From a virus: a stretch of DNA of 64,000 nucleotides. The notes beneath the pieces were generated by a model. The model saw only the letters and a list, made by a program, of their open reading frames with translations. It was not told where the DNA came from and made no database searches. The position numbers were made by a program, and so were the translations under genes. Of the stretch, positions 1 to 64,000 are shown in pieces (within the stretch, counting starts at the first letter, position 1; every line of letters begins with the position of its first letter). The stretch is taken from IMG/VR virus record IMGVR_UViG_3300045988_055634, positions 1 through 64,000 of that record. One strand, 5' to 3'.

Positions 1-8914: not shown

Positions 8915-9343
8915 ATGGATAGAGAATTAAGAAGAGAACTTTCTAAAAGAAAGTGGATTTCGAGAGCTAAAAAGGTTTACAACGCTTGCGGTAAATTTTA
9001 CGTACCTGTTGCCGGGATTAAAGCCAATGTAAGGTATAATGTTCCTATAATAAGGAATAAGGCGTTGAAGGTCTGTGAGTCAATTACGGATTTCCTTGAT
9101 AGTTCTAAATACGCAAAGATGCTTAAGAATTGCACTTCTCCTTATAGAAGCAGAATGATGCAATATGAATACAAGAAAGAGAATAGAAAGGATAGATATA
9201 AAGCAAAAAGAGATATTCAAGAAGGTATTCAAGAATATGAATCTAGGGACAATCTTTCGTGTTCATCCTGCATTTTCTATGATAAAGGCTTTTGCGAAAA
9301 GGGATTATTAATGACTGAAAACTGCCCAGAATATTGGGATTAA
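8915..9343 (+). CDS. hypothetical protein
   Basis: Track ORF 8768..9343 trimmed to the first ATG downstream of tRNA-Cys (MDRELRREL...). Confidence 0.4.
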   Translation: MDRELRRELSKRKWISRAKKVYNACGKFYVPVAGIKANVRYNVPIIRNKALKVCESITDFLDSSKYAKMLKNCTSPYRSRMMQYEYKKENRKDRYKAKRDIQEGIQEYESRDNLSCSSCIFYDKGFCEKGLLMTENCPEYWD

Positions 9344-9346
9344 AGT

Positions 9347-9706
9347 ATGGACAAGTATATTAATGGAAGTTTAGTAAAGAGAGTTTTAGTTTTTAAAACT
9401 AGAAAGCATCCCGATTGGGTACATTATGTGGACGATTACCGATTCTTGTTTTGGAAAATACATCGAGATTATTGGTATTATTGGGACCCATGTTTTGGAA
9501 CTTATACGGAAGAAAAAATGATTTCATCTTTAGAGAAGAGATATGCCTTCTACAAGGATGGAATAGTATATCAGAAACCTCATATCATTTTAGAGTTCTC
9601 TAAAAGACATGATGAATCTATCTATTTTGATAGTGACGAAGAAATGGAGGGATGGTTTGAATCCTTCATGGAAGAATTTGGAAAACCGTTTATTTACATA
9701 GACTAA
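9347..9706 (+). CDS. hypothetical protein
   Basis: 119 aa ORF. Confidence 0.45.
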   Translation: MDKYINGSLVKRVLVFKTRKHPDWVHYVDDYRFLFWKIHRDYWYYWDPCFGTYTEEKMISSLEKRYAFYKDGIVYQKPHIILEFSKRHDESIYFDSDEEMEGWFESFMEEFGKPFIYID

Positions 9707-9827
9707 TACCTTTATCCCAGTTTAGAGCTTAGCTCAAATAGTGAATAATAGTAGCTATTGGTTAAAACGAGGTGGAGTGCCAGACGAAAGACTGGAATTA
9801 ACATAGTTTAACTTTGAATCTCTGACT

Positions 9828-10172
9828 ATGCGGAGTATTATTATGGCAGAATTGATTTTCTTAGCTAATGGAAAATGCGACTTGAAGTTCCACGCTCATC
9901 CCAAGAATTTCAAAAGGGTTGAGAAGTTCAACTACAAAAAGAACTTTTTCAAGGTTTACGTTGACCGAAACGACAGCGTTTACGAGATAACTCGCTGCGA
10001 GGTGGTTACATGGAAAACCATAGAGAAAGGCAAGAAGAAATTTAACGTCCCTGACGAGGTGAAAGAAACTCGTGATGCTCACTTGTTTGACAAAATTAAG
10101 GGGAATCCGTTCAAAATCGCTATTACTAAGGTAGCTGGCGAGATTGATATGCAGGAGCTGTTATCTGAGTAA
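9828..10172 (+). CDS. hypothetical protein
   Basis: 114 aa ORF. Confidence 0.45.
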   Translation: MRSIIMAELIFLANGKCDLKFHAHPKNFKRVEKFNYKKNFFKVYVDRNDSVYEITRCEVVTWKTIEKGKKKFNVPDEVKETRDAHLFDKIKGNPFKIAITKVAGEIDMQELLSE

Positions 10173-10207
10173 TTCGTTTAGGAGAGTATCGTAAAACTCT
10201 CCGTTAT

Positions 10208-10282
10208 GCAGGTGTGGTGTTAATGGATTGAGCACGCCAGACTTCCAATCTGGAGGGGAGAGTTCGAGTCTCTCTACCTGCA
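10208..10282 (+). tRNA. tRNA-Gly(TCC)
   Basis: Acceptor gcaggtg/tacctgc, anticodon arm ccaga-cttccaa-tctgg, T-arm gagagttcgagtctctc. Confidence 0.8.
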
Positions 10283-10287
10283 CATTT

Positions 10288-10359
10288 GTGGGTATAGCAC
10301 AATGGTTAGTGCATCGGCTTGCCATGCCGAGGATGTGAGTTCGATTCTCATTACCTACT
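10288..10359 (+). tRNA. tRNA-Gly(GCC)
   Basis: Acceptor gtgggta/tacctac, D-stem gcac/gtgc, anticodon arm tcggc-ttgccat-gccga, T-arm gtgagttcgattctcat. Confidence 0.8.
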
Positions 10360-10374
10360 CAAAATTTAAGTTTT

Positions 10375-10676
10375 ATGAAAATAAAGTGTACAGTATGTAA
10401 TAAAGAATTTTATTATGGAGACCATAACTCTCCAATGTTTATTGATGAGGTTTGGAACAAGATAATAAATTACTTTAAGCTAACCAATTTTGAAAAAGAA
10501 GCTGCAAAGAAATTCTCCTCTTATTACAAAGGGGAGGTAAAGATTATTATCCAGACCACCATGTGTTTATCTGTAGCGAATGTGCGGAGAAGGCTCTAGG
10601 TAGGGAAATAACTGATAAGGATATTAATGATTCATTATTTAATATCCCATTTAGAGAGAAGTACTTTAAATCTTAA
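10375..10676 (+). pseudogene. four-Cys zinc-ribbon protein gene interrupted by an apparent -1 frameshift at an A/G homopolymer
   Basis: Frame A (10375..10599) encodes CTVC...KGEVK and ends in a poor tail; the -1 frame, open 10494..10676, continues ...KDYYPDHHVFICSECAEKAL with a second CxxC; one extra A in the aaag run at ~10540 would fuse them. Confidence 0.45.
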
Positions 10677-10677
10677 T

Positions 10678-10762
10678 ATCCGTGTGGGTGAATGGTTTAG
10701 CCATCAGTCTGCAAAACTGAAAAGAGAAATCTTTAATGAGGGTTCGAATCCCTCCACGGATT
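10678..10762 (+). tRNA. type II (long extra arm) tRNA with GCA anticodon; formally Cys-decoding
   Basis: Acceptor atccgtg/cacggat 7/7, anticodon arm tcagt-ctgcaaa-actga, extra arm aaaga-gaaa-tcttt, T-arm gagggttcgaatccctc; D-stem weak. Confidence 0.6.
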
Positions 10763-10782
10763 CTAATTTTAAATTTAAAAAT

Positions 10783-11418
10783 ATGGCATATATTTATTGC
10801 ATTACAAATTTAATTAATAGCAAGCGATACGTAGGAAAAACTACTACTTCTATAGAAGAGCGCTGGAAGGAACATTGTTATGACTTTTAGAAAGAAAGAT
10901 GCAACAAAAGACCTTTATATGATGCCATGAATAAGTATGGTGTTGAGAACTTTATGATAGAGGAATTGGAATATGTAGATAGTAACTCTGAATTATCTGA
11001 AAGAGAAATCTATTGGATAAAAGAGCTAGGAACTTATGGTTCTAATGGGTACAATGCCTCTAAAGGAGGAGATGGCACTATTCTATACAATCATAGTGAA
11101 ATTGTAGAATTAGCTAGATTGGGATATACTAGTTCTTAGATACAAGAAAAAATAGGGTGCTGTAAAGACACTATTTACAAAGTTTTGAAGGCAAATAATA
11201 TAAAAATTAGAAAAAGTAACGCAAAGTTAATTGCTTAGTATGACTTAGCAGGTAATTTTATACAGGTATTCTTTGGTTCCAGAGAAGCTTAGGAATGGTT
11301 AATTAATAACGGAATTACTGACAATAAATCTGCATAGAGTCATATTATAGGATGCTGTAAGAATAAAACCAAATCATAGTATGGCTACATTTGGAAATAT
11401 CTTCCAGAGCCTATTTAA
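10783..11418 (+). mobile_element. free-standing GIY-YIG homing endonuclease gene whose frame contains 6 in-frame TAG codons
   Basis: N-terminal YIYCITNLINSKRYVGKT...EERWKEH motif; NKYG...YWIKELGTYGSNGYN; HTH-like IQEKIGCCKDTIYKVL; HEG C-terminal signature YDLAGNFIQVFFGSREA / SHIIGCCKNKTKS / YGYIWKY. All in one frame, interrupted only by TAG at 10888, 11137, 11236, 11290, 11335, 11377; ends TAA at 11416. Confidence 0.7.
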
Positions 11419-11564
11419 TCTTTAAATCACTGTTTCGACATTTTCAGTCTAAATGCCGTGTCTGGAGACGTTACCAACCAGTCGTGCTATACGGTTAGAA
11501 TAGTCCGTGCCTCACTGGTGATAGAGGCATCCCTGGGTAGCGGATGTAAAGTAGCTGCCAATAT

Positions 11565-11641
11565 CGTGGAGTAGAGAAGTGGTCATCTCGCTAGGCTCAT
11601 AACCTAGAAATCGTCATAAACGGTTCGAATCCTACCTCCGC
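11565..11641 (+). tRNA. degenerate tRNA-like element with CAT anticodon arm
   Basis: D-arm gaga-agtggtca-tctc, anticodon arm ctagg-ctcataa-cctag and T-loop ggttcgaatcc are present, but the T-stem and acceptor stem do not pair canonically. Confidence 0.3.
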
Positions 11642-11703
11642 AACGAAACTCCTTTTGTGGCTCTGAATTAGATTAATTATTAACAATTTTAAACTTTGAT
11701 GTT

Positions 11704-11823
11704 ATGAAGAAAGTAATTAATGTTGTGAAGAAAGCTGCTAAGTGGTATTTTGAACAGAGTTCTAAGAGCTATACATGGTTAGTTTCTGGAACTATTCCAC
11801 CTCCCTACAGAGGTCTAGAGTAA
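11704..11823 (+). CDS. small hypothetical protein (39 aa)
   Basis: ATG..TAA ORF MKKVINVVKKAAKWYFEQ...; followed by hairpin 11848-11872. Confidence 0.25.
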   Translation: MKKVINVVKKAAKWYFEQSSKSYTWLVSGTIPPPYRGLE

Positions 11824-11885
11824 AGATACTACTAAAAGGTAAGTACCAAAGGGGTACTTATCTACACCTGTGGAGAAAATTAATT

Positions 11886-11970
11886 GTATGGTTAGCCAAG
11901 TGGCCGACGGCAGTGGGCTGTTAACCCACCGTGAGAAATCCCATCGCAGGTTCGAATCCTGCACCATACG
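11886..11970 (+). tRNA. tRNA with GTT (Asn) anticodon and an unusually long 16-nt variable arm
   Basis: Acceptor gtatggt/accatac 7/7, anticodon arm gtggg-ctgttaa-cccac, variable region cgtgagaaatcccatc, T-arm gcaggttcgaatcctgc; 85 nt. Confidence 0.6.
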
Positions 11971-12119
11971 CCTTTTTGCTGAATCCTCCTAGTAATATTA
12001 ATCCAGCAAATTCCAAGTCGATGTGAGGAAGAGAGTAACTTGGACGGTAGCTAGCACTGTAGTACGCAATAGTGGGATAGAAACGGCTAGCACCCACTTT
12101 AACTTTTAAATACTAGATT

Positions 12120-12278
12120 ATGCATCAGTGTGATTATTGTTGTTGGTATTACAATGGAAATTGCGATTGTCCATATGTAATGAAGAAACAAGCGTGTGAA
12201 AACGCTTTGAAAACTAAAGAGAGAAATGAAAGACCTATTAGAAAAGTACAAAATGTTTCAAACTCCGAAACCAGCTAA
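12120..12278 (+). CDS. small Cys-rich protein (52 aa)
   Basis: MHQCDYCCWYYNGNCDCPYV...; overlaps the alternative ORF 12226..12396 in another frame, so only one is likely real. Confidence 0.3.
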   Translation: MHQCDYCCWYYNGNCDCPYVMKKQACENALKTKERNERPIRKVQNVSNSETS

Positions 12279-12396
12279 TGAGATTTCATGGAAAGACATG
12301 AAGGAATTTAACTCTTATATGAAAGAAGTAGTTCGTGATTATAAGATTAAACAGGCTAAATCAATTCAGAGCGCTAGAAACGTAATAATATCCTGA
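12226..12396 (+). CDS. small hypothetical protein (56 aa)
   Basis: MKDLLEKYKMFQTPKPANEISWKDMKEF...; composition more protein-like than the overlapping ORF. Confidence 0.35.
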   Translation: MKDLLEKYKMFQTPKPANEISWKDMKEFNSYMKEVVRDYKIKQAKSIQSARNVIIS

Positions 12397-12634
12397 CCTG
12401 GCAAGGTAAAAATCCATTCGGGGTTTAAGTTGAAGCCAGTCCCTGCGGAATCATAAAGACCTTTTCTGACACGAGAACCGATAGTCGATGAACTGAGAGA
12501 GTAGCATGGTTGCGGACTTATGCTACTAGAACATGATTCAAACAAAAAAAACTTATCTGGTGTTGTTAAGTTGTGGAATCTTAACAGTGGAAATTTATGG
12601 GTATGTCACCAATTAAAAAGAAAATCCCAAAAAT

Positions 12635-12707
12635 GGGCCGTTAGCTCAAATGGCTAGAGCGCTGGTTTTGCACACCGGAAGATAGGGTTCGAGTCCCTGC
12701 GTGTCCA
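12635..12707 (+). tRNA. tRNA-Ala(TGC) with partly mismatched acceptor stem
   Basis: G1G2G3 with G3:U70, D-arm tagctcaaatggctagagc, anticodon arm ctggt-tttgcac-accgg, T-arm tagggttcgagtccctg; base of acceptor stem has 3 mismatches as read. Confidence 0.6.
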
Positions 12708-12727
12708 CAAACTTTATTTAAAAAATT

Positions 12728-12913
12728 ATGAAAGTATATGTAGTTGTAGTAAATTATCACCCAGCTAATGCTCCTCAAAATTATGAAACTGATTGCCAAA
12801 TCTTCTTAGACAAGAAACAGGCAGAGAAGTATAAAGAGGCTAAGGAAAAAGAGTTTCCTATTAGATGGGGAGGAGAGTATAATCATTGTAAACTAATTAA
12901 AAAGCATTTGTAA
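12728..12913 (+). CDS. hypothetical protein
   Basis: 61 aa ORF. Confidence 0.4.
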   Translation: MKVYVVVVNYHPANAPQNYETDCQIFLDKKQAEKYKEAKEKEFPIRWGGEYNHCKLIKKHL

Positions 12914-12917
12914 TATC

Positions 12918-12989
12918 GCGGGATGATAGCAGAGGTAGCTAGTCAGGCTCATAACCTGAAGGTCGTCGGTTCGAATCCGAGTGGGGGAT
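12918..12989 (+). tRNA. tRNA-like element with CAT anticodon arm and no pairing acceptor stem
   Basis: D-arm tagc-agaggta-gcta, anticodon arm tcagg-ctcataa-cctga, T-arm (g)tcggttcgaatccga(g); flanking gcgggat/tggggga cannot pair. Confidence 0.4.
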
Positions 12990-13016
12990 CTTAACCATTA
13001 AATCAGATTAATTTTT

Positions 13017-13691
13017 ATGACTAGATTAGAAAAGTATTTAGTAGCAACTGCTACTGAGATTATCGAAGCGGAAACAACTGTTTCTCGCTACTTTGTCATT
13101 GGAAACGTCAAAGTTAGAGTATCAGACCATTTAAGTAAAATGAGTGATGCAGACTTACAAGTGATTATTCCATTGAACGGAGGGACTAAGTATATAGTTA
13201 CTGTTAAGGATAGTCCTGGAAAATTTCTTGTATGGAATGCAACTCAAATAAAAGACTTTATTCCTTCATTGCAGATTATTAAGGGCTTGAAGGAAGGAGT
13301 ACAACTTAAGCCAAAACCTAAAGACTCTGCAGTTCAGAAGATTCAGCTAGCATTAAATAATAGTAATACCGATGGAGGTTCGTTAACGTTCGATGGTACT
13401 ATTATCGAGTCTAGATTGAAAGAAAAGCAACTTACCTCCAAACAGCGGGAAGTTTTCAGGAGAACTAAATCTACTTGGGATATTTCTCAGATTGGAACAT
13501 TACCCAGTATGATTAAAGTAGATTTGGGATTGTCAAATGGTTCTGTAAACGAAGATGTGCAGATATTTCTAACTTGTACATCTTTAACCTACAAAGAAAT
13601 TCTGAACATTTATAAAATAATAGTTGTTGATAACCATATGGTTCCAACTATTAAACTGTTGCAAGAAGCTTATAGCTTAATTGTGCAGTAG
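13017..13691 (+). CDS. hypothetical protein
   Basis: 224 aa ORF; TAG stop followed 5 codons later by in-frame TAA. Confidence 0.5.
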   Translation: MTRLEKYLVATATEIIEAETTVSRYFVIGNVKVRVSDHLSKMSDADLQVIIPLNGGTKYIVTVKDSPGKFLVWNATQIKDFIPSLQIIKGLKEGVQLKPKPKDSAVQKIQLALNNSNTDGGSLTFDGTIIESRLKEKQLTSKQREVFRRTKSTWDISQIGTLPSMIKVDLGLSNGSVNEDVQIFLTCTSLTYKEILNIYKIIVVDNHMVPTIKLLQEAYSLIVQ

Positions 13692-13694
13692 GAT

Positions 13695-13766
13695 AGCGCC
13701 ATCATCTAATGGTTAGGATTCAGGCTTTTCACGCCTGCCATACGGGTTCGAATCCCGTTGGCGTTA
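13695..13766 (+). tRNA. tRNA-Glu(TTC)
   Basis: Acceptor agcgcca/tggcgtt, anticodon arm caggc-ttttcac-gcctg, T-arm acgggttcgaatcccgt. Confidence 0.75.
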
Positions 13767-13771
13767 CTATG

Positions 13772-13805
13772 TACCCCAGCAGCGGAAGTTGTTGGGGTAT
13801 TTTTT
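13772..13805 (+). terminator. intrinsic terminator
   Basis: Hairpin tacccca...tggggta followed by TTTTTT. Confidence 0.6.
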
Positions 13806-13823
13806 GTTTAATATAATTAATAA

Positions 13824-14144
13824 TTGATGAGAAAAACATTTGAGTTTGTAAAGGTTGGAGGAGTCTGGTTCTATTGGTGGCCAGATTATGACGGAACACC
13901 AGAGGAACTAGCAATGGTTGGTGGTGCAGATGAACTTCTTGATTCTCTAGATAATAAGTTTGTTAGATTGCAGATGGTTGACCCAGCTGCAGCTAAGATA
14001 ACGTTGTCTAAAATTGAGGAGGATGAATGTGGAGCAACTTACTTATGCAAAAGTAAGAATTACAATGACAGGGTATGGATTTGTGCTGTAACTCTATCAG
14101 TATTCGGGGAATATCCTCAAAATATTTACCTAAAAGATATGTAA
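13824..14144 (+). CDS. hypothetical protein
   Basis: 106 aa ORF. Confidence 0.45.
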   Translation: MMRKTFEFVKVGGVWFYWWPDYDGTPEELAMVGGADELLDSLDNKFVRLQMVDPAAAKITLSKIEEDECGATYLCKSKNYNDRVWICAVTLSVFGEYPQNIYLKDM

Positions 14145-14147
14145 AAA

Positions 14148-14573
14148 ATGAAAACGTTAAATGAGATTTTAGACAATTACAAAGACTATGCCGTAGTTCT
14201 CGATGACCGTTTCGGTTCTAGATTAGCAAAGTTTTTAACAGAAGAGCAGTTAGAAAAAATAGGCTTCAAGTACGATGGTGATGAGCCTTATCCAGAGCCT
14301 AAGGAATGGACTAGAGAGAATATCCTAGAGCAACTTAAGTCTGACGTGGAGTTTGGTTTTGAGAAGGCTCTAGACCAGAGAGGCATTTCAGCTAGCCTAA
14401 TGTTCTACGTGGTACTAAGGTGGAATCAAGTTCTAGAAGAGGGCTTAGAGAATTATCCTGAAGAGAATTATGCTATGTATGGGTTGCCTTTGTTTAAGGC
14501 TACTGCTGTAAAGTATGGATGGGAGAATCCTATAGGCGACGATAATGGGGACGAAGAGTTCTACAATGAGTAG
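14148..14573 (+). CDS. hypothetical acidic protein
   Basis: 141 aa ORF; TAG stop. Confidence 0.45.
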   Translation: MKTLNEILDNYKDYAVVLDDRFGSRLAKFLTEEQLEKIGFKYDGDEPYPEPKEWTRENILEQLKSDVEFGFEKALDQRGISASLMFYVVLRWNQVLEEGLENYPEENYAMYGLPLFKATAVKYGWENPIGDDNGDEEFYNE

Positions 14574-14769
14574 CGCTATGAAGGAATCTTCTATACTTAA
14601 AGCAATTTCTGACGCTATTGAAGAATACGAGGAAAATCAACAAAGACGGATAGACCTGTTAGAGAGTAAAATTCTGCTATTTGAGAGAGAAAGAGAAGCT
14701 TTTATTCGGCATTTGAGAGAAGGAAACATTCAATTATTAAAGGATTATCTAGGAATTAAAGATGAGTAA
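14545..14769 (+). CDS. hypothetical protein
   Basis: 74 aa ORF overlapping its neighbours. Confidence 0.4.
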   Translation: MGTKSSTMSSAMKESSILKAISDAIEEYEENQQRRIDLLESKILLFEREREAFIRHLREGNIQLLKDYLGIKDE

Positions 14770-15085
14770 ATACTATTTAATTAAGGAATGTAATAATATT
14801 CCTTTTATCTTAGGACAGTTCGATAGTATTGAAGAGGCTGAGGCCGCTCTTCCTTCTACAAATAAGAAGGGAGCTAAGCACTTTGTCGTTTGTTCTATAG
14901 AGCAATTAAAGTCAGCAAGGGCAGCTATATCCTACTTACAAGAAGAACTTAGAAAGAGTCGAGAGGAGGTACGGCAATGGAGGGATTTAGAACTTAAAAC
15001 AAGGCTAGATTTCTCAAACCAAATCTGTGAATTATCGAAGATAGCTAATCTAACTGTAGAGGATCTAACTAAAGTATTGTTATGA
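14762..15085 (+). CDS. hypothetical protein
   Basis: 107 aa ORF. Confidence 0.4.
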   Translation: MSKYYLIKECNNIPFILGQFDSIEEAEAALPSTNKKGAKHFVVCSIEQLKSARAAISYLQEELRKSREEVRQWRDLELKTRLDFSNQICELSKIANLTVEDLTKVLL

Positions 15086-15384
15086 TAGTAAGTTCTCCTT
15101 TTGATAAAGATTTGCTTGGACATGAGATAAGGGGTGTAAATACATCTTACTACGGACTTTCTGCATTGCAGGCTGTAATAAATCATGACGGAATCCGTCA
15201 AGATATTGCAAAATATATGTATAGAGACTGCATTGTAGATGGAGGACGAAAAGGAGTAATCATAGGATTTGAGGATAATAATCAATTCTTTGATTACTAC
15301 TATATAGTCTATGTGCCAGAGCTAAATACTACTGTGTATCAATTAGCTAATGATGCGAGATTTATTAATTCAATTGAGATATGA
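15082..15384 (+). CDS. hypothetical protein
   Basis: 100 aa ORF, ATGA overlap with upstream gene. Confidence 0.4.
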   Translation: MIVSSPFDKDLLGHEIRGVNTSYYGLSALQAVINHDGIRQDIAKYMYRDCIVDGGRKGVIIGFEDNNQFFDYYYIVYVPELNTTVYQLANDARFINSIEI

Positions 15385-15540
15385 AAGTATATTATATTTC
15401 AATTCCCACGGCATATGACGGGCAAGTCCCTATAAACTATGAGAAGATCTCTCCTCTTTTTCTAGAGAAGAAAGACGCTATAGAATGGGCGGTAACTCAA
15501 AATTACTGGGATATTAGATTAATAGAAGAAGAAGTTTTAT
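15381..15540 (+). CDS. small hypothetical protein (52 aa)
   Basis: ATGA overlap at both ends with flanking genes (MKVYYISIPTAYDGQ...). Confidence 0.3.
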
Positions 15541-16033
15541 GAAAAAGAAAGTTTTAATTATCCTTATGATTAGTATTGTATTCGGATTTGCAACTGGTTA
15601 TTCTTTGCATCATCTGATACATTTCAATCAGAAACAGGAGGAAATGGTATTGCTGCCAGAGCATCCATTCTACTTATTGGATGAAGTAAACGAAGAAGTA
15701 TTGTACAATACTTTGAAGCATTACGATTTTCCAAATCCAGCAATTATAACAGCTCAGGCTGTTCTGGAATCTGGCAATTTTAAATCGAAACTTTGTAAGG
15801 ACAATAACAATCTGTTCGGATTGTATAATTCCAGAACAATGTCTTACTTCAAGTTCGATAGTTGGATAAGCTGTGTGTTAGCTTATAAACAATTTATCCT
15901 TAGTAAGTATAACCCAGAAGAGGATTACTACAAATTCCTAGACAGAATTGGCTACGCTGAGGATTCCTTGTATGAAAGTAAAGTTAAGGAATTGGAATTA
16001 GATATACTTAATAAATATGGAAGCTCAAATTGA
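15539..16033 (+). CDS. peptidoglycan hydrolase with glucosaminidase domain, N-terminal membrane anchor
   Basis: ITAQAVLESGNFKSKLCKDNNNLFGLY matches the mannosyl-glycoprotein endo-beta-N-acetylglucosaminidase/FlgJ-type motif; N-terminal TM. Confidence 0.55.
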   Translation: MKKKVLIILMISIVFGFATGYSLHHLIHFNQKQEEMVLLPEHPFYLLDEVNEEVLYNTLKHYDFPNPAIITAQAVLESGNFKSKLCKDNNNLFGLYNSRTMSYFKFDSWISCVLAYKQFILSKYNPEEDYYKFLDRIGYAEDSLYESKVKELELDILNKYGSSN

Positions 16034-16283
16034 AGAAGCTATCAAATTTAGAAAGAAAGCTAATTTCAAGATATTAACTAGATTAAGTCAAATCATTGAC
16101 CAATATCCTTATCTAAGATTTCACCAAATTCTTATGATATATAAGGTTAGTGAACTGGGAGTGGATAAGTTCAATGAGGAGAGTGTAGAAACTTTGAAGA
16201 AGCTAGAGCATGAAATGGTGGAAAAAGGAATTGGTAAGATTACTAGTAATAGTTCTGATGGGAACAATACTATTAGTAACTAG
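16017..16283 (+). CDS. hypothetical protein
   Basis: 88 aa ORF; TAG stop. Confidence 0.4.
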   Translation: MEAQIEEAIKFRKKANFKILTRLSQIIDQYPYLRFHQILMIYKVSELGVDKFNEESVETLKKLEHEMVEKGIGKITSNSSDGNNTISN

Positions 16284-16364
16284 GGAAGTAATGGGTTTTG
16301 AGACCGCAGTTATGACTGGTCTAACTATTATATTATGCAATCAAATATTTAACGAATAAAGATT

Positions 16365-18380
16365 ATGAATTTTAAAGATTTCAAGAAAGATGTAGAGTCT
16401 GCTTTCAATGCTATGATTGCAGATAATTTATTTGTAGTTAATGTAGACAAAGACCTTTTGTGGATGAGTTATCTCCTCTCCTTTGAGGACGAAACAATTC
16501 GACAAGATCACAATTGTAATGCTTGTAAGTCTTTCATACGTCACTATGGTAAGGTAGTCGCTATAGACCCTCAAACCTACAAGGTGAAAACCTTCTGGGA
16601 TGATGTTCACACTCCTGGCTATGAAAAGACCGCATCTGATTTAGCTAAGCTCGTTAAGGAAGCTGGAATAGGAGATATATTCATTCAGGATGTTAATGAG
16701 TTTCACGGTTGTGACCATAATGTGCAACTTCTTCCTGATGGAACTACTAGAACTTGGACTCACTTGTACGTGACTATTCCTAACAAGTTTAAATTCAACA
16801 AGAGAGTACATCATTTCGATTCTGCCGCAGGTTATCGCGGAGATGTTAGAGCTAGAGCTGGTGTCTTTGAACGCTCTCTTTCCGAGCTTAAACTAAGTGC
16901 GGTAGAAACCGTAATTGAGTTGATAGAGGATAATAATCTCTATCGCGGAGAGGAGTTCCTAAAGACTCTGCAAGAGTTCAGAAGAACTATGCTTGAGGCC
17001 GATAATCTCTCACCAGAGGTTCGCACTAACTATTGTTGGTTTAACTTCAAATCTCCAATAGCTAAGATTAGAAATACAGCTATGGGAACTCTACTGATTG
17101 ACTTAAGTAATGGTGTGGACCTGGAAAGAGCTGTTAAGTCTTATGAGAACATTATGGCTCCATCTAACTATAAGAGACCTACTGCTCTTATTACTAAGAA
17201 ACAAATTGAGGCTGCTCAGAAGAAGGTTGAAGAACTTGGGTTAACTGATGCCCTTCCTCGCCGTCATGCTCGTGTAGAAGATATTTCTGTAAACGACGTT
17301 CTGTTCGTAAATAGAGACACTCGTGCACGTATGAAAGGAGGTATATTTGACTCTTTAAAAGAGACCTCAACGGTTAATCCTAAAGAGTATACCAAAGCTA
17401 CTGAAATTTCAATTTCGGAGTTTGTAACTAATGTATTGCCACACTCTAAGGATGTGCAAATTCTTGTTGAGAATAAGCATATTCCTAATTTTGTTACCCT
17501 AACTGCTCCAGAGAACCCTGATGCAGGTCAGCTGTTCAAATGGAAGAATAACTTCGCTTGGGTGTATAATGGCTCTATGGCGGATTCATTCAAGGAGAAA
17601 GTAAAAGCAGCAGGTGGTAACGTAAATGGATTCCTAAGATGTTCTCTACACTGGTTTAACTATGATGACCTTGACCTCCATGTAACAGAACCTGGTGGTA
17701 ATGAAATCTATTACGGGCATAAGAGAGGATTAACTGGTGGTACACTAGATGTAGATATGAACGCTGGTTCTGGTAAAACCAGAGATGCAGTCGAGAATAT
17801 TATCTGGACTGACCAATCTAAACTCAGAGCAGGTCGATATGAAGTGCGTGTGCATAACTTCTGCAAAAGAGAACATATAGACTTTGGATTCGAGGTAGAA
17901 ATCGAAATCAATGGAGAACTTCATAAGTTCAACTATGATAAGATGGTGTCAGACAGAGAATATATTGCGGTAGCAATTATCAAGGTAGATTCTATTGGTA
18001 ATATAACCCTAAGTCCGGTAATTGCCGAAGGTGCAACTTCATACAAGTCTATGAACGAGTGGGGCATTGATACTATGCGTTTCCAAACTGTTTCTTGCAT
18101 CATGTATTCTCCAAATTATTGGGAAGGTAATGAAATAGGAAACAAGCACCTATTCTTCATGATTGATGGATGTAAAAATCCTGACCCAGTTCGAGGATTC
18201 TTCAATGAATATCTGAGACCCGATCTCGAAAAAGATCATAAGAGAGTATTCGAAGCTATTGGCTCTAGAGCTAAAGCAGAATACAACGATAACCAGTTGA
18301 GTGGACTAGGATTCTCTAGTACGTCTCACGACGAGGTTGTAGTTAAAGTTGATAATAAACCATTTAAAATTAAATTCTAA
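16365..18380 (+). CDS. large hypothetical protein (671 aa) with N-terminal Cys cluster
   Basis: Uninterrupted 2 kb ORF; HNCNACKSF motif; no family recognised by eye. Confidence 0.5.
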   Translation: MNFKDFKKDVESAFNAMIADNLFVVNVDKDLLWMSYLLSFEDETIRQDHNCNACKSFIRHYGKVVAIDPQTYKVKTFWDDVHTPGYEKTASDLAKLVKEAGIGDIFIQDVNEFHGCDHNVQLLPDGTTRTWTHLYVTIPNKFKFNKRVHHFDSAAGYRGDVRARAGVFERSLSELKLSAVETVIELIEDNNLYRGEEFLKTLQEFRRTMLEADNLSPEVRTNYCWFNFKSPIAKIRNTAMGTLLIDLSNGVDLERAVKSYENIMAPSNYKRPTALITKKQIEAAQKKVEELGLTDALPRRHARVEDISVNDVLFVNRDTRARMKGGIFDSLKETSTVNPKEYTKATEISISEFVTNVLPHSKDVQILVENKHIPNFVTLTAPENPDAGQLFKWKNNFAWVYNGSMADSFKEKVKAAGGNVNGFLRCSLHWFNYDDLDLHVTEPGGNEIYYGHKRGLTGGTLDVDMNAGSGKTRDAVENIIWTDQSKLRAGRYEVRVHNFCKREHIDFGFEVEIEINGELHKFNYDKMVSDREYIAVAIIKVDSIGNITLSPVIAEGATSYKSMNEWGIDTMRFQTVSCIMYSPNYWEGNEIGNKHLFFMIDGCKNPDPVRGFFNEYLRPDLEKDHKRVFEAIGSRAKAEYNDNQLSGLGFSSTSHDEVVVKVDNKPFKIKF

Positions 18381-18382
18381 TT

Positions 18383-18757
18383 ATGTACAAACAAGCGTCT
18401 AAAATGAAGTTGCGCTTTGCAACTAGTAAAGGTAATTTGAGTGTGGAAGATTTATGGGACTTAAGTCTGCCTGCATTGGACAGACTGGCAGTGTCCTATG
18501 ACGAAGAATTAGCCAAGAGTCCTAGAAAATCTTTCATAACTAATGATACTCCTAGCAATAGCGAACTGGAGTTAAAGTTCAACATTGTGAAAGATGTTAT
18601 CACTGATAAGCTGAAAGACAAGGCCGCTAGAGAAGCAGCTAAAGATAAGGCAGCTGAGAAGGCACGCCTGACTGAACTGCTGGCTAAGAAACAGTCTGAG
18701 AAAATGGAAAGTATGTCCGAAGATGAAATCAGACAACGACTTGCAGAACTCGGATAA
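18383..18757 (+). CDS. hypothetical protein
   Basis: 124 aa ORF with lysine-rich coiled-coil C-terminus. Confidence 0.4.
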   Translation: MYKQASKMKLRFATSKGNLSVEDLWDLSLPALDRLAVSYDEELAKSPRKSFITNDTPSNSELELKFNIVKDVITDKLKDKAAREAAKDKAAEKARLTELLAKKQSEKMESMSEDEIRQRLAELG

Positions 18758-19037
18758 TTGTGTCGTATTGAAAACAGTTAGTCCACAAATCTTAGATAAA
18801 CTAAGGGAAAGTGGATTGACTGTTTGTACGTGTTGTGAATTTCCTGGTACAGCCTGGTTAGTATTCAGACCAAATATGCCTACATCGGATATTCACGGTG
18901 AGGGGTATGATTTCGAAGAGATAGGACTTTTTGGAACAGAGGCTGTTCTCAAATACTTCGAAGCTAACACTCCGAATTATGTAGATTGCGGAACTGATGT
19001 CGATAAATTTATTAACATTTGTTTGCAGTTTAAATAA
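18723..19037 (+). CDS. hypothetical protein
   Basis: 104 aa ORF. Confidence 0.4.
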   Translation: MKSDNDLQNSDNCVVLKTVSPQILDKLRESGLTVCTCCEFPGTAWLVFRPNMPTSDIHGEGYDFEEIGLFGTEAVLKYFEANTPNYVDCGTDVDKFINICLQFK

Positions 19038-19123
19038 GTTAACGGTTTTTAACTTTGAATTTAACACTTGTACTGTTATTATAGTAAGTTGATTAGCGGT
19101 ACGTGAGTATAGCTAATCACTAT

Positions 19124-19209
19124 GCCCGAATGGTGGAATTGGTAGACACGTCAGATTTAAGCTCTGATGCCCAGTAATGGGCGTGTGGGTTCGAGTCCCA
19201 CTTCGGGTA
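19124..19209 (+). tRNA. tRNA-Leu(TAA), type II
   Basis: Acceptor gcccgaa/ttcgggt, D-loop aattggtagac, anticodon arm tcaga-tttaagc-tctga, long variable arm, T-arm gtgggttcgagtcccac. Confidence 0.8.
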
Positions 19210-19227
19210 CTAATTTAATATCAATAA

Positions 19228-19398
19228 TATGGAAAGATATATAGAAGAACTTATTGAAATATATAGAAAAAATACTCTAAAGTCAGACGAAGAATTAGAA
19301 TCTCTGAAGAGTTTACTTAGAAATGTTCATCGTGATGGATTTATAGCAGGAGAAGAATCAATAATTAATGTTGTGGATAAACTAACAAAACGTAACTA
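19228..19398 (+). CDS. small hypothetical protein (56 aa)
   Basis: ATG..TAA ORF between tRNA-Leu and the next gene. Confidence 0.3.
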
Positions 19399-19400
19399 AT

Positions 19401-20312
19401 ATGAACAGTGTATTTTTTGGAAATGAAGGGTTGACTTCTACGTCAGCAAACTTCTATGCGAACATCGCACAAGAAATGATTCAAGCAGCACAGGAACGCT
19501 TGAATAATGTGAAATTCTTTCAAGTATCTGTAGCCTCTATCGGCGGAGGAGAAAAGCAGTTAATGACAGTAGGACAAAAGTCCCTTGACTTTATAAAAGA
19601 TGATTTGGAAAAGGTCGCTGCCATGAATAGTTTTTGTGCTTGGGTACGAGAAGCTATTAAAGAGAAAGAAGGAATGATTGGCAAAGTATCTGCTACTATG
19701 CTTGATGATTGGGCAGAAAGTCAGGGAATAGGACTGCCAGAGCAGCCTAAGTATCCAGAAGCTCTACCTTCTCCGACTGAAGAGACTATCATAAAGTCGT
19801 GGGATATTAACAAGAGAAATAAATTCCTAAGATTAGAGGCGTTTGCTTCTACCTATGGAAAGTATATTCATCCAAAAGGAGCCTTTAGTAAAGCACGAAA
19901 AGAAGTTCATGCAGCTGAGAATTGTCCTATCTATAAGGAAGGCTCTGGAAGAGATTTAATTCTCTACTACCAAGACCCTACCATCGAAGTAGAAAAAGTG
20001 GACAATATGTTCATGTCTCTTCAAGACACCTATCGTTCTTACGAGAAGGAGTTAAATGCTCTTAAAGCTGAGCTTAAGGAGGAGGTTAATAAACTTTCTA
20101 ACACTCAAGAACAAGAGTATCGTGAGAAAATGGCTGAATTTAAAGCAAAATACGACAAATATACCTCCGAATTAGGAGAGTTGAGAAGTCGTTTCAATAG
20201 TTGGAAAACTTCTGAAATGGAACGTATTTCCAAACTAAAAATCGCTTTGCCTAAGAATCTTTTAGATATTTTCGAAGAGATTAGGAGACAAGGCGACTCT
20301 TCCTCTAAGTAA
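19401..20312 (+). CDS. hypothetical protein with C-terminal coiled coil
   Basis: 303 aa ORF. Confidence 0.5.
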   Translation: MNSVFFGNEGLTSTSANFYANIAQEMIQAAQERLNNVKFFQVSVASIGGGEKQLMTVGQKSLDFIKDDLEKVAAMNSFCAWVREAIKEKEGMIGKVSATMLDDWAESQGIGLPEQPKYPEALPSPTEETIIKSWDINKRNKFLRLEAFASTYGKYIHPKGAFSKARKEVHAAENCPIYKEGSGRDLILYYQDPTIEVEKVDNMFMSLQDTYRSYEKELNALKAELKEEVNKLSNTQEQEYREKMAEFKAKYDKYTSELGELRSRFNSWKTSEMERISKLKIALPKNLLDIFEEIRRQGDSSSK

Positions 20313-20746
20313 TTAGAGGACTTCCGTAGGAAGCTAACATAACATACTTAACAGGAATAATTATGAACAGTATATTCTTAAATCCGCATGGATTTAATCT
20401 TTATTCGCTGGCTACACAAAAATTTACAACCTACTCTCTAATTGAGAGTCTTTGTCTTAGTCTTTGTTAGTGTAGCTAGGTCTTTGACTATGGCTTCATC
20501 TTTGCCTGCGCGTTAGCTTCCTACATAGCTCGTCAACCACGTGTTGAAGGAGTTACGGAATCCCTTCGGGATTCTAGCCTTTTGCTTCAGTTACAAGTAA
20601 TCTTTAAACTTGGTGACTATTATCCCAAATTCTCAACAAGATGAAGAGGGAGGTTGACCAACCTAATAATGGTACAAGCTCTTCGGAGTGATAGGAGTGG
20701 GGAAAGTATCTGGTGAAGCACAGATACTGGAACCACTCTTTTTTTT
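20313..20746 (+). ncRNA. candidate structured non-coding RNA ending in an intrinsic terminator
   Basis: ~430 nt with no convincing ORF; 13-bp long-range complement gtaggaagctaac (20326-38) / gttagcttcctac (20512-24); UUCG-type hairpins at 20548-64 and 20668-79; terminator hairpin plus T8 at 20695-20746. Confidence 0.35.
20695..20746 (+). terminator. intrinsic terminator: nested hairpin gagtgg...agtatctg/cagatact...ccactc followed by TTTTTTTT
   Basis: Perfect 8-bp inner stem and 6-bp outer stem, then an 8-T run. Confidence 0.65.
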
Positions 20747-20786
20747 GATAGATAAAATGATTATTAACTAATTTAAATTAAGAAAA

Positions 20787-20960
20787 ATGAAGAAAGTACT
20801 ATTGCTTTTCGGAATGGTTGCACTGATGTCTGCTTGTGCAGGTAATACAAAGACTCAGGCTCCAGAAAACGATTCTATCGCAATCGTTAAAGAAGTTGCT
20901 GACACAATGAGTGTAGACACTCTAGGTGTGGATAGTCTTGTAATTGATAGTATTCAGTAA
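20787..20960 (+). CDS. small lipoprotein (57 aa)
   Basis: MKKVLLLFGMVALMSAC signal with lipobox-like MSAC; ATG follows a purine-rich stretch. Confidence 0.4.
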   Translation: MKKVLLLFGMVALMSACAGNTKTQAPENDSIAIVKEVADTMSVDTLGVDSLVIDSIQ

Positions 20961-21285
20961 TATGGATTTTATCGCAACCAGAGTCAATGAACTCTTAAGT
21001 AGGGTATCTCCTATTAAGCGATGGCTTATTTCTGATGTTGCGAATGAATACTATCGAGCAGGATATCAAGATGGTCAGAAACTAGTCTACAGAAATGTGT
21101 TAAAGGGAAGCGCATTGAGAGAGTTTATCGAAATTCTAAATCATTGCGGAATTAAACTTAGTTACAACTTACGTAAGGGTGGGCTACTGGTCAGTGTAAG
21201 AACTGATAAGTTGTCCAACTTACAGAATCTTGTTAATTGTTACAAAAATGAGCAAAACAAAGAGAACAGTCCTGACAAGGGATGA
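20944..21285 (+). CDS. hypothetical protein
   Basis: 113 aa ORF. Confidence 0.4.
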   Translation: MIVFSNMDFIATRVNELLSRVSPIKRWLISDVANEYYRAGYQDGQKLVYRNVLKGSALREFIEILNHCGIKLSYNLRKGGLLVSVRTDKLSNLQNLVNCYKNEQNKENSPDKG

Positions 21286-21628
21286 TTGTCCCCCATTGGA
21301 GGAACAATACAAAAGCATTATGGAGAACTTTGATTTTGATAAGGTTCTGGAGTATATGCAGTGGGACAAGAGTCATAGAGAATATGATGACGAGGGTCGC
21401 TGTATAGGCAAAAGTACATGGAAAATGTATGTAGGTCCGAACGAACACAGAGTTCCCACTCTTTACGAACTATCCAGAAATGCTAGCGTACTACTAAGAG
21501 AAGTAATGAAGCTGTACAATGACAACAAAAGTCCTTATCTTTCTATAGCTACTGGACCATTCAAGGTTATTTGCAGATATGGGATGCTGGAACTTATAGC
21601 TTGCCTAGAAACTTGGAGTTATGATTGA
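21249..21628 (+). CDS. hypothetical protein
   Basis: Track ORF 21230..21628; ATG at 21249 (MSKTKRTVL...) chosen as the likely start. Confidence 0.4.
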
Positions 21629-22016
21629 ATTTAATCAGATTTTTTGTGAGGATTTGAAAGATGATTTCGAGGAAGCTGGTAGGCATGAGAGAAATTTCGA
21701 GTTAGACGAGTTTATTCAGAAGGATTTAAGTAGAGCATTTGCGTTTGGTTATTGTCATTTAGACTGGATAAAGGAGAAAATGTGGTTTCCTGTTCCTATT
21801 AGGAAGGCTTTACGGCATTTAGGGGACGACCTAGAAGATTTTGCTCCTCAGCTTAAATGGCTTAACGAAAAATATGGTGCTATAGGAAAGAGAGTTAGAA
21901 TTGTTGATTATGCAAACTATATTTTAGATAATATATTTTGTGACAATCAAGACGATTTGCTAAAGATAGCAATATTACTCGGAACTAACATGAGAGTAAA
22001 TACTGCTGATGAGTAG
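21621..22016 (+). CDS. hypothetical protein
   Basis: 131 aa ORF. Confidence 0.4.
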   Translation: MIEFNQIFCEDLKDDFEEAGRHERNFELDEFIQKDLSRAFAFGYCHLDWIKEKMWFPVPIRKALRHLGDDLEDFAPQLKWLNEKYGAIGKRVRIVDYANYILDNIFCDNQDDLLKIAILLGTNMRVNTADE

Positions 22017-22452
22017 GCTAGAAGTGTTCACTGATGGAGCTTTTAGCTCATCTAGAGACACAGGAGGAGTAGGAGTTGTATTCGTAATTGATGGGGAAAA
22101 AGCCTATGAATTTAGTAAGATGATTCCTAATACTACTAATAATAAATGTGAGTTGTTAGCAGTAATTTATGCTCTAAATGCAGTAAGTCGTAAAATCGAA
22201 TCTCTGACTATTTACTCAGATTCTCAGTACGTCATAGGATGTGCTACTAAAGGATGGAAAAGAAAGAAGAATATAGAGTTATGGAATTTATACGACAAGG
22301 TCTTAAATAAGGCAAAGCAATTTTGTCCTAATATAGATTTTTGTTGGGTGAAAGGACATACTTCAAGTTCAGACTTCTTTTCTCAGATGAATAATCTCGC
22401 AGATAAATTAGCAGTTGAAGCAAGTCAGGAATATGAAACTAAGAAAGAATAA
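22009..22452 (+). CDS. rnhA: ribonuclease HI
   Basis: FTDGA...GGVGVV, ELLAVIYAL, YSDSQYV, WVKGHTSS...NLADKLA match the RNase H catalytic motifs. Confidence 0.8.
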   Translation: MSRLEVFTDGAFSSSRDTGGVGVVFVIDGEKAYEFSKMIPNTTNNKCELLAVIYALNAVSRKIESLTIYSDSQYVIGCATKGWKRKKNIELWNLYDKVLNKAKQFCPNIDFCWVKGHTSSSDFFSQMNNLADKLAVEASQEYETKKE

Positions 22453-22477
22453 GAATAAGAAACTTATCAAAGAAGCT

Positions 22478-22849
22478 ATGAAGTTTTATCCATTCGATTA
22501 TGGATTTGTTCTCTCTTTAGAGAAACAAGCCCTAATTAGAATGTATGAATACTTTAAGGTATCTAGAATTGCGGAAGGCAATGAACGTGTCGAAAAAGAG
22601 CTAAATCTAGCACTAAAGCTATTAGATATTGTGCTAGAAATAGATTCTGCGTATCACCATGACTTTAGACCTGGGTCAAAGGAATTTGTAGATAGACACA
22701 TAAATACTAAAAATTGGAATCGATTCCACCCTAAGGCTGCTGATCTCGATTGGAATACCCCAATCCTTAAAGATTATCTGAGAAGAGAAAAAGCCTGGTA
22801 CTTATACAACAAACTAAAGTTTGAACGTATGAGGTCTTGGTGGGATTAA
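22478..22849 (+). CDS. hypothetical protein
   Basis: Track ORF 22415..22849 trimmed to an ATG downstream of the RNase H stop (MKFYPFDYG...). Confidence 0.4.
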   Translation: MKFYPFDYGFVLSLEKQALIRMYEYFKVSRIAEGNERVEKELNLALKLLDIVLEIDSAYHHDFRPGSKEFVDRHINTKNWNRFHPKAADLDWNTPILKDYLRREKAWYLYNKLKFERMRSWWD

Positions 22850-22865
22850 TTTAATTAATAGAATT

Positions 22866-23882
22866 ATGAAGAAAATTTTTAGTATTATTTGTTTGTGTTT
22901 AATGTGCGTGTTTGCTAGCGCACAAGTTGTTGAAACTGGAAGTTTGAAAGATAACTGGTATGTTTCTGGTAATGTAGGTACTACAATTTGGGACAACTCA
23001 AGAAGTTGGGCTGAACCTCATGATGTATTAGTAAATATTGCGGTGGGTAAAGAAATTACTCCTATCTTCGGACTAGAGTTAGATATGATGGCAGGTATGA
23101 ATCAAGGCAGTAAAACGTTCTTCGATTCCCATAACCTTACAGCTAATGTAACTACTAATCTAACTAATCTTATTTGTGGATACGAAGGCTCTAGACGTTT
23201 ATTTGAGCCTGTATTACTGATAGGTGCTGGTTGGTATCATACTTATGGTGATGTTTATAATAATGTATCTGCAAGAGGTGCAATTAGATGCAACTTTAAT
23301 ATTACTGATAGTTGGGCACTAAATGTTACTCCAGAGTATATGCTACTTCCAAAGACTACTCCTCTAAATCATGAAGTAAATGTTTATATAGGAGCCACTT
23401 ACCGGTTTAAGTCTAATAAAGGAAACTTTCCTATGATGAAACTATATAGTGACGCTGAAGTAGAAAGTCTTAATGCTGCTATTAACGAGTTGAGGGTTAA
23501 GAATAGCGAATTGGAATCTCGTAAACCAGTAGAAATAATTAAGACTGATACTATAGTAGTTACTAAGGTAGAACTTCTTACACCTAAAATTCAGTTTTTA
23601 CAGAACTCTTCTGAAATCTCTACAACTTCTAATGTTGCAGTATCGGAGTTAGCAGCTTATATTTCAAATAGTGGTAAGTCATATATGATTGAAGGATATG
23701 CTTCTGAAGAAGGTCCAGTAGATTTTAATGACAACTTAGCTGTAGCTAGAGCAGAATCTATGAAGAAGGCCCTTATCAGTTATGGCGCTCCAGAGGATAA
23801 GCTTATAGTTAAAGGCTGCGGAAGCACTACTGAGTTTGGAGATAGAGAATTTAACAGAATCGTAATCGTAACAGAACAATGA
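22866..23882 (+). CDS. OmpA-family outer-membrane protein (beta-barrel plus OmpA-like C-terminal domain)
   Basis: Signal peptide MKKIFSIICLCLMCVFASAQ; C-terminal MIEGYASEEGPVDFNDNLAVARAESMKKALISYG...VKGCG matches the OmpA peptidoglycan-binding domain. Confidence 0.7.
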   Translation: MKKIFSIICLCLMCVFASAQVVETGSLKDNWYVSGNVGTTIWDNSRSWAEPHDVLVNIAVGKEITPIFGLELDMMAGMNQGSKTFFDSHNLTANVTTNLTNLICGYEGSRRLFEPVLLIGAGWYHTYGDVYNNVSARGAIRCNFNITDSWALNVTPEYMLLPKTTPLNHEVNVYIGATYRFKSNKGNFPMMKLYSDAEVESLNAAINELRVKNSELESRKPVEIIKTDTIVVTKVELLTPKIQFLQNSSEISTTSNVAVSELAAYISNSGKSYMIEGYASEEGPVDFNDNLAVARAESMKKALISYGAPEDKLIVKGCGSTTEFGDREFNRIVIVTEQ

Positions 23883-23996
23883 AATACAAGAAAAAAGTAA
23901 AATGGTTAAAGGATAAACAGGCATGGTGGGATAAGCAGGGAAAAGATTTCCAAGCTGCAACCACTAGACCTGGTTCCGTTAAAACTCGATAATCTA

Positions 23997-24146
23997 TGTT
24001 AGCTATTATACTAGCAATAGTCTTGATAATCGCCTTTATTTATTACGACCCATATGTAGATATTACAGAGGATAATGTCTTATTATGGTATAATGGTAAG
24101 GGATATAGGGAATACATTATTCTGTGGTCCAGAAATACTAATTAAG
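23997..24146 (+). CDS. small membrane protein (49 aa)
   Basis: MLAIILAIVLIIAFIYY... single TM helix. Confidence 0.3.
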
Positions 24147-24147
24147 T

Positions 24148-24462
24148 ATGGACGTAAAGATTATGTTGATAAGTGATTGTATAGGAGTTGTGCTCTATGC
24201 GCTCCTATACTATACACTTTATCATACCTATGAACTAGATTATTTAGGTTCTGGAAGGTGGAGAAGGTGGAGAAGAATATCTGTGCCTGGTTGGGCTGTA
24301 GTTATAGCCCTAGTGAGCCTATGTCTTCCTCCTGTAGCTGTCTCGCTTTCTATAGTAAGCTGGATTATATATATGCTTAAGTTTCTCGGCGATAAATATT
24401 ACGAGGTAGACGTTTCTTTTATTAAGTTTTTATCAAACTCAATACATGACACGAATATTTAA
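24148..24462 (+). CDS. membrane protein
   Basis: 104 aa with two hydrophobic helices. Confidence 0.35.
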   Translation: MDVKIMLISDCIGVVLYALLYYTLYHTYELDYLGSGRWRRWRRISVPGWAVVIALVSLCLPPVAVSLSIVSWIIYMLKFLGDKYYEVDVSFIKFLSNSIHDTNI

Positions 24463-24958
24463 ACATCTAATTAGGATTATTAAGCATAAATACTGGGTAG
24501 CACGCTATTGTTTCCAGTTAGGTCTTTATTGGCAGGGAATAGTACATGACTGGTCTAAGTTTAGCTATACTGAATTTAGTAGGTCAATAAAGTATTGGGA
24601 CGATACTATTAGTCCTCTAGCTAATGAGAAAAACATACACGGATATTCTGAAACCTTCCTACATCATCGAGGAAGAAATCCACATCACTATGAATATTGG
24701 GTTCATAGTTTAGATGAAGGAGGAGTTCCAGCGAAAATGCCAAGAAAATATGCTTTGGAATTAGTCTGTGATTATCTGGCTGCTGGGAGAACCTATAATA
24801 AAGATTTTACCTATGGGAGTGAGTACAACTGGTGGATTAAATTTCTAAGTTCACCTAGAGCTATACATCCCGAAACCAAGGACTTCGTAACTAAATGCTT
24901 TAGGCATTTGAGTGCCGGAGGTAATATTAAATATTTATTGAAAATTGACTATGAGTAA
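24446..24958 (+). CDS. hypothetical protein
   Basis: 170 aa ORF, His-rich (HDWSKF, HHRGRNPHHYEYW). Confidence 0.4.
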   Translation: MTRIFKHLIRIIKHKYWVARYCFQLGLYWQGIVHDWSKFSYTEFSRSIKYWDDTISPLANEKNIHGYSETFLHHRGRNPHHYEYWVHSLDEGGVPAKMPRKYALELVCDYLAAGRTYNKDFTYGSEYNWWIKFLSSPRAIHPETKDFVTKCFRHLSAGGNIKYLLKIDYE

Positions 24959-25769
24959 GATAATAGGGCAAGACAAGTTAATTAAGGAAGTTAATAGAAT
25001 ATTTCAGGTATTTGTAAATAGTAATTGCAAGATAAGACCGCACTTTATTCTTACAGGTGAGAGCGGGTCTGGTAAGAGCTTTACTATTAAACAGTTATGT
25101 GATATGAATGAACTTAACTTTCTAGAAGTTAATGCAGCTCAAATAACTAAAGAGGGTATTTCTGGAAATAGTTTAAGCAAAATTCTATCTCCACTTGTTA
25201 ACTATAGTCACACACCTATTGTAGTCTTCGTAGACGAGTTTGATAAACTTTTCATCAACGGAAACACTAATAGCCAACTGGCTAATGAATCTACTGCCAG
25301 TGTACAGAACGAGTTTCTCAAACTTTTAGAGTCTGATACTACTAGTGTTTTTGGCGATTATGGGAAGTACATATCAGTCCCTATTGATAATGTACTATTT
25401 GTGTTTGCTGGAGCATTCAATAATGAGCCTCACATTACATTAGATAGACTAAGAGACTTTGGAGTTAAAACAGAGTTTCTTGGAAGAGTAGGATTAATCT
25501 ACAATACTAAACCTCTCACTCTAGAGGATTTGTATTCTATCTTGGAGTGTTCAGACTTGTTGCAGAATTATCTTGACTTATTCTTTAATGTAAATAGAGA
25601 ACAAGTCATTAGTGATTTGAAAGGGTATCTCGAAAGTTCTTTTCGCAATAATACTCTTGGAGCAAGAACAATTAATACTCTTATTCACCAATACTTTATC
25701 AAAGGTGGAAAACTCGAAACTGAAGAAGTAAAAGAAATAACTTTTAACAAAAAATTAGAATGGAAATAA
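24945..25769 (+). CDS. AAA family ATPase
   Basis: Walker A GESGSGKS, Walker B VVFVDEFDK. Confidence 0.6.
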   Translation: MTMSKIIGQDKLIKEVNRIFQVFVNSNCKIRPHFILTGESGSGKSFTIKQLCDMNELNFLEVNAAQITKEGISGNSLSKILSPLVNYSHTPIVVFVDEFDKLFINGNTNSQLANESTASVQNEFLKLLESDTTSVFGDYGKYISVPIDNVLFVFAGAFNNEPHITLDRLRDFGVKTEFLGRVGLIYNTKPLTLEDLYSILECSDLLQNYLDLFFNVNREQVISDLKGYLESSFRNNTLGARTINTLIHQYFIKGGKLETEEVKEITFNKKLEWK

Positions 25770-27310
25770 TTAATGCTACAGATGGTTACAAGTTGGGCCA
25801 TCACAGAATGTACCCCGAAGGTACTGAACAAGTTTATAGTAACTGGACTCCTAGAAGTAATAAATACTTCCCAGAAGCAACCGAAGGTTCAGTAGTATTT
25901 GGTATTCAATACCTAATCAAAGAATATCTCATTAAACAGTTTGAGAAAAACTTCTTTAATCTACCAAAGAAGGAAGCTGTGGAGATGTTCTATCGTAGAG
26001 TAAACAACTTTGTTGGTATTGAATCCGTTGGGTACAGACATATTGAAGCTTTATATGACCTTGGGTATCTACCAATTCGCATAAAGGCTCTTCCTGAAGG
26101 TTCTGTGTGCCCTATTCGGGTTCCCATGATGACCATTACAAATACTCTACCCGAGTTCTTTTGGTTAACTAACTACTTAGAGACTATTATCAGCTGTACC
26201 TTGTGGATGCCATGCACATCTGCTACTAGAGCTAGGCTTTATAAGAAAGAGCTACATCGTCATGCTTGCAAGACTGGTTTTCCAACAGATGTAAATCTTG
26301 GTTTTTGTTGTCATGATTTCTCAATGCGAGGTATGGCGGGAATGGAAGCCGCAATTATATCTGGTATGGCGCATATGACTTCTTTTGTGGGAAGTGAAAC
26401 TATTCCAGCTATTGCTGCTTTGGAAGAATATTATGGAGCTAATTCAGACGAGGAATTGATTGCTGCTACAGTTCCAGCAACAGAACACTCTGTAATGTGT
26501 GCTGGAGGGGAGGAAGATGAGCTGGGCACTTTCAAACGTCTAATTAATGATTTGTATCCTTCTGGGTTTGTTTCTATTGTATCTGATACTTGGGATTTCT
26601 GGAATGTAATTGAAAATTTCTTGCCCAAGCTGAAGAAAGACATTATGGCTCGTGATGGTAGAGTAGTAATCCGTCCTGATAGTGGAGACCCAGTAGATAT
26701 AATCTGCGGGTTGAGAACTAATCCTCACTTCAATACCAGAATGAAAGAAGGTAAGTATTATTGCTGCTATGCTCCGTTTAACGACGATGCAGAGTATGTT
26801 GAAGTGTCCGAAGGTCAATATTATGGGGCATATTATATGCTTGGTAAAATCTTCGGATGGAATACTACTTCAAAGGATTACCGTTATCCTAGCACTAAGG
26901 TTGGTCTGCTTTATGGAGATTCTATTACTCTGGAACGTCAAAAGCAAATCTACTTGAGATTAGAAAACGCTCATATGGCGGCTTGTAATCTCGTTCTGGG
27001 AGTAGGTTCATATTCCTATCAGTATGCAAGTAGAGATAGTCTTGGGTTTGCTATTAAGGCTACTGCTTGCGTAGTAAATGGCGAATTGAAAGAAATCTTC
27101 AAACATCCTAAAACTGATGATGGTACTAAGAACTCTTTGAAAGGTTTGATTGCTGTCTATAAAGGTCTGGATGGGAAGTATACTGCTACCGACCAGGTCT
27201 CAATCGAGGAGGAAAAAGAGGGATGCTTAGAGACTGTCTTTGAAGATGGTATCTTGAAGAAAGAATATTCTCTTGAAGAAATCAGACAAAGAATTGACCA
27301 TGGACTTTAA
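25760..27310 (+). CDS. nadV: nicotinamide phosphoribosyltransferase (NadV/NAMPT)
   Basis: 516 aa; N-terminal NATDGYKLGHHRMYPEGT and overall length and architecture typical of NAMPT. Confidence 0.8.
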   Translation: MEIINATDGYKLGHHRMYPEGTEQVYSNWTPRSNKYFPEATEGSVVFGIQYLIKEYLIKQFEKNFFNLPKKEAVEMFYRRVNNFVGIESVGYRHIEALYDLGYLPIRIKALPEGSVCPIRVPMMTITNTLPEFFWLTNYLETIISCTLWMPCTSATRARLYKKELHRHACKTGFPTDVNLGFCCHDFSMRGMAGMEAAIISGMAHMTSFVGSETIPAIAALEEYYGANSDEELIAATVPATEHSVMCAGGEEDELGTFKRLINDLYPSGFVSIVSDTWDFWNVIENFLPKLKKDIMARDGRVVIRPDSGDPVDIICGLRTNPHFNTRMKEGKYYCCYAPFNDDAEYVEVSEGQYYGAYYMLGKIFGWNTTSKDYRYPSTKVGLLYGDSITLERQKQIYLRLENAHMAACNLVLGVGSYSYQYASRDSLGFAIKATACVVNGELKEIFKHPKTDDGTKNSLKGLIAVYKGLDGKYTATDQVSIEEEKEGCLETVFEDGILKKEYSLEEIRQRIDHGL

Positions 27311-27737
27311 TCATCCTTTTGGGAAAGAAGCTTGCAAGAAACGACTATTAGAAGAGTATCATAAATACGGAAAGCTAATAGTCGCTTTCGATTTTGATAA
27401 TACTATTTTCGATTACCATAATACTGGCGGAGATTATAGTTGCGTTATAGAACTACTTAAAGAATGCTCACTTCTAGGTTTTGAAATGATTTTATTCACC
27501 ACTGATGAAGATGATTATAAAATTATGGCAAAGCAGACAATTTGTATGCGATTAGGAATAGCAAATATTACTTCTAATACTTTATCTGCTCCAAACATTA
27601 GTAGTTCTATATTCTCTAAATCTAAGAAACCTTATTACAATATCCTCCTAGATGATAGGGCAGGTCTGGAAGAAAGTTATGAAATCTTAAAATATGTAGT
27701 AGATGAAATTAAACTTAATCAACAAGGAAATCAGTGA
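27300..27737 (+). CDS. HAD-superfamily hydrolase
   Basis: DxDxT motif IVAFDFDNTIFDY; located between NadV and the Prs-like gene. Confidence 0.45.
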   Translation: MDFNHPFGKEACKKRLLEEYHKYGKLIVAFDFDNTIFDYHNTGGDYSCVIELLKECSLLGFEMILFTTDEDDYKIMAKQTICMRLGIANITSNTLSAPNISSSIFSKSKKPYYNILLDDRAGLEESYEILKYVVDEIKLNQQGNQ

Positions 27738-28512
27738 AATTAAGTACGATGTTACTAGATTTCCTGATGGAGAGCCTCAGTTTTTCCTTACTGAGGAATT
27801 AAACAGAAAGGAATCTATTGATGTCATTTGTAGAATATCTAATACTGAGGATTTATTCCTCTTAGTGCAAGTAGGAGATATTTTAGATAGACAAGAAGTA
27901 GAATGGGATTTACACATTACTTATTTAATGTCTATGCGTATGGATAGAGTAATGAGTTTTAATCGTCCATTCTCCTTGAAAGTAGTATGTAATATGTTAA
28001 ATAGCTTAGGCTATAGAAACATATATGTTCTTGAGGCACATTCTAGTAGAACTTTTCATCTTCTTGGTGACAGATGTTTACCTTGGGAATTTGGACACCA
28101 CTCTTGGATTCCAGCCCAAAGTAATATCGTGTTCCCAGACCATGGGGCGAAGGACAGATATGGAAGTAACTATTCTCACTATGGTTATTTAGTCTTCAAA
28201 AAGGAAAGAAATCTAGAGACTGGAAGAATTGAGTCCTTTGAAATAGAGGAGTCTAAGAATTGCTACTATTCTACATTTGTGTTCATTGATGACTTGTGTG
28301 ATGCCGGAGGAACTTTCCTAGGAGAGCTTAAGGTTCTCAAAGAGAGATATCCAAATAGCAAGTTTATCATAATCGTATGTCACGCAGTTAATGATAAAGG
28401 TCTGATTAATATGTGTAATAATTTTGACCAGGTTATTGTATCTAATTCTCATAGGGATATTAATTATCGTCCCAGCAACGAGAACTTAACTGTAATAGAC
28501 GTTTGTAAATAA
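27703..28512 (+). CDS. ribose-phosphate pyrophosphokinase-like protein (Prs family)
   Basis: RFPDGE N-terminal motif and PRPP-binding loop VFIDDLCDAGGTF. Confidence 0.6.
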   Translation: MKLNLINKEISEIKYDVTRFPDGEPQFFLTEELNRKESIDVICRISNTEDLFLLVQVGDILDRQEVEWDLHITYLMSMRMDRVMSFNRPFSLKVVCNMLNSLGYRNIYVLEAHSSRTFHLLGDRCLPWEFGHHSWIPAQSNIVFPDHGAKDRYGSNYSHYGYLVFKKERNLETGRIESFEIEESKNCYYSTFVFIDDLCDAGGTFLGELKVLKERYPNSKFIIIVCHAVNDKGLINMCNNFDQVIVSNSHRDINYRPSNENLTVIDVCK

Positions 28513-28522
28513 CAAAATAAAA

Positions 28523-28825
28523 ATGGTAATTGAAGGTCCTTTTTACAGACTTACTCCCATTAGTGAATCTTCTCCGAGGTTTGACTTGGAATTGTTGTAT
28601 GATATTGGTGGGAAAAATCCGAGAAAAGAATTTAAAGTGGAAGGCTATGGCTATCCCCTAGAAGCTGCTATAGAGCGATGTCGCCATTATGCAGTAAGAA
28701 AAAAGTTCGGAAAAGATGAAGTTATAACTTTAGGTAGGTACTTAGATGAGTTTAAAAAGGCAAAGGAGGAAATTAAACTCGAAGTCTCAGGAGATTCAGG
28801 AGATTCTAGCGGAGAGGCTGAATAA
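28523..28825 (+). CDS. hypothetical protein
   Basis: 100 aa ORF. Confidence 0.35.
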   Translation: MVIEGPFYRLTPISESSPRFDLELLYDIGGKNPRKEFKVEGYGYPLEAAIERCRHYAVRKKFGKDEVITLGRYLDEFKKAKEEIKLEVSGDSGDSSGEAE

Positions 28826-29219
28826 GCTTTGTAGATTCTTAGATGAGGAATATGACGTTAATTGTGGAGGGTGTTGCTATATAGCATACTGTCTAGCTAG
28901 GCTACTAAGTAGAGATAAATTCAAGTTCAAAGTCATTATTTACGAGGATTATGAACTAGAAGAAAAGTTTAGCGAAGTAGCGAGAAGTCATTATCATTAT
29001 GCGATTTCTATTGGAAAGTACACCATAAACGCAGCAGATTGTGATGATGACGATAGCTTTTGCAGAAATGTGTATACTGGCGTAAAAGCTTCCGAACTAC
29101 TATCTCACTATCAGAAATGTAGCTGGAATGACTGTTATAATACTCAAAAGAATCAATTCATTTTTAAGACTATAAAGGTGTTTTATGACGACCTCACGGA
29201 GGACTTACGAGAAGGATAA
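28746..29219 (+). CDS. hypothetical Cys-rich protein
   Basis: 157 aa ORF overlapping the previous one in another frame; true start uncertain. Confidence 0.35.
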   Translation: MSLKRQRRKLNSKSQEIQEILAERLNKLCRFLDEEYDVNCGGCCYIAYCLARLLSRDKFKFKVIIYEDYELEEKFSEVARSHYHYAISIGKYTINAADCDDDDSFCRNVYTGVKASELLSHYQKCSWNDCYNTQKNQFIFKTIKVFYDDLTEDLREG

Positions 29220-29469
29220 ACAAATTGTGCATACGCACGATAAGTTTATCTACTGTAGTTCAGTATATCAAATATGGAGCTGGGGAGCTGCTCTAATGGA
29301 AGAAAAATACTACTCTTCTAATAAACCTATTGTATTGAAAAAGAATCAACTATGTTGTAAGAGGAAGAAGTACTCTTTGCATAGATTCTTTGAATTACAA
29401 TTTGCTCCCGAAGAATATTTAATTAATAACGGTTTTAAAATTGTAGAAAATGAAACAGGATGTGATTGA
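29185..29469 (+). CDS. hypothetical protein
   Basis: 94 aa ORF. Confidence 0.35.
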   Translation: MTTSRRTYEKDKQIVHTHDKFIYCSSVYQIWSWGAALMEEKYYSSNKPIVLKKNQLCCKRKKYSLHRFFELQFAPEEYLINNGFKIVENETGCD

Positions 29470-30034
29470 GTACATGGTAGACTCATTTGTAGACTTTAAG
29501 GGTGAAGAACGTAAAATTGTAGCTTGTGCTTTAAGTCAGGCTGCTGAAGTAAGTGAGGATGATTGTGTCTTAGCAGTAGGTTGGGTAGCTCCCGATGAAT
29601 ACATATGCACAAATGATCCGGACTATGCTAGAATCTGTAGAGTAGTAACCGTTGGTATTGCAGTATGTAATCCTAGTGATACCTTCGATTTGGCTAAGGG
29701 ACAGAAGAAGGCTTACGATAAGGCTCTTCATGATCCAAAGTGTCCAGCTATTTATACTACATCTAGAGGTGTAGCAGGTAAAGTGCTGGTAAAAGCATTC
29801 TTGGAACAGGAGCTTACTTTCTTGAAAGAAAATCCAGAGCGTATCATTAAGGGGTATAACCAAATGAAAGCTCGATTCGAAAGAAAAGAAGCCCTCAAGA
29901 ACGAAATCAAAAATCTCTCTGATAAAGAGAAGCAAGCTTTGAATCTAGCTAAAGAAGGTATAGATGTAGTTAAATGCGCTGAACTGGTAACTAAAGCCAA
30001 GGCAATAGGCGTTGAGCTAAATGAACAGGACTAA
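29450..30034 (+). CDS. hypothetical protein
   Basis: 194 aa ORF. Confidence 0.45.
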   Translation: MKQDVIEYMVDSFVDFKGEERKIVACALSQAAEVSEDDCVLAVGWVAPDEYICTNDPDYARICRVVTVGIAVCNPSDTFDLAKGQKKAYDKALHDPKCPAIYTTSRGVAGKVLVKAFLEQELTFLKENPERIIKGYNQMKARFERKEALKNEIKNLSDKEKQALNLAKEGIDVVKCAELVTKAKAIGVELNEQD

Positions 30035-30326
30035 GTTTTGCTATATCTTAATAGCCTTGATGGGATTGCTAATTATTTATTTGCTAATACCTAAGAAGGA
30101 AACCGCAGTTTCTCCGCCTAATGTGCAGGAAATAGTAAGGGATTCTATAATTAGAGATAGCATCTATATAGTTAACGATTCCATCGTGGAGAAAATTAAG
30201 TATATAGACAAAGAGTATGATGAGAAAGTATCTACTATTATGTCTAGTTCTGATAGCATCAATTTGTGCTTTTTCTCAGAATACATCGACCGTTACAATA
30301 ACCAGCGAGCAACTAAAAACAACTAA
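30021..30326 (+). CDS. membrane-anchored protein
   Basis: N-terminal TM ILIALMGLLIIYLLI. Confidence 0.4.
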   Translation: MNRTKFCYILIALMGLLIIYLLIPKKETAVSPPNVQEIVRDSIIRDSIYIVNDSIVEKIKYIDKEYDEKVSTIMSSSDSINLCFFSEYIDRYNNQRATKNN

Positions 30327-30591
30327 TCTGATATTTGCCGAGCATCAGAAGTTGTCTGAAACTGTTCCGTTATTGAATAAGCGAATAACTAATCTAGAAC
30401 TAATAAATAAGAGTTGGGAAAAAACGGATTCTCTTCGTAGAGTTCAGTTACTGTATTATGGAAACATAATTGAAGATAAAAATAGATCTATTGAAGGTCT
30501 TAATAAGTCTTTAAAAAAGAAGCAGAATGTCATTAAATATGGCGCTGCTGGTTCATGTGTATTAATATTATTATGCCTATTACTGAAGTAA
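30217..30591 (+). CDS. secreted or membrane protein
   Basis: Signal peptide plus C-terminal hydrophobic segment; overlaps upstream ORF. Confidence 0.35.
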   Translation: MMRKYLLLCLVLIASICAFSQNTSTVTITSEQLKTTNLIFAEHQKLSETVPLLNKRITNLELINKSWEKTDSLRRVQLLYYGNIIEDKNRSIEGLNKSLKKKQNVIKYGAAGSCVLILLCLLLK

Positions 30592-30764
30592 TGTTTAAGG
30601 ACAAAGATGGTTTTCACTACAAACATCCTGAACGTAGCTGCACTAGGTGTAAGAATTACCCTTGCTTGCCCAACATGGATAAGCTGCAAGGAGACTTCGC
30701 TTCTTATGGTTGTAGGAAGTTCGAGGATATTAATACATTTGAAGTGTGGAAACCAAAGAAGTAA
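30555..30764 (+). CDS. small Cys-rich protein
   Basis: 69 aa, CTRCKNYPC...C. Confidence 0.35.
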   Translation: MCINIIMPITEVMFKDKDGFHYKHPERSCTRCKNYPCLPNMDKLQGDFASYGCRKFEDINTFEVWKPKK

Positions 30765-31069
30765 CTTACCATGTCAAATTTGTTGCTGAATGTGAGGACG
30801 GGATGGGATACGCTAATTATGTCTTTGAAAGGCTAGAATATGATAATCTAGATTACAAGGATATAATGTGTGTTCGATTCCCGAATTGGAACCAGTGTTC
30901 TATGAAATTAGGAGATGTCGGCTATGTTTCACTAAGATACGTAGAAGAAGGCATCGATAAATGGTACGATGGTAAAGATTTTGTTCCATACAAGGATAGT
31001 AATATAATTTTCTTGAAATTTATTCATGAAAAGCCTATCATTGAAGATGGACAAATATTATTAGATTAA
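30746..31069 (+). CDS. hypothetical protein
   Basis: 107 aa ORF. Confidence 0.4.
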   Translation: METKEVTYHVKFVAECEDGMGYANYVFERLEYDNLDYKDIMCVRFPNWNQCSMKLGDVGYVSLRYVEEGIDKWYDGKDFVPYKDSNIIFLKFIHEKPIIEDGQILLD

Positions 31070-31114
31070 CATTAAAAAGGAGATAAACTATGAAGTATTT
31101 TTAAAGAATAATTT

Positions 31115-31978
31115 ATGACTGTATTAGGAGATAAGCTGAGAGAGGCTTTGAGCGATAAAGCAAACGACGTTAATAGCTATGTATGGAAAGGACCTAAGGT
31201 AAATGGGGTCCAGGAGGAAATTAAATTGGTAGACGCAGGTTATGACCAGCTGAGACGATTCTACAATCATTGTGAACAAATGTTGTACAACTCTGATACC
31301 AAGAATCCGGGTCGTGTAACATTACTCGGAATTGTGTCCGACCAAATACAAAGATGTCGTGCAGAGCTTCTTATTAGATGGCTTAGAGCTGAAAAGCAAT
31401 ACACAAACACACGTTGTTTGGAAGACTTGAAAGCTGTTATCAAAAACAATAAGGAAGTGTTAACTAATGAGGCTATTAAGGTCTATCCAATTGGAGAGAT
31501 TCTTAATGGAATCCCTGTAGAGTTTAGAGAAGTACCAGTAAGTTTAGTTATGGATGCTTGTTTAGATTCCTTGGGATTGTTTGACAACTCTCATTTGACG
31601 CTTAACTTCATTGTAAAAATGGGACTGTGGTTTACACAGCAAGAAATGCAGAAAGACTTGTATCGTAAAGACCCAGTGACAGGTAAAGCTGTTAACAGAC
31701 TGTTAGTAGTAAGTAAGGAACTTCGTTTGAATCCTTCTATAGCTCTGAAAATCTGTGATACTGGATTAAGTTATGCTGAGTTTAGATCTATGTGTAGATT
31801 GAAACGAGATAAATATGCTAACTTAACTAGTGATCAGCTCAGACTGCTATCAAACAAAGTTCTTTATCGCTTCCAAAATCAATGCGAGAACCAGGCTAAA
31901 CAATGGAAGGATAAGATGGAAGAAATCAAGAAAGTTGCAGAACTTAAAGGATGGGACATCACTAGGAATATAGATTGA
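31115..31978 (+). CDS. hypothetical protein
   Basis: 287 aa ORF. Confidence 0.45.
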   Translation: MTVLGDKLREALSDKANDVNSYVWKGPKVNGVQEEIKLVDAGYDQLRRFYNHCEQMLYNSDTKNPGRVTLLGIVSDQIQRCRAELLIRWLRAEKQYTNTRCLEDLKAVIKNNKEVLTNEAIKVYPIGEILNGIPVEFREVPVSLVMDACLDSLGLFDNSHLTLNFIVKMGLWFTQQEMQKDLYRKDPVTGKAVNRLLVVSKELRLNPSIALKICDTGLSYAEFRSMCRLKRDKYANLTSDQLRLLSNKVLYRFQNQCENQAKQWKDKMEEIKKVAELKGWDITRNID

Positions 31979-33252
31979 TGAAAGACCTCTTTACTCCTGT
32001 TACTCGTGATGAGCGACAGGAGCAATGTAAGAGAGCCTGGTTATTACATAAAGGAAGAGGCACCATAGAAGCCTGTACAGGCTTTGGTAAAACACGATGT
32101 GCTATTAATTGTTTAAAGGCTGTTCTATCTAAATATCCTACTATTAGAGCATTGGTAGTAGTCCCCACGGAACTTTTAAAGAACCAGTGGATAGATATAT
32201 TAGATAAGGAAGGTCTAGGGTTAAATACAGAGGTGCAAGTTGTAAATACTACAGCAAAGAATGGATACGAATGTGACTTTTTAATCATTGATGAAATCCA
32301 TAGAACTGCTGCTGAGACTTTACAATTTGTATTTAGTAAGGTTAAATACAAGTTAATTCTTGGGCTAACTGCTACTCTGGAAAGACTTGACGGTAGACAT
32401 ACTATAGTCGAGAAATATTGCCCTGTAGTTGATAGTGTAACTATTGAAGTAGCCAAAGCCAATGGTTGGGTATCTGATTTTACTGAATATCAAGTAATTA
32501 TCACAGCAGAAGACATCGAAAGCTATCGAGAGCAAAATAGGGAATTTATAAGACATTTTGAATTCTTTAACTTTGATTTTGGACTCGCAATGAGTATGGT
32601 TGGTAAAGACGGCCTCAGAAATAGGCTTAATTACAGAAACCAGATTTGTAGTAGTTCGGATAAAGCTGAGCTGTCTAATGCTTTGAAGCAGATTACCTTT
32701 CATTCTACAGCTTTTATGAGAGCTTTACAAGCTAGAAAAAAGTTTATCCATAATCATCCGGCTAAATTAGAAGTAGCTAGGGAGATTATTGCTCACAGAG
32801 CAGACAAGAAAATTATTACATTCTCTGCTAACACTGCAATGGCAGAGAAGATAGGAGTAGGATATGTTTACACTGGCAAAGAAAGTAAAAAACAAAACAG
32901 AATTACACTTGAGGAGTTCGCCCTACTAGACAAGGGCGTGATTAATAGCTGTAAATTGGCTATTGAAGGTTTTGATTGTCCCGGTCTATCGGTCGGGATA
33001 ATGCTTGGAGTTGACTCTAGTAGCACAAAAAGCACTCAAGCCGCTGGTAGGGTCATTAGAAAAGAAGGTTCTAAATACTCTGAAATATTCACATTAGTGC
33101 TAGAAGATACCGTTGAACAAGAATGGTTTAAGAAGTCTCATCAAAAGAGCGAGTATGTTACTATTGATGTAGATAACTTACGAAAGTTACTTAATGGAGA
33201 GCCTTGGGAACCTTACAAGAAAAAATTGCAGAATTTTACCTATCGTTTTTAA
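31975..33252 (+). CDS. superfamily-2 DEAD/DEAH-box helicase
   Basis: Walker A TGFGKTR, DEIH box FLIIDEIHR, C-terminal helicase domain. Confidence 0.7.
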   Translation: MMKDLFTPVTRDERQEQCKRAWLLHKGRGTIEACTGFGKTRCAINCLKAVLSKYPTIRALVVVPTELLKNQWIDILDKEGLGLNTEVQVVNTTAKNGYECDFLIIDEIHRTAAETLQFVFSKVKYKLILGLTATLERLDGRHTIVEKYCPVVDSVTIEVAKANGWVSDFTEYQVIITAEDIESYREQNREFIRHFEFFNFDFGLAMSMVGKDGLRNRLNYRNQICSSSDKAELSNALKQITFHSTAFMRALQARKKFIHNHPAKLEVAREIIAHRADKKIITFSANTAMAEKIGVGYVYTGKESKKQNRITLEEFALLDKGVINSCKLAIEGFDCPGLSVGIMLGVDSSSTKSTQAAGRVIRKEGSKYSEIFTLVLEDTVEQEWFKKSHQKSEYVTIDVDNLRKLLNGEPWEPYKKKLQNFTYRF

Positions 33253-33422
33253 TTATGGAAACTTATTACACTAAAAAAGAGTTTAATGAGATGAAGTCTG
33301 CTTTGACTAAGAAGTGCAAAGCATTGGAAACTAAAGTTAGTAAGCTTACCGCTGAATTGAAGGAATTAAAGAAGGACTATGCAGTACTTCTTGAAACTGC
33401 CAGCGAAAAAGTTGAGGACTAA
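33204..33422 (+). CDS. small coiled-coil protein
   Basis: 72 aa ORF. Confidence 0.35.
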   Translation: MGTLQEKIAEFYLSFLIMETYYTKKEFNEMKSALTKKCKALETKVSKLTAELKELKKDYAVLLETASEKVED

Positions 33423-33509
33423 AGTTTATCACGTAACCAAGTTTTAACGCTTTAACAAGTAAACTAGACTTGGTGTATAGATTAGTAGAAAATCTATTAA
33501 TTTGTACAC

Positions 33510-34115
33510 GTGAAAAATCTTGAACTGAAACAGCAACTTTTGTTTTGTGAAAAATATAGCATAAACCCAAGTGAGCTGTTGTTGTTAGAAATTCTTCTTA
33601 TCGCCCAAGAGGGTGATGAACCCGAAATTGTCCACGAGTATTTCTCTTCTAGAGTATGCGCTCGTGGTTTTACAATAGAACTATTAACTGGACTTCGCGA
33701 TGCTGGAGTTATTCATAAATCCTATAAGATTCCTGAGAAAGGGTCTGTATTTAACCCACTAGATGTTCCTCTAAATAAGTTAGTTGTGAAAGACTTTTAT
33801 AAGTGTTCATTCGACTTAGGTAAGGAATTGTGGGATACTTATCCATTATTTGGAATAGTTAATAATACACAAGTGGGTCTGAAAAGCGTATCTAAGAAAT
33901 TTGATACAATTGAAGACTTCTATAGGTTTTATGGTAAAACTATCAGATGGAAGCCAGAAACTCATAACCATATTATAGAGTTAGTTAAGTGGGCTAATGA
34001 ACACAATATATTGTGTACCACAATAGCTAATTTTGTAATAGACCATAAGTGGGAAGAACTAGAGGCATTAAAGAATGAAGGCGGAGTTAATTATGATTCT
34101 ATGAGATTACTATGA
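33510..34115 (+). CDS. hypothetical protein
   Basis: 201 aa ORF. Confidence 0.45.
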   Translation: MKNLELKQQLLFCEKYSINPSELLLLEILLIAQEGDEPEIVHEYFSSRVCARGFTIELLTGLRDAGVIHKSYKIPEKGSVFNPLDVPLNKLVVKDFYKCSFDLGKELWDTYPLFGIVNNTQVGLKSVSKKFDTIEDFYRFYGKTIRWKPETHNHIIELVKWANEHNILCTTIANFVIDHKWEELEALKNEGGVNYDSMRLL

Positions 34116-35206
34116 TTTCTGATAAACTTCTCAATGAAATTGATAGAGGTAGACAGGGACTAAATCATGGTATTTCTATGAAACTTCCTAAGCTAGAGAG
34201 TATTATTGATGGAGTTACTAGGGAAACCTATACTTTAATTCTATCAAACTCTGGTGCAGGTAAGACTTCGTTTGCCTTATATGCTTATGTATATCGACCA
34301 CTAATGGAACATCTTGATGATGATGATTTTAAGGTATTGTATTTCAGTCTTGAAATGGGAGAAGTAGCTTTGTATATTAAGCTGTTATCCATATATATAT
34401 TTGAGACCTATGGAATCCAACTATCTTTTAAGAAGATATTGTCAAGAGAAAAAGAATATATTTTATCTGATGAGCATTATGACTTAGTTAAGCAATGTAT
34501 GCCTTGGATAGATAAGATTAGTAAGAAGTTAGAAATCTATGACAAGAAGGTAACTCCGAAGAAGGTATATGCCATCTTGAAAACTAGGTTGGAGGAAATG
34601 GGAACCTTTTCTGAAAGTGAAACCCGCCTCGTCTATACTCCAAATAATCCTAATCTTATTTATAATGTAGTTGTAGACCATATTGGTCTTGTTGGTACAA
34701 AGCCTGATATTGATTTGTTGTCTAGCTATCTTCTTTTTCTTAGAGATAAGTGTTTTATTAGTCCTGTAGTAATACAGCAAGCTAATAGAGAGCAAGGAAA
34801 TATTGAGAGGTTTAAACAAGGCAAAAGTGCATTTACTATTCACGATGCTAAGGATTCAGGTAATACTGTGCAAGATTGTAATATCATGATTGCATTGTAT
34901 AATCCTCACAGAGATGGATTGAAGACTTATAAACATTACAATATTGAGTATCTAGGCTCTTATTATAGGAGTATTATGGTACTTAAGAACCGATATGGGG
35001 ATTGCGATGTTGAGGTTGGAGTAAACTTCTTTGGATGGATTAATATGTTCTACGAGCTGCCGAAGCCCGATGAAATTTATGATTATGAGAGATATACAAG
35101 TCCAAACTATATATTAGAAGATAATAGTTCTATTGTAGAACAGGAGCTAGATGATATTACAGAATTAGATAATTCAAATTCGAATTTTAATTTTGCATTA
35201 GAATAA
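34112..35206 (+). CDS. DnaB-like replicative helicase (RecA-fold C-terminal domain)
   Basis: Walker A SNSGAGKTSFAL, Walker B region VVVDHIGLV; helicase placement next to primase and annealing genes. Confidence 0.6.
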   Translation: MISDKLLNEIDRGRQGLNHGISMKLPKLESIIDGVTRETYTLILSNSGAGKTSFALYAYVYRPLMEHLDDDDFKVLYFSLEMGEVALYIKLLSIYIFETYGIQLSFKKILSREKEYILSDEHYDLVKQCMPWIDKISKKLEIYDKKVTPKKVYAILKTRLEEMGTFSESETRLVYTPNNPNLIYNVVVDHIGLVGTKPDIDLLSSYLLFLRDKCFISPVVIQQANREQGNIERFKQGKSAFTIHDAKDSGNTVQDCNIMIALYNPHRDGLKTYKHYNIEYLGSYYRSIMVLKNRYGDCDVEVGVNFFGWINMFYELPKPDEIYDYERYTSPNYILEDNSSIVEQELDDITELDNSNSNFNFALE

Positions 35207-35901
35207 TGGCTGCTGAAACAATTGCTATCGTAGGTGAATCAGGTACTGGAAAAAGTACAAGTTTAAGAAATCTTAATCCCGAAACTACTTTTATTATAAG
35301 TACTACGGGTAAACCCCTTCCCTTCCGTGCATGGAAGAAGAAGTATATTCCCATCAAAATCGAAGGAAAGAACGTGAGTGGTAACTACTATGTAAGTTCA
35401 AAGTGGGACCAAATACTGAAAATTCTTCAAATTATTGATAAGATGATGCCACACATCAAGCAGGTAATCATTGATGACTTCCAATATGTTCTCTCTTATG
35501 AGTTCGTTGATAGAGCAACTGAAGTTGGTTATACTAAGTTTAGTGAATTAGCTCAACACGCTATGGAAATTCTGAGATATTCAGAAAAGATGAGAGAGGA
35601 TTGCAAAATGATCTTCTTGACTCACTCAGAAAATGTTGGAGACAACGTTAATCCTAAGTATGTTATCAAGACTGTTGGTAAGTTGCTGTCTGAAAAAGTA
35701 ACCTTGGAAGGTTTGTTTACATATATCTTCTTTACTAAAGTAAACGAAGGAGACTCCGGTAGAATGGAGTATAAGCTTATCACTAACAATGATGGTAGCT
35801 GTGTAGCAAAGACTTCTTTGGGAATGTTTGAAGACTTAGAAATTGATAATGATTTGGATGAGATTATTAAAGTTATTGACGCTTATAACGAAGGGGAATA
35901 A
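35206..35901 (+). CDS. RecA-family ATPase, Sak4-like
   Basis: Walker A GESGTGKST, Walker B VIIDDFQYV; ~230 aa, typical size of Sak4-type annealing ATPases. Confidence 0.5.
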   Translation: MAAETIAIVGESGTGKSTSLRNLNPETTFIISTTGKPLPFRAWKKKYIPIKIEGKNVSGNYYVSSKWDQILKILQIIDKMMPHIKQVIIDDFQYVLSYEFVDRATEVGYTKFSELAQHAMEILRYSEKMREDCKMIFLTHSENVGDNVNPKYVIKTVGKLLSEKVTLEGLFTYIFFTKVNEGDSGRMEYKLITNNDGSCVAKTSLGMFEDLEIDNDLDEIIKVIDAYNEGE

Positions 35902-36476
35902 TGAAATTAGACATACTGTTTCACTATGATGTGAATGAGCAAACGGGTAAAATCACCTATATTGGTAAAGAAGAAATCCATGTTGACACCGTAGCTACTA
36001 AGAAAGCTGCAAGTAGTAAATCTTCATCTGCTAAGGTAGATGAAAATCCTGAACCTATTATTACGCTTGATTCTAACAAGTTGATTTTGACCCAAGGGGC
36101 AGTAGACTTGTTACAAGTCTGTGCAGATTGTCGTGTAGACATCAAGTATAAGAAAAAGGATAAGAAGGCAGTTCCTATTATTGGAACCGATGCTGCTTTC
36201 GGTACTAAGGCTGGAAACAAGCTGACTAAAAGTAATACTGTAAGTTATAGAGGAGCTGCTAACGAAAAGCTTTCTGCTTACGGTACTGTCTTTAAGTTGG
36301 AACCTACAGAGGATAAAGGAATTTATTATCTGATAGGAGATAAGGTACAGGAGTCAAATCCTGTGCCGGAAGAGATAATTGATATCGAAAAAGAACTCGA
36401 TATAGAAGCATTAGATAATTTAAACATAGACGAAGATGACAAAAACTTAGAAAAATTTGATTTTAATTTGAATTAA
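35901..36476 (+). CDS. hypothetical protein
   Basis: 191 aa ORF, acidic C-terminus. Confidence 0.4.
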   Translation: MKLDILFHYDVNEQTGKITYIGKEEIHVDTVATKKAASSKSSSAKVDENPEPIITLDSNKLILTQGAVDLLQVCADCRVDIKYKKKDKKAVPIIGTDAAFGTKAGNKLTKSNTVSYRGAANEKLSAYGTVFKLEPTEDKGIYYLIGDKVQESNPVPEEIIDIEKELDIEALDNLNIDEDDKNLEKFDFNLN

Positions 36477-36478
36477 TT

Positions 36479-37174
36479 ATGGCATTTAATTTTGGTATAT
36501 CAGCAGACTCAGCAGTAAGAAACACACGTCGTCCTTTAACCCCTTGGAATATCCATGATGTAAAATTCATGGGTTGCGAAATCAAGGAATTTGATGGGAA
36601 GAAGGACCCAACAGCCCACTATAAAGTTTTGTCTATCAATTTTGAGAACGAAGATGGTTACTTCTCAGTAACTCAATTCTTCCCGAAAGCTGGTGATGAT
36701 GAGAGACGAGAATTTGATAGTAAGAATGGTGGAAAGGTAGTGATGCCCTCCAACTTCGAAACTTTGATGGCTGTAGTTAAACAGACTGCGCAGGTTCTTA
36801 ACCCTGCAGGATTCGAAAAGATGCAAGCAGCTAGCTCTAAGTTTAAGAGCTTCGACGATGTAGCTAAGGCTTTGATTACAATCACTGAGAAGGTGAAGGG
36901 AACAGAGACTAAGTTGAAGTTGATTGGTAGAAACCGTGACGGTAAGGTAGTTGCTGATATACCGCGTATTGTTGGTATTAACAAACAGGGTGAGTCGTTC
37001 ATTTCTGATAACTATATTGGCGATAAGCTGTTCTTCTCTGACTATGAGGAAGGAGAACGTCAGAAATATCTGAAGGCTAAGCCTACTGAAATGAAGTCAG
37101 AAGATCCAATTGCAGATGTAGCAGGAGTAGACCAAGCTCCAGCAGATGATTTGGACATCACTGACTTACTCTAA
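36479..37174 (+). CDS. putative single-stranded DNA-binding protein
   Basis: Position in the replication module and an acidic C-terminal tail DDLDITDLL typical of SSBs; no direct motif match. Confidence 0.35.
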   Translation: MAFNFGISADSAVRNTRRPLTPWNIHDVKFMGCEIKEFDGKKDPTAHYKVLSINFENEDGYFSVTQFFPKAGDDERREFDSKNGGKVVMPSNFETLMAVVKQTAQVLNPAGFEKMQAASSKFKSFDDVAKALITITEKVKGTETKLKLIGRNRDGKVVADIPRIVGINKQGESFISDNYIGDKLFFSDYEEGERQKYLKAKPTEMKSEDPIADVAGVDQAPADDLDITDLL

Positions 37175-37208
37175 TGATTTGTTAGTAGAGTAATTCATAA
37201 ATTCCTTA

Positions 37209-38222
37209 GTGACCATGTTTGATTATACTTTTGAACCAAAAATTACTAAGGAATTTCTTCTATCTAAAAACAATGAGGAGACTTACATGACTTATTATCT
37301 GGGCATCCCAGTTAAGAAAGGATTGTTTAAGTCTCCTTTGCGTAGTGACAGTCATGTCACTTGCAGTTTCTTTAGAGGAAAATCTGGAAACTTGTATTTT
37401 AAAGACTTTGCTTCTGGAAAATGTCTCACATTCGAAGGAGTAGTTATGGAAAAGTATAATTGTAACTACCACACTGCTTTAAGGATTATAGCTAAAGACT
37501 TTGGATATACGAAAGATTCTTCCGTAAAGAAAGTTGCAGTGAAAATCCAGCCTAAGTTTGAAGAAGAGAAACAAACTTTTATTCAGATAGAGGCTAAGGA
37601 TTTTTCAGAACCTGAGTTGAAGTGGTGGGGAAGTTTTGGTATAACTAAAGACATCCTATATAAGTTCAAAGTATACAGTTGTAGTACTGTATTTTTGAAT
37701 GGGAACATATACGCACAATCTGCCCAGCATAGTCCTATATATGGCTATTATTTTGGAAAGAAAGAGAACATCGAGCAATGGCGAATTTATATGCCAAAAC
37801 GAAAGGAGTTTAGATTCATAGGAAATGTTTCAACCAAGACTATTCAAGGCTATAAGCAATTAGCTAAGAGTGGAAAACTAGTTGTTATAACTAAATCTAT
37901 GAAAGATGTAATGTGTTTATATTCTTTAGGAATACCAGCTATAGCTCCCAACTCTGAAACTCAGTTTGTTTCTGATAAGATTTTAGAAGAATTAAAGCAG
38001 AGATTCAAATACGTTGTGTTGCTATATGATAATGATTTGACTGGAGTACGTTTTACTAATAAGATTAGGAAAGAGCATCCAGAACTAATTGTATCAATGA
38101 TTCCCAGAAGCACAGGAGCTAAGGATATAAGTGATTATTACCATATGTATGGAAGAAAAGGTACACAAGAATTTATTACTAATTACATAAAGAAACTTAA
38201 GAAGAATGAAAAAGTAGACTAA
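37209..38222 (+). CDS. DNA primase (TOPRIM domain)
   Basis: N-terminal Cys/His cluster CSFFRGKSGN, TOPRIM-like VVLLYDNDLTG. Confidence 0.6.
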   Translation: MTMFDYTFEPKITKEFLLSKNNEETYMTYYLGIPVKKGLFKSPLRSDSHVTCSFFRGKSGNLYFKDFASGKCLTFEGVVMEKYNCNYHTALRIIAKDFGYTKDSSVKKVAVKIQPKFEEEKQTFIQIEAKDFSEPELKWWGSFGITKDILYKFKVYSCSTVFLNGNIYAQSAQHSPIYGYYFGKKENIEQWRIYMPKRKEFRFIGNVSTKTIQGYKQLAKSGKLVVITKSMKDVMCLYSLGIPAIAPNSETQFVSDKILEELKQRFKYVVLLYDNDLTGVRFTNKIRKEHPELIVSMIPRSTGAKDISDYYHMYGRKGTQEFITNYIKKLKKNEKVD

Positions 38223-38301
38223 TACAAGTGTTACAGCCATCTTTAAGGACGGTAGTAGGAAAACTTTTGAATCTGTTGAATTAGCCTCCGAAGGAACTGG
38301 T

Positions 38302-38751
38302 TTGGAGATAAACTCAATCAAAGCTAGAGCTAATAAGCCTGGCTCTGGAGCAAAATCAAAAGACGGAATTACCTTTGAATGGGCAGACCCCGCAGTTAGA
38401 AGAAGTAAGCAGGCAAAGAAGAGTAAACAAAAAGGCTCTCAGTATGAATTAGAAATAATTCACAAACTTAGAGATATAGGATACGAAGGATGTGTGTCTA
38501 GCAGAAGTCAAAACAAATTGGCTGATGCTGACAAAATAGATATTGTTGACATGAACAATGAACTTCCGGTTAATATCCAAGCTAAATTTACTCAGAATAT
38601 GCCTAACTATTTTGATATTAGAGATGCTTGCAGTGATAAGTCAAAGCCGTTCTGTATATGCTGGAAAAAGGCAGGAAAGAATGGAGAGTCAGCTAGAGGG
38701 CAAGTTGCTGTAATACCTATAGAATATTTTTATGAATTGCTTAGAAAATGA
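38302..38751 (+). CDS. putative PD-(D/E)xK nuclease, Holliday-junction-resolvase-like
   Basis: DADKIDIVD...IQAKF resembles a PD-(D/E)xK core; weak. Confidence 0.3.
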   Translation: MEINSIKARANKPGSGAKSKDGITFEWADPAVRRSKQAKKSKQKGSQYELEIIHKLRDIGYEGCVSSRSQNKLADADKIDIVDMNNELPVNIQAKFTQNMPNYFDIRDACSDKSKPFCICWKKAGKNGESARGQVAVIPIEYFYELLRK

Positions 38752-38996
38752 AAAAGTTAGTAGTTAAAGGTCCGGTTCCTACGATTAAAAATTGTATAGT
38801 TAATGACTTTGATGATGAATATGCTCTTTATTTAAGGACAGCTAAAAAGAATTGGAGAACAATGGAAGCATTCTCTCTTGAGTTTGATTCCACTTTATCT
38901 GATTTGAAGAAAAGTCATTTCATCTACGTAGATAGAGAAGACCTAGAGCTATTAATAAAGAAGCGATTGAACGTTATTGAAGTAATCGAGTTATGA
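38748..38996 (+). CDS. hypothetical protein
   Basis: 82 aa ORF. Confidence 0.35.
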   Translation: MKKLVVKGPVPTIKNCIVNDFDDEYALYLRTAKKNWRTMEAFSLEFDSTLSDLKKSHFIYVDREDLELLIKKRLNVIEVIEL

Positions 38997-39214
38997 ACAT
39001 ATATTTATTTCCATGGCATACAGACGAAGTCTGTACTATTAGCAAAGTAGTAGCAAGAAGCTATGAGGATTGCGAAGAGAAGATAAAGAGTATGTATATA
39101 AATAAATACGACGATTTAGATGATCTTCTGGATTATGATGATTTCTGTATAGAACTTGCTGAAAAACATGGAATATATTTAGGAGACGTATCTGAGATAA
39201 ATGAATTTATGTAA
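38993..39214 (+). CDS. hypothetical protein
   Basis: 73 aa ORF. Confidence 0.35.
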   Translation: MNIYLFPWHTDEVCTISKVVARSYEDCEEKIKSMYINKYDDLDDLLDYDDFCIELAEKHGIYLGDVSEINEFM

Positions 39215-39719
39215 TCCATTAAGGATAGCGTTAGACTTGGATGACACAATCTTCGATTTCTGGGGAGCATATAAAACACTATTCCCTAGAGAATCAGATT
39301 TAGTTGAGCACGTAATTACACGAAACGTAGTAAGTCTTCGCTACAACAAGGAGTTTTGGGAAAATTTACCCTTGCTAGAAAAGCCAAATTTCGAGCCGCA
39401 TATTTATGCAACCAAAAGAATTAACAGTAAAACTTATACTCGAAATTGTCTAGCTAAATACAATTTACCCATAAGACCTATTTATCAAATGTATTATCAG
39501 CACGGAAACAAGGCTGACTTGATAAAAGGCAAATGCGATGTATTAATCGACGACAGTATTAGTAATGTGACTATGGCAATAAACTCTGGACTTCCAGCAT
39601 TGCTAATAGATAGGCCACATAACCAGAATGGAGATCCTTTATTCCGCATTTATAGTTTAGATATTGACGAAATTAGATTTGCATATGAATTAGAATTAGC
39701 AACTTTAGGATGGAATTAA
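39201..39719 (+). CDS. HAD-family 5'(3')-deoxyribonucleotidase-like protein
   Basis: DxDxT motif ALDLDDTIFDF and C-terminal LIDD. Confidence 0.5.
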   Translation: MNLCNPLRIALDLDDTIFDFWGAYKTLFPRESDLVEHVITRNVVSLRYNKEFWENLPLLEKPNFEPHIYATKRINSKTYTRNCLAKYNLPIRPIYQMYYQHGNKADLIKGKCDVLIDDSISNVTMAINSGLPALLIDRPHNQNGDPLFRIYSLDIDEIRFAYELELATLGWN

Positions 39720-40759
39720 AAGATATCAAGCTTAGGCCGCTGCTAGACACACTAAGATTGGAGAAGATAAGTGATAAGGTATATTTTTCTGAACAGTACA
39801 GTGGATATGTTAGTAACTCCCGTTTAGGATTAATTAATCCTCGGCAGGATGGTAATCCAGATAAATTCTTTACTGGGTTTAAAAATACTTTCTCTTCTGC
39901 TCTGGAACTTGGAAGCGCTGTACACGAGTTAGTGCTACAGCCAGATAGTTTTGAACTGTCAGAAGACATTGGTAAACCTACTGCAAAGTTAGGAGCAATG
40001 GCTAATGAACTCTATCCCGTTTTTCTGAAAGGAGAAGTAACATTTGACGATGTAAAGAAAGCATCAGACAAGGTCGAATATTACAAGGGAAAGCTTACCA
40101 AGGAACTAGCTAAATCTGTGATTGAAGCTTCTACTAACTATTGGAAGAATAGACAGCTAAAAGAATTTGATTTAACACAAGATAAGGAAATTATATATCT
40201 TGACAACAAATCACTAGAAATCGTAAAGTCTTGTGTATCAGCATTAAATAGCAATAAGCAAGTGCAGAAACTTTTACATCCTGAAGGGATAACTAAAACA
40301 CCTATTTCTGAAAATGAGCAAGCTATTTTATTGGACGTGGAGGCGACCTGCCCTAATGGAAAAAAGTTTATCTTACACCTGAAGTCCAAACTAGATAATT
40401 ATACAATAGATACAGAAACTAACACTATTGTAGTGAATGATATTAAGACGATTGGAAAAATCGTTAGTGAAATTGACACCAATATCAATAAGTATCACTA
40501 TAGTAGGGAGTTTGCGATGTATTTATACCTTCTGAAGTTGTGTGCTGAAAAGTTCTATAACTTGGAGAATCCAAAATTGCAAGCTAATTACTTAGTAGTT
40601 TCTACCATTCCGAACTTTTATAGTAAGGTTAGGCCAGTTACTTATTTGGAATTGCGACAAGGATTTCATGAGTTCAAGACTCTTTTGAAGTATGTAGCCT
40701 ATCAGATAGGTTATAGAGACTATTCTCTTGATGAACGACCTTCAAAATATCAGCTTTGA
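39710..40759 (+). CDS. putative PD-(D/E)xK-type exonuclease
   Basis: GSAVHELVL motif and location beside the Sak4-like gene; weak. Confidence 0.3.
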   Translation: MELKDIKLRPLLDTLRLEKISDKVYFSEQYSGYVSNSRLGLINPRQDGNPDKFFTGFKNTFSSALELGSAVHELVLQPDSFELSEDIGKPTAKLGAMANELYPVFLKGEVTFDDVKKASDKVEYYKGKLTKELAKSVIEASTNYWKNRQLKEFDLTQDKEIIYLDNKSLEIVKSCVSALNSNKQVQKLLHPEGITKTPISENEQAILLDVEATCPNGKKFILHLKSKLDNYTIDTETNTIVVNDIKTIGKIVSEIDTNINKYHYSREFAMYLYLLKLCAEKFYNLENPKLQANYLVVSTIPNFYSKVRPVTYLELRQGFHEFKTLLKYVAYQIGYRDYSLDERPSKYQL

Positions 40760-41081
40760 ACAATTGTCATCAATTTACTCAAAATACTTTACCTTAAACT
40801 ACCTAGGGAGCAATATGGGTGATAAACTAGCCTGTATTGCTCTTACTTGTTATATAACTAATGAGTTAAAGAAAAAAGGTCAAAAGGTAACGTGTTATGA
40901 TGTTTTATTGAAAGTTGGAAAAGATTTTAGGGAGGGAGAAAAAAATACCTTTCTGAAGTCTTTAGGGGCTATCTGTGAGGATTTAATGTATGGGTGTACC
41001 ACTTTTCTTGACTTTGGTATTAAGCCGAAAGATATGCCCAAACAGCTCCAGATTTTGCTCGACAATTATGTACCATTTTAA
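40728..41081 (+). CDS. hypothetical protein
   Basis: 117 aa ORF. Confidence 0.4.
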   Translation: MMNDLQNISFEQLSSIYSKYFTLNYLGSNMGDKLACIALTCYITNELKKKGQKVTCYDVLLKVGKDFREGEKNTFLKSLGAICEDLMYGCTTFLDFGIKPKDMPKQLQILLDNYVPF

Positions 41082-41262
41082 GAGATTTTTAGTTAAGAGG
41101 ATTTTAACGTCCTTTAACATAAAATTAACATTTGAAGATTAGGGTTTCTATGTATGATGTAGTATAATTGATTACATCAGTAAGGGAAACAATACTGATT
41201 AGATACGGAAAAATAATTTCAGATTATATGTTAATGATTTATGTTTAAAAATTTTATTTATT

Positions 41263-41820
41263 ATGAGTACAACGATTTTGAATTTTAAGAAAGTAGAAGT
41301 AGTAGCAGAAAGCAAAGAAGCAGCAATCGCACAAGTTGAAAGCACATTATTCCATGTAAATGGTGATGCAACTCAGGCTTACAAAAATTGGAAAGCTAAA
41401 CAGACTAAGGGTATTACTGAGCGTGATGTAAAAGAGTTTATGCTTGAATATCTCGCTAAGAAAGGCAAGAACTGCCCCGGTGCTGGTTATCTGATTACTA
41501 TTGAATCGTCTGTTGCAGACACTCGTGAGCGTCCGTACAAGATTGACGATGTTAAAGGTGATGGAAAGCGTAAGTTTAAGACTTTCTACAAGTGGATTGA
41601 CAAAGAAACTAAGACTGTTGTTTGCCAAGTTGATACTAACAAAGCTGACGCTAAGAACGCAATCAAAGAATTGTATAAGAGCGGTAAGTATAAAGGAAAT
41701 GCTGAGTTGGTGAAAACTAAGGATGTTGTTGAAGGACAAGCAGTAGTAGCAACTGCACAATATACTCCTTCTAAGAATACCAAGAATGGTACTTGGTTAG
41801 CTTTCGGTATCGAAGCCTAA
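41263..41820 (+). CDS. lysine-rich hypothetical protein, probably highly expressed
   Basis: 185 aa ORF preceded by 180 bp AT-rich intergenic region and followed by a strong intrinsic terminator. Confidence 0.5.
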   Translation: MSTTILNFKKVEVVAESKEAAIAQVESTLFHVNGDATQAYKNWKAKQTKGITERDVKEFMLEYLAKKGKNCPGAGYLITIESSVADTRERPYKIDDVKGDGKRKFKTFYKWIDKETKTVVCQVDTNKADAKNAIKELYKSGKYKGNAELVKTKDVVEGQAVVATAQYTPSKNTKNGTWLAFGIEA

Positions 41821-41845
41821 TTTCTTGAAAGATATACGTTTAAAA

Positions 41846-41877
41846 GGAAGATTGCCTAAGGGTGGTCTTCCTTTTTT
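41846..41877 (+). terminator. intrinsic terminator
   Basis: Hairpin ggaagat...gtcttcc followed by TTTTTT. Confidence 0.65.
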
Positions 41878-41953
41878 ATTTTGAGATAAGCTATATTTAA
41901 TAGATATTAAACGTAATTTAATTATGGAAGTGTAACAACTAATTAACAATTAA

Positions 41954-42544
41954 ATGGAATTTACTCCTATAACAGGACTTCAGATTAGAATTAATTTCTA
42001 TACAAACAGAGGTTGTGTGCTTGAAGATGTAATAGAAAATCATTTCTATAACTATTTTAGCTTAGTTAATCCTCTAATAATCGGAAGAAAAGAATCCATC
42101 GCGGGAAAACCTACAGATGGAATAGTTAGGTTCTATGATGAAAACCGGAATGTCAAGTTCTGGATTCTTCAAGAAACTAAAAGAGATATAGGTATTAACT
42201 CTGTTTTCGTACATAGGTCTTTATTACAGGCTATGATGTATTTAGGAAACGTGTATTATGATACTAGTACTCATTTAGGAGTAGATAATTTCAATGGAGT
42301 ATTTCTCGATTCGGCAAGGTATTTTTGCTACATTCCGAGAAGAGAAATAGATACTCTAATGGAAAAATTTGAACCTTTATGGCGCAAATATTTTCGAGTT
42401 TCACCTTCCAAAGCATACAAAGAACCAGAATTAGAGAGTTTTGCAGAATTAGCTATGTATTCTCTAAGGCATAGGGTTAAAGCATTGGATGAACACTTTA
42501 GATTAGACCTCCTATTAAAGGAGATTTACTATAATAATGTTTAA
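41954..42544 (+). CDS. hypothetical protein
   Basis: 196 aa ORF. Confidence 0.45.
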   Translation: MEFTPITGLQIRINFYTNRGCVLEDVIENHFYNYFSLVNPLIIGRKESIAGKPTDGIVRFYDENRNVKFWILQETKRDIGINSVFVHRSLLQAMMYLGNVYYDTSTHLGVDNFNGVFLDSARYFCYIPRREIDTLMEKFEPLWRKYFRVSPSKAYKEPELESFAELAMYSLRHRVKALDEHFRLDLLLKEIYYNNV

Positions 42545-42546
42545 AT

Positions 42547-43314
42547 ATGGAATTGACGATTGAACAATTGATGCAAGGAAAAGCAACTAGAATTAAGGAT
42601 AAAGAGTATTTTACTACTGAAGCCTATGTAACTCCGTTTATAGACAGAGTATCTAAAATGACTGATAATTTTATCATTAATGCTAAGCCTGCTGACCAAA
42701 TATCGCTTACTAAAGATGGGGAGATTAATTTTGATGATGTAATATACAATAGAGTTTGGATTCAAGGTGTTTTGCCGGACGAATATGCTTGGGATAATCA
42801 TAAAAGAGTAATTAGTATGATTTATGCCCTTGATACTCGTAAACCATTAGTTAAGTTCTATGTAGGAGCTTTAAATATGGCTTGTCTAAACTTGTGTGTA
42901 TTTAATCCAGAAATGTTAAATGTTTCTGAGCTAGAGCCAGAATCTGCTATTAACTATAGCTTCTTAAGAAATGCTATGTCGATGACAGATGAAACCAACT
43001 TAATGCTTAAGAAACTTTCAGAGATGGAGTATAAGAAAGATGATATATATGCTGACCTAGGTCACTGGGTTGACAACTGCATCAATTCTAAAATCAACAT
43101 GGGATTTGGTTCTGTAAAATTAGCTGAATCTGCTCCGATTGATGTTTATAAAGATTTGTTTTATGATGAAAAATCTAAGTATTATACAACAGACAATGTT
43201 GTAGATGGATTTACTGTGTATAACGCATTTACTGACTTGATTACCCAGGATAAGAGAGACTTAGTAAATAAATTCGAGAAGACATTGTTAATTAAGGACG
43301 TAATGGGTATTTAA
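42547..43314 (+). CDS. hypothetical protein
   Basis: 255 aa ORF. Confidence 0.45.
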   Translation: MELTIEQLMQGKATRIKDKEYFTTEAYVTPFIDRVSKMTDNFIINAKPADQISLTKDGEINFDDVIYNRVWIQGVLPDEYAWDNHKRVISMIYALDTRKPLVKFYVGALNMACLNLCVFNPEMLNVSELEPESAINYSFLRNAMSMTDETNLMLKKLSEMEYKKDDIYADLGHWVDNCINSKINMGFGSVKLAESAPIDVYKDLFYDEKSKYYTTDNVVDGFTVYNAFTDLITQDKRDLVNKFEKTLLIKDVMGI

Positions 43315-43315
43315 T

Positions 43316-45484
43316 ATGCAAGTAGTAAAGAGAGACGGAAGTTTACAGGAATTTGACGGTAATAAGATAGTAGAAGCAATATCTAAAGCATTTAATGCTT
43401 GCTGTCCTGAAGAAAATAAAGAAGTCATTACAGCTATGGTGGCTGATATGCATTTATGGGACGGCATTACTATAGAAGAGATTCAGGACGTAGTAATAGA
43501 AACCTTGAGGGACTATGGTTACGATGATGTAGCCTCAGCATATTCTCAGTATAGAAGTGAACAATCTAGACTTAGAGAAATCATAGCTAAGATTAGTTAT
43601 CAAGATAACTATATTAATAGTTCCGAAAATGCAGCTACTTCATCTGAAACAGATGGAAATGCTAATGTTGTATCTAAGAACGTTGCTACATTAGAGAGTG
43701 AGGATAGAAAGCGCGAGAACAGAGAAATTCAGCGCTATCGTATGAAGAAGAAATTAAAGCTTCTTTATCCCGAACTCTCTTCTCAATATTCTAGAGACCT
43801 AGACAGTCATATTATTTATACTCACGATGAGGCTTCTACGTCAGTACTTAAACAGTATTGTATGGCAGTCTCGTTATATCCTCTAATGTTAGAGGGAGTA
43901 GGTAACATTGATGGAGTTACTCCTGGCCCTCCTAATGATTTGCAGTCATTTAGTGGACAGGTTACTAACTTAGTATTTCTATTGTCTTCTCAATGTAAAG
44001 GAGCAGTTGCTGTAGGTAGCTATTTTATTGCACTTAACTATTATATTATTGCTGAATACGGAGAAAAATGGTACGAGAAGCTCGACTGTATATGTACTTC
44101 GGAACATTCTCTTATTAAGAGAACTATCGAAGACTCCATCCTTAAAGCTTTTAAACAGTTTGTTTGGGGAATTAATCAACCTGCTGGAAACAGAAGTTAT
44201 CAATCTCCCTTTACTAATGTTTCGTACTATGATAAGACCTATTTTGAATCTCTATTTGGAGAATTTTACTATCCAGACGGAACTAAGCCGGAATGGGTAG
44301 CAATTGATACTTTACAGAGATTGTTCATGTCTTGGTTTAATAAACTTCGCTTGAAACAAGTTCTGACATTTCCAGTAGAAACCTTTGCTATGGTGCATGA
44401 CGGTAAAGACATTATAGATAAGAACTATAAAGACTTATGTGCAGAAATGTATTCTCAAGGTCATAGTTTCTTTACCTATATCTCAGACAGTGCAGATAGT
44501 CTTGCATCTTGTTGTCGTCTTCGTAATGAATTAGCTGAAAATACATTTAGTCCTACCTCTGGTATGACTGGTGTAAAGACAGGTTCTTGTAATGTTATTA
44601 CTCTGAATATTAACAGAATTGTCCAAGATTGGGCTAGACAAGAAACTACTTGGTGGAGTGAAGATGGAGACAAAAATCTCTTGCATTGTAAAGATAATGT
44701 TGCCCTACTCAAAAAATATCTAATAGATATTCTAGAGAGAGTATACAAGTATCACATTACCTATAAGACCATGCTCTATGAGTGGGAGGATAAGAAGATG
44801 TTTGCTTCTTCAAATGGAGGTTACATAAACATCAAAGACCTATATAGTACTATTGGGCTAAATGGTCTGAATGAAGCTGCTGAGTTCTTAGGAATGAAGG
44901 TATCTAATAATCCAGAATATTTTGAGTTTTTACAGCTCATACTTGGAACAATAAAAGAGCAGAATAAACTTCATTCTATCCATGACAAAAAGCGCCCCTT
45001 CTTATTTAATTCTGAAGTCGTTCCAGCAGAGGGACTTGGTGGTAAGAATTATAAATGGGATAAAGCAGATGGCTATTGGGTTCCTGAAGATAGGAATCTA
45101 TACAATAGTTACTTCTATAATGCCCATGATGATACATCAGTATTAGATAAGTTTATACTTCATGGAAGGCAGACTTATCAGTATACAGATGGAGGTAGTG
45201 CAGCTCATATTAACTTGGAGGAACATCTATCTAAGGAGCAATACTTGAAGCTTATAGACTTTGCTATTCAGCAAGGAACTAATTACTTCACGTTCAATAT
45301 TCCTAATAGTAAGTGCGAGGATTGTAAACATATTGTGAAAGCCCCCATTAAGGTATGTCCTAAATGTGGAAGTGAACATATTACTCAATATACCAGAATT
45401 ATTGGCTATCTAAGACCTATCACTGCTTTTGGTAAGGATAGAAGAATAGAAGCTGAAAGAAGAACATATTCAAAAAATGTATAA
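43316..45484 (+). CDS. nrdD: anaerobic ribonucleoside-triphosphate reductase (class III)
   Basis: N-terminal ATP-cone VKRDGSLQEFDGNKIVEAI; C-terminal zinc ribbon CEDCKH...CPKCGS and glycyl-radical region RIIGYLRP; 722 aa. Confidence 0.85.
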   Translation: MQVVKRDGSLQEFDGNKIVEAISKAFNACCPEENKEVITAMVADMHLWDGITIEEIQDVVIETLRDYGYDDVASAYSQYRSEQSRLREIIAKISYQDNYINSSENAATSSETDGNANVVSKNVATLESEDRKRENREIQRYRMKKKLKLLYPELSSQYSRDLDSHIIYTHDEASTSVLKQYCMAVSLYPLMLEGVGNIDGVTPGPPNDLQSFSGQVTNLVFLLSSQCKGAVAVGSYFIALNYYIIAEYGEKWYEKLDCICTSEHSLIKRTIEDSILKAFKQFVWGINQPAGNRSYQSPFTNVSYYDKTYFESLFGEFYYPDGTKPEWVAIDTLQRLFMSWFNKLRLKQVLTFPVETFAMVHDGKDIIDKNYKDLCAEMYSQGHSFFTYISDSADSLASCCRLRNELAENTFSPTSGMTGVKTGSCNVITLNINRIVQDWARQETTWWSEDGDKNLLHCKDNVALLKKYLIDILERVYKYHITYKTMLYEWEDKKMFASSNGGYINIKDLYSTIGLNGLNEAAEFLGMKVSNNPEYFEFLQLILGTIKEQNKLHSIHDKKRPFLFNSEVVPAEGLGGKNYKWDKADGYWVPEDRNLYNSYFYNAHDDTSVLDKFILHGRQTYQYTDGGSAAHINLEEHLSKEQYLKLIDFAIQQGTNYFTFNIPNSKCEDCKHIVKAPIKVCPKCGSEHITQYTRIIGYLRPITAFGKDRRIEAERRTYSKNV

Positions 45485-45821
45485 AATAGAAGAGTTTGTA
45501 GGAACAGCTGCTGAGCTGGAGAAGTTCCTTAATGAAATGCAAGTTATTAAACATTTTAATCTATCTCATATAGTATCTAGACAAGCTAAAACTTTTGCAG
45601 GACCTGGATGCTCAGTTGATAGAACCGTTTATACCTTAGTATTTTATGGGAATGACGAAGAAAAGAAGAGACAAATATATCTTGAATATGCTAAAGAAAA
45701 CTTATGTAAAGATTGCTTGACTTGTGCAGACTTCGGGTATTATTGTAGAGGAAATAAAGAAAGATGTAATGCGTGGAAATACGATGAAAAAGCACATTAT
45801 AGAATTGATAAAGTTGTATGA
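45477..45821 (+). CDS. hypothetical Cys-rich protein
   Basis: 114 aa ORF. Confidence 0.4.
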   Translation: MYKIEEFVGTAAELEKFLNEMQVIKHFNLSHIVSRQAKTFAGPGCSVDRTVYTLVFYGNDEEKKRQIYLEYAKENLCKDCLTCADFGYYCRGNKERCNAWKYDEKAHYRIDKVV

Positions 45822-46483
45822 GTAAAGTTTTAATTATTCCAGATGTTCACGGTAGACCATTCTGGAGAAAAGCAAAAGAGAAGATTAATAGTGTGGATAA
45901 GGTAGTCTTTTTAGGGGACTACCTCGACCCATATGGTTATGAAGGTATTACTAGAGAGAATGCGATAGAGGAGTTTAAAGAGATTATCCAATTCAAAGTT
46001 GATAATCCCGATAAGGTAATACTACTCCTTGGAAATCACGACTGTGCTTATTGCTATGATTTCGGAAGTGCTTCTAGGTATGATTACGCTAATGCAGAGC
46101 TAATTAAGGAAATGTTTGAGAATTTCAAGTCTCTATTCCAACTCAAATACTTCTCGGAAGGTATTCTATATACTCATGCTGGAGTTACTAATGATTGGTT
46201 AAAGAGTATAGATTTTACTATTACTGACCTAATTACTAAGCCTGAGGACTTTCTAGTTGGCTTCCTATGGGAAGTATCTCGTATGAGAGGAGGATGGTCT
46301 AATACAGGCAGTATGGTATGGAGCGATGTCAGAGAAGGAGATAGAGAGTCTACATATTATCAAATATTTGGACATACTCAATTGGAATCAGAACCCATTA
46401 TTACTGACAAGTTTGCTTGCTTAGATGTAAGAAGACCTTTTATATTAGATACAGAAACTAAAAAGATTGAGGAGTATGCTTAA
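45818..46483 (+). CDS. calcineurin-like metallophosphoesterase
   Basis: IIPDVHGR, GDYLD, GNHD motifs. Confidence 0.7.
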   Translation: MSKVLIIPDVHGRPFWRKAKEKINSVDKVVFLGDYLDPYGYEGITRENAIEEFKEIIQFKVDNPDKVILLLGNHDCAYCYDFGSASRYDYANAELIKEMFENFKSLFQLKYFSEGILYTHAGVTNDWLKSIDFTITDLITKPEDFLVGFLWEVSRMRGGWSNTGSMVWSDVREGDRESTYYQIFGHTQLESEPIITDKFACLDVRRPFILDTETKKIEEYA

Positions 46484-46970
46484 ATATGTTGATGCCAGAG
46501 TAGTCTTTCAGGAAATTCCGGATGAGATTACATTAGCTATAAATATATCTAACTGTCCTTGTCATTGTAAAGGATGTCATAGTCAATACCTAGCCGAAGA
46601 TATAGGTAAACCATTAATTGAATATCCGCAGGGGTTCTCTGATGATTACATTATTCATCTAGACGAACTAATTACAGATGGTATTTCGTGTATAGCATTT
46701 ATGGGAGGGGATTCTGACCCTCACTTAGTAAATGTGTTAGCTAGTTTTGTTAAAGATTATTATCCGAATTTAAAAGTGGCATGGTACTCAGGTAGACAAG
46801 AACTATCAGAGCACGTGAATATGAAGCATTTCGATTATATCAAGCTAGGTCCATATATTGAAGAAAACGGGCCTTTAAATAGTAAGACAACTAATCAAGT
46901 TATGCTTCATATAGATAATAGCTGTGGAAAACCCATAGTTAAAGACATAACATCACGTTTTTGGAAATGA
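46467..46970 (+). CDS. nrdG: anaerobic RNR activating protein (radical SAM)
   Basis: CPCHCKGCHS matches the CxxxCxxC radical-SAM cluster motif; adjacent to nrdD. Confidence 0.75.
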   Translation: MRSMLKYVDARVVFQEIPDEITLAINISNCPCHCKGCHSQYLAEDIGKPLIEYPQGFSDDYIIHLDELITDGISCIAFMGGDSDPHLVNVLASFVKDYYPNLKVAWYSGRQELSEHVNMKHFDYIKLGPYIEENGPLNSKTTNQVMLHIDNSCGKPIVKDITSRFWK

Positions 46971-47266
46971 TTCTTAAGGTTGCATATGATGATAACAGTC
47001 AACATCTGGTTGACGAATTAAAAAAGGTTCTTTCTAAATATCCTTTAGTAGAATTACAAACTTACCATGAAGGCTTGTTTAAGGAACGTAAAAACGCCTT
47101 CAAGCTTAAGGGAGGTTTTAGCGCTAGACATACTCCATTTGCTGTATTAATTGATAATGATGCAGCTCCAGTAATGGCATTCTACAGTGAAGCTAATACT
47201 TGTACCATAGAAGAGATAATGAAAGCATTAAATAATCCTGTAGTGTATGGTAGAATTGAAGGTTAA
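46961..47266 (+). CDS. hypothetical protein
   Basis: 101 aa ORF. Confidence 0.4.
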   Translation: MEMILKVAYDDNSQHLVDELKKVLSKYPLVELQTYHEGLFKERKNAFKLKGGFSARHTPFAVLIDNDAAPVMAFYSEANTCTIEEIMKALNNPVVYGRIEG

Positions 47267-47588
47267 AGATATTATTGAAAGGAAGAAACTTCTGATAAAA
47301 GGACTTGAAGAGAATATCTTCAAGGACTTTACTGAAGAAGAAGAAAATCTCTTGCACTCCAAGCACGGAATGATTAAAGTTAGTCATAGGTCAGGCGCTG
47401 GTAAAGTGTACGAAGGGATAACTGGAGCGTTTAAGGTTGGGCTTCCTCTAATTATTGATAGTGAGCCGACTAAGATAATACAGAGAATTACCATGATAGA
47501 TTGGGACTCTAGTATGTTCCAGGATGCAGATGGAGAGTGGTTTATATTTGAATTTACTCCAATAAGACTCTACGAATTAAGTGTATGA
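47247..47588 (+). CDS. hypothetical protein
   Basis: 113 aa ORF. Confidence 0.4.
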   Translation: MVELKVKDIIERKKLLIKGLEENIFKDFTEEEENLLHSKHGMIKVSHRSGAGKVYEGITGAFKVGLPLIIDSEPTKIIQRITMIDWDSSMFQDADGEWFIFEFTPIRLYELSV

Positions 47589-47890
47589 TAAGAAAATTTA
47601 CTAACATCGTTTGTGTATATTACAACGACAAAAATTATATTCCAGCTAAGTATAATTGTCCAGACTTAGAGATTGATGATGTAATTCTCAACCTGACTAC
47701 AAACAAGGAACAGAATTATGAAAAGATTTCTGAGATTATTGTTGATTATGCCTTTGCTTTGTTCTGTAACAAATCTGATTTAAAAGATTTTTCACAAGAC
47801 CATAAGAAGTATAAGAGGCAGAACTGGAAATTGCTCGACTTTAGGGAAATAATTAAAACAACAGAGATAAAACCAAAAGATCAGAAATGA
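47585..47890 (+). CDS. hypothetical protein
   Basis: 101 aa ORF. Confidence 0.4.
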   Translation: MIRKFTNIVCVYYNDKNYIPAKYNCPDLEIDDVILNLTTNKEQNYEKISEIIVDYAFALFCNKSDLKDFSQDHKKYKRQNWKLLDFREIIKTTEIKPKDQK

Positions 47891-48441
47891 AATATGGAGT
47901 TATTTTAGCTAGGTTTCAGCCCATTCACAATGGGCACCTAGCTTTAATTAAAAAAGCTTGTTCAGAGAACGATAAGGTTCTTTTGTTAGTTGGTAGTGCT
48001 GATAAAGTAAACAAGCGTAATCCTATTCCTATAAAGGTTAGGATAAAATTACTAGAAACTGCCTTAGAGGACGAAGGTTTACTTAGTAGATGTATCATTC
48101 AGCCTCTTAATGATTTGACTGATGAGTCTGATAACTCTCAGGATTGGGGATTCTATTTATATGCTAACATAGTTAGTATTATAAAAGAGTCCCATTTTAA
48201 TATCTACTATAGCGATGGATACGAAATTATTACAACATGGTTTCCAAAGTTTATGCTGAAGGGTTATATATCAATGACTCTCATGGCAAGAGAACAGGTA
48301 GAAGAAGGTATATCGGCTACTGTTGTAAGAGATGCCCTAAGATCTAATTTAAGCCTAGAAGGACTAGTTCCTAAGTGTGTTATAGATGCAAGATTTTATT
48401 TAACTGAATTTATTTTATTACATGAAAGTACTCATAATTAA
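47887..48441 (+). CDS. nicotinamide-nucleotide adenylyltransferase (NadM-type cytidylyltransferase fold)
   Basis: [14 protein letters not shown] matches the (H/T)xGH nucleotidyltransferase motif; pairs functionally with NadV. Confidence 0.65.
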
Positions 48442-49003
48442 TAAATCAAGACATCAACTTCCTCAGTATGAAACTCCCTTATCAGCAGGTATGGATATTA
48501 GAGGAGACTTTAGTAGAATTAAGTTAGTAGACAATAAGCCTGAGAAATTCTTTTTCGATGCTGATGTTGTAGCTATTAGTAAAATTGAAGATCCAAATGG
48601 TCCATTTGTGGTAGACAAGGAAGGAAATCTTACTGATAGAAGAGTTCCTAGTATTCCCGTTGCTTCTACTATTGAAATAAAGCCCGGAGGTAGATGTTTG
48701 ATTCCGACTGGATTGTTTATAGCTTTACCTAAGGGTTACGAGGCGCAAGTTCGACCACGAAGCGGTCTTGCATTAAAATTGGGACTTACTGTCCTTAATT
48801 CACCTGGAACCATTGACGCCGACTACAGAGGAGAGATTGGAGTTGTATTAGTGAACACTTCTAATGTCCCAGTTAGAATTACTGATGGAGAAAGAATTGC
48901 CCAAATAGTTATTGCTAAGCATGAAACTATAGAATGGGAAGTTGTTGAAGAATTACCTTCCACTGAACGAGGAGAAGGGGGATTTGGACATACCGGAGTA
49001 TGA
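48422..49003 (+). CDS. dut: dUTP diphosphatase
   Basis: [20 protein letters not shown] and GERIAQIV dUTPase motifs. Confidence 0.85.
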
Positions 49004-49245
49004 TATGGATATTAATGGTATTGGGGTTATGTAATTTAGCCCTAATACTTTGTCTCATGCGGAGAGTTGAGGACATTAGTAATCAAATCAAAACTAATTA
49101 TCACTTTATTGATGATACAAGAGACAAAGTCAAGTATCTAACTTCTCTAATGGATATACGAGTGAATATTCCAGAAGAAATCGAGAAGCAATTTGGTAAG
49201 ATGAAAAAGGAAATTGTTGTTAAAAATGTATTAAAAGTACCATGA
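49000..49245 (+). CDS. small membrane protein
   Basis: N-terminal [21 protein letters not shown]. Confidence 0.4.
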
Positions 49246-49562
49246 CTAAAGAGGAATTGAGGTCTAAAATATTAGAACTCGAAGAAGCTATGAGAGAAGA
49301 AGACAGCAAGTCTACCACAGCTAAACTAAGTGATGAATGGGATGAATTAATGAGTAAGTTGGAAGATGTTATCTATGACGAACTCGAAGGTGTTGCAGTT
49401 AAGATAGTCACTGAAAGAATTGTTGATAAATACGATGTAGACACTGATATATTAATTGCAGAGTATATGGAAAGTGGAGACCTAGAGGAATCATTTAAGA
49501 TAGCAGCCGAGGAGTGCGATTGCGGTTGGAAGACAGATATTACAAAAAGAATATTAAAATAA
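49242..49562 (+). CDS. hypothetical acidic protein
   Basis: 106 aa ORF. Confidence 0.4.
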   Translation: MTKEELRSKILELEEAMREEDSKSTTAKLSDEWDELMSKLEDVIYDELEGVAVKIVTERIVDKYDVDTDILIAEYMESGDLEESFKIAAEECDCGWKTDITKRILK

Positions 49563-49570
49563 TTACTACT

Positions 49571-49882
49571 ATGACTAAAGAAGGATTTGTAAAGCTTATT
49601 GAAAATGCCCAGAACTATTCTAAGGAATTGGATAGATGGTCTGATTTTGGAATTGATTTGTTTGAACTTCCTATATCCGAACTCGGTTGGGGATTCTTAA
49701 ATACAGTACTTCCGGAATTGTTCTCTGATGAAGGAGTGGACTGGGTTAATTGGTGGTTGTTTGAGAAGCCTGGACTATTCAAAAATAGTCTTCCTAATGA
49801 AGCTTATGATGAAGACGGAAATATAATTCCTACTGATACGATTGATGATTTGTGGAACTTAGTTAAGGACTACCAGAAATGA
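49571..49882 (+). CDS. hypothetical protein
   Basis: Track ORF 49514..49882 trimmed to the ATG after the upstream stop (MTKEGFVKL...). Confidence 0.4.
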   Translation: MTKEGFVKLIENAQNYSKELDRWSDFGIDLFELPISELGWGFLNTVLPELFSDEGVDWVNWWLFEKPGLFKNSLPNEAYDEDGNIIPTDTIDDLWNLVKDYQK

Positions 49883-50109
49883 CACTAGAAGAACTTAAAA
49901 AGAAAGTAGTCACTATTACAGTACACAAAAATATTGTATTAGGGGAAGATTTACATGAAGATGATCTGCTAGAGTTTCTCGAACTGCAAGAGGAGGAGGC
50001 TTGTTCTGATGAAAGATTATTACAAGCAATAAAAAATGCCTACTACGGAACTCTTAGTGATATTGAAGATATTATCTACGATAACCTCAATGTAACTATT
50101 CATGATTAA
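49879..50109 (+). CDS. hypothetical acidic protein
   Basis: 76 aa ORF. Confidence 0.4.
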   Translation: MTLEELKKKVVTITVHKNIVLGEDLHEDDLLEFLELQEEEACSDERLLQAIKNAYYGTLSDIEDIIYDNLNVTIHD

Positions 50110-51301
50110 ATATTTGTTAAGCAAAGCCTCAACTGGCAAGTTTAGAGTTGTATATTTATCTACTACAGAGCAGTGGGATGAAGAAAAAGCTGGATTTGTA
50201 ATTAATAGAGTTACAGGACAGCTACATGGAAAGATGACAGAGCAACCAGAAATAGTCATTACTAAAGGAAAAGCTGGTAGAACGCATAGAGAACAACTTG
50301 AGTTGCAGTTTAAGTCTGAGCTTAAGAAATATTTAGATAAGGGTTACAAGGAGCTAGAGAACGATCCCGAAACTTATAGCGAAACTCAATTGGAAGAATT
50401 TTATGGAGACATTAAAACCGACCAGAATGGATTTGCAAAGCACATGCTTGCAAAATCTGCAGATAAAGTTAAGGAATCCTCAATCAATAAGGTTAAGTAT
50501 TGGTATGCTAGCAGAAAAATTGATGGAGTTAGGTGTTCCTTCTACTATAAGGACGGTGAGATTCTATCTGCTTCCAGAGGTGGGGGAAATTATGACTATT
50601 CAACAAGCCATATCAGAAACAATGAGAGATTGCTTGAGTTCTTCAGGAATCATCCCACTTACATTCTTGATGGAGAGTTGTATAGACATGGTAAAAGTCT
50701 CCAACAAATCAGTGGAGCAGCTCGTCTTGAGAAAAACGCAGTTGACTGCGACTGGCTTGAATATTATGTTTACGATATAATGATTCCTAGTATGAAGTTC
50801 TCTGATAGGCTTGAAATTCTTAAGCAGCTTCAGAAAGAACTTAATCTTGGATTTAATCCAGATAAAGATTGGGAAGAGGGTGAGTTACAATTGCAAATAG
50901 TCCCGCAGGAAAAGGTCTCTGGGTACGAGAATATTATGAAACTGCACAACCAATATGTTTCAGAAGGTTGGGAAGGAGTAGTATGTAGAAATCCAGATAA
51001 AGAGTATGGCTTCGGCAAGCGTACTAATGATATGCTAAAATTTAAATTCTACAAAGATGCAGAGTTTGAAATTACTGGTTTATCAGAAGGTCTTCGGGAA
51101 GAAGATATGTGTTTTACGCTAATAACAGAAGATGGTATAGAATTTAAAGCTAAACCAATGGGTTCTAGAGAACTTAAACAGCAATATAGGGAAAGACTTA
51201 AGGAGCTGATAGGAAAGATGGCTACTGTTAAGTACTTCTATCTATCTGATGAAGGTACTCCATTGCAACCTGTACTAAAATGTATTCGCGATTATGAGTA
51301 A
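50102..51301 (+). CDS. ATP-dependent DNA ligase
   Basis: KIDGVRC adenylation motif I (KxDG), with downstream nucleotidyltransferase and OB-domain regions. Confidence 0.8.
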   Translation: MIKYLLSKASTGKFRVVYLSTTEQWDEEKAGFVINRVTGQLHGKMTEQPEIVITKGKAGRTHREQLELQFKSELKKYLDKGYKELENDPETYSETQLEEFYGDIKTDQNGFAKHMLAKSADKVKESSINKVKYWYASRKIDGVRCSFYYKDGEILSASRGGGNYDYSTSHIRNNERLLEFFRNHPTYILDGELYRHGKSLQQISGAARLEKNAVDCDWLEYYVYDIMIPSMKFSDRLEILKQLQKELNLGFNPDKDWEEGELQLQIVPQEKVSGYENIMKLHNQYVSEGWEGVVCRNPDKEYGFGKRTNDMLKFKFYKDAEFEITGLSEGLREEDMCFTLITEDGIEFKAKPMGSRELKQQYRERLKELIGKMATVKYFYLSDEGTPLQPVLKCIRDYE

Positions 51302-51539
51302 GTACAAATTTGATGTGTCGCTTGTTATATCTGGTCTTAGTGAAGGAGTATTCGAACTGCAGCCTAGTGACTATCTATACTGTGAGGACGAAGATGAGTT
51401 ATTTGATGAAGTTAACGATACATTGTGTGGTACACTTCGCAAGCATATCAAGTTCTCTAGAGTATACACTTGCGAATCAGACTGGCGTTACCCAAAAGGA
51501 TTTTTGGAAGAATGGAGGCGATTAAAGAATGAGCGCTGA
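51294..51539 (+). CDS. hypothetical protein
   Basis: 81 aa ORF. Confidence 0.4.
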   Translation: MSKYKFDVSLVISGLSEGVFELQPSDYLYCEDEDELFDEVNDTLCGTLRKHIKFSRVYTCESDWRYPKGFLEEWRRLKNER

Positions 51540-51729
51540 AGATATAATTATTTTAGTTATCGCTAATATAGTTGGCAACAGCTCAAATAGATTCGGGCAA
51601 TCACACGAGCTGTATCTTCCAAAGTCTCTAGAGTCAGAAGTACATGATAAGTGGGACAACTGCTATCATCAAGGCAAATACTATATAGCTGGAAATACTT
51701 TTAAAATCAATTTTTATGAAGAAGATTAA
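51529..51729 (+). CDS. hypothetical protein
   Basis: 66 aa ORF. Confidence 0.35.
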   Translation: MSAEDIIILVIANIVGNSSNRFGQSHELYLPKSLESEVHDKWDNCYHQGKYYIAGNTFKINFYEED

Positions 51730-52354
51730 GTATAGGCAATATTACTACGATGGGAACTTTTCTAACCTAGAGTTAGAAGTTCCCGACGAATGCCGTATCT
51801 ATGAGATAGGCTTTATGAATATATCTCACAAGATTGAAGAAGGTGAGACTAAAGCTTATGTTTTTCTTTGTCCTTCAGAAATCGAGGATTCTAAACTGCT
51901 TTGTAATGTTTATCTATCTTACCTAGACGATGTTTTTATAGAAAACTCAGAAATACCTATACAGAATGTAGAGGAGGCTCCTAGATTTGAAAATGCGTAT
52001 ATGGTAAGATACTACAAAGATGCTGTGGCAGAAAACAAAGTATCAGCTATTCTAAGTAAAATAGGAAAGCTCAGTGAAGCTTCTGAACAGGATAGGAGTG
52101 ACTTACAAGTATTATATAAGGAATCTAAGGGTATATCCGAAATATCTAAGCTTAGACGTATTACTTATAAAGGTATAGAGATAGGTAGTGTGTATTTCAA
52201 GAACTGGATAGATGAAACAGAAGTTGCTTCTATGGCTGTTAGTGAATTACCATATGGACGTATATGGTTTGAGGAGTTCTCTAATTCCAATGATATAGTT
52301 GCTAAGTTTAAGGAAGAAGCAGATAAAATCTATAATTCTATAATAAATTATTAA
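51716..52354 (+). CDS. hypothetical protein
   Basis: 212 aa ORF. Confidence 0.45.
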   Translation: MKKIKYRQYYYDGNFSNLELEVPDECRIYEIGFMNISHKIEEGETKAYVFLCPSEIEDSKLLCNVYLSYLDDVFIENSEIPIQNVEEAPRFENAYMVRYYKDAVAENKVSAILSKIGKLSEASEQDRSDLQVLYKESKGISEISKLRRITYKGIEIGSVYFKNWIDETEVASMAVSELPYGRIWFEEFSNSNDIVAKFKEEADKIYNSIINY

Positions 52355-52356
52355 TT

Positions 52357-52560
52357 ATGTATTTAAGTATTCGATTAGACGATGACAGCGTTGAACTAAT
52401 GCAGTCTGACATCGAAGATATGTGGAATTATCTGGAACAGGATACGGAAAATTTTGTGTATCATACAGCCTCGTACATAGAAGGTCTGGAGTTGGAGTAT
52501 TATGCAGATGAGCTTAGGCCGCTATATGAGACATTGAAAAACTTCTTTGAAAATGAGTGA
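52357..52560 (+). CDS. hypothetical acidic protein
   Basis: 67 aa ORF. Confidence 0.35.
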   Translation: MYLSIRLDDDSVELMQSDIEDMWNYLEQDTENFVYHTASYIEGLELEYYADELRPLYETLKNFFENE

Positions 52561-52771
52561 TGTAGAAAAACGCTATATTTGGCTAGTTAATCATCTAATC
52601 TGGAATGGCTCTAAGCAGAAAAACGGGGTTTATTGGGTAAAGATAACCAAAGAGAATGCAGCCCTTCTTGAAGAGAAATATGAAGTGTGCGATACTCGCG
52701 CCTTGAAAGGAGGGCTTAAAGTAAATGTTATAAAAATGTGTGATAATTTTATTGTACTTGATACGCGATGA
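52547..52771 (+). CDS. hypothetical protein
   Basis: 74 aa ORF. Confidence 0.35.
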   Translation: MKMSDVEKRYIWLVNHLIWNGSKQKNGVYWVKITKENAALLEEKYEVCDTRALKGGLKVNVIKMCDNFIVLDTR

Positions 52772-53259
52772 AATACGAAAAATTTGATATTCTAAAGAAA
52801 GCTAAATATTCTATCGTTCCGAATAATAGAGAGCTGTATGTAGTTTATGTAGAATGTGACGCAAACGATGGTGATTACATGAGAGATACTATTGAATTTG
52901 ATAAAGAATCGTTTGAAGAAGACGAACTTCTCCTATTGGTTTTATCATATGTTAGTAAGTATTCCGGAAGATTTTCTGAGAAAGGATGGAACTCTGCAGG
53001 ATATGGGCACCATGTAGATGAAAACAAAGATTTTCCTTGGTTGTCGGAGTATCTATCTGAAAATGATATTCTGATATTCGCTGGAATGTGTGATATCATG
53101 TGCCATAGCGTATCTCAGATACGTATAGAATATTATGACAACGATGGAAGAAAGAATAAGGTAGAGCTTCCTGATGTAGATAATCTTTTTGAAAACAAAC
53201 AGGAGTTTGTGGATTATTTAAATAGTCTGTACAAACTGTATTATGATGAAATTGAATAA
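52768..53259 (+). CDS. hypothetical protein
   Basis: 163 aa ORF. Confidence 0.45.
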   Translation: MKYEKFDILKKAKYSIVPNNRELYVVYVECDANDGDYMRDTIEFDKESFEEDELLLLVLSYVSKYSGRFSEKGWNSAGYGHHVDENKDFPWLSEYLSENDILIFAGMCDIMCHSVSQIRIEYYDNDGRKNKVELPDVDNLFENKQEFVDYLNSLYKLYYDEIE

Positions 53260-53569
53260 TGGAGGAAAGCTCCCAGACAAGTTTAAAATAGCTAATCAAG
53301 AAATAACCGTAATCATAGAAGATTCTCTTCCAAATAACGATTACGGTTATTTCTGTGATGCTACTAACACTATTAAATTAGCGAGAACAGTAAAGTCTGA
53401 ATATGAAGGAAACGTCTCTATGAGTGATGAACAGCTTAGGAATACATTTTATCATGAGCTGTTTCATGTTTTCCAGTTCTATTACAATAATGAATTTAAT
53501 GAGATTCAGGCTCAAGTATATGCTAACTTTATGTGTGAATTTATAGAAACTACTGAAGAACCATTTTAA
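53243..53569 (+). CDS. small putative zinc metallopeptidase-like protein (HExxH)
   Basis: HELFH motif in FYHELFHVFQ. Confidence 0.35.
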   Translation: MMKLNNGGKLPDKFKIANQEITVIIEDSLPNNDYGYFCDATNTIKLARTVKSEYEGNVSMSDEQLRNTFYHELFHVFQFYYNNEFNEIQAQVYANFMCEFIETTEEPF

Positions 53570-53580
53570 AAATATAAGAA

Positions 53581-54948
53581 ATGAAGTTATCAAAAAGTAA
53601 GAAAGCCAATGTCAATTATTTGGCAAAGATTGTAGAAATTAAGAATTTTAGACAACACAGTAACCCAGAAGTAACTAGACTTAAGTGCTGCACTATTGAT
53701 GGATTTAACATCATTACTGGCATTGATTCCCAGCCAGGATTGTATGTTTATTTCCCAACTGCTTGTTGCATTAATCCTGATTTTCTAAGGTATTGCAACT
53801 TGTACAGACATAAGGAGTTGAACAACGACCCAGAACAAACTGGTATGTTTGAAGACAATGGTAGGGTCAAAGCTATTAGACTTAAAAATGAACTGTCGGA
53901 AGGTTTTATTATGCCCATTATACAGTTCCAAAACTATATAATGTCCGTAACTAATAAAGAGATAGAAATTGAAGTAGGAACTGAATTTGATATTGTAGAA
54001 CATGAAGGCAAAGAATTTTGGATTAACAAGAAGTACATCCCTAAGAGACAGCAAGGACAAGGTGGCACACCACGTAACAACCAAACGAAGAAGGTCAAAG
54101 GAATCAGCAAGGTCATTGATGAACAATTTAGATTCCACTACGACACAACTCTTATTAAGAAATGTCCTAATGTAATTCATCCAAATGATTTAATCAGTAT
54201 TACTGAGAAAATTCACGGAACTTCTGGTATATCAGCTTATGTGCTTTGTAAACAAGACCTGAACTGGAAACAGAAAATCGCTAAATGGCTTACTGGAGAA
54301 GAGTTCAATAAGTATGACTATTTGTATGCTTCTAGAACGGTAATAAAGAATCAGTTCTATAATAAGAATGTTACTCCTGGATTCTACGGGTGTGACGTTT
54401 GGGCGGAAGCTGATAAAATAGTTAAACCTTGCTTGTCTAAAGGTATGACTGCATATTATGAAATCGTTGGTTTCTTACCTAATGGTGGCTATATCCAAAA
54501 GAATTATGACTATGGCTGTATACCTCCTAAAGAAGGAGAACAGTATACTCATGAAAAGCACTTTAAAGTGCGAATATATCGTGTAACATTAACTAATGTT
54601 GATGGTGTAGTTCACGAATTTAGTGCTAGGGAAGTTCAACAATGGTGTGCTAAGGTAGGTCTTATCCCAGTGGAAGAGTGGTATTATGGTACTGCCAATA
54701 GCTTATATCCAGAACTTAACGAAGCTGAGCACTGGAACGAAAATTTCATGGAGAAATTAGCTAACGACGCTAGATTCTATATGGAGCGAACTTCGCCATC
54801 TTGCGATAACAAAGTGCCTCATGAGGGAATAGTTATTAAGATTGAGAATATGAAATCTGAGGCATTTAAGCTTAAATGTTTTAAATTCCTAGATAAGGAA
54901 GGAAAGGAACTTGACAAAGGTGAAACTAATATTGAAGACGAAGCATGA
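53581..54948 (+). CDS. putative ATP-dependent RNA ligase (Rnl2-like nucleotidyltransferase)
   Basis: Motif-I-like EKIHGTSG (KxHG variant; I recall this from Rnl2-type RNA ligases); a second ligase in addition to the KxDG DNA ligase; 455 aa. Confidence 0.45.
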   Translation: MKLSKSKKANVNYLAKIVEIKNFRQHSNPEVTRLKCCTIDGFNIITGIDSQPGLYVYFPTACCINPDFLRYCNLYRHKELNNDPEQTGMFEDNGRVKAIRLKNELSEGFIMPIIQFQNYIMSVTNKEIEIEVGTEFDIVEHEGKEFWINKKYIPKRQQGQGGTPRNNQTKKVKGISKVIDEQFRFHYDTTLIKKCPNVIHPNDLISITEKIHGTSGISAYVLCKQDLNWKQKIAKWLTGEEFNKYDYLYASRTVIKNQFYNKNVTPGFYGCDVWAEADKIVKPCLSKGMTAYYEIVGFLPNGGYIQKNYDYGCIPPKEGEQYTHEKHFKVRIYRVTLTNVDGVVHEFSAREVQQWCAKVGLIPVEEWYYGTANSLYPELNEAEHWNENFMEKLANDARFYMERTSPSCDNKVPHEGIVIKIENMKSEAFKLKCFKFLDKEGKELDKGETNIEDEA

Positions 54949-55208
54949 TAATAAGTTATAATGTAGAGGTAGTTAAGAACTACGATGTGAATATCCCTAA
55001 GTTAATCGACCAAGTGGTGAAAACACTTAAGGAAGATGAAGAGGGAGAAGTTGAAGGCTGGATGATACTTAATGAAGCGGGAGATAACATAGATTATCAT
55101 CTGCGGAACTTAGGCTTTCCTGACTCTGATTGTCTAACTGACTATGTCATTGATGATATTTTAGACGAAATGGAGAAAGAGCTAGTAAAACAAGGATATG
55201 AATGTTAA
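54945..55208 (+). CDS. hypothetical acidic protein
   Basis: 87 aa ORF. Confidence 0.4.
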   Translation: MIISYNVEVVKNYDVNIPKLIDQVVKTLKEDEEGEVEGWMILNEAGDNIDYHLRNLGFPDSDCLTDYVIDDILDEMEKELVKQGYEC

Positions 55209-55797
55209 AGAGTACTTAACTAGTAAAAAGTATGGCAGTTTGCGTTACAAGCTGTCGTACTTTTTTCATAGTAAAATTCCTTTCCTTTCTCCTGGCTGGA
55301 ACGAGTATCGTAATCCATGGTATCACTGGTGGAAAGCCAGAAAATACTTTAAACGCCCCAAGGCCCACTTTCTATTTAGAAAGAACTTTTGGACATTTGG
55401 ACTTCCCATAAGAAGAGACTACTATAGTCCGGTGATAGATATAGGATTTCATGCATTAGGATGGAAGGATAAATGGGACAGTCCCAGACACGAATGGGAC
55501 CCGATGATTTGTATAACATTTTTCAGAACTTGGCATTTATTATGGATATTTAACTGGGCTACTAAACATAAAAAGGATAGTATTACTGGCAGCATGGCTA
55601 CTTGGGAAGCTATTCTAGACTATACTAGATATGATAAATCTCTAAGCTATGTAGTAGACAATCATATATGGTCGTATGACTGTGATGGTGAAAAGGTTTA
55701 TATTAGTATAGTACCTAATATGACTAGGGAAGGACTAAATAAATATTCTGATGAATCCAAACACACTGAGAAAGATACAGAGATTGGAGGCTGGTGA
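55198..55797 (+). CDS. hypothetical Trp-rich protein
   Basis: 199 aa ORF. Confidence 0.45.
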   Translation: MNVKEYLTSKKYGSLRYKLSYFFHSKIPFLSPGWNEYRNPWYHWWKARKYFKRPKAHFLFRKNFWTFGLPIRRDYYSPVIDIGFHALGWKDKWDSPRHEWDPMICITFFRTWHLLWIFNWATKHKKDSITGSMATWEAILDYTRYDKSLSYVVDNHIWSYDCDGEKVYISIVPNMTREGLNKYSDESKHTEKDTEIGGW

Positions 55798-56047
55798 ATC
55801 GTTTATAACAAGCGAGCCGGGAAATTCAATGCTCCCTCTGTATAAGAGCAATGAAAAGCATCTTGTCACTCCTATAAGGTGGCAAGAATGTAATGTTGGA
55901 GATGTAGTATTTTGTAAAGTTAGAGGCGCTTGCGTTACTCATAAAGTATACGCGATAGACTCAAACAAAGGATGCCTTATTGGAAATAACAAAGGGCATA
56001 TGAATGGATGGACTAAAAATGTTTACGGATTAGCTCATAAGATATGA
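55751..56047 (+). CDS. S24/S26-type serine peptidase-like protein
   Basis: GNSMLP resembles the catalytic Ser box (GxSMxP) of signal peptidase/LexA-type peptidases. Confidence 0.45.
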   Translation: MNPNTLRKIQRLEAGESFITSEPGNSMLPLYKSNEKHLVTPIRWQECNVGDVVFCKVRGACVTHKVYAIDSNKGCLIGNNKGHMNGWTKNVYGLAHKI

Positions 56048-56739
56048 AAATATGTGCAATAAGTGATTTACATGGATTTCTAATTGATTATATAGAGCCA
56101 TGTGAACTTGTTTTAATATGTGGAGATATTGTTCCTCTTTATATGCAGAGAAACAAGCCACAGTGTGAGAAGTGGTTGAAGACTGTATTTGCAGATTGGA
56201 TTAAATCATTGCCGTGTAAGAAGGTAGTATTTACAGCTGGAAACCATGATTTTGTTTTTGAAAATAGGGATTTTCTTTGGAATAACTCTGTGATTAAATT
56301 TCCTACAGAAGGAAAAGCTGAATTTCTTGATAATTCTCATCTAGACTATCTAAGTGATGAAGGAAAGGTATATAGAATTTATGGAACTCCGGCCTGCCAT
56401 GAATTTGGTAATTGGGCTTTCATGTATTCTGATGAGAAACTGGAAGAAATCTATTCACATATCCCAGGAAATTGCGATATATTGATTAGTCATGATGCTC
56501 CCGCATTAAATGATTGTGGTATGATTCCGCCTGGTAGGTGGAGTTCTACTCCCATAAATGCAGGAAATGAGGTCTTGGCTAAGGCTATTATAGATAAGAA
56601 ACCGAAGTATGCTTTTTGTGGACATATCCACGAAGGAAATCATTGGCTACTAGATGCAGGCGAGACAAAGACCGCCAATGTATCTATTCTCGATGACTCT
56701 TACGATATTAATTATGAACCTTTATATTTGGATATTTAA
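56044..56739 (+). CDS. calcineurin-like metallophosphoesterase
   Basis: ICAISDLHG, GDIV, GNHD motifs. Confidence 0.7.
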   Translation: MKICAISDLHGFLIDYIEPCELVLICGDIVPLYMQRNKPQCEKWLKTVFADWIKSLPCKKVVFTAGNHDFVFENRDFLWNNSVIKFPTEGKAEFLDNSHLDYLSDEGKVYRIYGTPACHEFGNWAFMYSDEKLEEIYSHIPGNCDILISHDAPALNDCGMIPPGRWSSTPINAGNEVLAKAIIDKKPKYAFCGHIHEGNHWLLDAGETKTANVSILDDSYDINYEPLYLDI

Positions 56740-56877
56740 TACTATTCTGGTCTATATATTTGGAGGATTAGTATTGTCATTAGTAATAGTTGGAATTTAT
56801 GAGATAATACAGGAAGAAAAGGACTTCCTTGAAACCTACGGGTCTAGATTCATTTGTAAATATTAAAAATTAATCAA

Positions 56878-57120
56878 ATGGAACAAGCTGTATTTCAAAG
56901 AATGTTGGGAGAATTTAACGAAGTTAATGAACGTGCTGTTAAGCTCAGAGATTTTATCCTAGGGGATAAGTTCAAGGAGGTTGACAACCTTAATAAAGAC
57001 TTACTAGTCGCCCAACTAAAAGCAATGGAAGCATATATATCAGTACTATCTATTCGTATTGGTCTTAATGCTCCTAAAGATGAAATTTCAGAAGCCCAGG
57101 TTGTAAAAGAAGGTGAGTAA
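56878..57120 (+). CDS. hypothetical protein
   Basis: 80 aa ORF directly upstream of, and overlapping, the sigma factor gene. Confidence 0.4.
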   Translation: MEQAVFQRMLGEFNEVNERAVKLRDFILGDKFKEVDNLNKDLLVAQLKAMEAYISVLSIRIGLNAPKDEISEAQVVKEGE

Positions 57121-57958
57121 AAAAATCATTTTCACAGACCGTTCTGACTCACTGTTGACGAGTTATCTCAGGGATATATCTAAATATAAGATTTTAGATA
57201 GTACTGAGGTAACTCGTCTCATTTGTGAGGCTCAAAAAGGAGATGATGTTGCTAGAGAACAAGTCATAAAATCAAATCTTAGGTTTGTTGTGACTATCGC
57301 CAAGCAATTTCAGAATAGAGGTATTCCTTTAATGGATTTAATCTCTAGTGGAAATGAAGGATTAATGAAAGCTATTGATAAGTTTGACCCAGAAAGAGGA
57401 GTTACATTCTTGTCATATGCTGTATGGTGGATTAGACAAAGTATCTATAATTCTATATATTGGCAAGCACGAGAAATTCGTCTTCCAATGTCTCAGCAAT
57501 TATTGGTAATAAGTATACTCGATGCAACTAATAAATTCTTGCAATCGCATGATAGAAATCCAAGTTCCGAAGAAATATCAGAAATGACTGATATTCCTAG
57601 GGAGCAAATTGACTATCTAGCACAGTTTTCTAATAAGTTAGTTTCTGTGGACGATTTCATAGGAGGAGATGAAGAAAACAGTCAAGTCTGTGATATTATT
57701 CCAGATGGTGAAGATCCCCTTGACGAACAAGTAAATAAAAGCTATGTAACTAAAGAGCTAGAGAATCTACTTTCTAAATTAACAATTAGAGAGCATGATT
57801 TAATCTGTATGCTATTTGGTATAGGAATGGCTCCGGTCAATCCTAAAATTATAGCTGATATGTACGGTGTTGGAGGAGAAAGAATAAGACAGATGAAGGA
57901 GGGAGCTTTAGCTAAATTAAGACGTAGATTTTCTAATCAACTTAAAAATTTAATGTAA
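57113..57958 (+). CDS. RNA polymerase sigma factor (sigma-70 family)
   Basis: Region 2 LISSGNEGLMKAIDKFDPERGVTFLSYAVWWIRQSI; region 4 HTH GERIRQMKEGALAKLRR. Confidence 0.85.
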   Translation: MSKKIIFTDRSDSLLTSYLRDISKYKILDSTEVTRLICEAQKGDDVAREQVIKSNLRFVVTIAKQFQNRGIPLMDLISSGNEGLMKAIDKFDPERGVTFLSYAVWWIRQSIYNSIYWQAREIRLPMSQQLLVISILDATNKFLQSHDRNPSSEEISEMTDIPREQIDYLAQFSNKLVSVDDFIGGDEENSQVCDIIPDGEDPLDEQVNKSYVTKELENLLSKLTIREHDLICMLFGIGMAPVNPKIIADMYGVGGERIRQMKEGALAKLRRRFSNQLKNLM

Positions 57959-58281
57959 TGAAATTCGGAGAAATATTGTCTAAGTTACAAGAGGGAAAAG
58001 TAGTAAGAAGGAAAGTATTTCAGAGCAATCTGGTGATATTTATGCAGATACCTGCAATGATTTCTGGAGATGGAATACCTGCCATGCGTTCTATCCCTGA
58101 TGATATGAAAGCTCTTATGTGTAGTTACGGTGTAGGTATTACATACCATGACCAGTTTATCATGTATGACTTTTCTGATAGGACTTGTACTTACTATCCT
58201 TTTGATGGTGAAGATATAAACGCAGATGATTGGGAAGTAGTTGATCCTTTAACTTATGACCCATATGACGACTTTAGATAA
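57958..58281 (+). CDS. hypothetical protein
   Basis: 107 aa ORF. Confidence 0.4.
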   Translation: MKFGEILSKLQEGKVVRRKVFQSNLVIFMQIPAMISGDGIPAMRSIPDDMKALMCSYGVGITYHDQFIMYDFSDRTCTYYPFDGEDINADDWEVVDPLTYDPYDDFR

Positions 58282-58516
58282 TTATCCAATGGGTGCAGCT
58301 AATGACCCTAGAGCACCTTACAATGAACCACTACCTACTAAGGTTAAGGTAGAAGTAGGAGTTGAATTAGGGTTATTTGTAGATGTAGAAGTAATAGATG
58401 AAGATGATATTAAAGGTGCAGTTGAAGAAGCTATTTATAATAGGTTCAAATCCAAAGATGTTGAAATAAATAACATCGAAATCTATCAACATGATTTATT
58501 TAGTAAGTCGGAATAA
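58256..58516 (+). CDS. hypothetical protein
   Basis: 86 aa ORF. Confidence 0.35.
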   Translation: MTHMTTLDNYPMGAANDPRAPYNEPLPTKVKVEVGVELGLFVDVEVIDEDDIKGAVEEAIYNRFKSKDVEINNIEIYQHDLFSKSE

Positions 58517-60680
58517 AACTTTATTTGGGTCTACAAAATACAAAGAAGTAAGTTTCGAGGAGGCAATGAAAATATTGTTGCCTCTTTCTTTAGTTCAATT
58601 TGATACTGAAACTAAGGGGTTAGATGCGCATACTAAGGAGTTACTAACTGTGCAACTAGGTTGCAAAGAAAATCAAGTTGTCTTTGACTGGACAACTATG
58701 TCAGCAGAAGAGAAAGCTGAGATAAAGAATTATTTTGAGTCTGATAGAGTATTTCTTGGATGGAATTTAATGTTTGACTTAGGGTTTTTATATGTGCAGG
58801 ATATTTGGCCAAATTATATCTGGGATGGTATGATTGCCGAGAAATTACTTTGGTTAGGCTATCCAGCTAATATAAGAGAAATGAGTTTGAAAGCAGCTGC
58901 ATGGAATTATCTAAACTATGACTTAGATAAATCTGTTCGAGGTAAGATTATAAATGATGGTCTTACTGAAGATGTAGTAGTCTATGCTGCAGGAGACGTA
59001 ATGTGGCTAGAAGACATTAAAGAAAAACAAGAAATAGAGCTTGCTAAGCAAGAATTAAATCTTGCTATGAAACTTGAGTGTGAGTTTATCAAGAGTCTTG
59101 CTTATTTCAAGCATTGCGGTGTTCATCTAGATGTCGTAAAATGGAGAAATAAGATGGCTAAAGACCTTGTTAAGCTGAAGGATGCTGAGCAAGAACTAAA
59201 CGATTGGGTAGTTCAATGGGATTCTGAAAAGAGACATGAGCATGATGGATGGGATATTAAATACCCAGAACTGGAATTTTATAATCTTATGGAAATAGAG
59301 GATGAAGTAGCTAGACTGCTAAAAGAGAAATATGTCCGATGCCCTCAGGAAGACCTTGAAACACCAGACGGAAAGGTTAAAGCTTATAGAAAAAGAGTAA
59401 TAAGTCAATTTACTAAGGTAGATAATCAAGGTGATTTATTTAATGGCTTTGATACCAAGCCTAAGTGCACAATTAACTGGAGTAGCTCTCAACAAGTTAT
59501 CAAGTTATTTGAATTATTAGGAATTAAAGTCAAGACATTTGATAAGCAAACTAAGAAGGAAAAGAAATCTGTTGAAGCTAAGCTTCTAGCTCCACAGGCT
59601 AAAGATTTCCCGATTATTCCTATCTATCTAAAATATCAGGAAGCTGCAAAAGTGGTTTCTACTTATGGGGAAAACTGGTTGAAGGCAATTAACCCTAAGA
59701 CTGGAAGAATCCATGTAGATTTTCACTCACTAGGAGCTGATACAGCTAGAGTAAGTTCTGGAGGAGGAGTATATAAACTTAATCTACAGAATTTACCTCA
59801 TGACAAGGAAACTAGAGCATGTTTTACTGCAGAGAAAGGTAATAAGTGGATTTCTGCGGATTATCAGTCTCAAGAAAGTAGAATCATTGCTTCTGTATCT
59901 AAGGACGAGGCTATGATTGAACTATTTGAACATGGCTGTGGGGATGTTCATAGTCTAGTAGCTAAAATGTCTTATCCGAATATTATCCCTAGAGACTGCC
60001 CTATAGAGGATATAGCTAAATTATATCATGCCCAAAGACAGGATGCTAAAGGTATTGAATTTGCCATCAATTATGGAGGCGATGCAAATACTATAGCTAA
60101 TAACAAGGGTCTACCGTTGTCAGAAGCTCAAGAAATCTATGATAACTTTATGAAGGGTTTCCCTGGAGTAAAACAGTATCAAGATTATTGTAGAATGGCG
60201 GTAATGAGGGATGGTTATATTTTGTTAAATCCTATAACTAAGCATAGAGCACATATATATGATATTGATGACCTCTGGCGGATTTCTAAGAAGTTCAATG
60301 ACCCAGAGTTCTGGGATTATTACAGAGAAATGAAGAGAGATTCTCCTGGCTGTGATACCGTCCAAGACGTTAAGAGATATTTTCAGAGAAAAGCAGCATC
60401 TGAAAAGCAGTCTATCAATTATCGTATTCAGAACAGGGGAGCAATGTGTTTTAAACTTTCCTCTATTAAACTATTTAATTGGATTAAGGAGCATAAGCTT
60501 CTTAACATTGTTAAGATGTGTGTTCCAGTCCATGACGAGTTTAATCTAGAATGCCCAGAATCTATTGCCGATGAAGTATCTAAGGTATTAGTTAAATGTA
60601 TGATAGATGGAGGGAAACCATTCTGTCCTAATGTATTTTTAGGTGCAGATGTTACTGTATCAGATCATTGGATTCATTAA
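58491..60680 (+). CDS. DNA polymerase I-type (family A) with 3'-5' exonuclease domain
   Basis: Exo I motif VQFDTETKGLD; pol motifs RQDAKGIEFAINYG (motif B) and VHDEF (motif C); 729 aa. Confidence 0.85.
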   Translation: MIYLVSRNKTLFGSTKYKEVSFEEAMKILLPLSLVQFDTETKGLDAHTKELLTVQLGCKENQVVFDWTTMSAEEKAEIKNYFESDRVFLGWNLMFDLGFLYVQDIWPNYIWDGMIAEKLLWLGYPANIREMSLKAAAWNYLNYDLDKSVRGKIINDGLTEDVVVYAAGDVMWLEDIKEKQEIELAKQELNLAMKLECEFIKSLAYFKHCGVHLDVVKWRNKMAKDLVKLKDAEQELNDWVVQWDSEKRHEHDGWDIKYPELEFYNLMEIEDEVARLLKEKYVRCPQEDLETPDGKVKAYRKRVISQFTKVDNQGDLFNGFDTKPKCTINWSSSQQVIKLFELLGIKVKTFDKQTKKEKKSVEAKLLAPQAKDFPIIPIYLKYQEAAKVVSTYGENWLKAINPKTGRIHVDFHSLGADTARVSSGGGVYKLNLQNLPHDKETRACFTAEKGNKWISADYQSQESRIIASVSKDEAMIELFEHGCGDVHSLVAKMSYPNIIPRDCPIEDIAKLYHAQRQDAKGIEFAINYGGDANTIANNKGLPLSEAQEIYDNFMKGFPGVKQYQDYCRMAVMRDGYILLNPITKHRAHIYDIDDLWRISKKFNDPEFWDYYREMKRDSPGCDTVQDVKRYFQRKAASEKQSINYRIQNRGAMCFKLSSIKLFNWIKEHKLLNIVKMCVPVHDEFNLECPESIADEVSKVLVKCMIDGGKPFCPNVFLGADVTVSDHWIH

Positions 60681-60805
60681 CGAATAAGGGGCTATAGTAG
60701 TGATGCCAAACCTGAGCCCCCTTGGCCTACTAACAGTGCCTACAGTCCAAGGCGTAATGCTGAGAGCGCAGTTAGGGCATCATTTTTAATTAAATATAGT
60801 AGTGT

Positions 60806-61087
60806 ATGAAAAAATTATTTGGTTTATTGTTAATAGCAATTATTGCTTTAAGTTCTTGTGCAGACAGCAAGACTTTTGAGAGAGCTGATGGAACTAAGTT
60901 TGTAGCTGAACCTTATGGTTGGGCTAACTACCAATCTAATAAGATTGAAGGAGTAACATATGAAGCATGTTTTGAGAACATTGTTTGGGATATTGTTGCT
61001 ATAGAAACCGTAATTGTTCCAGTATGGTTAACTGGCTGGGAACTGTACGAACCAGTTTCTTATACTGAACCAAGTGTTACTAAGTAA
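60806..61087 (+). CDS. small lipoprotein
   Basis: LLIAIIALSSC lipobox signal. Confidence 0.45.
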   Translation: MKKLFGLLLIAIIALSSCADSKTFERADGTKFVAEPYGWANYQSNKIEGVTYEACFENIVWDIVAIETVIVPVWLTGWELYEPVSYTEPSVTK

Positions 61088-61089
61088 TT

Positions 61090-61242
61090 ATGGATACTTA
61101 TACACCAATGAGAGCTATGATTGTCTGTGCTAATGGCACAGGCGATTATATAAAGAAAGAGGATGCTATTAAGGCTTTGCAAAATATCTTTAAGGAAGAT
61201 TCCTCTAAGATAATAGAAGCCTTTTTAAAAGAATTTGATTAA
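61090..61242 (+). CDS. small hypothetical protein (50 aa)
   Basis: ATG..TAA ORF MDTYTPMRAMIV... Confidence 0.3.
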   Translation: MDTYTPMRAMIVCANGTGDYIKKEDAIKALQNIFKEDSSKIIEAFLKEFD

Positions 61243-61246
61243 CATT

Positions 61247-61715
61247 ATGAAGGTAATCTTTTTAGATATTGATGGAGTATTGAATAGTAATGATTGGTAT
61301 GTTAAGACTCGTGGTATCGGAGGATACAATGGAGGAGACGTTGACCCAAAATGTATCGAGCTTATAAATGACTTAATAGATGCCACTGGTGCTAAAATAA
61401 TTATGTCCTCATCATGGAGGTCTGACTATGAAAACTCTTGCGAGTATTTGTATGACAATGGCTTATACTGTGATGCAATTATAGGAAAGACTCTCACTTC
61501 TGTTATACTTGCCAGAATGATGACATCAGAAGTACACTTTGTAGAGGGAACGAAATACAATACGTATTAGAGTCAAAAGATATAACTAGCTACGTTATCT
61601 TCGATGACGATCAGGATATGCTATACTCCCAAAAGGATAATTTTATCCATATAGATTATATGCATGGTATTACGAAAGAACATATTGAGCAAGCAATTAA
61701 AATATTAAATAAATG
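61247..61715 (+). pseudogene. HAD-family phosphatase gene interrupted by an apparent -1 frameshift
   Basis: N-terminal part in the track frame (MKVIFLDIDGVLNS...SSSWR...IIGKT) ends at TAG 61568; the -1 frame, open from 61474, continues RGNEIQYVLES...YVIFDDD (HAD motif IV) to TGA 61715; junction near a ggg/aaa run at ~61540. Confidence 0.45.
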
Positions 61716-61937
61716 ACTGTAGATTTTATAACAACAGAAGCATTAACTGATGACCAAATTCTTAAATGTTTTGGTGAGACGTTACTATATGGGGAAGGTA
61801 AATTTATTGAAAATGACTTCTTTGAATCCATTGAAGGTTCTCTAGATGTCTATGGGTCATGCATGACAGAATCCTCAAAAGGAGAAGTTATTAAACAATT
61901 AAAGGTACTACTAACTAAACTAATAGAAGAATTATGA
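61713..61937 (+). CDS. hypothetical protein
   Basis: 74 aa ORF. Confidence 0.4.
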   Translation: MTVDFITTEALTDDQILKCFGETLLYGEGKFIENDFFESIEGSLDVYGSCMTESSKGEVIKQLKVLLTKLIEEL

Positions 61938-62335
61938 GTAGTTATTTAAATATTTATGGTATTCCTAAAGAAGGAGATAAGCCAATAGAAATTGTAAGTT
62001 TCAGTAGGTCTCATTGTGTATACAGAGCGATATGTGATGAAATAAATATTGCTTGGGCTGGAAACAGTGATGTCTATACTAATCTCACCACTGAAATGAT
62101 AGACCAGGTAGTCAGAAGCATAGAGGAAGACTTAAAGAGTTGCACGAGTAGGCTTCAAATCTATGAGAAGTACGCTTCGCAAAACTCTGAATATATCCAT
62201 GAAATTATAAGCCTACAAGAGTATATTGAAGAGCTTAATACTACAAAGTCCTATTGTGAAATGATAGGCACAATAGTAACGCAATGCTCTCTTTCTCTTT
62301 CTGGTTTTAGTAAAATTTGCTGTAATGTATCATGA
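61934..62335 (+). CDS. hypothetical protein
   Basis: 133 aa ORF. Confidence 0.4.
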   Translation: MSSYLNIYGIPKEGDKPIEIVSFSRSHCVYRAICDEINIAWAGNSDVYTNLTTEMIDQVVRSIEEDLKSCTSRLQIYEKYASQNSEYIHEIISLQEYIEELNTTKSYCEMIGTIVTQCSLSLSGFSKICCNVS

Positions 62336-62526
62336 AATTTAAGTTAGAATTTACATTTGATATTTCTGACAGCTCACTGCTGATAGATGCTAACGATGGT
62401 AGAGATGAGGAATATACTAGCCTAGAAGATGTACCGGAGGATACTCTAATGGATGTAGTATATCATTATTTAGATGGGGTTGTAGAAGGTATGACTTATG
62501 ATGAAGTAACAATTAAGAAATTATGA
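62332..62526 (+). CDS. hypothetical acidic protein
   Basis: 64 aa ORF. Confidence 0.35.
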   Translation: MKFKLEFTFDISDSSLLIDANDGRDEEYTSLEDVPEDTLMDVVYHYLDGVVEGMTYDEVTIKKL

Positions 62527-62840
62527 AAAGGTTTTTAATTCACGTTAGTACTAGCTGGTGCGGAATGGATGATACATTCCGTGCTATGGCAGAAAATGAT
62601 TATGAGTTGGACGAAATAGCTAACCAGTTAGCTTATGAAAACTTCCAATTCTATGATTGCGAGAATGATATTGCTGAGGAATTTGGATATGACCCAGATG
62701 ATATGGAAGATGAGGATTGGGATAAATTATGGGAGCAAACTAGTGAAGGAGACTATTATCACTATACTATAGAGGAGTTTGAAGGCGACGATGAGGAATG
62801 GGAAGAGTATGATGGAGAGATTTATGGAAAGGGAGAATGA
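62523..62840 (+). CDS. hypothetical highly acidic protein
   Basis: 105 aa, Asp/Glu-rich. Confidence 0.4.
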   Translation: MKRFLIHVSTSWCGMDDTFRAMAENDYELDEIANQLAYENFQFYDCENDIAEEFGYDPDDMEDEDWDKLWEQTSEGDYYHYTIEEFEGDDEEWEEYDGEIYGKGE

Positions 62841-63601
62841 TGGAAGATTTTAAATTCTATGAAGTTGGTGGTAAGATACGTGATGAATTTCTAGGAATAA
62901 AATCCAAAGACGTCGATTACGTAGCTGTACCATCAAAAGAAGTTTTCGATAAAATCCACCCACGAGAACCCCAACCTAGTCCAGCTATGTTGGTGTTTGA
63001 TGAACTGAAGGACTATTTAGAAAAACAAAAGTTTGAAATTTTCTTAGTAACTCCTCGTTGTTATACCATACGAGCTAAGTTTCCAGAAGGACATAAATAT
63101 CAAGGTATAGCAGATTTCGTAATGGCGCGTAAAGAAGTAGGATATATTCCTGGTACTAGAACACCAATAATATATCCAGGAACTCTTTACGATGATTTAT
63201 CACGCAGAGACTTTACTGTTAACGCTCTTGCAAAGGACCCCGATACTGGTGAAATTGTAGACTACTTTAATGGTATGAAGGATATATGGGGAAGTATTAT
63301 AAGAACTCCTCTAGACCCAGTGAAAACCTTTGACGATGATCCTCTGAGGATTCTCAGAGCAATAAGGTTTGCTATTACTAAAAGGTTTACTATTGCCGAT
63401 GACGCTTGGAGGGCTATGAGGAAGTATGATTACTTCGACAAGATGTCTGTAGTATCAGAGGAAAGAATAAGAGAGGAATTAACTAAATGTTTTAAATATA
63501 ATACATTAGGAACACTTCGTTATCTAAGTCAGCTTCCAGAGCTAGAAGAGTATATCTTCAAAAAGACTAACTTGTGGCTCAAGCCAACTAATGAGAAATA
63601 A
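62837..63601 (+). CDS. tRNA nucleotidyltransferase / CCA-adding enzyme family (Pol-beta-type head domain)
   Basis: GGKIRDEFLG...DVDYV matches the GGxVRD...DxD motif of the CCA-adding enzyme/poly(A) polymerase head; 254 aa minimal version. Confidence 0.7.
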   Translation: MMEDFKFYEVGGKIRDEFLGIKSKDVDYVAVPSKEVFDKIHPREPQPSPAMLVFDELKDYLEKQKFEIFLVTPRCYTIRAKFPEGHKYQGIADFVMARKEVGYIPGTRTPIIYPGTLYDDLSRRDFTVNALAKDPDTGEIVDYFNGMKDIWGSIIRTPLDPVKTFDDDPLRILRAIRFAITKRFTIADDAWRAMRKYDYFDKMSVVSEERIREELTKCFKYNTLGTLRYLSQLPELEEYIFKKTNLWLKPTNEK

Positions 63602-63812
63602 TATGTATCATATTTTAGAATCTCGTAAGTTGACTAAATCTCTAAACTCTCTTCCTACAGTTAGAGAGATACATTTTGATGATGTTATAGAGATTAGGCG
63701 AAGTATTGGTCAGGGAGCTTATGTATGTAAATTGTTAGCTCAAAAAAGCTATACTAATGAAGATGCCGTTAAATTGTTTCACGATAAAATGAAAGAAATT
63801 TGTAATGATTGA
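63591..63812 (+). CDS. hypothetical protein
   Basis: 73 aa ORF. Confidence 0.4.
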   Translation: MRNNMYHILESRKLTKSLNSLPTVREIHFDDVIEIRRSIGQGAYVCKLLAQKSYTNEDAVKLFHDKMKEICND

Positions 63813-64000
63813 TTCAGAAAACTTATGCAGAAAGGCAATGGAGGTTTACGGATTTCCAGCTCAGGCTGCTATGGTGGTAGAAGAGTGTAGTGAACTTACT
63901 AATGCTATCTGTAAGTTTAGAAGAGGTAGAGTTGGTAATGATGATATTATAACTGAAATTGCTGACGTTATGATTATGTGCGAACAGCTTTCTTATTATT
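63805..64000 (+). CDS. MazG-like nucleoside triphosphate pyrophosphohydrolase, 5' part; continues past the window end
   Basis: EVYGFPAQAAMVVEECSELTNAI...EIADVMIM matches the MazG/NTP-PPase EExxE...D core; no stop before the window end. Confidence 0.6.
   Translation, partial: MIDSENLCRKAMEVYGFPAQAAMVVEECSELTNAICKFRRGRVGNDDIITEIADVMIMCEQLSYY

What the first reader, a model, noticed from the sequence alone, without database searches (positions are those of the whole stretch)
10678..10762. Type II (long extra arm) tRNA carrying a Cys GCA anticodon, directly upstream of the TAG-containing HEG
The element has a perfect 7-bp acceptor stem, a perfect 5-bp anticodon stem (tcagt/actga) with loop ctgcaaa (GCA), a 5-bp extra arm with GAAA tetraloop (aaaga-gaaa-tcttt) and a canonical T-arm. 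Long-extra-arm bacterial tRNAs are Ser/Leu/Tyr/Sec; the loop differs from a tRNA-Tyr loop (cuGUAaa) by a single U35 to C change. A canonical type I tRNA-Cys(GCA) with an identical anticodon loop sits at 8821-8894. This could be a Tyr-derived tRNA with a switched anticodon (possible mis-incorporation or recoding tool), a diverged second Cys isoacceptor, or a non-functional relic. The D-stem is weak.
Basis: seen in the sequence. Interest (0 to 1): 0.6.

Follow-up and report, generated by a model that had tools for sequence, protein, structure and literature searches.

The report
Phage cysteine tRNA with extra arm
This is an intact phage cysteine tRNA that carries the long extra arm normally reserved for serine, leucine and tyrosine tRNAs; it belongs to a widespread family of phage tRNAs for which I found no published description.

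Summary
Window 10678-10762 (+) is a high-scoring tRNA (Rfam 56.3 bits; ARAGORN tRNA-Cys GCA) with a 7/5 cloverleaf, a 17-nt variable region (5-bp stem, GAAA loop, 3 unpaired nt) and U73.

It is not a one-off. A truncated scan of viral contigs found 58 distinct long-arm tRNA(GCA) genes. Of these, 55 have U73, the cysteine discriminator. All five helices covary, including the extra arm. About 15% of sampled phage tRNA-Cys genes are of this type. Cultured phages XacN1 and AH04 carry one, annotated simply as tRNA-Cys.

The Tyr-derived reading is not supported. With the extra arm removed, the body matches type I phage tRNA-Cys. The target's D-arm is identical to that of a type I tRNA-Cys from another phage. 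The phage's own tRNA-Tyr genes are only 49-52% identical to it.

In 31 sibling crAss-like phages the same slot holds this gene (14), an ordinary 75-nt tRNA-Cys (14) or nothing (3). It behaves as an exchangeable second cysteine isoacceptor, here lying in a cassette with a GIY-YIG homing endonuclease.

Most likely it is charged by host CysRS and reads UGY. What the arm does is unknown. No paper describing it was found.

The parts
10678..10762 (+). Class II (long variable arm) tRNA-Cys(GCA), 85 nt, 7/5 acceptor/T configuration, no encoded CCA
   Evidence: ARAGORN; Rfam RF00005 56.3 bits; identical in 14 viral contigs
10678..10684 (+). Acceptor stem 5' strand ATCCGTG. It pairs with 10755-10761 (CACGGAT). 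The first pair is A1:U72
   Evidence: A1:U72 is rare in the family (G1:C72 in 32/37)
10687..10702 (+). D-arm GGT-GAATGGTTTA-GCC: 3-bp stem, G13.A22 mismatch, A15
   Evidence: the same D-arm occurs in type I tRNA-Cys of other phages (L378, alignment A2)
10704..10720 (+). Anticodon arm TCAGT-CTGCAAA-ACTGA; anticodon GCA at 10711-10713; A36-A37-A38
10721..10737 (+). Variable arm: 5-bp stem AAAGA/TCTTT, GAAA tetraloop, 3 unpaired nt AAT (U48 opposite A15)
   Evidence: the extra-arm helix covaries across the family
10738..10754 (+). T-arm GAGGG-TTCGAAT-CCCTC
10762..10762 (+). Discriminator U73, the major cysteine identity determinant
   Evidence: 55/58 family members have U73; PMC9976931
8821..8894 (+). 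Type I tRNA-Cys(GCA), the phage's constant cysteine tRNA, present in all 31 sibling loci
10361..11456 (+). Variable cassette: Zn-ribbon ORF, class II tRNA-Cys and homing endonuclease. Sibling phages replace it with a 280-bp segment carrying a type I tRNA-Cys, or lack it
   Evidence: blastn breakpoints; slot census
10783..11418 (+). GIY-YIG/NUMOD1 homing endonuclease gene with 6 in-frame TAG codons, 20 nt downstream of the tRNA
10375..10676 (+). Small zinc-ribbon ORF (needs a frameshift) whose stop codon ends 1 nt before the tRNA
11886..11970 (+). Second tRNA of the same kind: class II tRNA-Asn(GUU) with G73

Best explanation
The element is a working second cysteine tRNA of a large crAss-like gut phage. 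In effect it is an ordinary tRNA-Cys body with a hairpin inserted in the variable region.

Inferred pathway: it is co-transcribed with the surrounding tRNA array and small ORFs, and cut out by RNase P and 3' processing. Host CCA-adding enzyme supplies the CCA, because none is encoded. Host cysteinyl-tRNA synthetase charges it through U73 and the G34-C35-A36 anticodon. It then reads UGU and UGC like the type I tRNA-Cys at 8821.

Shown: the tRNA fold; the identity nucleotides; family-wide conservation and covariation; interchangeability with type I tRNA-Cys.

Inferred: expression, cysteine charging, and tolerance of the extra arm by CysRS.

The purpose of the arm is not established. My preferred guess is that a differently shaped isoacceptor is harder for host tRNA-targeting nucleases to recognise. 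It may simply be a tolerated expansion. The gene travels as a cassette that homing-endonuclease-driven recombination shuffles between related phages.
For: (1) It is a strong, complete tRNA.

(3) Of 58 distinct long-arm tRNA(GCA) genes in viral contigs, 55 have U73. In the same loci Tyr and Leu have A73 and Ser mostly G73.

(4) On 37 diverse members, 93% of cells are paired. Of 24 pairs, 22 show double changes. The covariation score is 0.87 against 0.21 in shuffles and 0.17 or less when slid. All 4 extra-arm pairs covary.

(5) With the variable region removed and the pattern positions masked, 158/169 family tests are closest to type I phage tRNA-Cys.

(6) The target's D-loop subfamily (GAAUGGUUUA, A15:U48, U73) contains both type I and long-arm members. 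These differ essentially by a hairpin insertion. L378 has an identical D-arm.

(7) In 31 sibling loci the slot holds the long-arm gene (14), a type I tRNA-Cys (14) or nothing (3), between flanks about 98% identical. The tRNA-Asn slot behaves the same way, with compensatory changes in its long-arm allele.

(8) In Xanthomonas phage XacN1, reported to carry tRNAs for all 20 amino acids, the only tRNA-Cys in the 46.5 kb of tRNA-bearing terminal repeat examined is an 89-nt long-arm gene with U73 and encoded CCA (PMC5852040).

(9) The extra arm has 3 unpaired nt on its 3' side. In tRNA-Ser the modal number is 1.

(10) Long-arm versions of Asn, Asp, Val, Ile, Met, Lys and Gln in the same phages each keep the discriminator usual for their anticodon.
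Against: No expression or aminoacylation data exist. A1:U72 is unusual: G1:C72 is the common first pair, and in another system A1:U72 needed a specialised CysRS (PMC5389517). The core pair is A15:U48, as in tRNA-Leu, not G15:G48 or G15:C48. U73 may not exclude SerRS in this host, because sibling phages carry a tRNA-Ser(UGA) allele with U73, and 8-10 of about 55-60 phage tRNA-Ser have U73. The gene is dispensable, being absent or replaced in 17 of 31 siblings. For the target itself the body profile test is ambiguous between type I Cys and Ser (7-11 bits each).
Confidence: 0.7

Rival explanations
1. Serine-accepting or dual Ser/Cys tRNA. SerRS recognises the long extra arm regardless of anticodon, so the tRNA would place Ser at some UGY codons (deliberate or tolerated mistranslation).
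For: SerRS identity rests mainly on the long variable arm (PMC7373986; PMC7609411). Mukai et al. treat G73 or U73 as compatible with serylation. A tRNA-Ser(UGA) allele with U73 exists in sibling phages. The target's body scores about equally on Ser and type I Cys profiles. Its GAAA extra-arm loop is common in tRNA-Ser (34/115). The loop is one change from this phage's Ser(GCU) loop.
Against: The extra-arm geometry differs from tRNA-Ser: 3 unpaired nt on the 3' side against a mode of 1, and family stems of 3-4 bp against 4-7. The family has U73 in 55/58, where Ser has G73 in 48/62. The full CysRS determinant set is present. The gene swaps with an ordinary tRNA-Cys at the same slot. In XacN1 it is the only tRNA-Cys found in the tRNA-bearing repeat examined.
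Confidence: 0.1
2. Non-translational anti-defence RNA. The tRNA would be a decoy or sponge for a host tRNA-targeting nuclease, or a substrate for some other enzyme, whether or not it is charged.
For: [quoted passage not shown] The phage encodes an RNA ligase (53581-54948). The gene is accessory and allelic, as expected for arms-race loci. It sits next to a GIY-YIG endonuclease; SegB, a GIY-YIG homing endonuclease of T-even phages, amplifies anti-defence tRNA genes.
Against: Strict retention of the isotype-matched discriminator and anticodon across 55/58 members points to aminoacylation and decoding, not shape alone. No tRNA-Cys-specific defence is known for the likely Bacteroidales host. This reading is compatible with the best explanation rather than exclusive of it.
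Confidence: 0.1
3. tRNA-Tyr (or Leu) that switched its anticodon and is still charged with the original amino acid, used for mis-incorporation or recoding.
For: The anticodon loop is one change from CUGUAAA. The family's extra-arm geometry (short stem, 3 unpaired 3' nt) resembles tRNA-Tyr. The target's A15:U48 and D-loop GAAUGGUUUA resemble tRNA-Leu (GAAUGGUAGA). One bacterial example of a true Tyr body with A73 and CCA but GCA exists (L241).
Against: U73 is present instead of the A73 that tRNA-Tyr and tRNA-Leu carry (32/34 and 55/57 in phages). A Tyr profile gives no hit. Identity to this phage's own tRNA-Tyr genes is 49-52%. No GTA-anticodon version of this body exists in viral contigs. The D-arm is shared with type I tRNA-Cys. 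By established identity rules, C35 removes a main TyrRS contact (own knowledge, not tested here).
Confidence: 0.04
4. Decaying pseudogene carried along with the homing-endonuclease cassette.
For: The region holds degenerate tRNA-like sequences (11565-11643, 12635-12707, 12926-12981). The neighbouring ORF is frameshifted. The gene is dispensable.
Against: All stems are perfect and the score is 56 bits. The only variant (L273) keeps GCA, U73 and the fold. L273 carries the tRNA without the endonuclease or the upstream ORF. Diverged homologues such as L372 and L381 keep the structure through compensatory changes.
Confidence: 0.05

Closest known systems
Canonical bacterial and phage type I tRNA-Cys(GCA)
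   Same: GCA anticodon, loop CUGCAAA with A36-A37-A38, U73, 3-bp D-stem with an R13.A22 mismatch, and a 7/5 acceptor/T branch. The D-arm is identical to that of some type I phage tRNA-Cys (L378). The gene is interchangeable with a type I gene at the same locus.
   Different: The variable region is 17 nt and forms a 5-bp hairpin, instead of 4-7 nt. The first pair is A1:U72. The core pair is A15:U48.
Bacterial class II tRNAs (Ser, Leu, Tyr)
   Same: Long variable arm with stem and loop, 3-bp D-stem, enlarged D-loop, and a GNRA extra-arm loop as in Ser and Leu.
   Different: The anticodon and the discriminator belong to cysteine. The extra-arm geometry is unlike Ser. The body is closer to type I tRNA-Cys.
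selC* tRNA-Cys and allo-tRNAs (Mukai et al. 2017, PMC5389517)
   Same: Long extra arm. selC* also has U73 and GCA and is a cysteine tRNA, which is a precedent that a CysRS can charge a long-arm tRNA.
   Different: Those have an 8/4 or 9/3 acceptor/T branch, longer anticodon stems and Sec-like D-arms, and occur in particular anaerobic bacteria. Some need a dedicated CysRS*. The tRNA here has a plain 7/5 cloverleaf and is viral.
Nematode nev-tRNAs (PMC3333845)
   Same: Class II shape combined with an anticodon of a class I amino acid.
   Different: According to that paper's title and abstract, nev-tRNAs decode an alternative code for leucine: the anticodon is mismatched to the charged amino acid. 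Here the discriminator has changed together with the anticodon, so no recoding is expected.
Long-arm tRNA-Cys genes of cultured jumbo phages (XacN1 AP018399.1 45202-45290; Erwinia phage AH04 MZ501267.1 19192-19277)
   Same: Same architecture (86-89 nt, GCA; U73 verified for XacN1), located in tRNA arrays.
   Different: About 60-65% identical or less. XacN1 encodes CCA. They are annotated only as 'tRNA-Cys', and the XacN1 paper makes no comment on the arm.
SegB-type GIY-YIG homing endonucleases in phage tRNA clusters (PMC13096335)
   Same: A free-standing GIY-YIG endonuclease lies beside tRNA genes, and the tRNA region is mosaic between related phages.
   Different: Membership of the window's enzyme in the SegB clade was not tested. 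Only the Pfam GIY-YIG domain and PHROG homing-endonuclease families were matched.

Membership tests
tRNA (Rfam RF00005) | Score above the gathering threshold, with a full cloverleaf and a 7-nt anticodon loop | tested here: met
   56.3 bits against 29, model positions 1-71 of 71, loop CUGCAAA
tRNA-Cys (CysRS substrate) | Discriminator U73 | tested here: met
   T at 10762; 55/58 in the family
tRNA-Cys (CysRS substrate) | Anticodon G34 C35 A36 | tested here: met
   10711-10713
tRNA-Cys (CysRS substrate) | Core features: 3-bp D-stem with a purine13.A22 mismatch, and a G15:G48 Levitt pair (E. coli type) | tested here: inconclusive
   G13.A22 is present. The 15:48 pair is A:U, not G:G. G15:G48 is species-specific, and type I tRNA-Cys of the same D-loop subfamily also have A15:U48.
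tRNA-Cys (CysRS substrate) | Variable region of 4-5 nt (type I) | tested here: not met
   17 nt with a 5-bp hairpin
tRNA-Cys (CysRS substrate) | Aminoacylation with cysteine | not testable with these tools
   Needs a charging assay
Bacterial class II tRNA (Ser/Leu/Tyr) | Variable arm of more than 10 nt with stem-loop, and a 3-bp D-stem | tested here: met
Bacterial class II tRNA (Ser/Leu/Tyr) | Anticodon for Ser, Leu or Tyr, and discriminator G73 (Ser) or A73 (Leu, Tyr) | tested here: not met
   GCA and U73. Phage Ser, Leu and Tyr sets have G 48/62, A 55/57 and A 32/34.
tRNA-Tyr derivative | Body similarity to tRNA-Tyr once the anticodon is masked | tested here: not met
   No hit to the Tyr profile in 3 replicates; 49-52% identity to the phage's own tRNA-Tyr
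selC* tRNA-Cys / allo-tRNA | 8/4 or 9/3 acceptor/T branch | tested here: not met
   7-bp acceptor and 5-bp T stem; tRNA RF00005 was the best match kept among overlapping clan families
Suppressor or recoding tRNA | Anticodon complementary to a stop codon, or anticodon mismatched to the identity elements | tested here: not met
   GCA with U73 is a matched pair. The amber suppressor of this phage group is a different gene (L260, tRNA CUA).
Phage long-arm tRNA-Cys family (defined here) | 7/5 cloverleaf, GCA, U73, variable region 11-23 nt with hairpin, located in a phage tRNA array | tested here: met

The most novel reading that the evidence does not exclude
Phages repeatedly graft a class II-type extra arm onto ordinary tRNAs: Cys above all, but also Asn, Thr, Lys, Ile, Val, Met and others. 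They keep each tRNA's own identity elements. The altered shape would be an adaptation in the conflict over tRNAs. It might let phage isoacceptors escape host tRNA-cleaving defences, or let them be told apart from host tRNAs, while still being charged by the host synthetase. Class I and class II alleles would then be kept as exchangeable cassettes moved by homing endonucleases.
Probability: 0.25. Interest if true: 0.8.

Novelty: new variant of a known kind. Interest (0 to 1): 0.66.

Why it matters
Textbook tRNA classification reserves the long variable arm in bacteria for Ser, Leu, Tyr and Sec. Here a canonical 7/5 tRNA with full cysteine identity carries one, and this is common in phages: roughly 15% of a sample of phage tRNA-Cys genes. 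In at least one cultured phage it is the only tRNA-Cys found in its tRNA array.

If CysRS does charge these tRNAs, they show that the class boundary is porous for a class I synthetase. They would also provide natural scaffolds for tRNA engineering, since the extra arm is a free handle.

The existence of type I and long-arm alleles at the same locus in near-identical phages gives a ready-made natural experiment on what the arm does, including a possible role in evading tRNA-targeting immunity. For annotation, these genes should not be flagged as pseudogenes or as isotype mismatches.

Tried and rejected
(1) I looked for a GTA (Tyr) or other anticodon on the same body by scanning with the anticodon as a wildcard. 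All 14 hits were GCA.

(2) A first isotype-profile test on whole sequences favoured Ser (48/58). I judged it biased by the extra arm and the small Cys training set. I repeated it with the arm removed, then with the pattern positions masked, equal training sizes and held-out controls. The result then favoured type I Cys.

(3) I tested whether extra arms are shared between isotypes within one phage, which would suggest a common protein partner. XacN1 Cys and Lys arms are nearly identical. Across 46 within-phage pairs, however, there was no excess similarity (p = 0.19), so I dropped the idea.

(4) I looked for tRNA-related enzymes next to the gene. Pfam found only Band 7, an AAA ATPase and a glucosaminidase.

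(5) A bacterial genome scan showed that only about 16 of 120 pattern hits are long-arm tRNA(GCA) genes. Most sit in dense, phage-like tRNA arrays, and one is this same phage binned into a 'Clostridium' MAG.

(6) BLAST of family members against cultured phages mostly returned true tRNA-Ser genes, which was of little use.

(7) Eight literature searches found no description of a 7/5 long-arm tRNA-Cys.

(8) A link between this tRNA and the TAG codons of the neighbouring endonuclease is rejected. GCA cannot read TAG, and a separate tRNA(CUA) exists in a sibling phage.

Full report
OBSERVATION. ARAGORN calls an 86-nt tRNA-Cys(gca) at 10678-10763. Rfam's tRNA model scores it 56.3 bits (gathering score 29; E = 6e-10 for 22 kb) over the whole model, with the same 7-nt loop CUGCAAA.

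Its layout is as follows:
- acceptor stem ATCCGTG/CACGGAT, then U8 G9;
- D-arm GGU-GAAUGGUUUA-GCC (3 bp plus a G13.A22 mismatch), then A26;
- anticodon arm UCAGU-CUGCAAA-ACUGA;
- variable region AAAGA-GAAA-UCUUU followed by AAU (17 nt);
- T-arm GAGGG-UUCGAAU-CCCUC;
- discriminator U73.

No CCA is encoded. The single-sequence fold gives the same anticodon, extra and T hairpins. A type I tRNA-Cys with the same loop lies at 8821-8894. The 'weak D-stem' is the normal 3-bp form shared by class II tRNAs and by tRNA-Cys. The R13.A22 pair is common to both groups (PMC6511850).

IT IS A MEMBER OF A LARGE PHAGE FAMILY. A scan for the same body with any anticodon found 14 viral contigs of 45-188 kb. All carried the identical gene with GCA.

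Even so, it yielded 58 distinct 83-93-nt tRNA(GCA) genes. In 55 of the 58 the discriminator is U. Acceptor, anticodon and T stems are almost always perfect. The variable region is 13-22 nt, typically one unpaired nt, a 3-4-bp stem, a tetraloop and three unpaired nt.

On an alignment of 37 diverse members, 93% of cells are paired. Of 24 pairs, 22 show changes on both sides. The covariation score is 0.87, against 0.21 for shuffles and 0.17 or less for slid registers. All four scored extra-arm pairs covary.

A second scan allowing short or long variable regions read the same part of the database. It gave 92 new short-gap loci, 87 of them with a tRNA(GCA), against 26 long-gap loci. About 16 of those 26 are ARAGORN-confirmed long-arm genes. 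That is roughly 15% of sampled phage tRNA-Cys genes with this T-loop. It is a rough figure and was not de-replicated by lineage. Variable-region length is bimodal: 4-7 nt or 11-22 nt.

In bacterial and archaeal genomes only about 16 of 120 pattern hits are such tRNAs. Most of these lie in dense, phage-like tRNA arrays, and one is this very phage binned into a MAG.

Cultured phages have the gene too. Xanthomonas phage XacN1 has an 89-nt version with U73 and CCA. Erwinia phage AH04 has an 86-nt version. Both are annotated simply as 'tRNA-Cys'. In the 46.5 kb of XacN1's tRNA-bearing terminal repeat that I examined, it is the only tRNA-Cys.

WHERE IT COMES FROM. The Tyr-derived idea fails on several counts.
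- In the same phage loci, tRNA-Tyr has A73 (32/34), tRNA-Leu A73 (55/57) and tRNA-Ser mostly G73 (48/62).
- Tyr extra-arm loops are almost never GNRA (1/56), whereas 16/58 long-arm Cys and 34/115 Ser have GAAA.
- Profile HMMs were built from phage Tyr, Ser, Leu and type I Cys genes, with the variable region and discriminator removed, the anticodon loop and T-loop masked, equal training sizes and held-out controls. They assign 158 of 169 long-arm Cys tests to type I Cys, 10 to Ser and 1 to Tyr. The target itself scores 7-11 bits on both Cys and Ser and nothing on Tyr.
- Sibling phages carry two genuine tRNA-Tyr(GUA) genes just upstream of where the window starts. These are 49-52% identical to the target, the lowest of all within-genome comparisons. 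The highest, 61%, is to a type I tRNA-Cys allele.
- Scans for the target's D-loop joined to a GCA loop found a subfamily with GAAUGGUUUA, A15:U48 and U73. It contains both type I genes (variable region 4-5 nt) and long-arm genes (13-23 nt). In the alignment they differ essentially by a hairpin inserted in the variable region. L378, a type I gene, has a D-arm identical to the target's. L372 shares its anticodon stem and the extra-arm core GAGAAAUCU..AAU.

Long-arm forms also occur in the other, larger tRNA-Cys subfamily (GAGUGGUUGAA, G15:C48). The arm has therefore been gained or lost more than once.

POPULATION EVIDENCE. Thirty-one sibling loci were fetched through the neighbouring AAA ATPase (83-99% protein identity). 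All keep the first type I tRNA-Cys. The slot after tRNA-Gly(GCC) varies:
- the long-arm gene in 14 (13 identical, plus one variant, L273, with five changes that keep GCA, U73 and the fold);
- a different 75-76-nt type I tRNA-Cys in 14;
- nothing in 3.

Breakpoints lie at the edges of a cassette, window 10361-11456, comprising the zinc-ribbon ORF, the tRNA and the endonuclease. L273 has the tRNA without either neighbouring gene.

The tRNA-Asn slot behaves the same way. It holds either an 87-nt long-arm tRNA-Asn(GUU) with G73 (10 loci, three variants that differ by a compensatory C-G to U-A change) or a 73-nt type I gene (19 loci). The window combines the long-arm Cys with the long-arm Asn, a pairing not seen among the 31. 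The slots therefore assort independently.

Long and short alleles with the same anticodon and discriminator are thus exchangeable. That is what one expects of functional equivalents.

HOW IT MOST LIKELY WORKS. U73 and GCA are the major CysRS determinants (PMC9976931). By established identity rules (my own knowledge, not tested here), A73 is required by bacterial LeuRS and TyrRS, and U35 by TyrRS. Tyr or Leu charging is therefore unlikely.

SerRS is the serious alternative because it reads the extra arm. Against it stand the arm's geometry (three unpaired 3' nt against one in tRNA-Ser) and the family's near-universal U73. However, U73 tRNA-Ser alleles exist in these same phages, so some serylation cannot be excluded.

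That a class I synthetase such as CysRS approaches from the side away from the variable arm is textbook knowledge that I could not test here. The selC* tRNA-Cys species are a precedent for a cysteine tRNA with a long arm (PMC5389517). The same paper warns that A1:U72, which the target has, can be a poor first pair for ordinary CysRS. Within this phage group, tRNA-Cys genes carry G.U, C-G or A-U at that position.

Long-arm versions of other isotypes in the same phages each keep their usual discriminator: Asn G73; Asp G73; Val, Ile, Met A73; Lys mostly A73; Gln mostly G73.

I conclude, with confidence 0.7, that this is a cysteine-accepting, UGY-reading second isoacceptor. Cys codons make up 1.8% of long ORFs, with TGT 196 and TGC 88.

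CONTEXT. The DNA polymerase is 45-52% identical to those of crAss-like phages (IAS virus, PhiCrAssBcn of Bacteroides intestinalis). Sibling contigs run to about 185-193 kb. All genes are on one strand, and the code is standard overall.

The tRNA sits in an array of at least 15 tRNA genes interleaved with small ORFs. One nt separates it from the upstream stop codon, and 20 nt from the start of a GIY-YIG/NUMOD1 homing endonuclease. [quoted passage not shown] The phage also encodes an RNA ligase. These facts make an arms-race role for alternative tRNA alleles plausible, but nothing here tests it.

COMPARISON AND NOVELTY. The tRNA works like, and by its identity nucleotides is, a tRNA-Cys. It fails the type I definition only in the variable region. 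It has the class II shape but not the Ser, Leu or Tyr anticodon or discriminator. It is not a selC* or allo-tRNA (7/5, not 8/4 or 9/3), and it is not a suppressor.

Eight full-text searches and targeted reading of the most relevant papers found no description of a canonical 7/5 long-arm tRNA-Cys, in phages or elsewhere. The library lacks many subscription papers, so this is absence of evidence only. Such genes are already deposited and auto-annotated as tRNA-Cys. I therefore rate it a new variant of a known kind.

VERDICT. It would surprise tRNA specialists and is directly testable, but the mechanism by which the arm matters is still open.

Noticed in passing
window 11886-11970: A second long-arm tRNA with a class I anticodon: tRNA-Asn(GUU), G73, 56.0 bits. 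In sibling phages the slot holds either this 87-nt gene or a 73-nt type I tRNA-Asn. The 87-nt gene occurs as three variants that differ by a compensatory C-G to U-A change in the anticodon stem.
   Followed up: partly
window 10783-11418; also 9522-10172, 6451-7107, 21510-22034: The GIY-YIG/NUMOD1 homing endonuclease has 6 in-frame TAG codons and no other stop. Homology to homing-endonuclease families continues through them (phrog_314 matches residues 1-206). Three other ORFs also hold 4-6 in-frame TAGs, although the window as a whole uses the standard code.
   Followed up: partly
L260 307-377 and L272 1741-1811 (sibling phages, upstream of the window's start): One sibling carries a tRNA with anticodon CUA (amber suppressor). 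Another carries the same body with CUG (Gln). This suggests a Gln-inserting suppressor polymorphism that could explain the TAG-containing genes.
   Followed up: no
window 10375-10676: The small two-CxxC zinc-ribbon ORF just upstream of the tRNA is split between two reading frames (shift near 10520). This could be a sequencing error, a pseudogene or programmed frameshifting.
   Followed up: no
window 11565-11643: tRNA(CAU) with a C1xA72 mismatch and A73, the hallmark of bacterial initiator tRNA. It has a long variable region and a T-stem with only two pairs (39 bits). It is conserved in nearly all sibling phages.
   Followed up: no
window 12635-12707 and 12926-12981: Two degenerate tRNA-like sequences seen by Rfam but not by ARAGORN. 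One has anticodon UGC, G3:U70 and a poorly paired acceptor stem. The other is a CAU tRNA core with no acceptor stem.
   Followed up: no
L248 12984-13066 (also L249, L251, L257, L259, L264, L267, L276): In siblings that lack the long-arm tRNA-Cys, the slot begins with an 81-83-nt tRNA-like gene. Its anticodon stem (CCCAC/GUGGG) encloses a loop of about 15 nt. ARAGORN assigns it different anticodons in different strains.
   Followed up: no
sibling loci L248-L251, L264, L276 against others (tRNA-Ser UGA slot): The tRNA-Ser(UGA) slot has two very different alleles, a 93-nt gene with U73 and a 90-91-nt gene with G73. The host SerRS may therefore accept U73.
   Followed up: no
L369 (Xanthomonas phage XacN1 AP018399.1 20000-66500): In the XacN1 tRNA array examined, the only tRNA-Cys, tRNA-Asn and tRNA-Thr are long-arm types. 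tRNA-Lys(CUU) and tRNA-Gly(UCC) are long-arm too. All encode CCA and keep their usual discriminator. The Cys and Lys extra arms are nearly identical (AAGCGAAAGCTCATC and CAGCGAAAGCTCATC).
   Followed up: partly
window 1990-3948, 15539-16033, 53581-54948: A Band 7/SPFH protein and a glucosaminidase lie inside the tRNA array, and an RNA ligase lies further on. The XacN1 terminal repeat that carries its tRNA array also encodes a Band 7 protein, a cell-wall hydrolase and an RNA ligase.
   Followed up: no
L241 (bacterial genome contig) 3344-3428: A bacterial tRNA with a typical tRNA-Tyr body, A73 and encoded CCA, but anticodon GCA.
   Followed up: no

What the first reader, a model, noticed from the sequence alone, without database searches (positions are those of the whole stretch)
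11886..11970. tRNA with Asn GTT anticodon and a 16-nt variable region (type-II-like); its loop is also one substitution from Tyr GUA
Perfect 7-bp acceptor stem (gtatggt/accatac), anticodon arm gtggg-ctgttaa-cccac and T-arm gcaggttcgaatcctgc, but 16 nt (cgtgagaaatcccatc) lie between the anticodon stem and T-stem and the element is 85 nt long; tRNA-Asn is normally class I. The extra region shares the string gagaaatc with the extra arm of the 10678 tRNA and with the 11565 tRNA-like element (agaaatc), suggesting common ancestry by local duplication. The anticodon loops cuGCAaa and cuGUUaa are both single-step derivatives of cuGUAaa.
Basis: seen in the sequence. Interest (0 to 1): 0.55.

Follow-up and report, generated by a model that had tools for sequence, protein, structure and literature searches.

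The report
Phage asparagine tRNA with extra arm
This is a real phage gene for an asparagine tRNA carrying an extra small hairpin arm that textbooks reserve for serine, leucine and tyrosine tRNAs; the same oddity occurs in hundreds of phages, including cultured coliphages, and I found no paper that describes it.

Summary
Window 11886-11970 is a tRNA gene (Rfam 56 bits; ARAGORN Asn-GTT) with a normal 7/5 cloverleaf, all core invariant bases, discriminator G73 and a 16-nt variable region.

The three local long tRNAs are only 62-67% alike. The nearest relatives of each are tRNAs with the same anticodon in other phages. Element 11565 has a normal 5-nt variable loop. Discriminators follow the anticodon (Asn G73 90/108, Cys U73 19/19) rather than tyrosine's A73.

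The tRNA belongs to a large phage family with extra arms. They share an architecture: one unpaired base, a 3-4 bp stem, a GNRA tetraloop and 3-4 unpaired bases. About 600 GenBank phage records hold such a tRNA-Asn, annotated without comment.

In close relatives the same locus holds an ordinary 73-nt tRNA-Asn, so the two forms are swappable alleles. The neighbouring long-arm tRNA-Cys is always linked to a GIY-YIG homing endonuclease.

Identity as a working tRNA-Asn is likely (about 0.9). Why the arm exists is inferred. I favour shielding against host tRNA-cutting defences. The main rival is immunity to endonucleases that target tRNA genes.

The parts
11886..11970 (+). tRNA-Asn(GUU) gene, 85 nt including discriminator G73 (11970). 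CC follows at 11971-11972; the CCA end is not fully encoded.
   Evidence: ARAGORN. Rfam tRNA 56.0 bits, E=1e-10. Own covariance model 97.4 bits. U8, A14, G15, G18-G19, A21, U33, A37 and the GTTCGAATC T loop are read directly from the sequence.
11886..11892 (+). Acceptor stem, 5' strand. Pairs perfectly with 11963-11969 (7 bp).
   Evidence: In the family alignment this helix is 99.3% paired and all 7 pairs show changes on both sides.
11895..11911 (+). D arm. Three pairs (G11895-C11911, C11896-G11910, C11897-G11909), an A11898/C11908 mismatch and a 9-nt loop AGUGGCCGA.
   Evidence: D helix 99.5% paired in the family alignment.
11913..11929 (+). Anticodon arm GUGGG-CUGUUAA-CCCAC, with anticodon GTT at 11920-11922.
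   Evidence: Near-identical relatives carry compensated stems (GCGGG/CCCGC in L021, GCGGG/CCCGU in L065) with an unchanged variable region.
11930..11945 (+). Variable region of 16 nt, the extra arm. C11930 is unpaired. The stem is 11931-11934 with 11939-11942 (three pairs plus one U/C mismatch). The GAAA tetraloop is 11935-11938. A11943, U11944 and C11945 are unpaired; C11945 is placed to pair with G15 (11900).
   Evidence: Family architecture: the third rung from the loop is paired in 62/71 sequences against 40 in shuffles. In the model-fitted alignment the arm helix is 78% paired and all 4 pairs show double changes.
11946..11962 (+). T arm GCAGG-UUCGAAU-CCUGC.
11973..12112 (+). Conserved structured non-coding block ('region B'). 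It travels with the long-arm tRNA-Asn allele and is absent from the class-I allele.
   Evidence: blastn finds it directly after the long-arm Asn in most relatives and beside an ordinary Asn in L011. The 7-bp helix 12012-12018/12038-12044 has 5 pairs with compensatory changes across 8 sequences. No Rfam match at E<=1. Missing in L001, where a 73-nt tRNA-Asn occupies the locus.
10678..10762 (+). Neighbouring long-arm tRNA-Cys(GCA), discriminator U73. Its extra arm is AAAGA-GAAA-UCUUU. The same kind of tRNA as the target, but not a copy of it.
   Evidence: A second, ordinary tRNA-Cys lies at 8821-8895.
10783..11418 (+). GIY-YIG homing endonuclease gene: 211 codons, six of them in-frame TAG, starting 20 nt downstream of the long-arm tRNA-Cys.
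   Evidence: Pfam GIY-YIG 6e-13. PHROG 314 'homing endonuclease' 2e-30. In-frame TAG positions. Always linked to the long-arm Cys allele in relatives.

Best explanation
Window 11886-11970 encodes a working phage tRNA-Asn(GUU) built on a normal 7/5 cloverleaf. A small hairpin capped by a GAAA tetraloop is inserted into the variable loop.

**Identity (likely).** It should be charged with asparagine by the host AsnRS, because it keeps the anticodon G34-U35-U36 and discriminator G73. It would read AAC/AAU codons like the ordinary 73-nt tRNA-Asn that sits at the same locus in sister phages.

**Family and mobility (shown).** It is one member of a large family of phage tRNAs that combine class-I amino-acid identity with an extra arm. 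The gene moves as a cassette, together with about 140 nt of structured RNA, inside a mosaic tRNA array that also holds homing endonucleases.

**Function of the arm (inferred).** The arm projects from the core three nucleotides after the anticodon stem. I think it most likely makes the phage's own isoacceptor a poor substrate for host defence nucleases. These nucleases grip the anticodon stem, variable loop or D-loop face of class-I tRNAs. Examples are PARIS AriB and P2-OLD, which cut after nucleotide 40 and target Thr, Lys and Asn tRNAs. The arm would let translation of Asn codons continue after the host's tRNA-Asn is destroyed.

**Status of each step.** Gene, fold, family, allelic swapping and discriminator rules are shown. 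Charging, use in translation and nuclease resistance are inferred.
For: **It is a tRNA with Asn identity.**
- Searches identify the gene.
- Core invariant bases are intact.
- The discriminator follows the anticodon across the family. Long-arm Asn is G73 in 90/108, against 58/66 for short Asn. Cys is U in 19/19, Lys A in 19/21, Trp G in 9/9, Ile A in 16/16. Phage Tyr is A in 68/71.

**It is under selection.** Within its lineage the anticodon stem changes by compensation while the 16-nt arm stays identical.

**The family is real.**
- They share an architecture and the arm covaries.
- 604 GenBank phage records match the 85-nt tRNA-Asn of Proteus phage Stubb, 518 of them over at least 80% of its length. 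They include T5-like, T4-like and rV5-like phages of E. coli, Salmonella and Klebsiella.

**The family is phage-associated.** In genome contigs only 21 of 120 pattern hits are long tRNA-Asn. Four of those are archaeal with longer inserts. About 13 of the rest lie in arrays of 5-39 tRNAs within at most 8 kb.

**It is functionally equivalent to the ordinary form.** Relatives carry a 73-nt tRNA-Asn at the same position between conserved flanks. Long and short alleles of Cys and Asn occur in all combinations.

**Link to nucleases.**
- AriB cuts tRNA-Lys(UUU), Thr(UGU) and Asn(GUU) between positions 40 and 41. It is modelled to hold the anticodon stem and the D loop (PMC12409363).
- P2-OLD cuts after positions 28 and 40. 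Phage tRNAs escape it through structural change (PMC12445682).
- Septu cuts a variable loop (PMC13096335).
- In loci chosen only for a long-arm Asn, other extra-arm tRNAs are enriched among ANN-codon readers: 30/282 against 15/418 for other anticodon classes (odds ratio 3.2, p=2.5e-4).

**No endonuclease next to cultured examples.** The long-arm Asn genes of phages 4MG and Stubb have no homing endonuclease beside them. This favours a benefit at the RNA level.
Against: - No experiment on any long-arm phage tRNA was found.
- The only relevant published assay used class-I T5 tRNA-Asn. Phage Bas34's own long-arm copy has a broken acceptor stem, so it tests nothing.
- Cys, Trp, Ile and Met also carry extra arms, and they are not the known targets of AriB or OLD.
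- Half of the long-arm Asn tRNAs keep the host-like UAAUC site, about the same share as short phage Asn tRNAs. The arm therefore does not visibly replace sequence escape.
- In this copy the arm has only three pairs and a mismatch, and it does not fold on its own in silico.
Confidence: 0.4

Rival explanations
1. Immunity at the DNA level to homing endonucleases that target tRNA genes. GIY-YIG enzymes of the SegB type recognise the invariant T-loop box of tRNA genes and cut nearby. Under this view, an 11-12 bp insertion just upstream of that box changes spacing or sequence, so the gene is no longer cut. The long-arm allele then spreads with the endonuclease as its immune partner. The hairpin shape exists only so that the tRNA tolerates the insertion.
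For: - The long-arm tRNA-Cys lies 20 nt upstream of a GIY-YIG gene in the window.
- That pairing is found in every contig that has either partner. Contigs without the endonuclease carry an ordinary tRNA-Cys at that spot.
- Homologous endonucleases of 43-54% identity sit 19-33 nt after long-arm Cys, Trp and Gln tRNAs.
- A related endonuclease (49% identical) lies 84 nt after the fMet-like tRNA that has a T-stem insertion.
- Of 14 distinct endonuclease-tRNA arrangements, 10 have a long-arm tRNA upstream, against a 29% background (p=0.0014). Five of the 14 are non-canonical long-arm tRNAs, against 13% (p=0.027).
- SegB cuts inside tRNA genes at RAWTSGAAC, the complement of the T-loop box, and is widely linked to tRNA arrays (PMC13096335).
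- An endonuclease remnant lies 263 nt upstream of the long-arm Asn in L066.
Against: - No endonuclease gene adjoins the long-arm Asn in the window, in 4MG or in Stubb.
- A T-loop-directed enzyme would threaten all tRNA genes equally, yet extra arms are heavily skewed towards Asn and Cys.
- The numbers are small, the arrangements are not independent, and the loci were selected for long-arm tRNAs.
- Only one endonuclease family was searched.
Confidence: 0.25
2. A tolerated, nearly neutral insertion, or a general stabiliser. A stable GNRA hairpin in the variable loop does no harm, or merely helps A+T-rich phage tRNAs to fold. It persists by descent and recombination without a specific function.
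For: - Extra arms occur in many isotypes and in unrelated phage families.
- Class-I and long-arm alleles replace each other freely.
- The arm of this copy is weak.
Against: - The architecture is uniform (1 unpaired base, 3-4 bp stem, GNRA loop, 3-4 unpaired bases) and is maintained by covariation over more than 100 divergent sequences.
- The isotype skew is strong.
- Few cellular genome contigs outside dense tRNA arrays carry it.
- The arm sequence is frozen within the lineage while the stems change.
Confidence: 0.15
3. A decoy rather than a translator. The molecule would mainly bind and titrate a tRNA-targeting defence protein or a phage factor, using the GNRA-capped arm as a handle.
For: - PMC12409363 raises the possibility that over-expressed viral tRNAs inhibit AriB.
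- GNRA loops are classic docking modules (established RNA knowledge).
- The same array holds tRNA-like genes that look unfit for translation, at 11565-11643 and 12635-12707.
Against: - All elements needed for charging and decoding are intact.
- It replaces the only tRNA-Asn of the array in sister phages.
- The discriminator tracks the anticodon family-wide.
Confidence: 0.07
4. Deliberate mischarging. The long arm would recruit SerRS (arm plus G73) or TyrRS (G34, U35 and a Tyr-like arm), so that Ser or Tyr is inserted at Asn codons, as with allo-tRNAs or nematode nev-tRNAs.
For: - G73 is also the serine discriminator.
- The arm's junction geometry resembles that of Tyr.
- Allo-tRNAs and nev-tRNAs show that non-cognate extra-arm tRNAs exist (PMC5389517, PMC3333845).
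Against: - The arm is 3-4 bp with 3-4 unpaired bases on its 3' side. Phage tRNA-Ser has 5 bp and one unpaired base on each side.
- A disrupted arm stem blocks SerRS (PMC7590224), and this copy has a mismatch in the stem.
- Long-arm Cys has U73, Lys has A73 and Ile has A73. Identity therefore follows the anticodon, not a single synthetase.
- The fold is 7/5, not 8/4 or 9/3.
Confidence: 0.05
5. One reading: the three local elements are recent duplicates of a phage tRNA-Tyr whose anticodons drifted by one base.
For: - GCA and GUU are each one step from GUA.
- The octamer is shared by two of the arms.
- The arm geometry is Tyr-like.
Against: - The three elements are 62-67% identical.
- The Asn and initiator-like elements have same-anticodon relatives in other phages.
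- Discriminators are G73 and U73, not A73.
- Element 11565 has no extra arm.
- The octamer is widespread in phage variable arms.
Confidence: 0.03

Closest known systems
Phage-encoded tRNA isoacceptors that escape tRNA-targeting defences (T5 tRNA-Lys/Thr/Asn against PARIS AriB; phage tRNA-Thr against P2-OLD; mycobacteriophage anticodon-loop variants)
   Same: A phage-borne copy of a host isoacceptor, with the same anticodon and presumably the same amino acid, located in a tRNA array. Asn(GUU) is among the documented nuclease targets (PMC12409363, PMC12445682, PMC10264068).
   Different: The known escapes are point changes in the anticodon loop or stem, or a shortened anticodon stem. Here the change is a whole added arm, and no resistance has been measured.
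Bacterial class II tRNAs (Ser, Leu, Tyr)
   Same: A variable region longer than 10 nt that forms a stem-loop, and a 3-bp D stem. The arm's junction (1 unpaired base 5', 3-4 unpaired 3') is closest to Tyr.
   Different: The anticodon and discriminator are those of Asn. The arm is shorter than in Ser (3-4 bp against 5 bp). GNRA caps are found on 67% of arms against 6% in Tyr.
allo-tRNAs and selC* tRNA-Cys (Mukai et al., PMC5389517)
   Same: [quoted passage not shown]
   Different: Those have 8/4 or 9/3 acceptor/T branches and long anticodon stems, and allo-tRNAs mostly have serine identity. This tRNA is 7/5 and its identity matches its anticodon.
Nematode nev-tRNAs (PMC3333845, PMC4300185)
   Same: An extra arm on tRNAs whose anticodons belong to class-I families.
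   Different: They are eukaryotic and are charged with leucine against the anticodon. Here the discriminator argues for cognate charging.
T4/T6 SegB and the T5 tRNA region (homing endonucleases and stable RNAs among tRNA genes)
   Same: A GIY-YIG endonuclease sits inside a phage tRNA array, alleles are swapped between relatives, and structured RNAs of unknown role lie between the tRNA genes (PMC13096335; T5 annotation).
   Different: No link between these endonucleases and extra-arm tRNAs has been reported. The endonuclease genes here contain in-frame TAG codons.

Membership tests
tRNA (Rfam RF00005) | Cloverleaf with 7-bp acceptor stem, D, anticodon and T arms, and the conserved core bases | tested here: met
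   56.0 bits against a gathering score of 29, over the full model. ARAGORN agrees. U8, A14, G18-G19, U33 and the T loop are read.
tRNA-Asn (bacterial identity set, E. coli rules from established knowledge) | Anticodon G34-U35-U36 and discriminator G73 | tested here: met
   GTT at 11920-11922 and G at 11970. G73 in 90/108 long-arm Asn tRNAs.
tRNA-Asn | Aminoacylation with asparagine, directly or through Asp-tRNA-Asn | not testable with these tools
   Needs a charging assay.
Class II (type II) tRNA architecture | Variable region longer than 10 nt | tested here: met
   16 nt, 11930-11945.
Class II (type II) tRNA architecture | The variable region forms a base-paired arm | tested here: inconclusive
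   This copy has three pairs plus a U/C mismatch, and RNAfold gives 0 kcal/mol in isolation. At family level the third rung is paired in 62/71 sequences against 40 in shuffles, and the arm helix is 78% paired with double changes in all 4 pairs.
Bacterial tRNA-Tyr | Anticodon GUA and discriminator A73 | tested here: not met
   The anticodon is GUU and the discriminator G73. Phage Tyr tRNAs have A73 in 68/71.
tRNA-Ser | Long arm of about 5 or more bp with about one unpaired base on each side, plus G73 | tested here: not met
   G73 is present. The arm is 3-4 bp with 3-4 unpaired bases on its 3' side, against a median of 5 bp and 1/1 unpaired in 135 phage Ser tRNAs.
allo-tRNA / selC* tRNA | 8/4 or 9/3 acceptor/T branch | tested here: not met
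   Seven acceptor pairs and five T pairs.
Intron-containing tRNA | Insertion in the anticodon loop (canonically 37/38) or another exon junction | tested here: not met
   The anticodon loop is 7 nt. The extra bases lie between the anticodon stem and the T stem.
Homing-endonuclease / tRNA cassette of the SegB type (context, not the tRNA itself) | A GIY-YIG endonuclease gene embedded in a phage tRNA array | tested here: met
   Pfam GIY-YIG 6e-13 and PHROG 314 2e-30 for ORF 10783-11418. There are tRNA genes on both sides.
Homing-endonuclease / tRNA cassette of the SegB type | The enzyme cleaves the tRNA-gene allele of genomes that lack the endonuclease and spares its own | not testable with these tools
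   Only the linkage pattern is seen.

The most novel reading that the evidence does not exclude
Phages across many families carry a so far undescribed class of 'armoured' tRNAs. These are ordinary class-I isoacceptors (above all Asn, then Cys, Lys, Thr, Ile and Met) fitted with a short GNRA-capped extra arm. They keep cognate charging, but the arm blocks host tRNA-cutting defence nucleases, tRNA-gene-cutting homing endonucleases, or both. Long-arm and short-arm alleles are traded between related phages as cassettes in an arms race.
Probability: 0.3. Interest if true: 0.8.

Novelty: new variant of a known kind. Interest (0 to 1): 0.6.

Why it matters
Textbooks restrict the long variable arm in bacteria to tRNA-Ser, Leu, Tyr and Sec. 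Here an extra arm sits on a tRNA whose identity elements are those of asparagine.

The same design recurs in more than a hundred distinct metagenomic sequences. It also occurs in about 600 GenBank phage genomes, including coliphages such as 4MG and T5-like phages, where it is annotated simply as 'tRNA-Asn'. I found no paper that discusses it.

Two things would follow if the arm protects the RNA from anticodon-arm nucleases, or the gene from homing endonucleases. First, it would be a new, structural way for phages to keep translating under tRNA-directed immunity. Second, it would explain part of the long-standing puzzle of why phages carry tRNAs that duplicate host ones.

The idea is directly testable with existing E. 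coli phages and with cloned PARIS, OLD and Septu systems. It also matters for annotation: isotype models score such tRNAs oddly. And it matters for engineering, because these are natural class-I-identity scaffolds that tolerate an arm.

Tried and rejected
1. **Intron or D-arm insertion.** Rejected by the Rfam alignment.
2. **Alternative fold.** The minimum-free-energy fold extends the anticodon stem (ACGG with CCGU) and collapses the D arm. I judged by eye that the pairing is not kept in relative L015. The family alignment supports the cloverleaf.
3. **Local duplication and Tyr ancestry.** Rejected.
4. **Amber suppressor.** I asked whether the tRNA explains the in-frame TAG codons of the endonuclease gene. 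It cannot, because a GUU anticodon does not read UAG. ARAGORN finds no CTA-anticodon tRNA in the window. The odd tRNA-like gene of relatives has no conserved CUA.
5. **T5 and BASEL phage Bas34 as experimental handles.**
   - T5's tRNA-Asn is class I.
   - Bas34's is a long-arm type with three acceptor-stem mismatches, and ARAGORN does not call it.
   - The published PARIS rescue data therefore say nothing about intact long-arm tRNAs.
6. **Retention of the UAAUC site.** Long-arm Asn tRNAs do not keep the AriB-type site more often than short ones (50% against 44%). Uninformative.
7. **Rfam on the flanking structured blocks.** No hit at E<=1.
8. **Promoter and terminator scan.** No better than shuffled sequence.
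9. **Literature.** Seven full-text searches for long-arm or class-II-like phage tRNAs found no description. The library holds open-access papers only.
10. **Not used.** The metagenome-contig scan, protein-homology searches and structure prediction were not needed.
11. **Correction.** My hand translation of the endonuclease was out of frame for the last 10 or so residues. The correct ORF is 10783-11418, ending ...YGYIWKYLPEPI. The Pfam and PHROG matches lie in the N-terminal 165 residues and are unaffected.
Full report
**1. The observation**

ARAGORN calls it tRNA-Asn(gtt). Rfam's tRNA model scores it 56.0 bits (E=1e-10) over its full length and places 12 extra bases in the variable region.

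The layout is:
- acceptor stem 11886-11892 with 11963-11969;
- D arm 11895-11911;
- anticodon arm 11913-11929, with GTT at 11920-11922;
- variable region 11930-11945;
- T arm 11946-11962;
- discriminator G at 11970.

U8, A14, G15, G18-G19, A21, U33, A37 and the GTTCGAAT T loop are all in place.

In this copy the extra arm is G11931-C11942, a U/C mismatch, G11933-C11940 and A11934-U11939, capped by GAAA. RNAfold does not form it in isolation.

**2. Setting**

The window is a 36% G+C phage from the human gut.
- It is 97-99% identical to two 'Bacteriophage sp.' faecal scaffolds.
- It matches IMG/VR contigs of 115-192 kb.
- A 186-kb contig binned as Bacteroides sp. carries the same tRNA lineage.
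- The window encodes a replication module that needs no stop-codon read-through: DnaB-like helicase, primase, a family-A DNA polymerase, ligase, anaerobic ribonucleotide reductase and a nicotinamide phosphoribosyltransferase (NAMPT-type).
- It also encodes an OmpA-like protein.
- The first 19 kb hold 15-16 tRNA genes on the + strand.

**3.

The three long elements are 62-67% identical to each other, which is background similarity for tRNAs.

The nearest relatives of 11886 are long-arm tRNA-Asn genes of other phages. L021 and L065 are near-identical, with compensated anticodon stems. L015 is 81% identical, and L146 is another relative. Element 11565 groups with initiator tRNAs. The best neighbours of 10678, apart from identical copies, are long-arm Trp and Ser tRNAs at 70-75%.

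Element 11565 has the C1xA72 mismatch of an initiator and a normal variable loop, AAAUC. Its extra length is a 6-nt insertion inside the T stem. Its 'agaaatc' is therefore a coincidence of register.

GAGAAATC occurs 7 times in the window against 3.8 expected.

A viral-contig scan for GAGAAATC followed by the T-loop box hit tRNAs with 21 different anticodons. The commonest were Asn 20, Cys 16 and Lys 10. Also represented were Trp, Asp, Gln, Pro, Thr, Gly, Met, Glu and Ile, together with ordinary Ser and Leu. The string is simply a common hairpin tip.

Discriminators argue against tyrosine ancestry:

| tRNA group | Discriminator |
|---|---|
| Long-arm Asn | G73 in 90/108 |
| Long-arm Cys | U73 in 19/19 |
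| Long-arm Lys | A73 in 19/21 |
| Long-arm Trp | G73 in 9/9 |
| Phage Tyr | A73 in 68/71 |

**4. What it belongs to**

Their variable regions are mostly 15-17 nt. The usual layout is one unpaired base, a 3-4 bp stem, a tetraloop and 3-4 unpaired bases. GAAA caps 46 of 108, GUAA 8 and GCAA 6.

| Isotype (phage) | Median stem | Commonest unpaired 5'/3' | GNRA loops |
|---|---|---|---|
| Long-arm Asn | 3 bp | 1 / 4 (3 next) | 67% |
| Ser | 5 bp | 1 / 1 | 47% |
| Leu | 4 bp | 1 / 2 | 47% |
| Tyr | 3 bp | 1 / 3 | 6% |

When sequences are anchored on the tetraloop, the third rung is paired in 62/71 of them, against 40 (maximum 47) in shuffles, using five pair types.

I built a covariance model from nine sequences and aligned 150 matches.
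- Overall, 96.1% of cells pair, against 56.5% in shuffles and 37-46% when partners are slid.
- The arm helix is 78% paired, and all four of its pairs show double changes.
- This alignment is fitted to the model and so leans towards it.

Extra arms also occur on other isotypes without the GAGAAATC motif.

In loci selected only for a long-arm Asn, extra arms on other tRNAs are commoner among ANN-codon readers (30/282) than among other anticodon classes (15/418). The odds ratio is 3.2 and p=2.5e-4. Cys has them in 9/29.

**5. Cultured phages and cells**

blastn with the window tRNA found annotated tRNA-Asn genes in Escherichia phage 4MG (86 nt, arm UGGA-GCAA-UCCA), Proteus phage Stubb (85 nt, arm GUUC-GAAA-GAAC) and others.

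The Stubb gene matches 604 GenBank phage records, 518 of them over at least 80% of its length. These are T5-like, T4-like and rV5-like phages of Salmonella, Klebsiella and Escherichia. Where annotated, the gene is labelled only 'tRNA-Asn'. T5 itself has a 78-nt class-I Asn with a different body.

- Only 21 are long tRNA-Asn.
- Four of those are archaeal, with longer inserts that look like introns (not examined further).
- About 13 of the remainder sit in arrays of 5-39 tRNAs within at most 8 kb, which look like phage or prophage DNA.

**6. Alleles and cassettes**

In MT837398 (L001) the flanks are conserved up to the tRNA. The locus then holds an unrelated 73-nt class-I tRNA-Asn and lacks the next 140 nt or so.

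That block, 11973-12112, lies directly downstream of the long-arm Asn in most relatives that carry it. In L011, ARAGORN finds only an ordinary Asn nearby. Its 7-bp helix has five compensatory pairs.

Among 13 related contigs, long-arm and short-arm alleles of Cys and Asn occur in all combinations.

The long-arm Cys lies 20 nt upstream of a GIY-YIG homing endonuclease gene, 10783-11418. It is linked to that gene wherever either is present. Contigs without the endonuclease carry a class-I Cys there.

An iterated tblastn search found 32 homologues of the endonuclease. In 14 distinct arrangements with a tRNA no more than 150 nt upstream, 10 of the tRNAs have a long arm against a 29% background (p=0.0014). 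Five are non-canonical long-arm tRNAs (Cys twice, Trp, Gln and the fMet-like gene) against 13% (p=0.027). These numbers are small and the sample is biased.

**7. Mechanism**

*Shown.* This is a conserved, selected tRNA gene with Asn identity elements and an extra arm. It is a member of a large phage-associated family and is exchangeable with a class-I allele.

*Inferred.* It is charged by AsnRS and reads AAY codons. The frequency of such genes in phages of E. coli suggests that enterobacterial AsnRS accepts them.

*Why the arm exists.* I rank the candidate explanations as follows.

(a) Protection of the RNA from host nucleases that grip the anticodon-stem, variable-loop and D-loop face.
- AriB cuts Lys(UUU), Thr(UGU) and Asn(GUU) at 40|41 and is modelled to contact the D loop (PMC12409363).
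- P2-OLD cuts after positions 28 and 40 and is evaded by structural change (PMC12445682).
- Septu cuts a variable loop (PMC13096335).

(b) Immunity of the gene to SegB-like endonucleases that recognise the T-loop box (RAWTSGAAC, PMC13096335).

(c) Neutral tolerance.

Explanation (a) fits the Asn/Lys/Thr bias and the absence of endonucleases beside the long-arm Asn in 4MG, Stubb and this window. Explanation (b) fits the Cys-endonuclease linkage. Neither has been tested.

Mischarging by SerRS or TyrRS is unlikely, given the short mismatched arm, the junction geometry and the anticodon-matched discriminators (PMC7590224).

**8. Comparison and novelty**

It works like the phage escape isoacceptors of T5 and of the mycobacteriophages, but with an added arm rather than point changes. 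It resembles class II tRNAs in form only. It fails the defining 8/4 or 9/3 feature of allo-tRNAs and the A73/GUA features of tRNA-Tyr.

Seven full-text searches found no description of extra-arm class-I-identity tRNAs in phages. The library covers open-access papers only. I rate it a new variant of a known kind, with interest 0.6.

Noticed in passing
window 10783-11418: The GIY-YIG homing endonuclease ORF contains six in-frame TAG codons (10888, 11137, 11236, 11290, 11335, 11377). Read as Gln, it gives a clean GIY-YIG match. The replication genes of the window need no TAG read-through, and ARAGORN finds no CTA-anticodon tRNA in the window. A second endonuclease in relative L001 (2948-3577) also has in-frame TAGs.
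   Followed up: partly
window 11565-11643: An initiator-like tRNA: C1xA72, anticodon CAT, normal variable loop AAAUC. It has a 6-nt insertion (AUAAAC) in the 5' strand of the T stem and a C51xU63 mismatch. It is conserved at 97-99% in the related contigs that carry it (four variant sequences) and may not function in translation. In L001 an endonuclease cassette is inserted right after it, with a 14-nt duplication TCCTACCTCCGCAA.
   Followed up: partly
window 11421-11564, 11973-12112 and 12397-12634: Three conserved non-coding blocks lie between tRNA genes and have no Rfam match. Block 11973-12112 has a 7-bp helix (12012-12018 with 12038-12044) with five compensatory pairs. They recall the 'stable RNAs of unknown function' annotated among the tRNA genes of phage T5.
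   Followed up: partly
window 12635-12707 and 12926-12981: A tRNA-Ala-like gene (anticodon TGC, Rfam 39.5 bits) has three mismatches at the base of the acceptor stem but keeps G3:U70. A partial tRNA match (model positions 9-63, 32.9 bits) lies further on. ARAGORN calls neither.
   Followed up: no
L002 3658-3739 (- strand); L021 6753-6835: Relatives carry a tRNA-like gene with a 15-nt anticodon loop. ARAGORN labels it Ser(act) in one contig and Tyr(ata) in another. The loop sequence is not conserved between contigs and has no conserved CUA.
   Followed up: partly
window 8821-8895 versus 10678-10762: The phage carries two tRNA-Cys(GCA) genes, one ordinary and one with an extra arm. For Asn, by contrast, the window holds only the long-arm form.
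   Followed up: yes
L356 12599-12681 (Escherichia phage SelmaRatti = BASEL Bas34, MZ501103 about 72598-72680): The annotated 77-nt tRNA-Asn is really a long-arm type (arm GUC-GAAA-GAC). Its acceptor stem has three mismatches and ARAGORN does not call it. This may explain why Bas34 needed plasmid-borne T5 tRNA-Asn for rescue from PARIS in PMC12409363.
   Followed up: partly
Viral loci, e.g. L003, L016, L034, L035 (Ser-like); L017, L027, L041, L049, L090 (Ile): Some phage tRNAs with serine-type bodies carry A34 anticodons ACT or AGA; the AGA ones have C at position 33. Some tRNA-Ile(TAT) genes of 90-94 nt have variable regions of about 20 nt with loops resembling CAGAUUAG.
   Followed up: no
L226 1234-1317 (Escherichia phage 4MG): The annotated 84-nt tRNA-Lys owes its extra length to an enlarged D arm rather than a variable arm. 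About 170 nt of unannotated sequence lies between it and the long-arm tRNA-Asn.
   Followed up: no

What the first reader, a model, noticed from the sequence alone, without database searches (positions are those of the whole stretch)
20313..20746. 430-nt ORF-free region with the architecture of a structured RNA: 13-bp long-range helix, two UUCG hairpins, intrinsic terminator
Immediately after the stop of gene 19401-20312 there is no credible ORF for 470 bp. gtaggaagctaac (20326-20338) is perfectly complementary to gttagcttcctac (20512-20524), 185 nt away. A competing local hairpin cttcc-gta-ggaag overlaps the 5' partner (alternative-structure potential, riboswitch/attenuator-like). Two hairpins with C(UUCG)G-type loops occur (ggaatccc-ttc(g)-gggattc at 20548-64; gctc-ttcg-gagt at 20668-79). 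The region ends in a strong terminator (nested hairpin plus T8, 20695-20746). This pattern suggests a phage-encoded sRNA, ribozyme or intron remnant, or a cis-regulatory leader, rather than spacer DNA.
Basis: seen in the sequence. Interest (0 to 1): 0.6.

Follow-up and report, generated by a model that had tools for sequence, protein, structure and literature searches.

The report
New structured RNA in gut phages
The roughly 450 bases after a phage gene encode a conserved, intricately folded RNA matching no described RNA family; its core holds a row of six-base repeats that match the preferred binding site of bacterial cold-shock proteins, so it may be a viral decoy or scaffold for them.

Summary
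Window 20301-20746 (+) is a conserved structured RNA, not spacer DNA and not a decayed ORF. Homologues lie directly after the same 303-aa gene ("X") in more than 100 phage contigs of about 185 kb, mostly from human gut samples. The 13-bp long-range helix is real: 10 of its 13 pairs show compensatory changes. Across nine helices, 96.7-99% of cells pair, against 29-47% in register-shifted controls. G.U pairs outnumber A.C 130 to 10, which fixes the + strand. New findings: a 6-7 bp pseudoknot joins 20583-88 to the terminator-hairpin loop. An almost invariant 3' domain (20581-20748) is present. A hairpin spans X's stop codon. The core holds 5-8 tandem hexamers, G-N-C-U-U-N, in strict 6-nt register. 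A shorter RNA (about 250 nt) with the same core follows distant X homologues (35-40% identity). No Rfam 15 family matches. The commonest repeat plus the next G, GUCUUUG, equals the published consensus site of the cold-shock protein CspB. My best explanation is a multivalent platform for a cold-shock-domain-type RNA-binding protein, either a sponge or a scaffold. That function is inferred, not shown. The riboswitch, intron and ribozyme readings are unsupported.

The parts
19401..20312 (+). Gene X (303 aa). It is helical with a coiled coil and has no known function. The RNA always lies directly 3' of it.
   Evidence: ORF. 469 homologues, all unnamed. AF2 model with pLDDT 88 gives only coiled-coil fold matches. 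The RNA lies downstream of X in every locus examined.
20301..20320 (+). P0: hairpin TCCTCT / AGAGGA that encloses the stop codon TAA (20310-12) of gene X.
   Evidence: The arms change together in relatives: TCTTCT/AGAAGA, ACCTCG/CGAGGT, TAAGAAG/CTTCTTA, ACCTCT/AGAGGT. It is weak or absent in L113, L114, L172 and L173.
20326..20338 (+). P1 5' arm (GUAGGAAGCUAAC) of the 13-bp long-range helix.
   Evidence: In one search, 10 of 13 pairs have compensatory changes and 99.3% of cells pair.
20380..20395 (+). Variable hairpin AAAUCC-GCAU-GGAUUU inside the P1 junction.
   Evidence: Relatives carry a hairpin of different sequence here (for example GGCGU/ACGCC, GGCGGGG/CCCCGC); L173 has none.
20408..20417 (+). 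P2 5' arm (CUGGCUACAC).
   Evidence: In one search, 7 of 10 pairs are compensatory and 98.6% of cells pair.
20433..20449 (+). P3 hairpin ACUCUC-UAAUU-GAGAGU.
   Evidence: C-G changes to U-A in the L017 clade. It is variable or expanded in divergent members.
20448..20466 (+). Hexamer block a: GUCUUU GUCUUA GUCUUU G.
   Evidence: Copy number varies in steps of 6 nt among near relatives.
20470..20479 (+). P2 3' arm (GUGUAGCUAG).
20480..20509 (+). Hexamer block b: GUCUUU GACUAU GGCUUC AUCUUU GCCUGC, five units in register.
   Evidence: strict 6-nt register in 21 type-A sequences and more than 30 type-B sequences. Position 1 is G in 87-96%, position 3 is C or U in 98%, and positions 4-5 are U in 78-91%.
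20512..20524 (+). P1 3' arm (GUUAGCUUCCUAC).
20526..20555 (+). Px: peripheral hairpin UAGCUC-GUCAAC...GUUGA-AGGAGUUA.
   Evidence: U-A changes to C-G. Absent in L114-L122, L169-L171, L173, L174, L176 and L177.
20557..20575 (+). Py: peripheral hairpin GGAAUCCC-UUC-GGGAUUC(U).
   Evidence: several compensatory pairs. Absent in many members. Replaced by a self-folding insert of about 270 nt in L034, L086 and L120.
20583..20588 (+). Pseudoknot 5' strand, UGCUUC.
   Evidence: It pairs with GAAGCA at 20715-20720. It is 7 bp (GUGCUUC/GAAGCAC) in most clades. L118 carries a matching extra U and extra A (GUGCUUUC/GAAAGCAC).
20589..20618 (+). Pa hairpin AGUUACAAGU - AAUCUUUAA - ACUUGGUGACU.
   Evidence: helix 2 is 96.5% paired, and two pairs are compensatory (A-U changing to C-G, G-C and U-A).
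20619..20653 (+). Almost invariant core: AUUAU-CCC-AAAUUCUCAACAAGAUGAAGA-GGG-AGG. It contains Pb (CCC 20624-26 with GGG 20648-50). It also contains AAGAUGAAGA (20638-47), which is complementary to two hexamers.
   Evidence: For Pb, one U-A compensation occurs in L173 and one mismatch in L086. The complementarity to UCUUUGUCUU is read directly from the sequence and is untested.
20654..20677 (+). Pc hairpin UUGACCA - ACCUAAUAA - UGGUACAA.
   Evidence: helix 4, with two pairs each compensatory in 10 sequences. The loop is invariant and has unpaired probability 0.99.
20678..20689 (+). Pd hairpin GCUC-UUCG-GAGU.
   Evidence: helix 5, 3 of 4 pairs compensatory. The loop varies among stable tetraloops (UUCG, GCAA, GAAA, GUAA, GUUA).
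20694..20746 (+). Pe/Pf nested terminal hairpin. Outer stem GGAGUGG/CCACUCU, inner stem GUAUCU/AGAUAC. The loop carries the pseudoknot 3' strand GAAGCA (20715-20720). A U8 run follows at 20739-46, making an intrinsic terminator.
   Evidence: Helices 6 and 7 are 100% and 97.8% paired, each with 4 compensatory pairs.
22009..22452 (+). RNase HI gene. It is context only, not shown to be part of the element.
   Evidence: PHROG 531 at E = 3e-37. Present within 3 kb downstream in 39 type-A loci and in 0 of 46 type-B loci.

Best explanation
Window 20301-20746 (+) encodes a member of an undescribed family of phage structured RNAs. It is made as the 3' extension of the gene-X transcript or processed from it, and it ends at its own intrinsic terminator.

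Shown here:
- It has two domains.
- The 5' domain (20326-20524) is a clamp. The long-range helix P1 and the inner helix P2 close a junction. That junction holds 5-8 tandem hexamers, G-N-C-U-U-N, in strict 6-nt register, with no conserved pairing partner.
- The 3' domain (20581-20748) is a compact, almost invariant fold of four hairpins. Its first bases form a pseudoknot with the loop of the terminator hairpin.

Inferred mechanism:
- Each unit, GUCUUU followed by G, is one binding site for a cold-shock-domain (OB-fold) single-strand RNA-binding protein.
- The array would then load several such proteins side by side.
- That would either titrate the host's cold-shock protein (an RNA chaperone and antiterminator) or recruit it as a scaffold or protector.
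- The pseudoknotted 3' domain would stabilise the 3' end, or act as a second, still unknown effector module.
- Its AAGAUGAAGA segment could mask two hexamers.
For: Structured RNA:
- Homologues follow gene X in 39 IMG/VR loci and 80 metagenome loci.
- The RNA is 80-83% identical in nucleotides where X is 72-78% identical in amino acids. The 3' block is 92% identical where X is 59%.
- P1 and P2 are 99% paired, with 17 of 23 pairs compensatory.
- The 3' domain with its pseudoknot is 96.7% paired, with 17 of 44 pairs compensatory. Slid controls give 29-47%.
- G.U 130 against A.C 10 fixes the + strand.
- Type-B RNAs after distant X homologues keep P1, a hairpin and the hexamer array. 22 of 34 predicted pairs are compensatory.

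Hexamer array:
- The register is strict and the consensus is G-N-Y-U-U-N.
- Insertions and deletions come in multiples of 6 nt.
- Three of the eight + strand GTCTTTK heptamers in the 64-kb window fall within 39 nt.
- RNAalifold leaves the array unpaired.

Cold-shock-domain link (from the literature):
- The B. subtilis CspB microarray consensus is 5'-GTCTTTG/T-3', with a cytosine pocket at position 3 (PMC1904285).
- CspB has six base subsites and has been co-crystallised with GUCUUUA (PMC7825780).
- The shared E. coli CspC/CspE CLIP motif is GXUCUG (PMC9426608).
- Bacteroides thetaiotaomicron has one canonical cold-shock protein, BT1884 (PMC13370968).
- The window's genes lack Shine-Dalgarno motifs (8 of 76), as in Bacteroidota.
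Against: - No binding, expression or end-mapping data exist. The cold-shock-domain link rests on a motif match found after the fact.
- Cold-shock domains are described as only weakly sequence-selective, and they bind RNA about 10-fold less tightly than DNA (PMC7825780).
- Position 2 of the hexamer is variable, whereas CspB prefers T there.
- The host is not identified.
- No cold-shock-domain gene lies in the 64-kb window. The partner could equally be gene X's product or another protein.
- Predicted unpaired probability of the array is only moderate: 0.36-0.61 against 0.37-0.41 overall.
- The almost invariant 3' domain is not explained by this model, and type-B RNAs lack it.
Confidence: 0.4

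Rival explanations
1. A purely cis-acting 3' UTR element of gene X. The stop-codon hairpin, the structured body and the pseudoknotted terminator protect the X mRNA from 3' exonucleases, or couple X translation termination to RNA folding. There is no trans-acting partner, and the hexamers serve as spacers or as RNase or ribosome signals.
For: The RNA is always immediately 3' of X on the same strand, in both type A and type B. P0 includes the last codons and the stop codon of X and covaries. P1 begins only 14 nt after the stop codon. No separate promoter could be established.
Against: A stabiliser does not need a 95-nt block that is invariant while the flanking protein drops to 59% identity. Nor does it need a strictly phased hexamer array conserved across clades that share only 35-40% X identity. 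This reading is not exclusive of the best explanation, because a 3'UTR-borne RNA can still be a protein sponge.
Confidence: 0.25
2. The RNA forms a ribonucleoprotein with the product of gene X itself. X oligomerises through its coiled coil along the 6-nt repeats, either as autoregulation or as a structural RNP.
For: X and the RNA co-occur strictly over a wide evolutionary range. X has an 80-residue helix typical of oligomerising proteins. No other function is known for X.
Confidence: 0.15
3. A replication-origin transcript or primer RNA, like ColE1 RNA II. The structured RNA would form an R-loop and be processed by the nearby phage RNase HI to prime DNA synthesis.
For: An RNase HI gene lies 0-1.3 kb downstream in 39 type-A loci. 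A helicase and a clamp-loader-like gene lie further downstream.
Against: GC skew shows no switch across the window. The RNA ends in a strong intrinsic terminator. Type-B RNAs have no RNase H within 3 kb (0 of 46). No iterons or AT-rich unwinding element were seen.
Confidence: 0.07
4. A ribozyme, an intron remnant, or a riboswitch/attenuator leader for the downstream lipoprotein gene. These are the reader's other options.
For: High structural complexity, a pseudoknot and invariant unpaired nucleotides are compatible with catalysis or ligand binding. A terminator sits 40 nt before the next gene.
Against: No Rfam ribozyme, intron or riboswitch model matches at E up to 10. No split host gene flanks the element. 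The downstream gene differs among members (a lipoprotein, RNase H or other small ORFs) while the upstream gene is constant. The alternative hairpin is not conserved.
Confidence: 0.05
5. A decayed or small protein-coding gene. The hexamers would encode a (Val/Ala/Asp)-(Phe/Leu) repeat peptide on the + strand, or Lys-Asp repeats on the - strand.
For: The frame GNC-UUN is open through the array. Similar DNA arrays elsewhere in IMG/VR are nearly all coding (118 of 120).
Against: No conserved start codon or ORF covers the array. The most variable position would be the second codon position, and the most conserved a third position. Flanking helices covary with G.U pairs on the + strand. Insertions and deletions around the array are not multiples of three.
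Confidence: 0.02

Closest known systems
CsrB/RsmZ-type protein-sponge RNAs
   Same: A structured non-coding RNA that displays many copies of a short single-stranded protein-binding motif on a scaffold of helices. Copy number varies between relatives.
   Different: The motif is a phased linear G-N-C-U-U-N array, not GGA in hairpin loops. CsrA is absent from Bacteroides (PMC13370968). The RNA is phage-encoded and sits in a 3' UTR position. Protein binding is not shown here.
Cold-shock-domain consensus sites (Bs-CspB GTCTTTG/T; GUCUUUA co-crystal 3pf4; CspC/E CLIP motif GXUCUG)
   Same: The commonest repeat unit plus the next G is exactly GUCUUUG. The unit conserves C at position 3, and its length of 6-7 nt equals the domain's set of subsites.
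   Different: The known sites are single sites defined in vitro or by CLIP. I found no description of a natural tandem array, or of any viral RNA carrying one, in the papers searched.
GOLLD and ROOL large ornate RNAs
   Same: Large structured RNAs of unknown function that are often phage-borne and lie near tRNA genes (that placement is from my own knowledge; the paper listed, PMC12286853, was not opened). Here the RNA lies at the end of a block of 15 or more tRNA genes. It has a conserved 3' part, a variable 5' part and lineage-specific inserted domains.
   Different: There is no sequence or structure match to their Rfam models. This RNA is smaller (250-700 nt). It is strictly linked to one protein gene and carries a hexamer array. 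Oligomerisation was not tested.
Phage T4 stable RNAs C and D in the tRNA region (from memory, not checked here)
   Same: Small stable phage RNAs of unknown function encoded beside the phage tRNA cluster.
   Different: They are much shorter, and no homology was tested or is expected. This is only a positional analogy.
ColE1 RNA II primer and RNase H
   Same: A structured RNA of 400-550 nt with an RNase H enzyme in the picture.
   Different: This RNA ends at a terminator. There is no GC-skew or origin signature, and RNase H is absent next to type-B members.

Membership tests
Any Rfam 15 family (ribozymes, riboswitches, introns, tmRNA, RNase P, 6S, GOLLD, ROOL, HEARO and others) | A match to the family's covariance model at or near its gathering score. 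| tested here: not met
   cmscan at E up to 10 over 19900-21200 returned only two chance snoRNA hits. The gathering-score scan of the whole window and three loci found only tRNAs. Seven divergent loci at E up to 1 gave nothing in the RNA.
tmRNA | A tRNA-like domain formed by the 5' and 3' ends, plus a tag reading frame. | tested here: not met
   ARAGORN finds no tmRNA in the window or in L034. The 3' end is a terminator hairpin followed by a U-run.
Riboswitch or 5' leader attenuator | Lies 5' of the regulated gene and stays associated with that gene across genomes. | tested here: not met
   The upstream gene X is constant. The downstream gene varies: a lipoprotein, RNase H or small ORFs.
Riboswitch or 5' leader attenuator | Conserved mutually exclusive alternative helices. 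| tested here: not met
   The CTTCC/GGAAG hairpin that overlaps P1 occurs only in the window's near relatives and in L114 (ACTTC/GAAGT), and in G.U-weakened form in some other clades. It has no counterpart in L113 or L115.
Intrinsic (Rho-independent) terminator | A G+C-containing stem-loop immediately followed by a U-run on the transcribed strand. | tested here: met
   The nested hairpin 20694-20739 is followed by U8 at 20739-46. The stems covary and the U-run is conserved.
Protein-sponge RNA (CsrB-like kind) | Multiple copies of a short conserved motif in single-stranded context. | tested here: met
   There are 5-8 phased G-N-C-U-U-N units. They are not in any covarying helix. Their predicted unpaired probability is moderate.
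Protein-sponge RNA (CsrB-like kind) | Demonstrated high-affinity binding and titration of the cognate protein. | not testable with these tools
   This needs EMSA, ITC or CLIP with the host cold-shock protein or with X.
Cold-shock-domain binding site | A pyrimidine-rich heptamer matching GTCTTTG/T, with C at position 3. | tested here: met
   The modal unit is GUCUUU followed by G. Position 3 is C in 72-88%, and positions 4-5 are U in 78-91%. This is compared with PMC1904285. Position 2 is more variable than in the published consensus.
GOLLD/ROOL-like ornate phage RNAs | Homology to their conserved cores. | tested here: not met
   No Rfam hit.
GOLLD/ROOL-like ornate phage RNAs | Homo-oligomeric cage assembly. 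| not testable with these tools
   This would need native gels or cryo-EM.
Retron or DRT-type template RNA | An adjacent reverse transcriptase gene. | tested here: not met
   Pfam and PHROG scans found no reverse transcriptase among the neighbouring ORFs that were scanned. The RVT_3 hits in relatives fall on the RNase H-fold protein only.

The most novel reading that the evidence does not exclude
This is the first viral decoy or scaffold RNA for cold-shock-domain proteins. A phage of gut Bacteroidota would use a helix-clamped tandem array of consensus cold-shock-protein sites to capture the host's single cold-shock protein (an RNA chaperone and antiterminator). A separate pseudoknotted 3' module, almost invariant in sequence, would gate access to the array or carry a second activity.
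Probability: 0.25. Interest if true: 0.85.

Novelty: new variant of a known kind. Interest (0 to 1): 0.72.

Why it matters
Large structured RNAs with strong covariation and no assigned family are rare. They have repeatedly led to new biology. This one occurs in a widespread group of human-gut phages of about 185 kb: single 90%-identity clusters of gene X hold more than 500 member sequences.

It has a clear two-domain architecture with a pseudoknot, so it is immediately open to probing and cryo-EM. The hexamer array gives a concrete hypothesis that a simple binding assay can test.

If confirmed, it would be the first RNA sponge for cold-shock-domain proteins. It would also open a new route of host takeover in Bacteroidota, a phylum that lacks Hfq and CsrA and where RNA-binding-protein biology is only starting to be mapped (PMC13370968).

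Even if the cold-shock link is wrong, the family deserves an Rfam entry and experimental follow-up.

Tried and rejected
- Rfam scans at permissive thresholds on the window and on divergent members found nothing.
- ARAGORN found no tmRNA and no tRNA in the region or in the L034 insert.
- I considered an attP site or a copy of a host gene as the reason for the invariant block. A 21-mer from it occurs in only 3 contigs among 185,579 species genomes. All three look like phage-derived contigs binned into MAGs (inferred from size, 30-186 kb, and the nhmmer match).
- Three exact-pattern scans of IMG/VR found only the same 44 or so contigs.
- Origin of replication: no GC-skew switch.
- A scan for similar hexamer arrays across IMG/VR gave 118 coding repeats among 120 hits, so it was uninformative.
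- The window holds no cold-shock-domain gene by tblastn.
- The host could not be inferred from the conserved 671-aa neighbour, because its homologues occur in phages of many phyla.
- The 3'-domain model gave weak second hits (E about 0.01) in L017, L100 and L035. Inspection showed them to be spurious.
- The RRM protein RbpB as partner is disfavoured. Its tested motif is GUAGGAUA, and a C/U-rich motif was not bound.
- Pairing of CUUCAUCUU (20494-502) with AAGAUGAAG (20638-46) has mixed support: one compensation in the L017 clade, but mismatches in L031 and L034 and no counterpart in L115/L116 (read). It remains an untested option.

Full report
**1. The observation**

The region was read directly. 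Gene 19401-20312 ends with TAA at 20310-12, and the next credible gene is a 57-aa lipoprotein-like ORF starting at 20787. Between them there are only three ORFs of 25-38 aa.

The arms 20326-38 and 20512-24 are perfectly complementary over 13 nt, with 173 nt between them. The local hairpin CTTCC-GTA-GGAAG (20321-33) and the nested terminal hairpin plus T8 (20694-20746) are present.

The two tetraloop hairpins exist, but about 10 nt downstream of the stated positions. They lie at 20557-75 and 20678-89.

The + strand folds with z = -4.2, and the - strand with z = -4.8. Thermodynamics alone therefore does not choose the strand.

**2. Conservation**

The window belongs to a group of phage genomes of about 185 kb, mostly from human gut samples. 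The closest record is MT836666 at 99.6% identity, and there are many IMG/VR contigs.

The non-coding stretch is 80-83% identical in nucleotides in clades where the flanking protein X is 72-78% identical in amino acids. In the L034 clade X is 59% identical, yet the 3' part (20583-20745) is 92% identical. About 95 nt are invariant in all twelve first representatives.

A search with an alignment of X in metagenome contigs gave 80 more loci. nhmmer finds the RNA after X in every locus where X is at least 49% identical. These divergent copies made covariation testable.

**3. Structure: the 5' domain**

I used a plain MAFFT alignment of 21 distinct sequences, which was not fitted to any structure. 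Register-shifted controls give 29-47%.

Of the 23 pairs, 17 show compensatory double changes, and 0 of 500 shuffles reach this. P1 is almost completely rewritten in some members:
- GUAGGAAGCUAAC / GUUAGCUUCCUAC in the window
- GUAGGAAGUCGGC / GCCGACUUCCUAC
- GUAAGAAACCAGC / GCUGGUUUCUUAC
- AUAGAAAGCCAA / UUGGCUUUCUAU

(the last is shown for the 12 positions that pair; the 13th is mismatched in L173).

A further hairpin, P0 (20301-20320), encloses X's stop codon. Its arms change together in most clades. The element therefore starts inside the coding region.

**4. Structure: the 3' domain**

A covariance model of 20581-20748 finds one copy after X in every type-A locus searched, and nothing convincing elsewhere.

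On the resulting alignment of 23 distinct sequences, the seven helices pair in 96.7% of cells, against 38-46% in slid controls. Of the 44 pairs, 17 are compensatory. This alignment was fitted to the model, so it leans towards the structure, but the size of the effect is far beyond that bias.

The first bases of the domain, (G)UGCUUC at 20583-88, are complementary to GAAGCA(C) in the loop of the terminator's inner hairpin (20715-20). One member (L118) has an extra U on one side and an extra A on the other.

They covary where present and are missing in many members. In L034, L086 and L120 the Py hairpin is replaced by a 270-nt insert that folds on its own with z = -4.3.

Over all helices, G.U pairs outnumber A.C by 130 to 10. 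Together with the U-run, this assigns the RNA to the + strand.

**5. The core motif**

Between P3 and the P2 3' arm, and again between P2 and the P1 3' arm, lie tandem hexamers. In the window they read GUCUUU GUCUUA GUCUUU and GUCUUU GACUAU GGCUUC AUCUUU GCCUGC.

The register is strictly kept across all sequences:
- position 1 is G in 87-96%
- position 2 is variable
- position 3 is a pyrimidine in 98% (C in 72-88%)
- positions 4 and 5 are U in 78-91%
- position 6 is mostly U

Close relatives differ by insertions or deletions of 6 or 12 nt inside the array. RNAalifold assigns the array no conserved partner.

**6. A wider family**

Downstream of X homologues that are only 35-40% identical (46 loci), the 3' domain is absent. 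There is instead a shorter RNA, which I call type B. It has a 5' hairpin with a conserved UCUCAAUGG loop, a long-range helix, a hairpin ending in ...CCGG, then 5-7 contiguous G-N-C-U-U-N hexamers, then a second hairpin. Of its 34 predicted pairs, 22 show compensatory changes.

The shared and presumably ancestral unit is gene X plus a helix-clamped hexamer array.

**7. What it is not**

- No Rfam 15 model matches any variant, and there is no tRNA or tmRNA.
- The invariant block is not a copy of a host gene.
- The region is not a 5' leader of the downstream gene, because that gene varies.
- Nothing marks an origin of replication. RNase H lies downstream only in type-A loci: 39 loci, against 0 of 46 type-B loci.
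- A peptide reading of the array is contradicted by the pattern of variable positions and by the lack of a conserved ORF.
- Gene X gives no clue to function.

**8. Most likely mechanism**

The modal unit with the following G, GUCUUUG, is identical to the consensus site found for B. subtilis CspB by microarray, 5'-GTCTTTG/T-3'. That study reported a strong preference for C at position 3, explained by a cytosine pocket (PMC1904285).

Cold-shock domains have six base subsites, and CspB has been crystallised with GUCUUUA (PMC7825780). The CLIP motif shared by E. coli CspC and CspE is GXUCUG (PMC9426608).

The window's genes almost never have Shine-Dalgarno motifs (8 of 76), as expected for a Bacteroidota host. 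Bacteroides thetaiotaomicron has one canonical cold-shock protein, a CspC/E homologue (PMC13370968). The abundant RRM protein RbpB prefers a purine-containing motif and did not bind a C/U-rich one.

I therefore propose that the array is a multivalent landing pad for a cold-shock-domain-type protein. P1 and P2 would hold it in an accessible loop. The RNA would act as a sponge or scaffold.

This step is inference from a motif match. Cold-shock domains are only weakly selective, no binding data exist, and X itself or another protein could be the partner. The role of the almost invariant 3' domain is unexplained. It may stabilise the 3' end through the pseudoknot. Its AAGAUGAAGA (20638-47) is complementary to UCUUUGUCUU, with eight Watson-Crick and two G.U pairs, so it could mask two hexamers. 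Invariance prevents a covariation test of that pairing.

**9. Novelty and verdict**

The feature is real and conserved, and it matches no RNA family in Rfam 15. As a kind, it is nearest to protein-sponge RNAs and to the large 'ornate' phage RNAs of unknown function, but it is a member of neither.

- Confidence that it is a functional structured RNA: above 0.95.
- Confidence in the full best explanation (a transcript tied to X whose array is a platform for a cold-shock-domain-type protein): 0.4.
- Probability of the more specific novel case (a decoy that captures the host's own cold-shock protein, gated by the 3' module): about 0.25.

Noticed in passing
window 1038-19210: A dense block of phage tRNA genes, all on the + strand. 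ARAGORN finds 15, and Rfam adds candidates at 12635-12707 and 12926-12981. The block ends with tRNA-Leu(UAA) at 19124-19210, just upstream of gene X. The order tRNA-Leu(UAA), gene X, RNA is kept in L034, where ARAGORN typed the tRNA. In L017, L031, L115 and L118 Rfam finds a tRNA of unassigned identity at the matching position.
   Followed up: partly
L001 (MT836666), relative to window 20031-20252 and 19198-19209: This 99%-identical relative lacks 222 nt in frame inside the coiled-coil part of gene X. It also carries about 725 extra bases next to the tRNA-Leu gene. The RNA itself is unchanged (99.8%).
   Followed up: partly
L034 5175-5450 (also L086 and L120): A structured insertion of about 270 nt replaces hairpin Py of the RNA. 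It contains a T-loop-like hairpin, UAGG-UUUGAAU-CCUA. ARAGORN and Rfam do not call it a tRNA.
   Followed up: partly
window 20363-20379 vs 19401-19417: The small ORF inside the RNA starts ATGAACAGTATATTCTT, close to the start of gene X (ATGAACAGTGTATTTTT). The similarity is confined to the window's own clade and may be chance or a small duplication.
   Followed up: no
window 20843-20858 vs 20446-20467: A 12-14-nt stretch inside the downstream lipoprotein ORF (TAATACAAAGACTCAG) is complementary to the hexamer block (92-93%). This could be chance or an RNA-RNA contact.
   Followed up: no
window 25760-28509: NAD-salvage genes: nicotinamide phosphoribosyltransferase (25760-27307) and ribose-phosphate pyrophosphokinase (27703-28509). 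These are auxiliary metabolic genes of the phage.
   Followed up: no
window, all ORFs of 100 aa or more on the + strand: Only 8 of 76 ORFs have a Shine-Dalgarno-like 4-mer upstream, and the leaders are A/U-rich. This suggests a Bacteroidota-type host. All large ORFs but one in the 64 kb are on the + strand, and GC skew is uniformly positive.
   Followed up: partly
window 16365-18377: This 671-aa protein (phrog_1735, DUF8224) has about 43% identical homologues in many unrelated large phages, including phiCbK-like Caulobacter phages and Serratia, Klebsiella and Salmonella phages. All are annotated as hypothetical.
   Followed up: no
window 20618-20623 vs 20664-20668: The invariant Pc loop (ACCUAAUAA) contains UAAUA, which is complementary to UAUUA in the invariant linker after Pa. 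This may be a second pseudoknot. It cannot be tested by covariation because both sides never vary.
   Followed up: no
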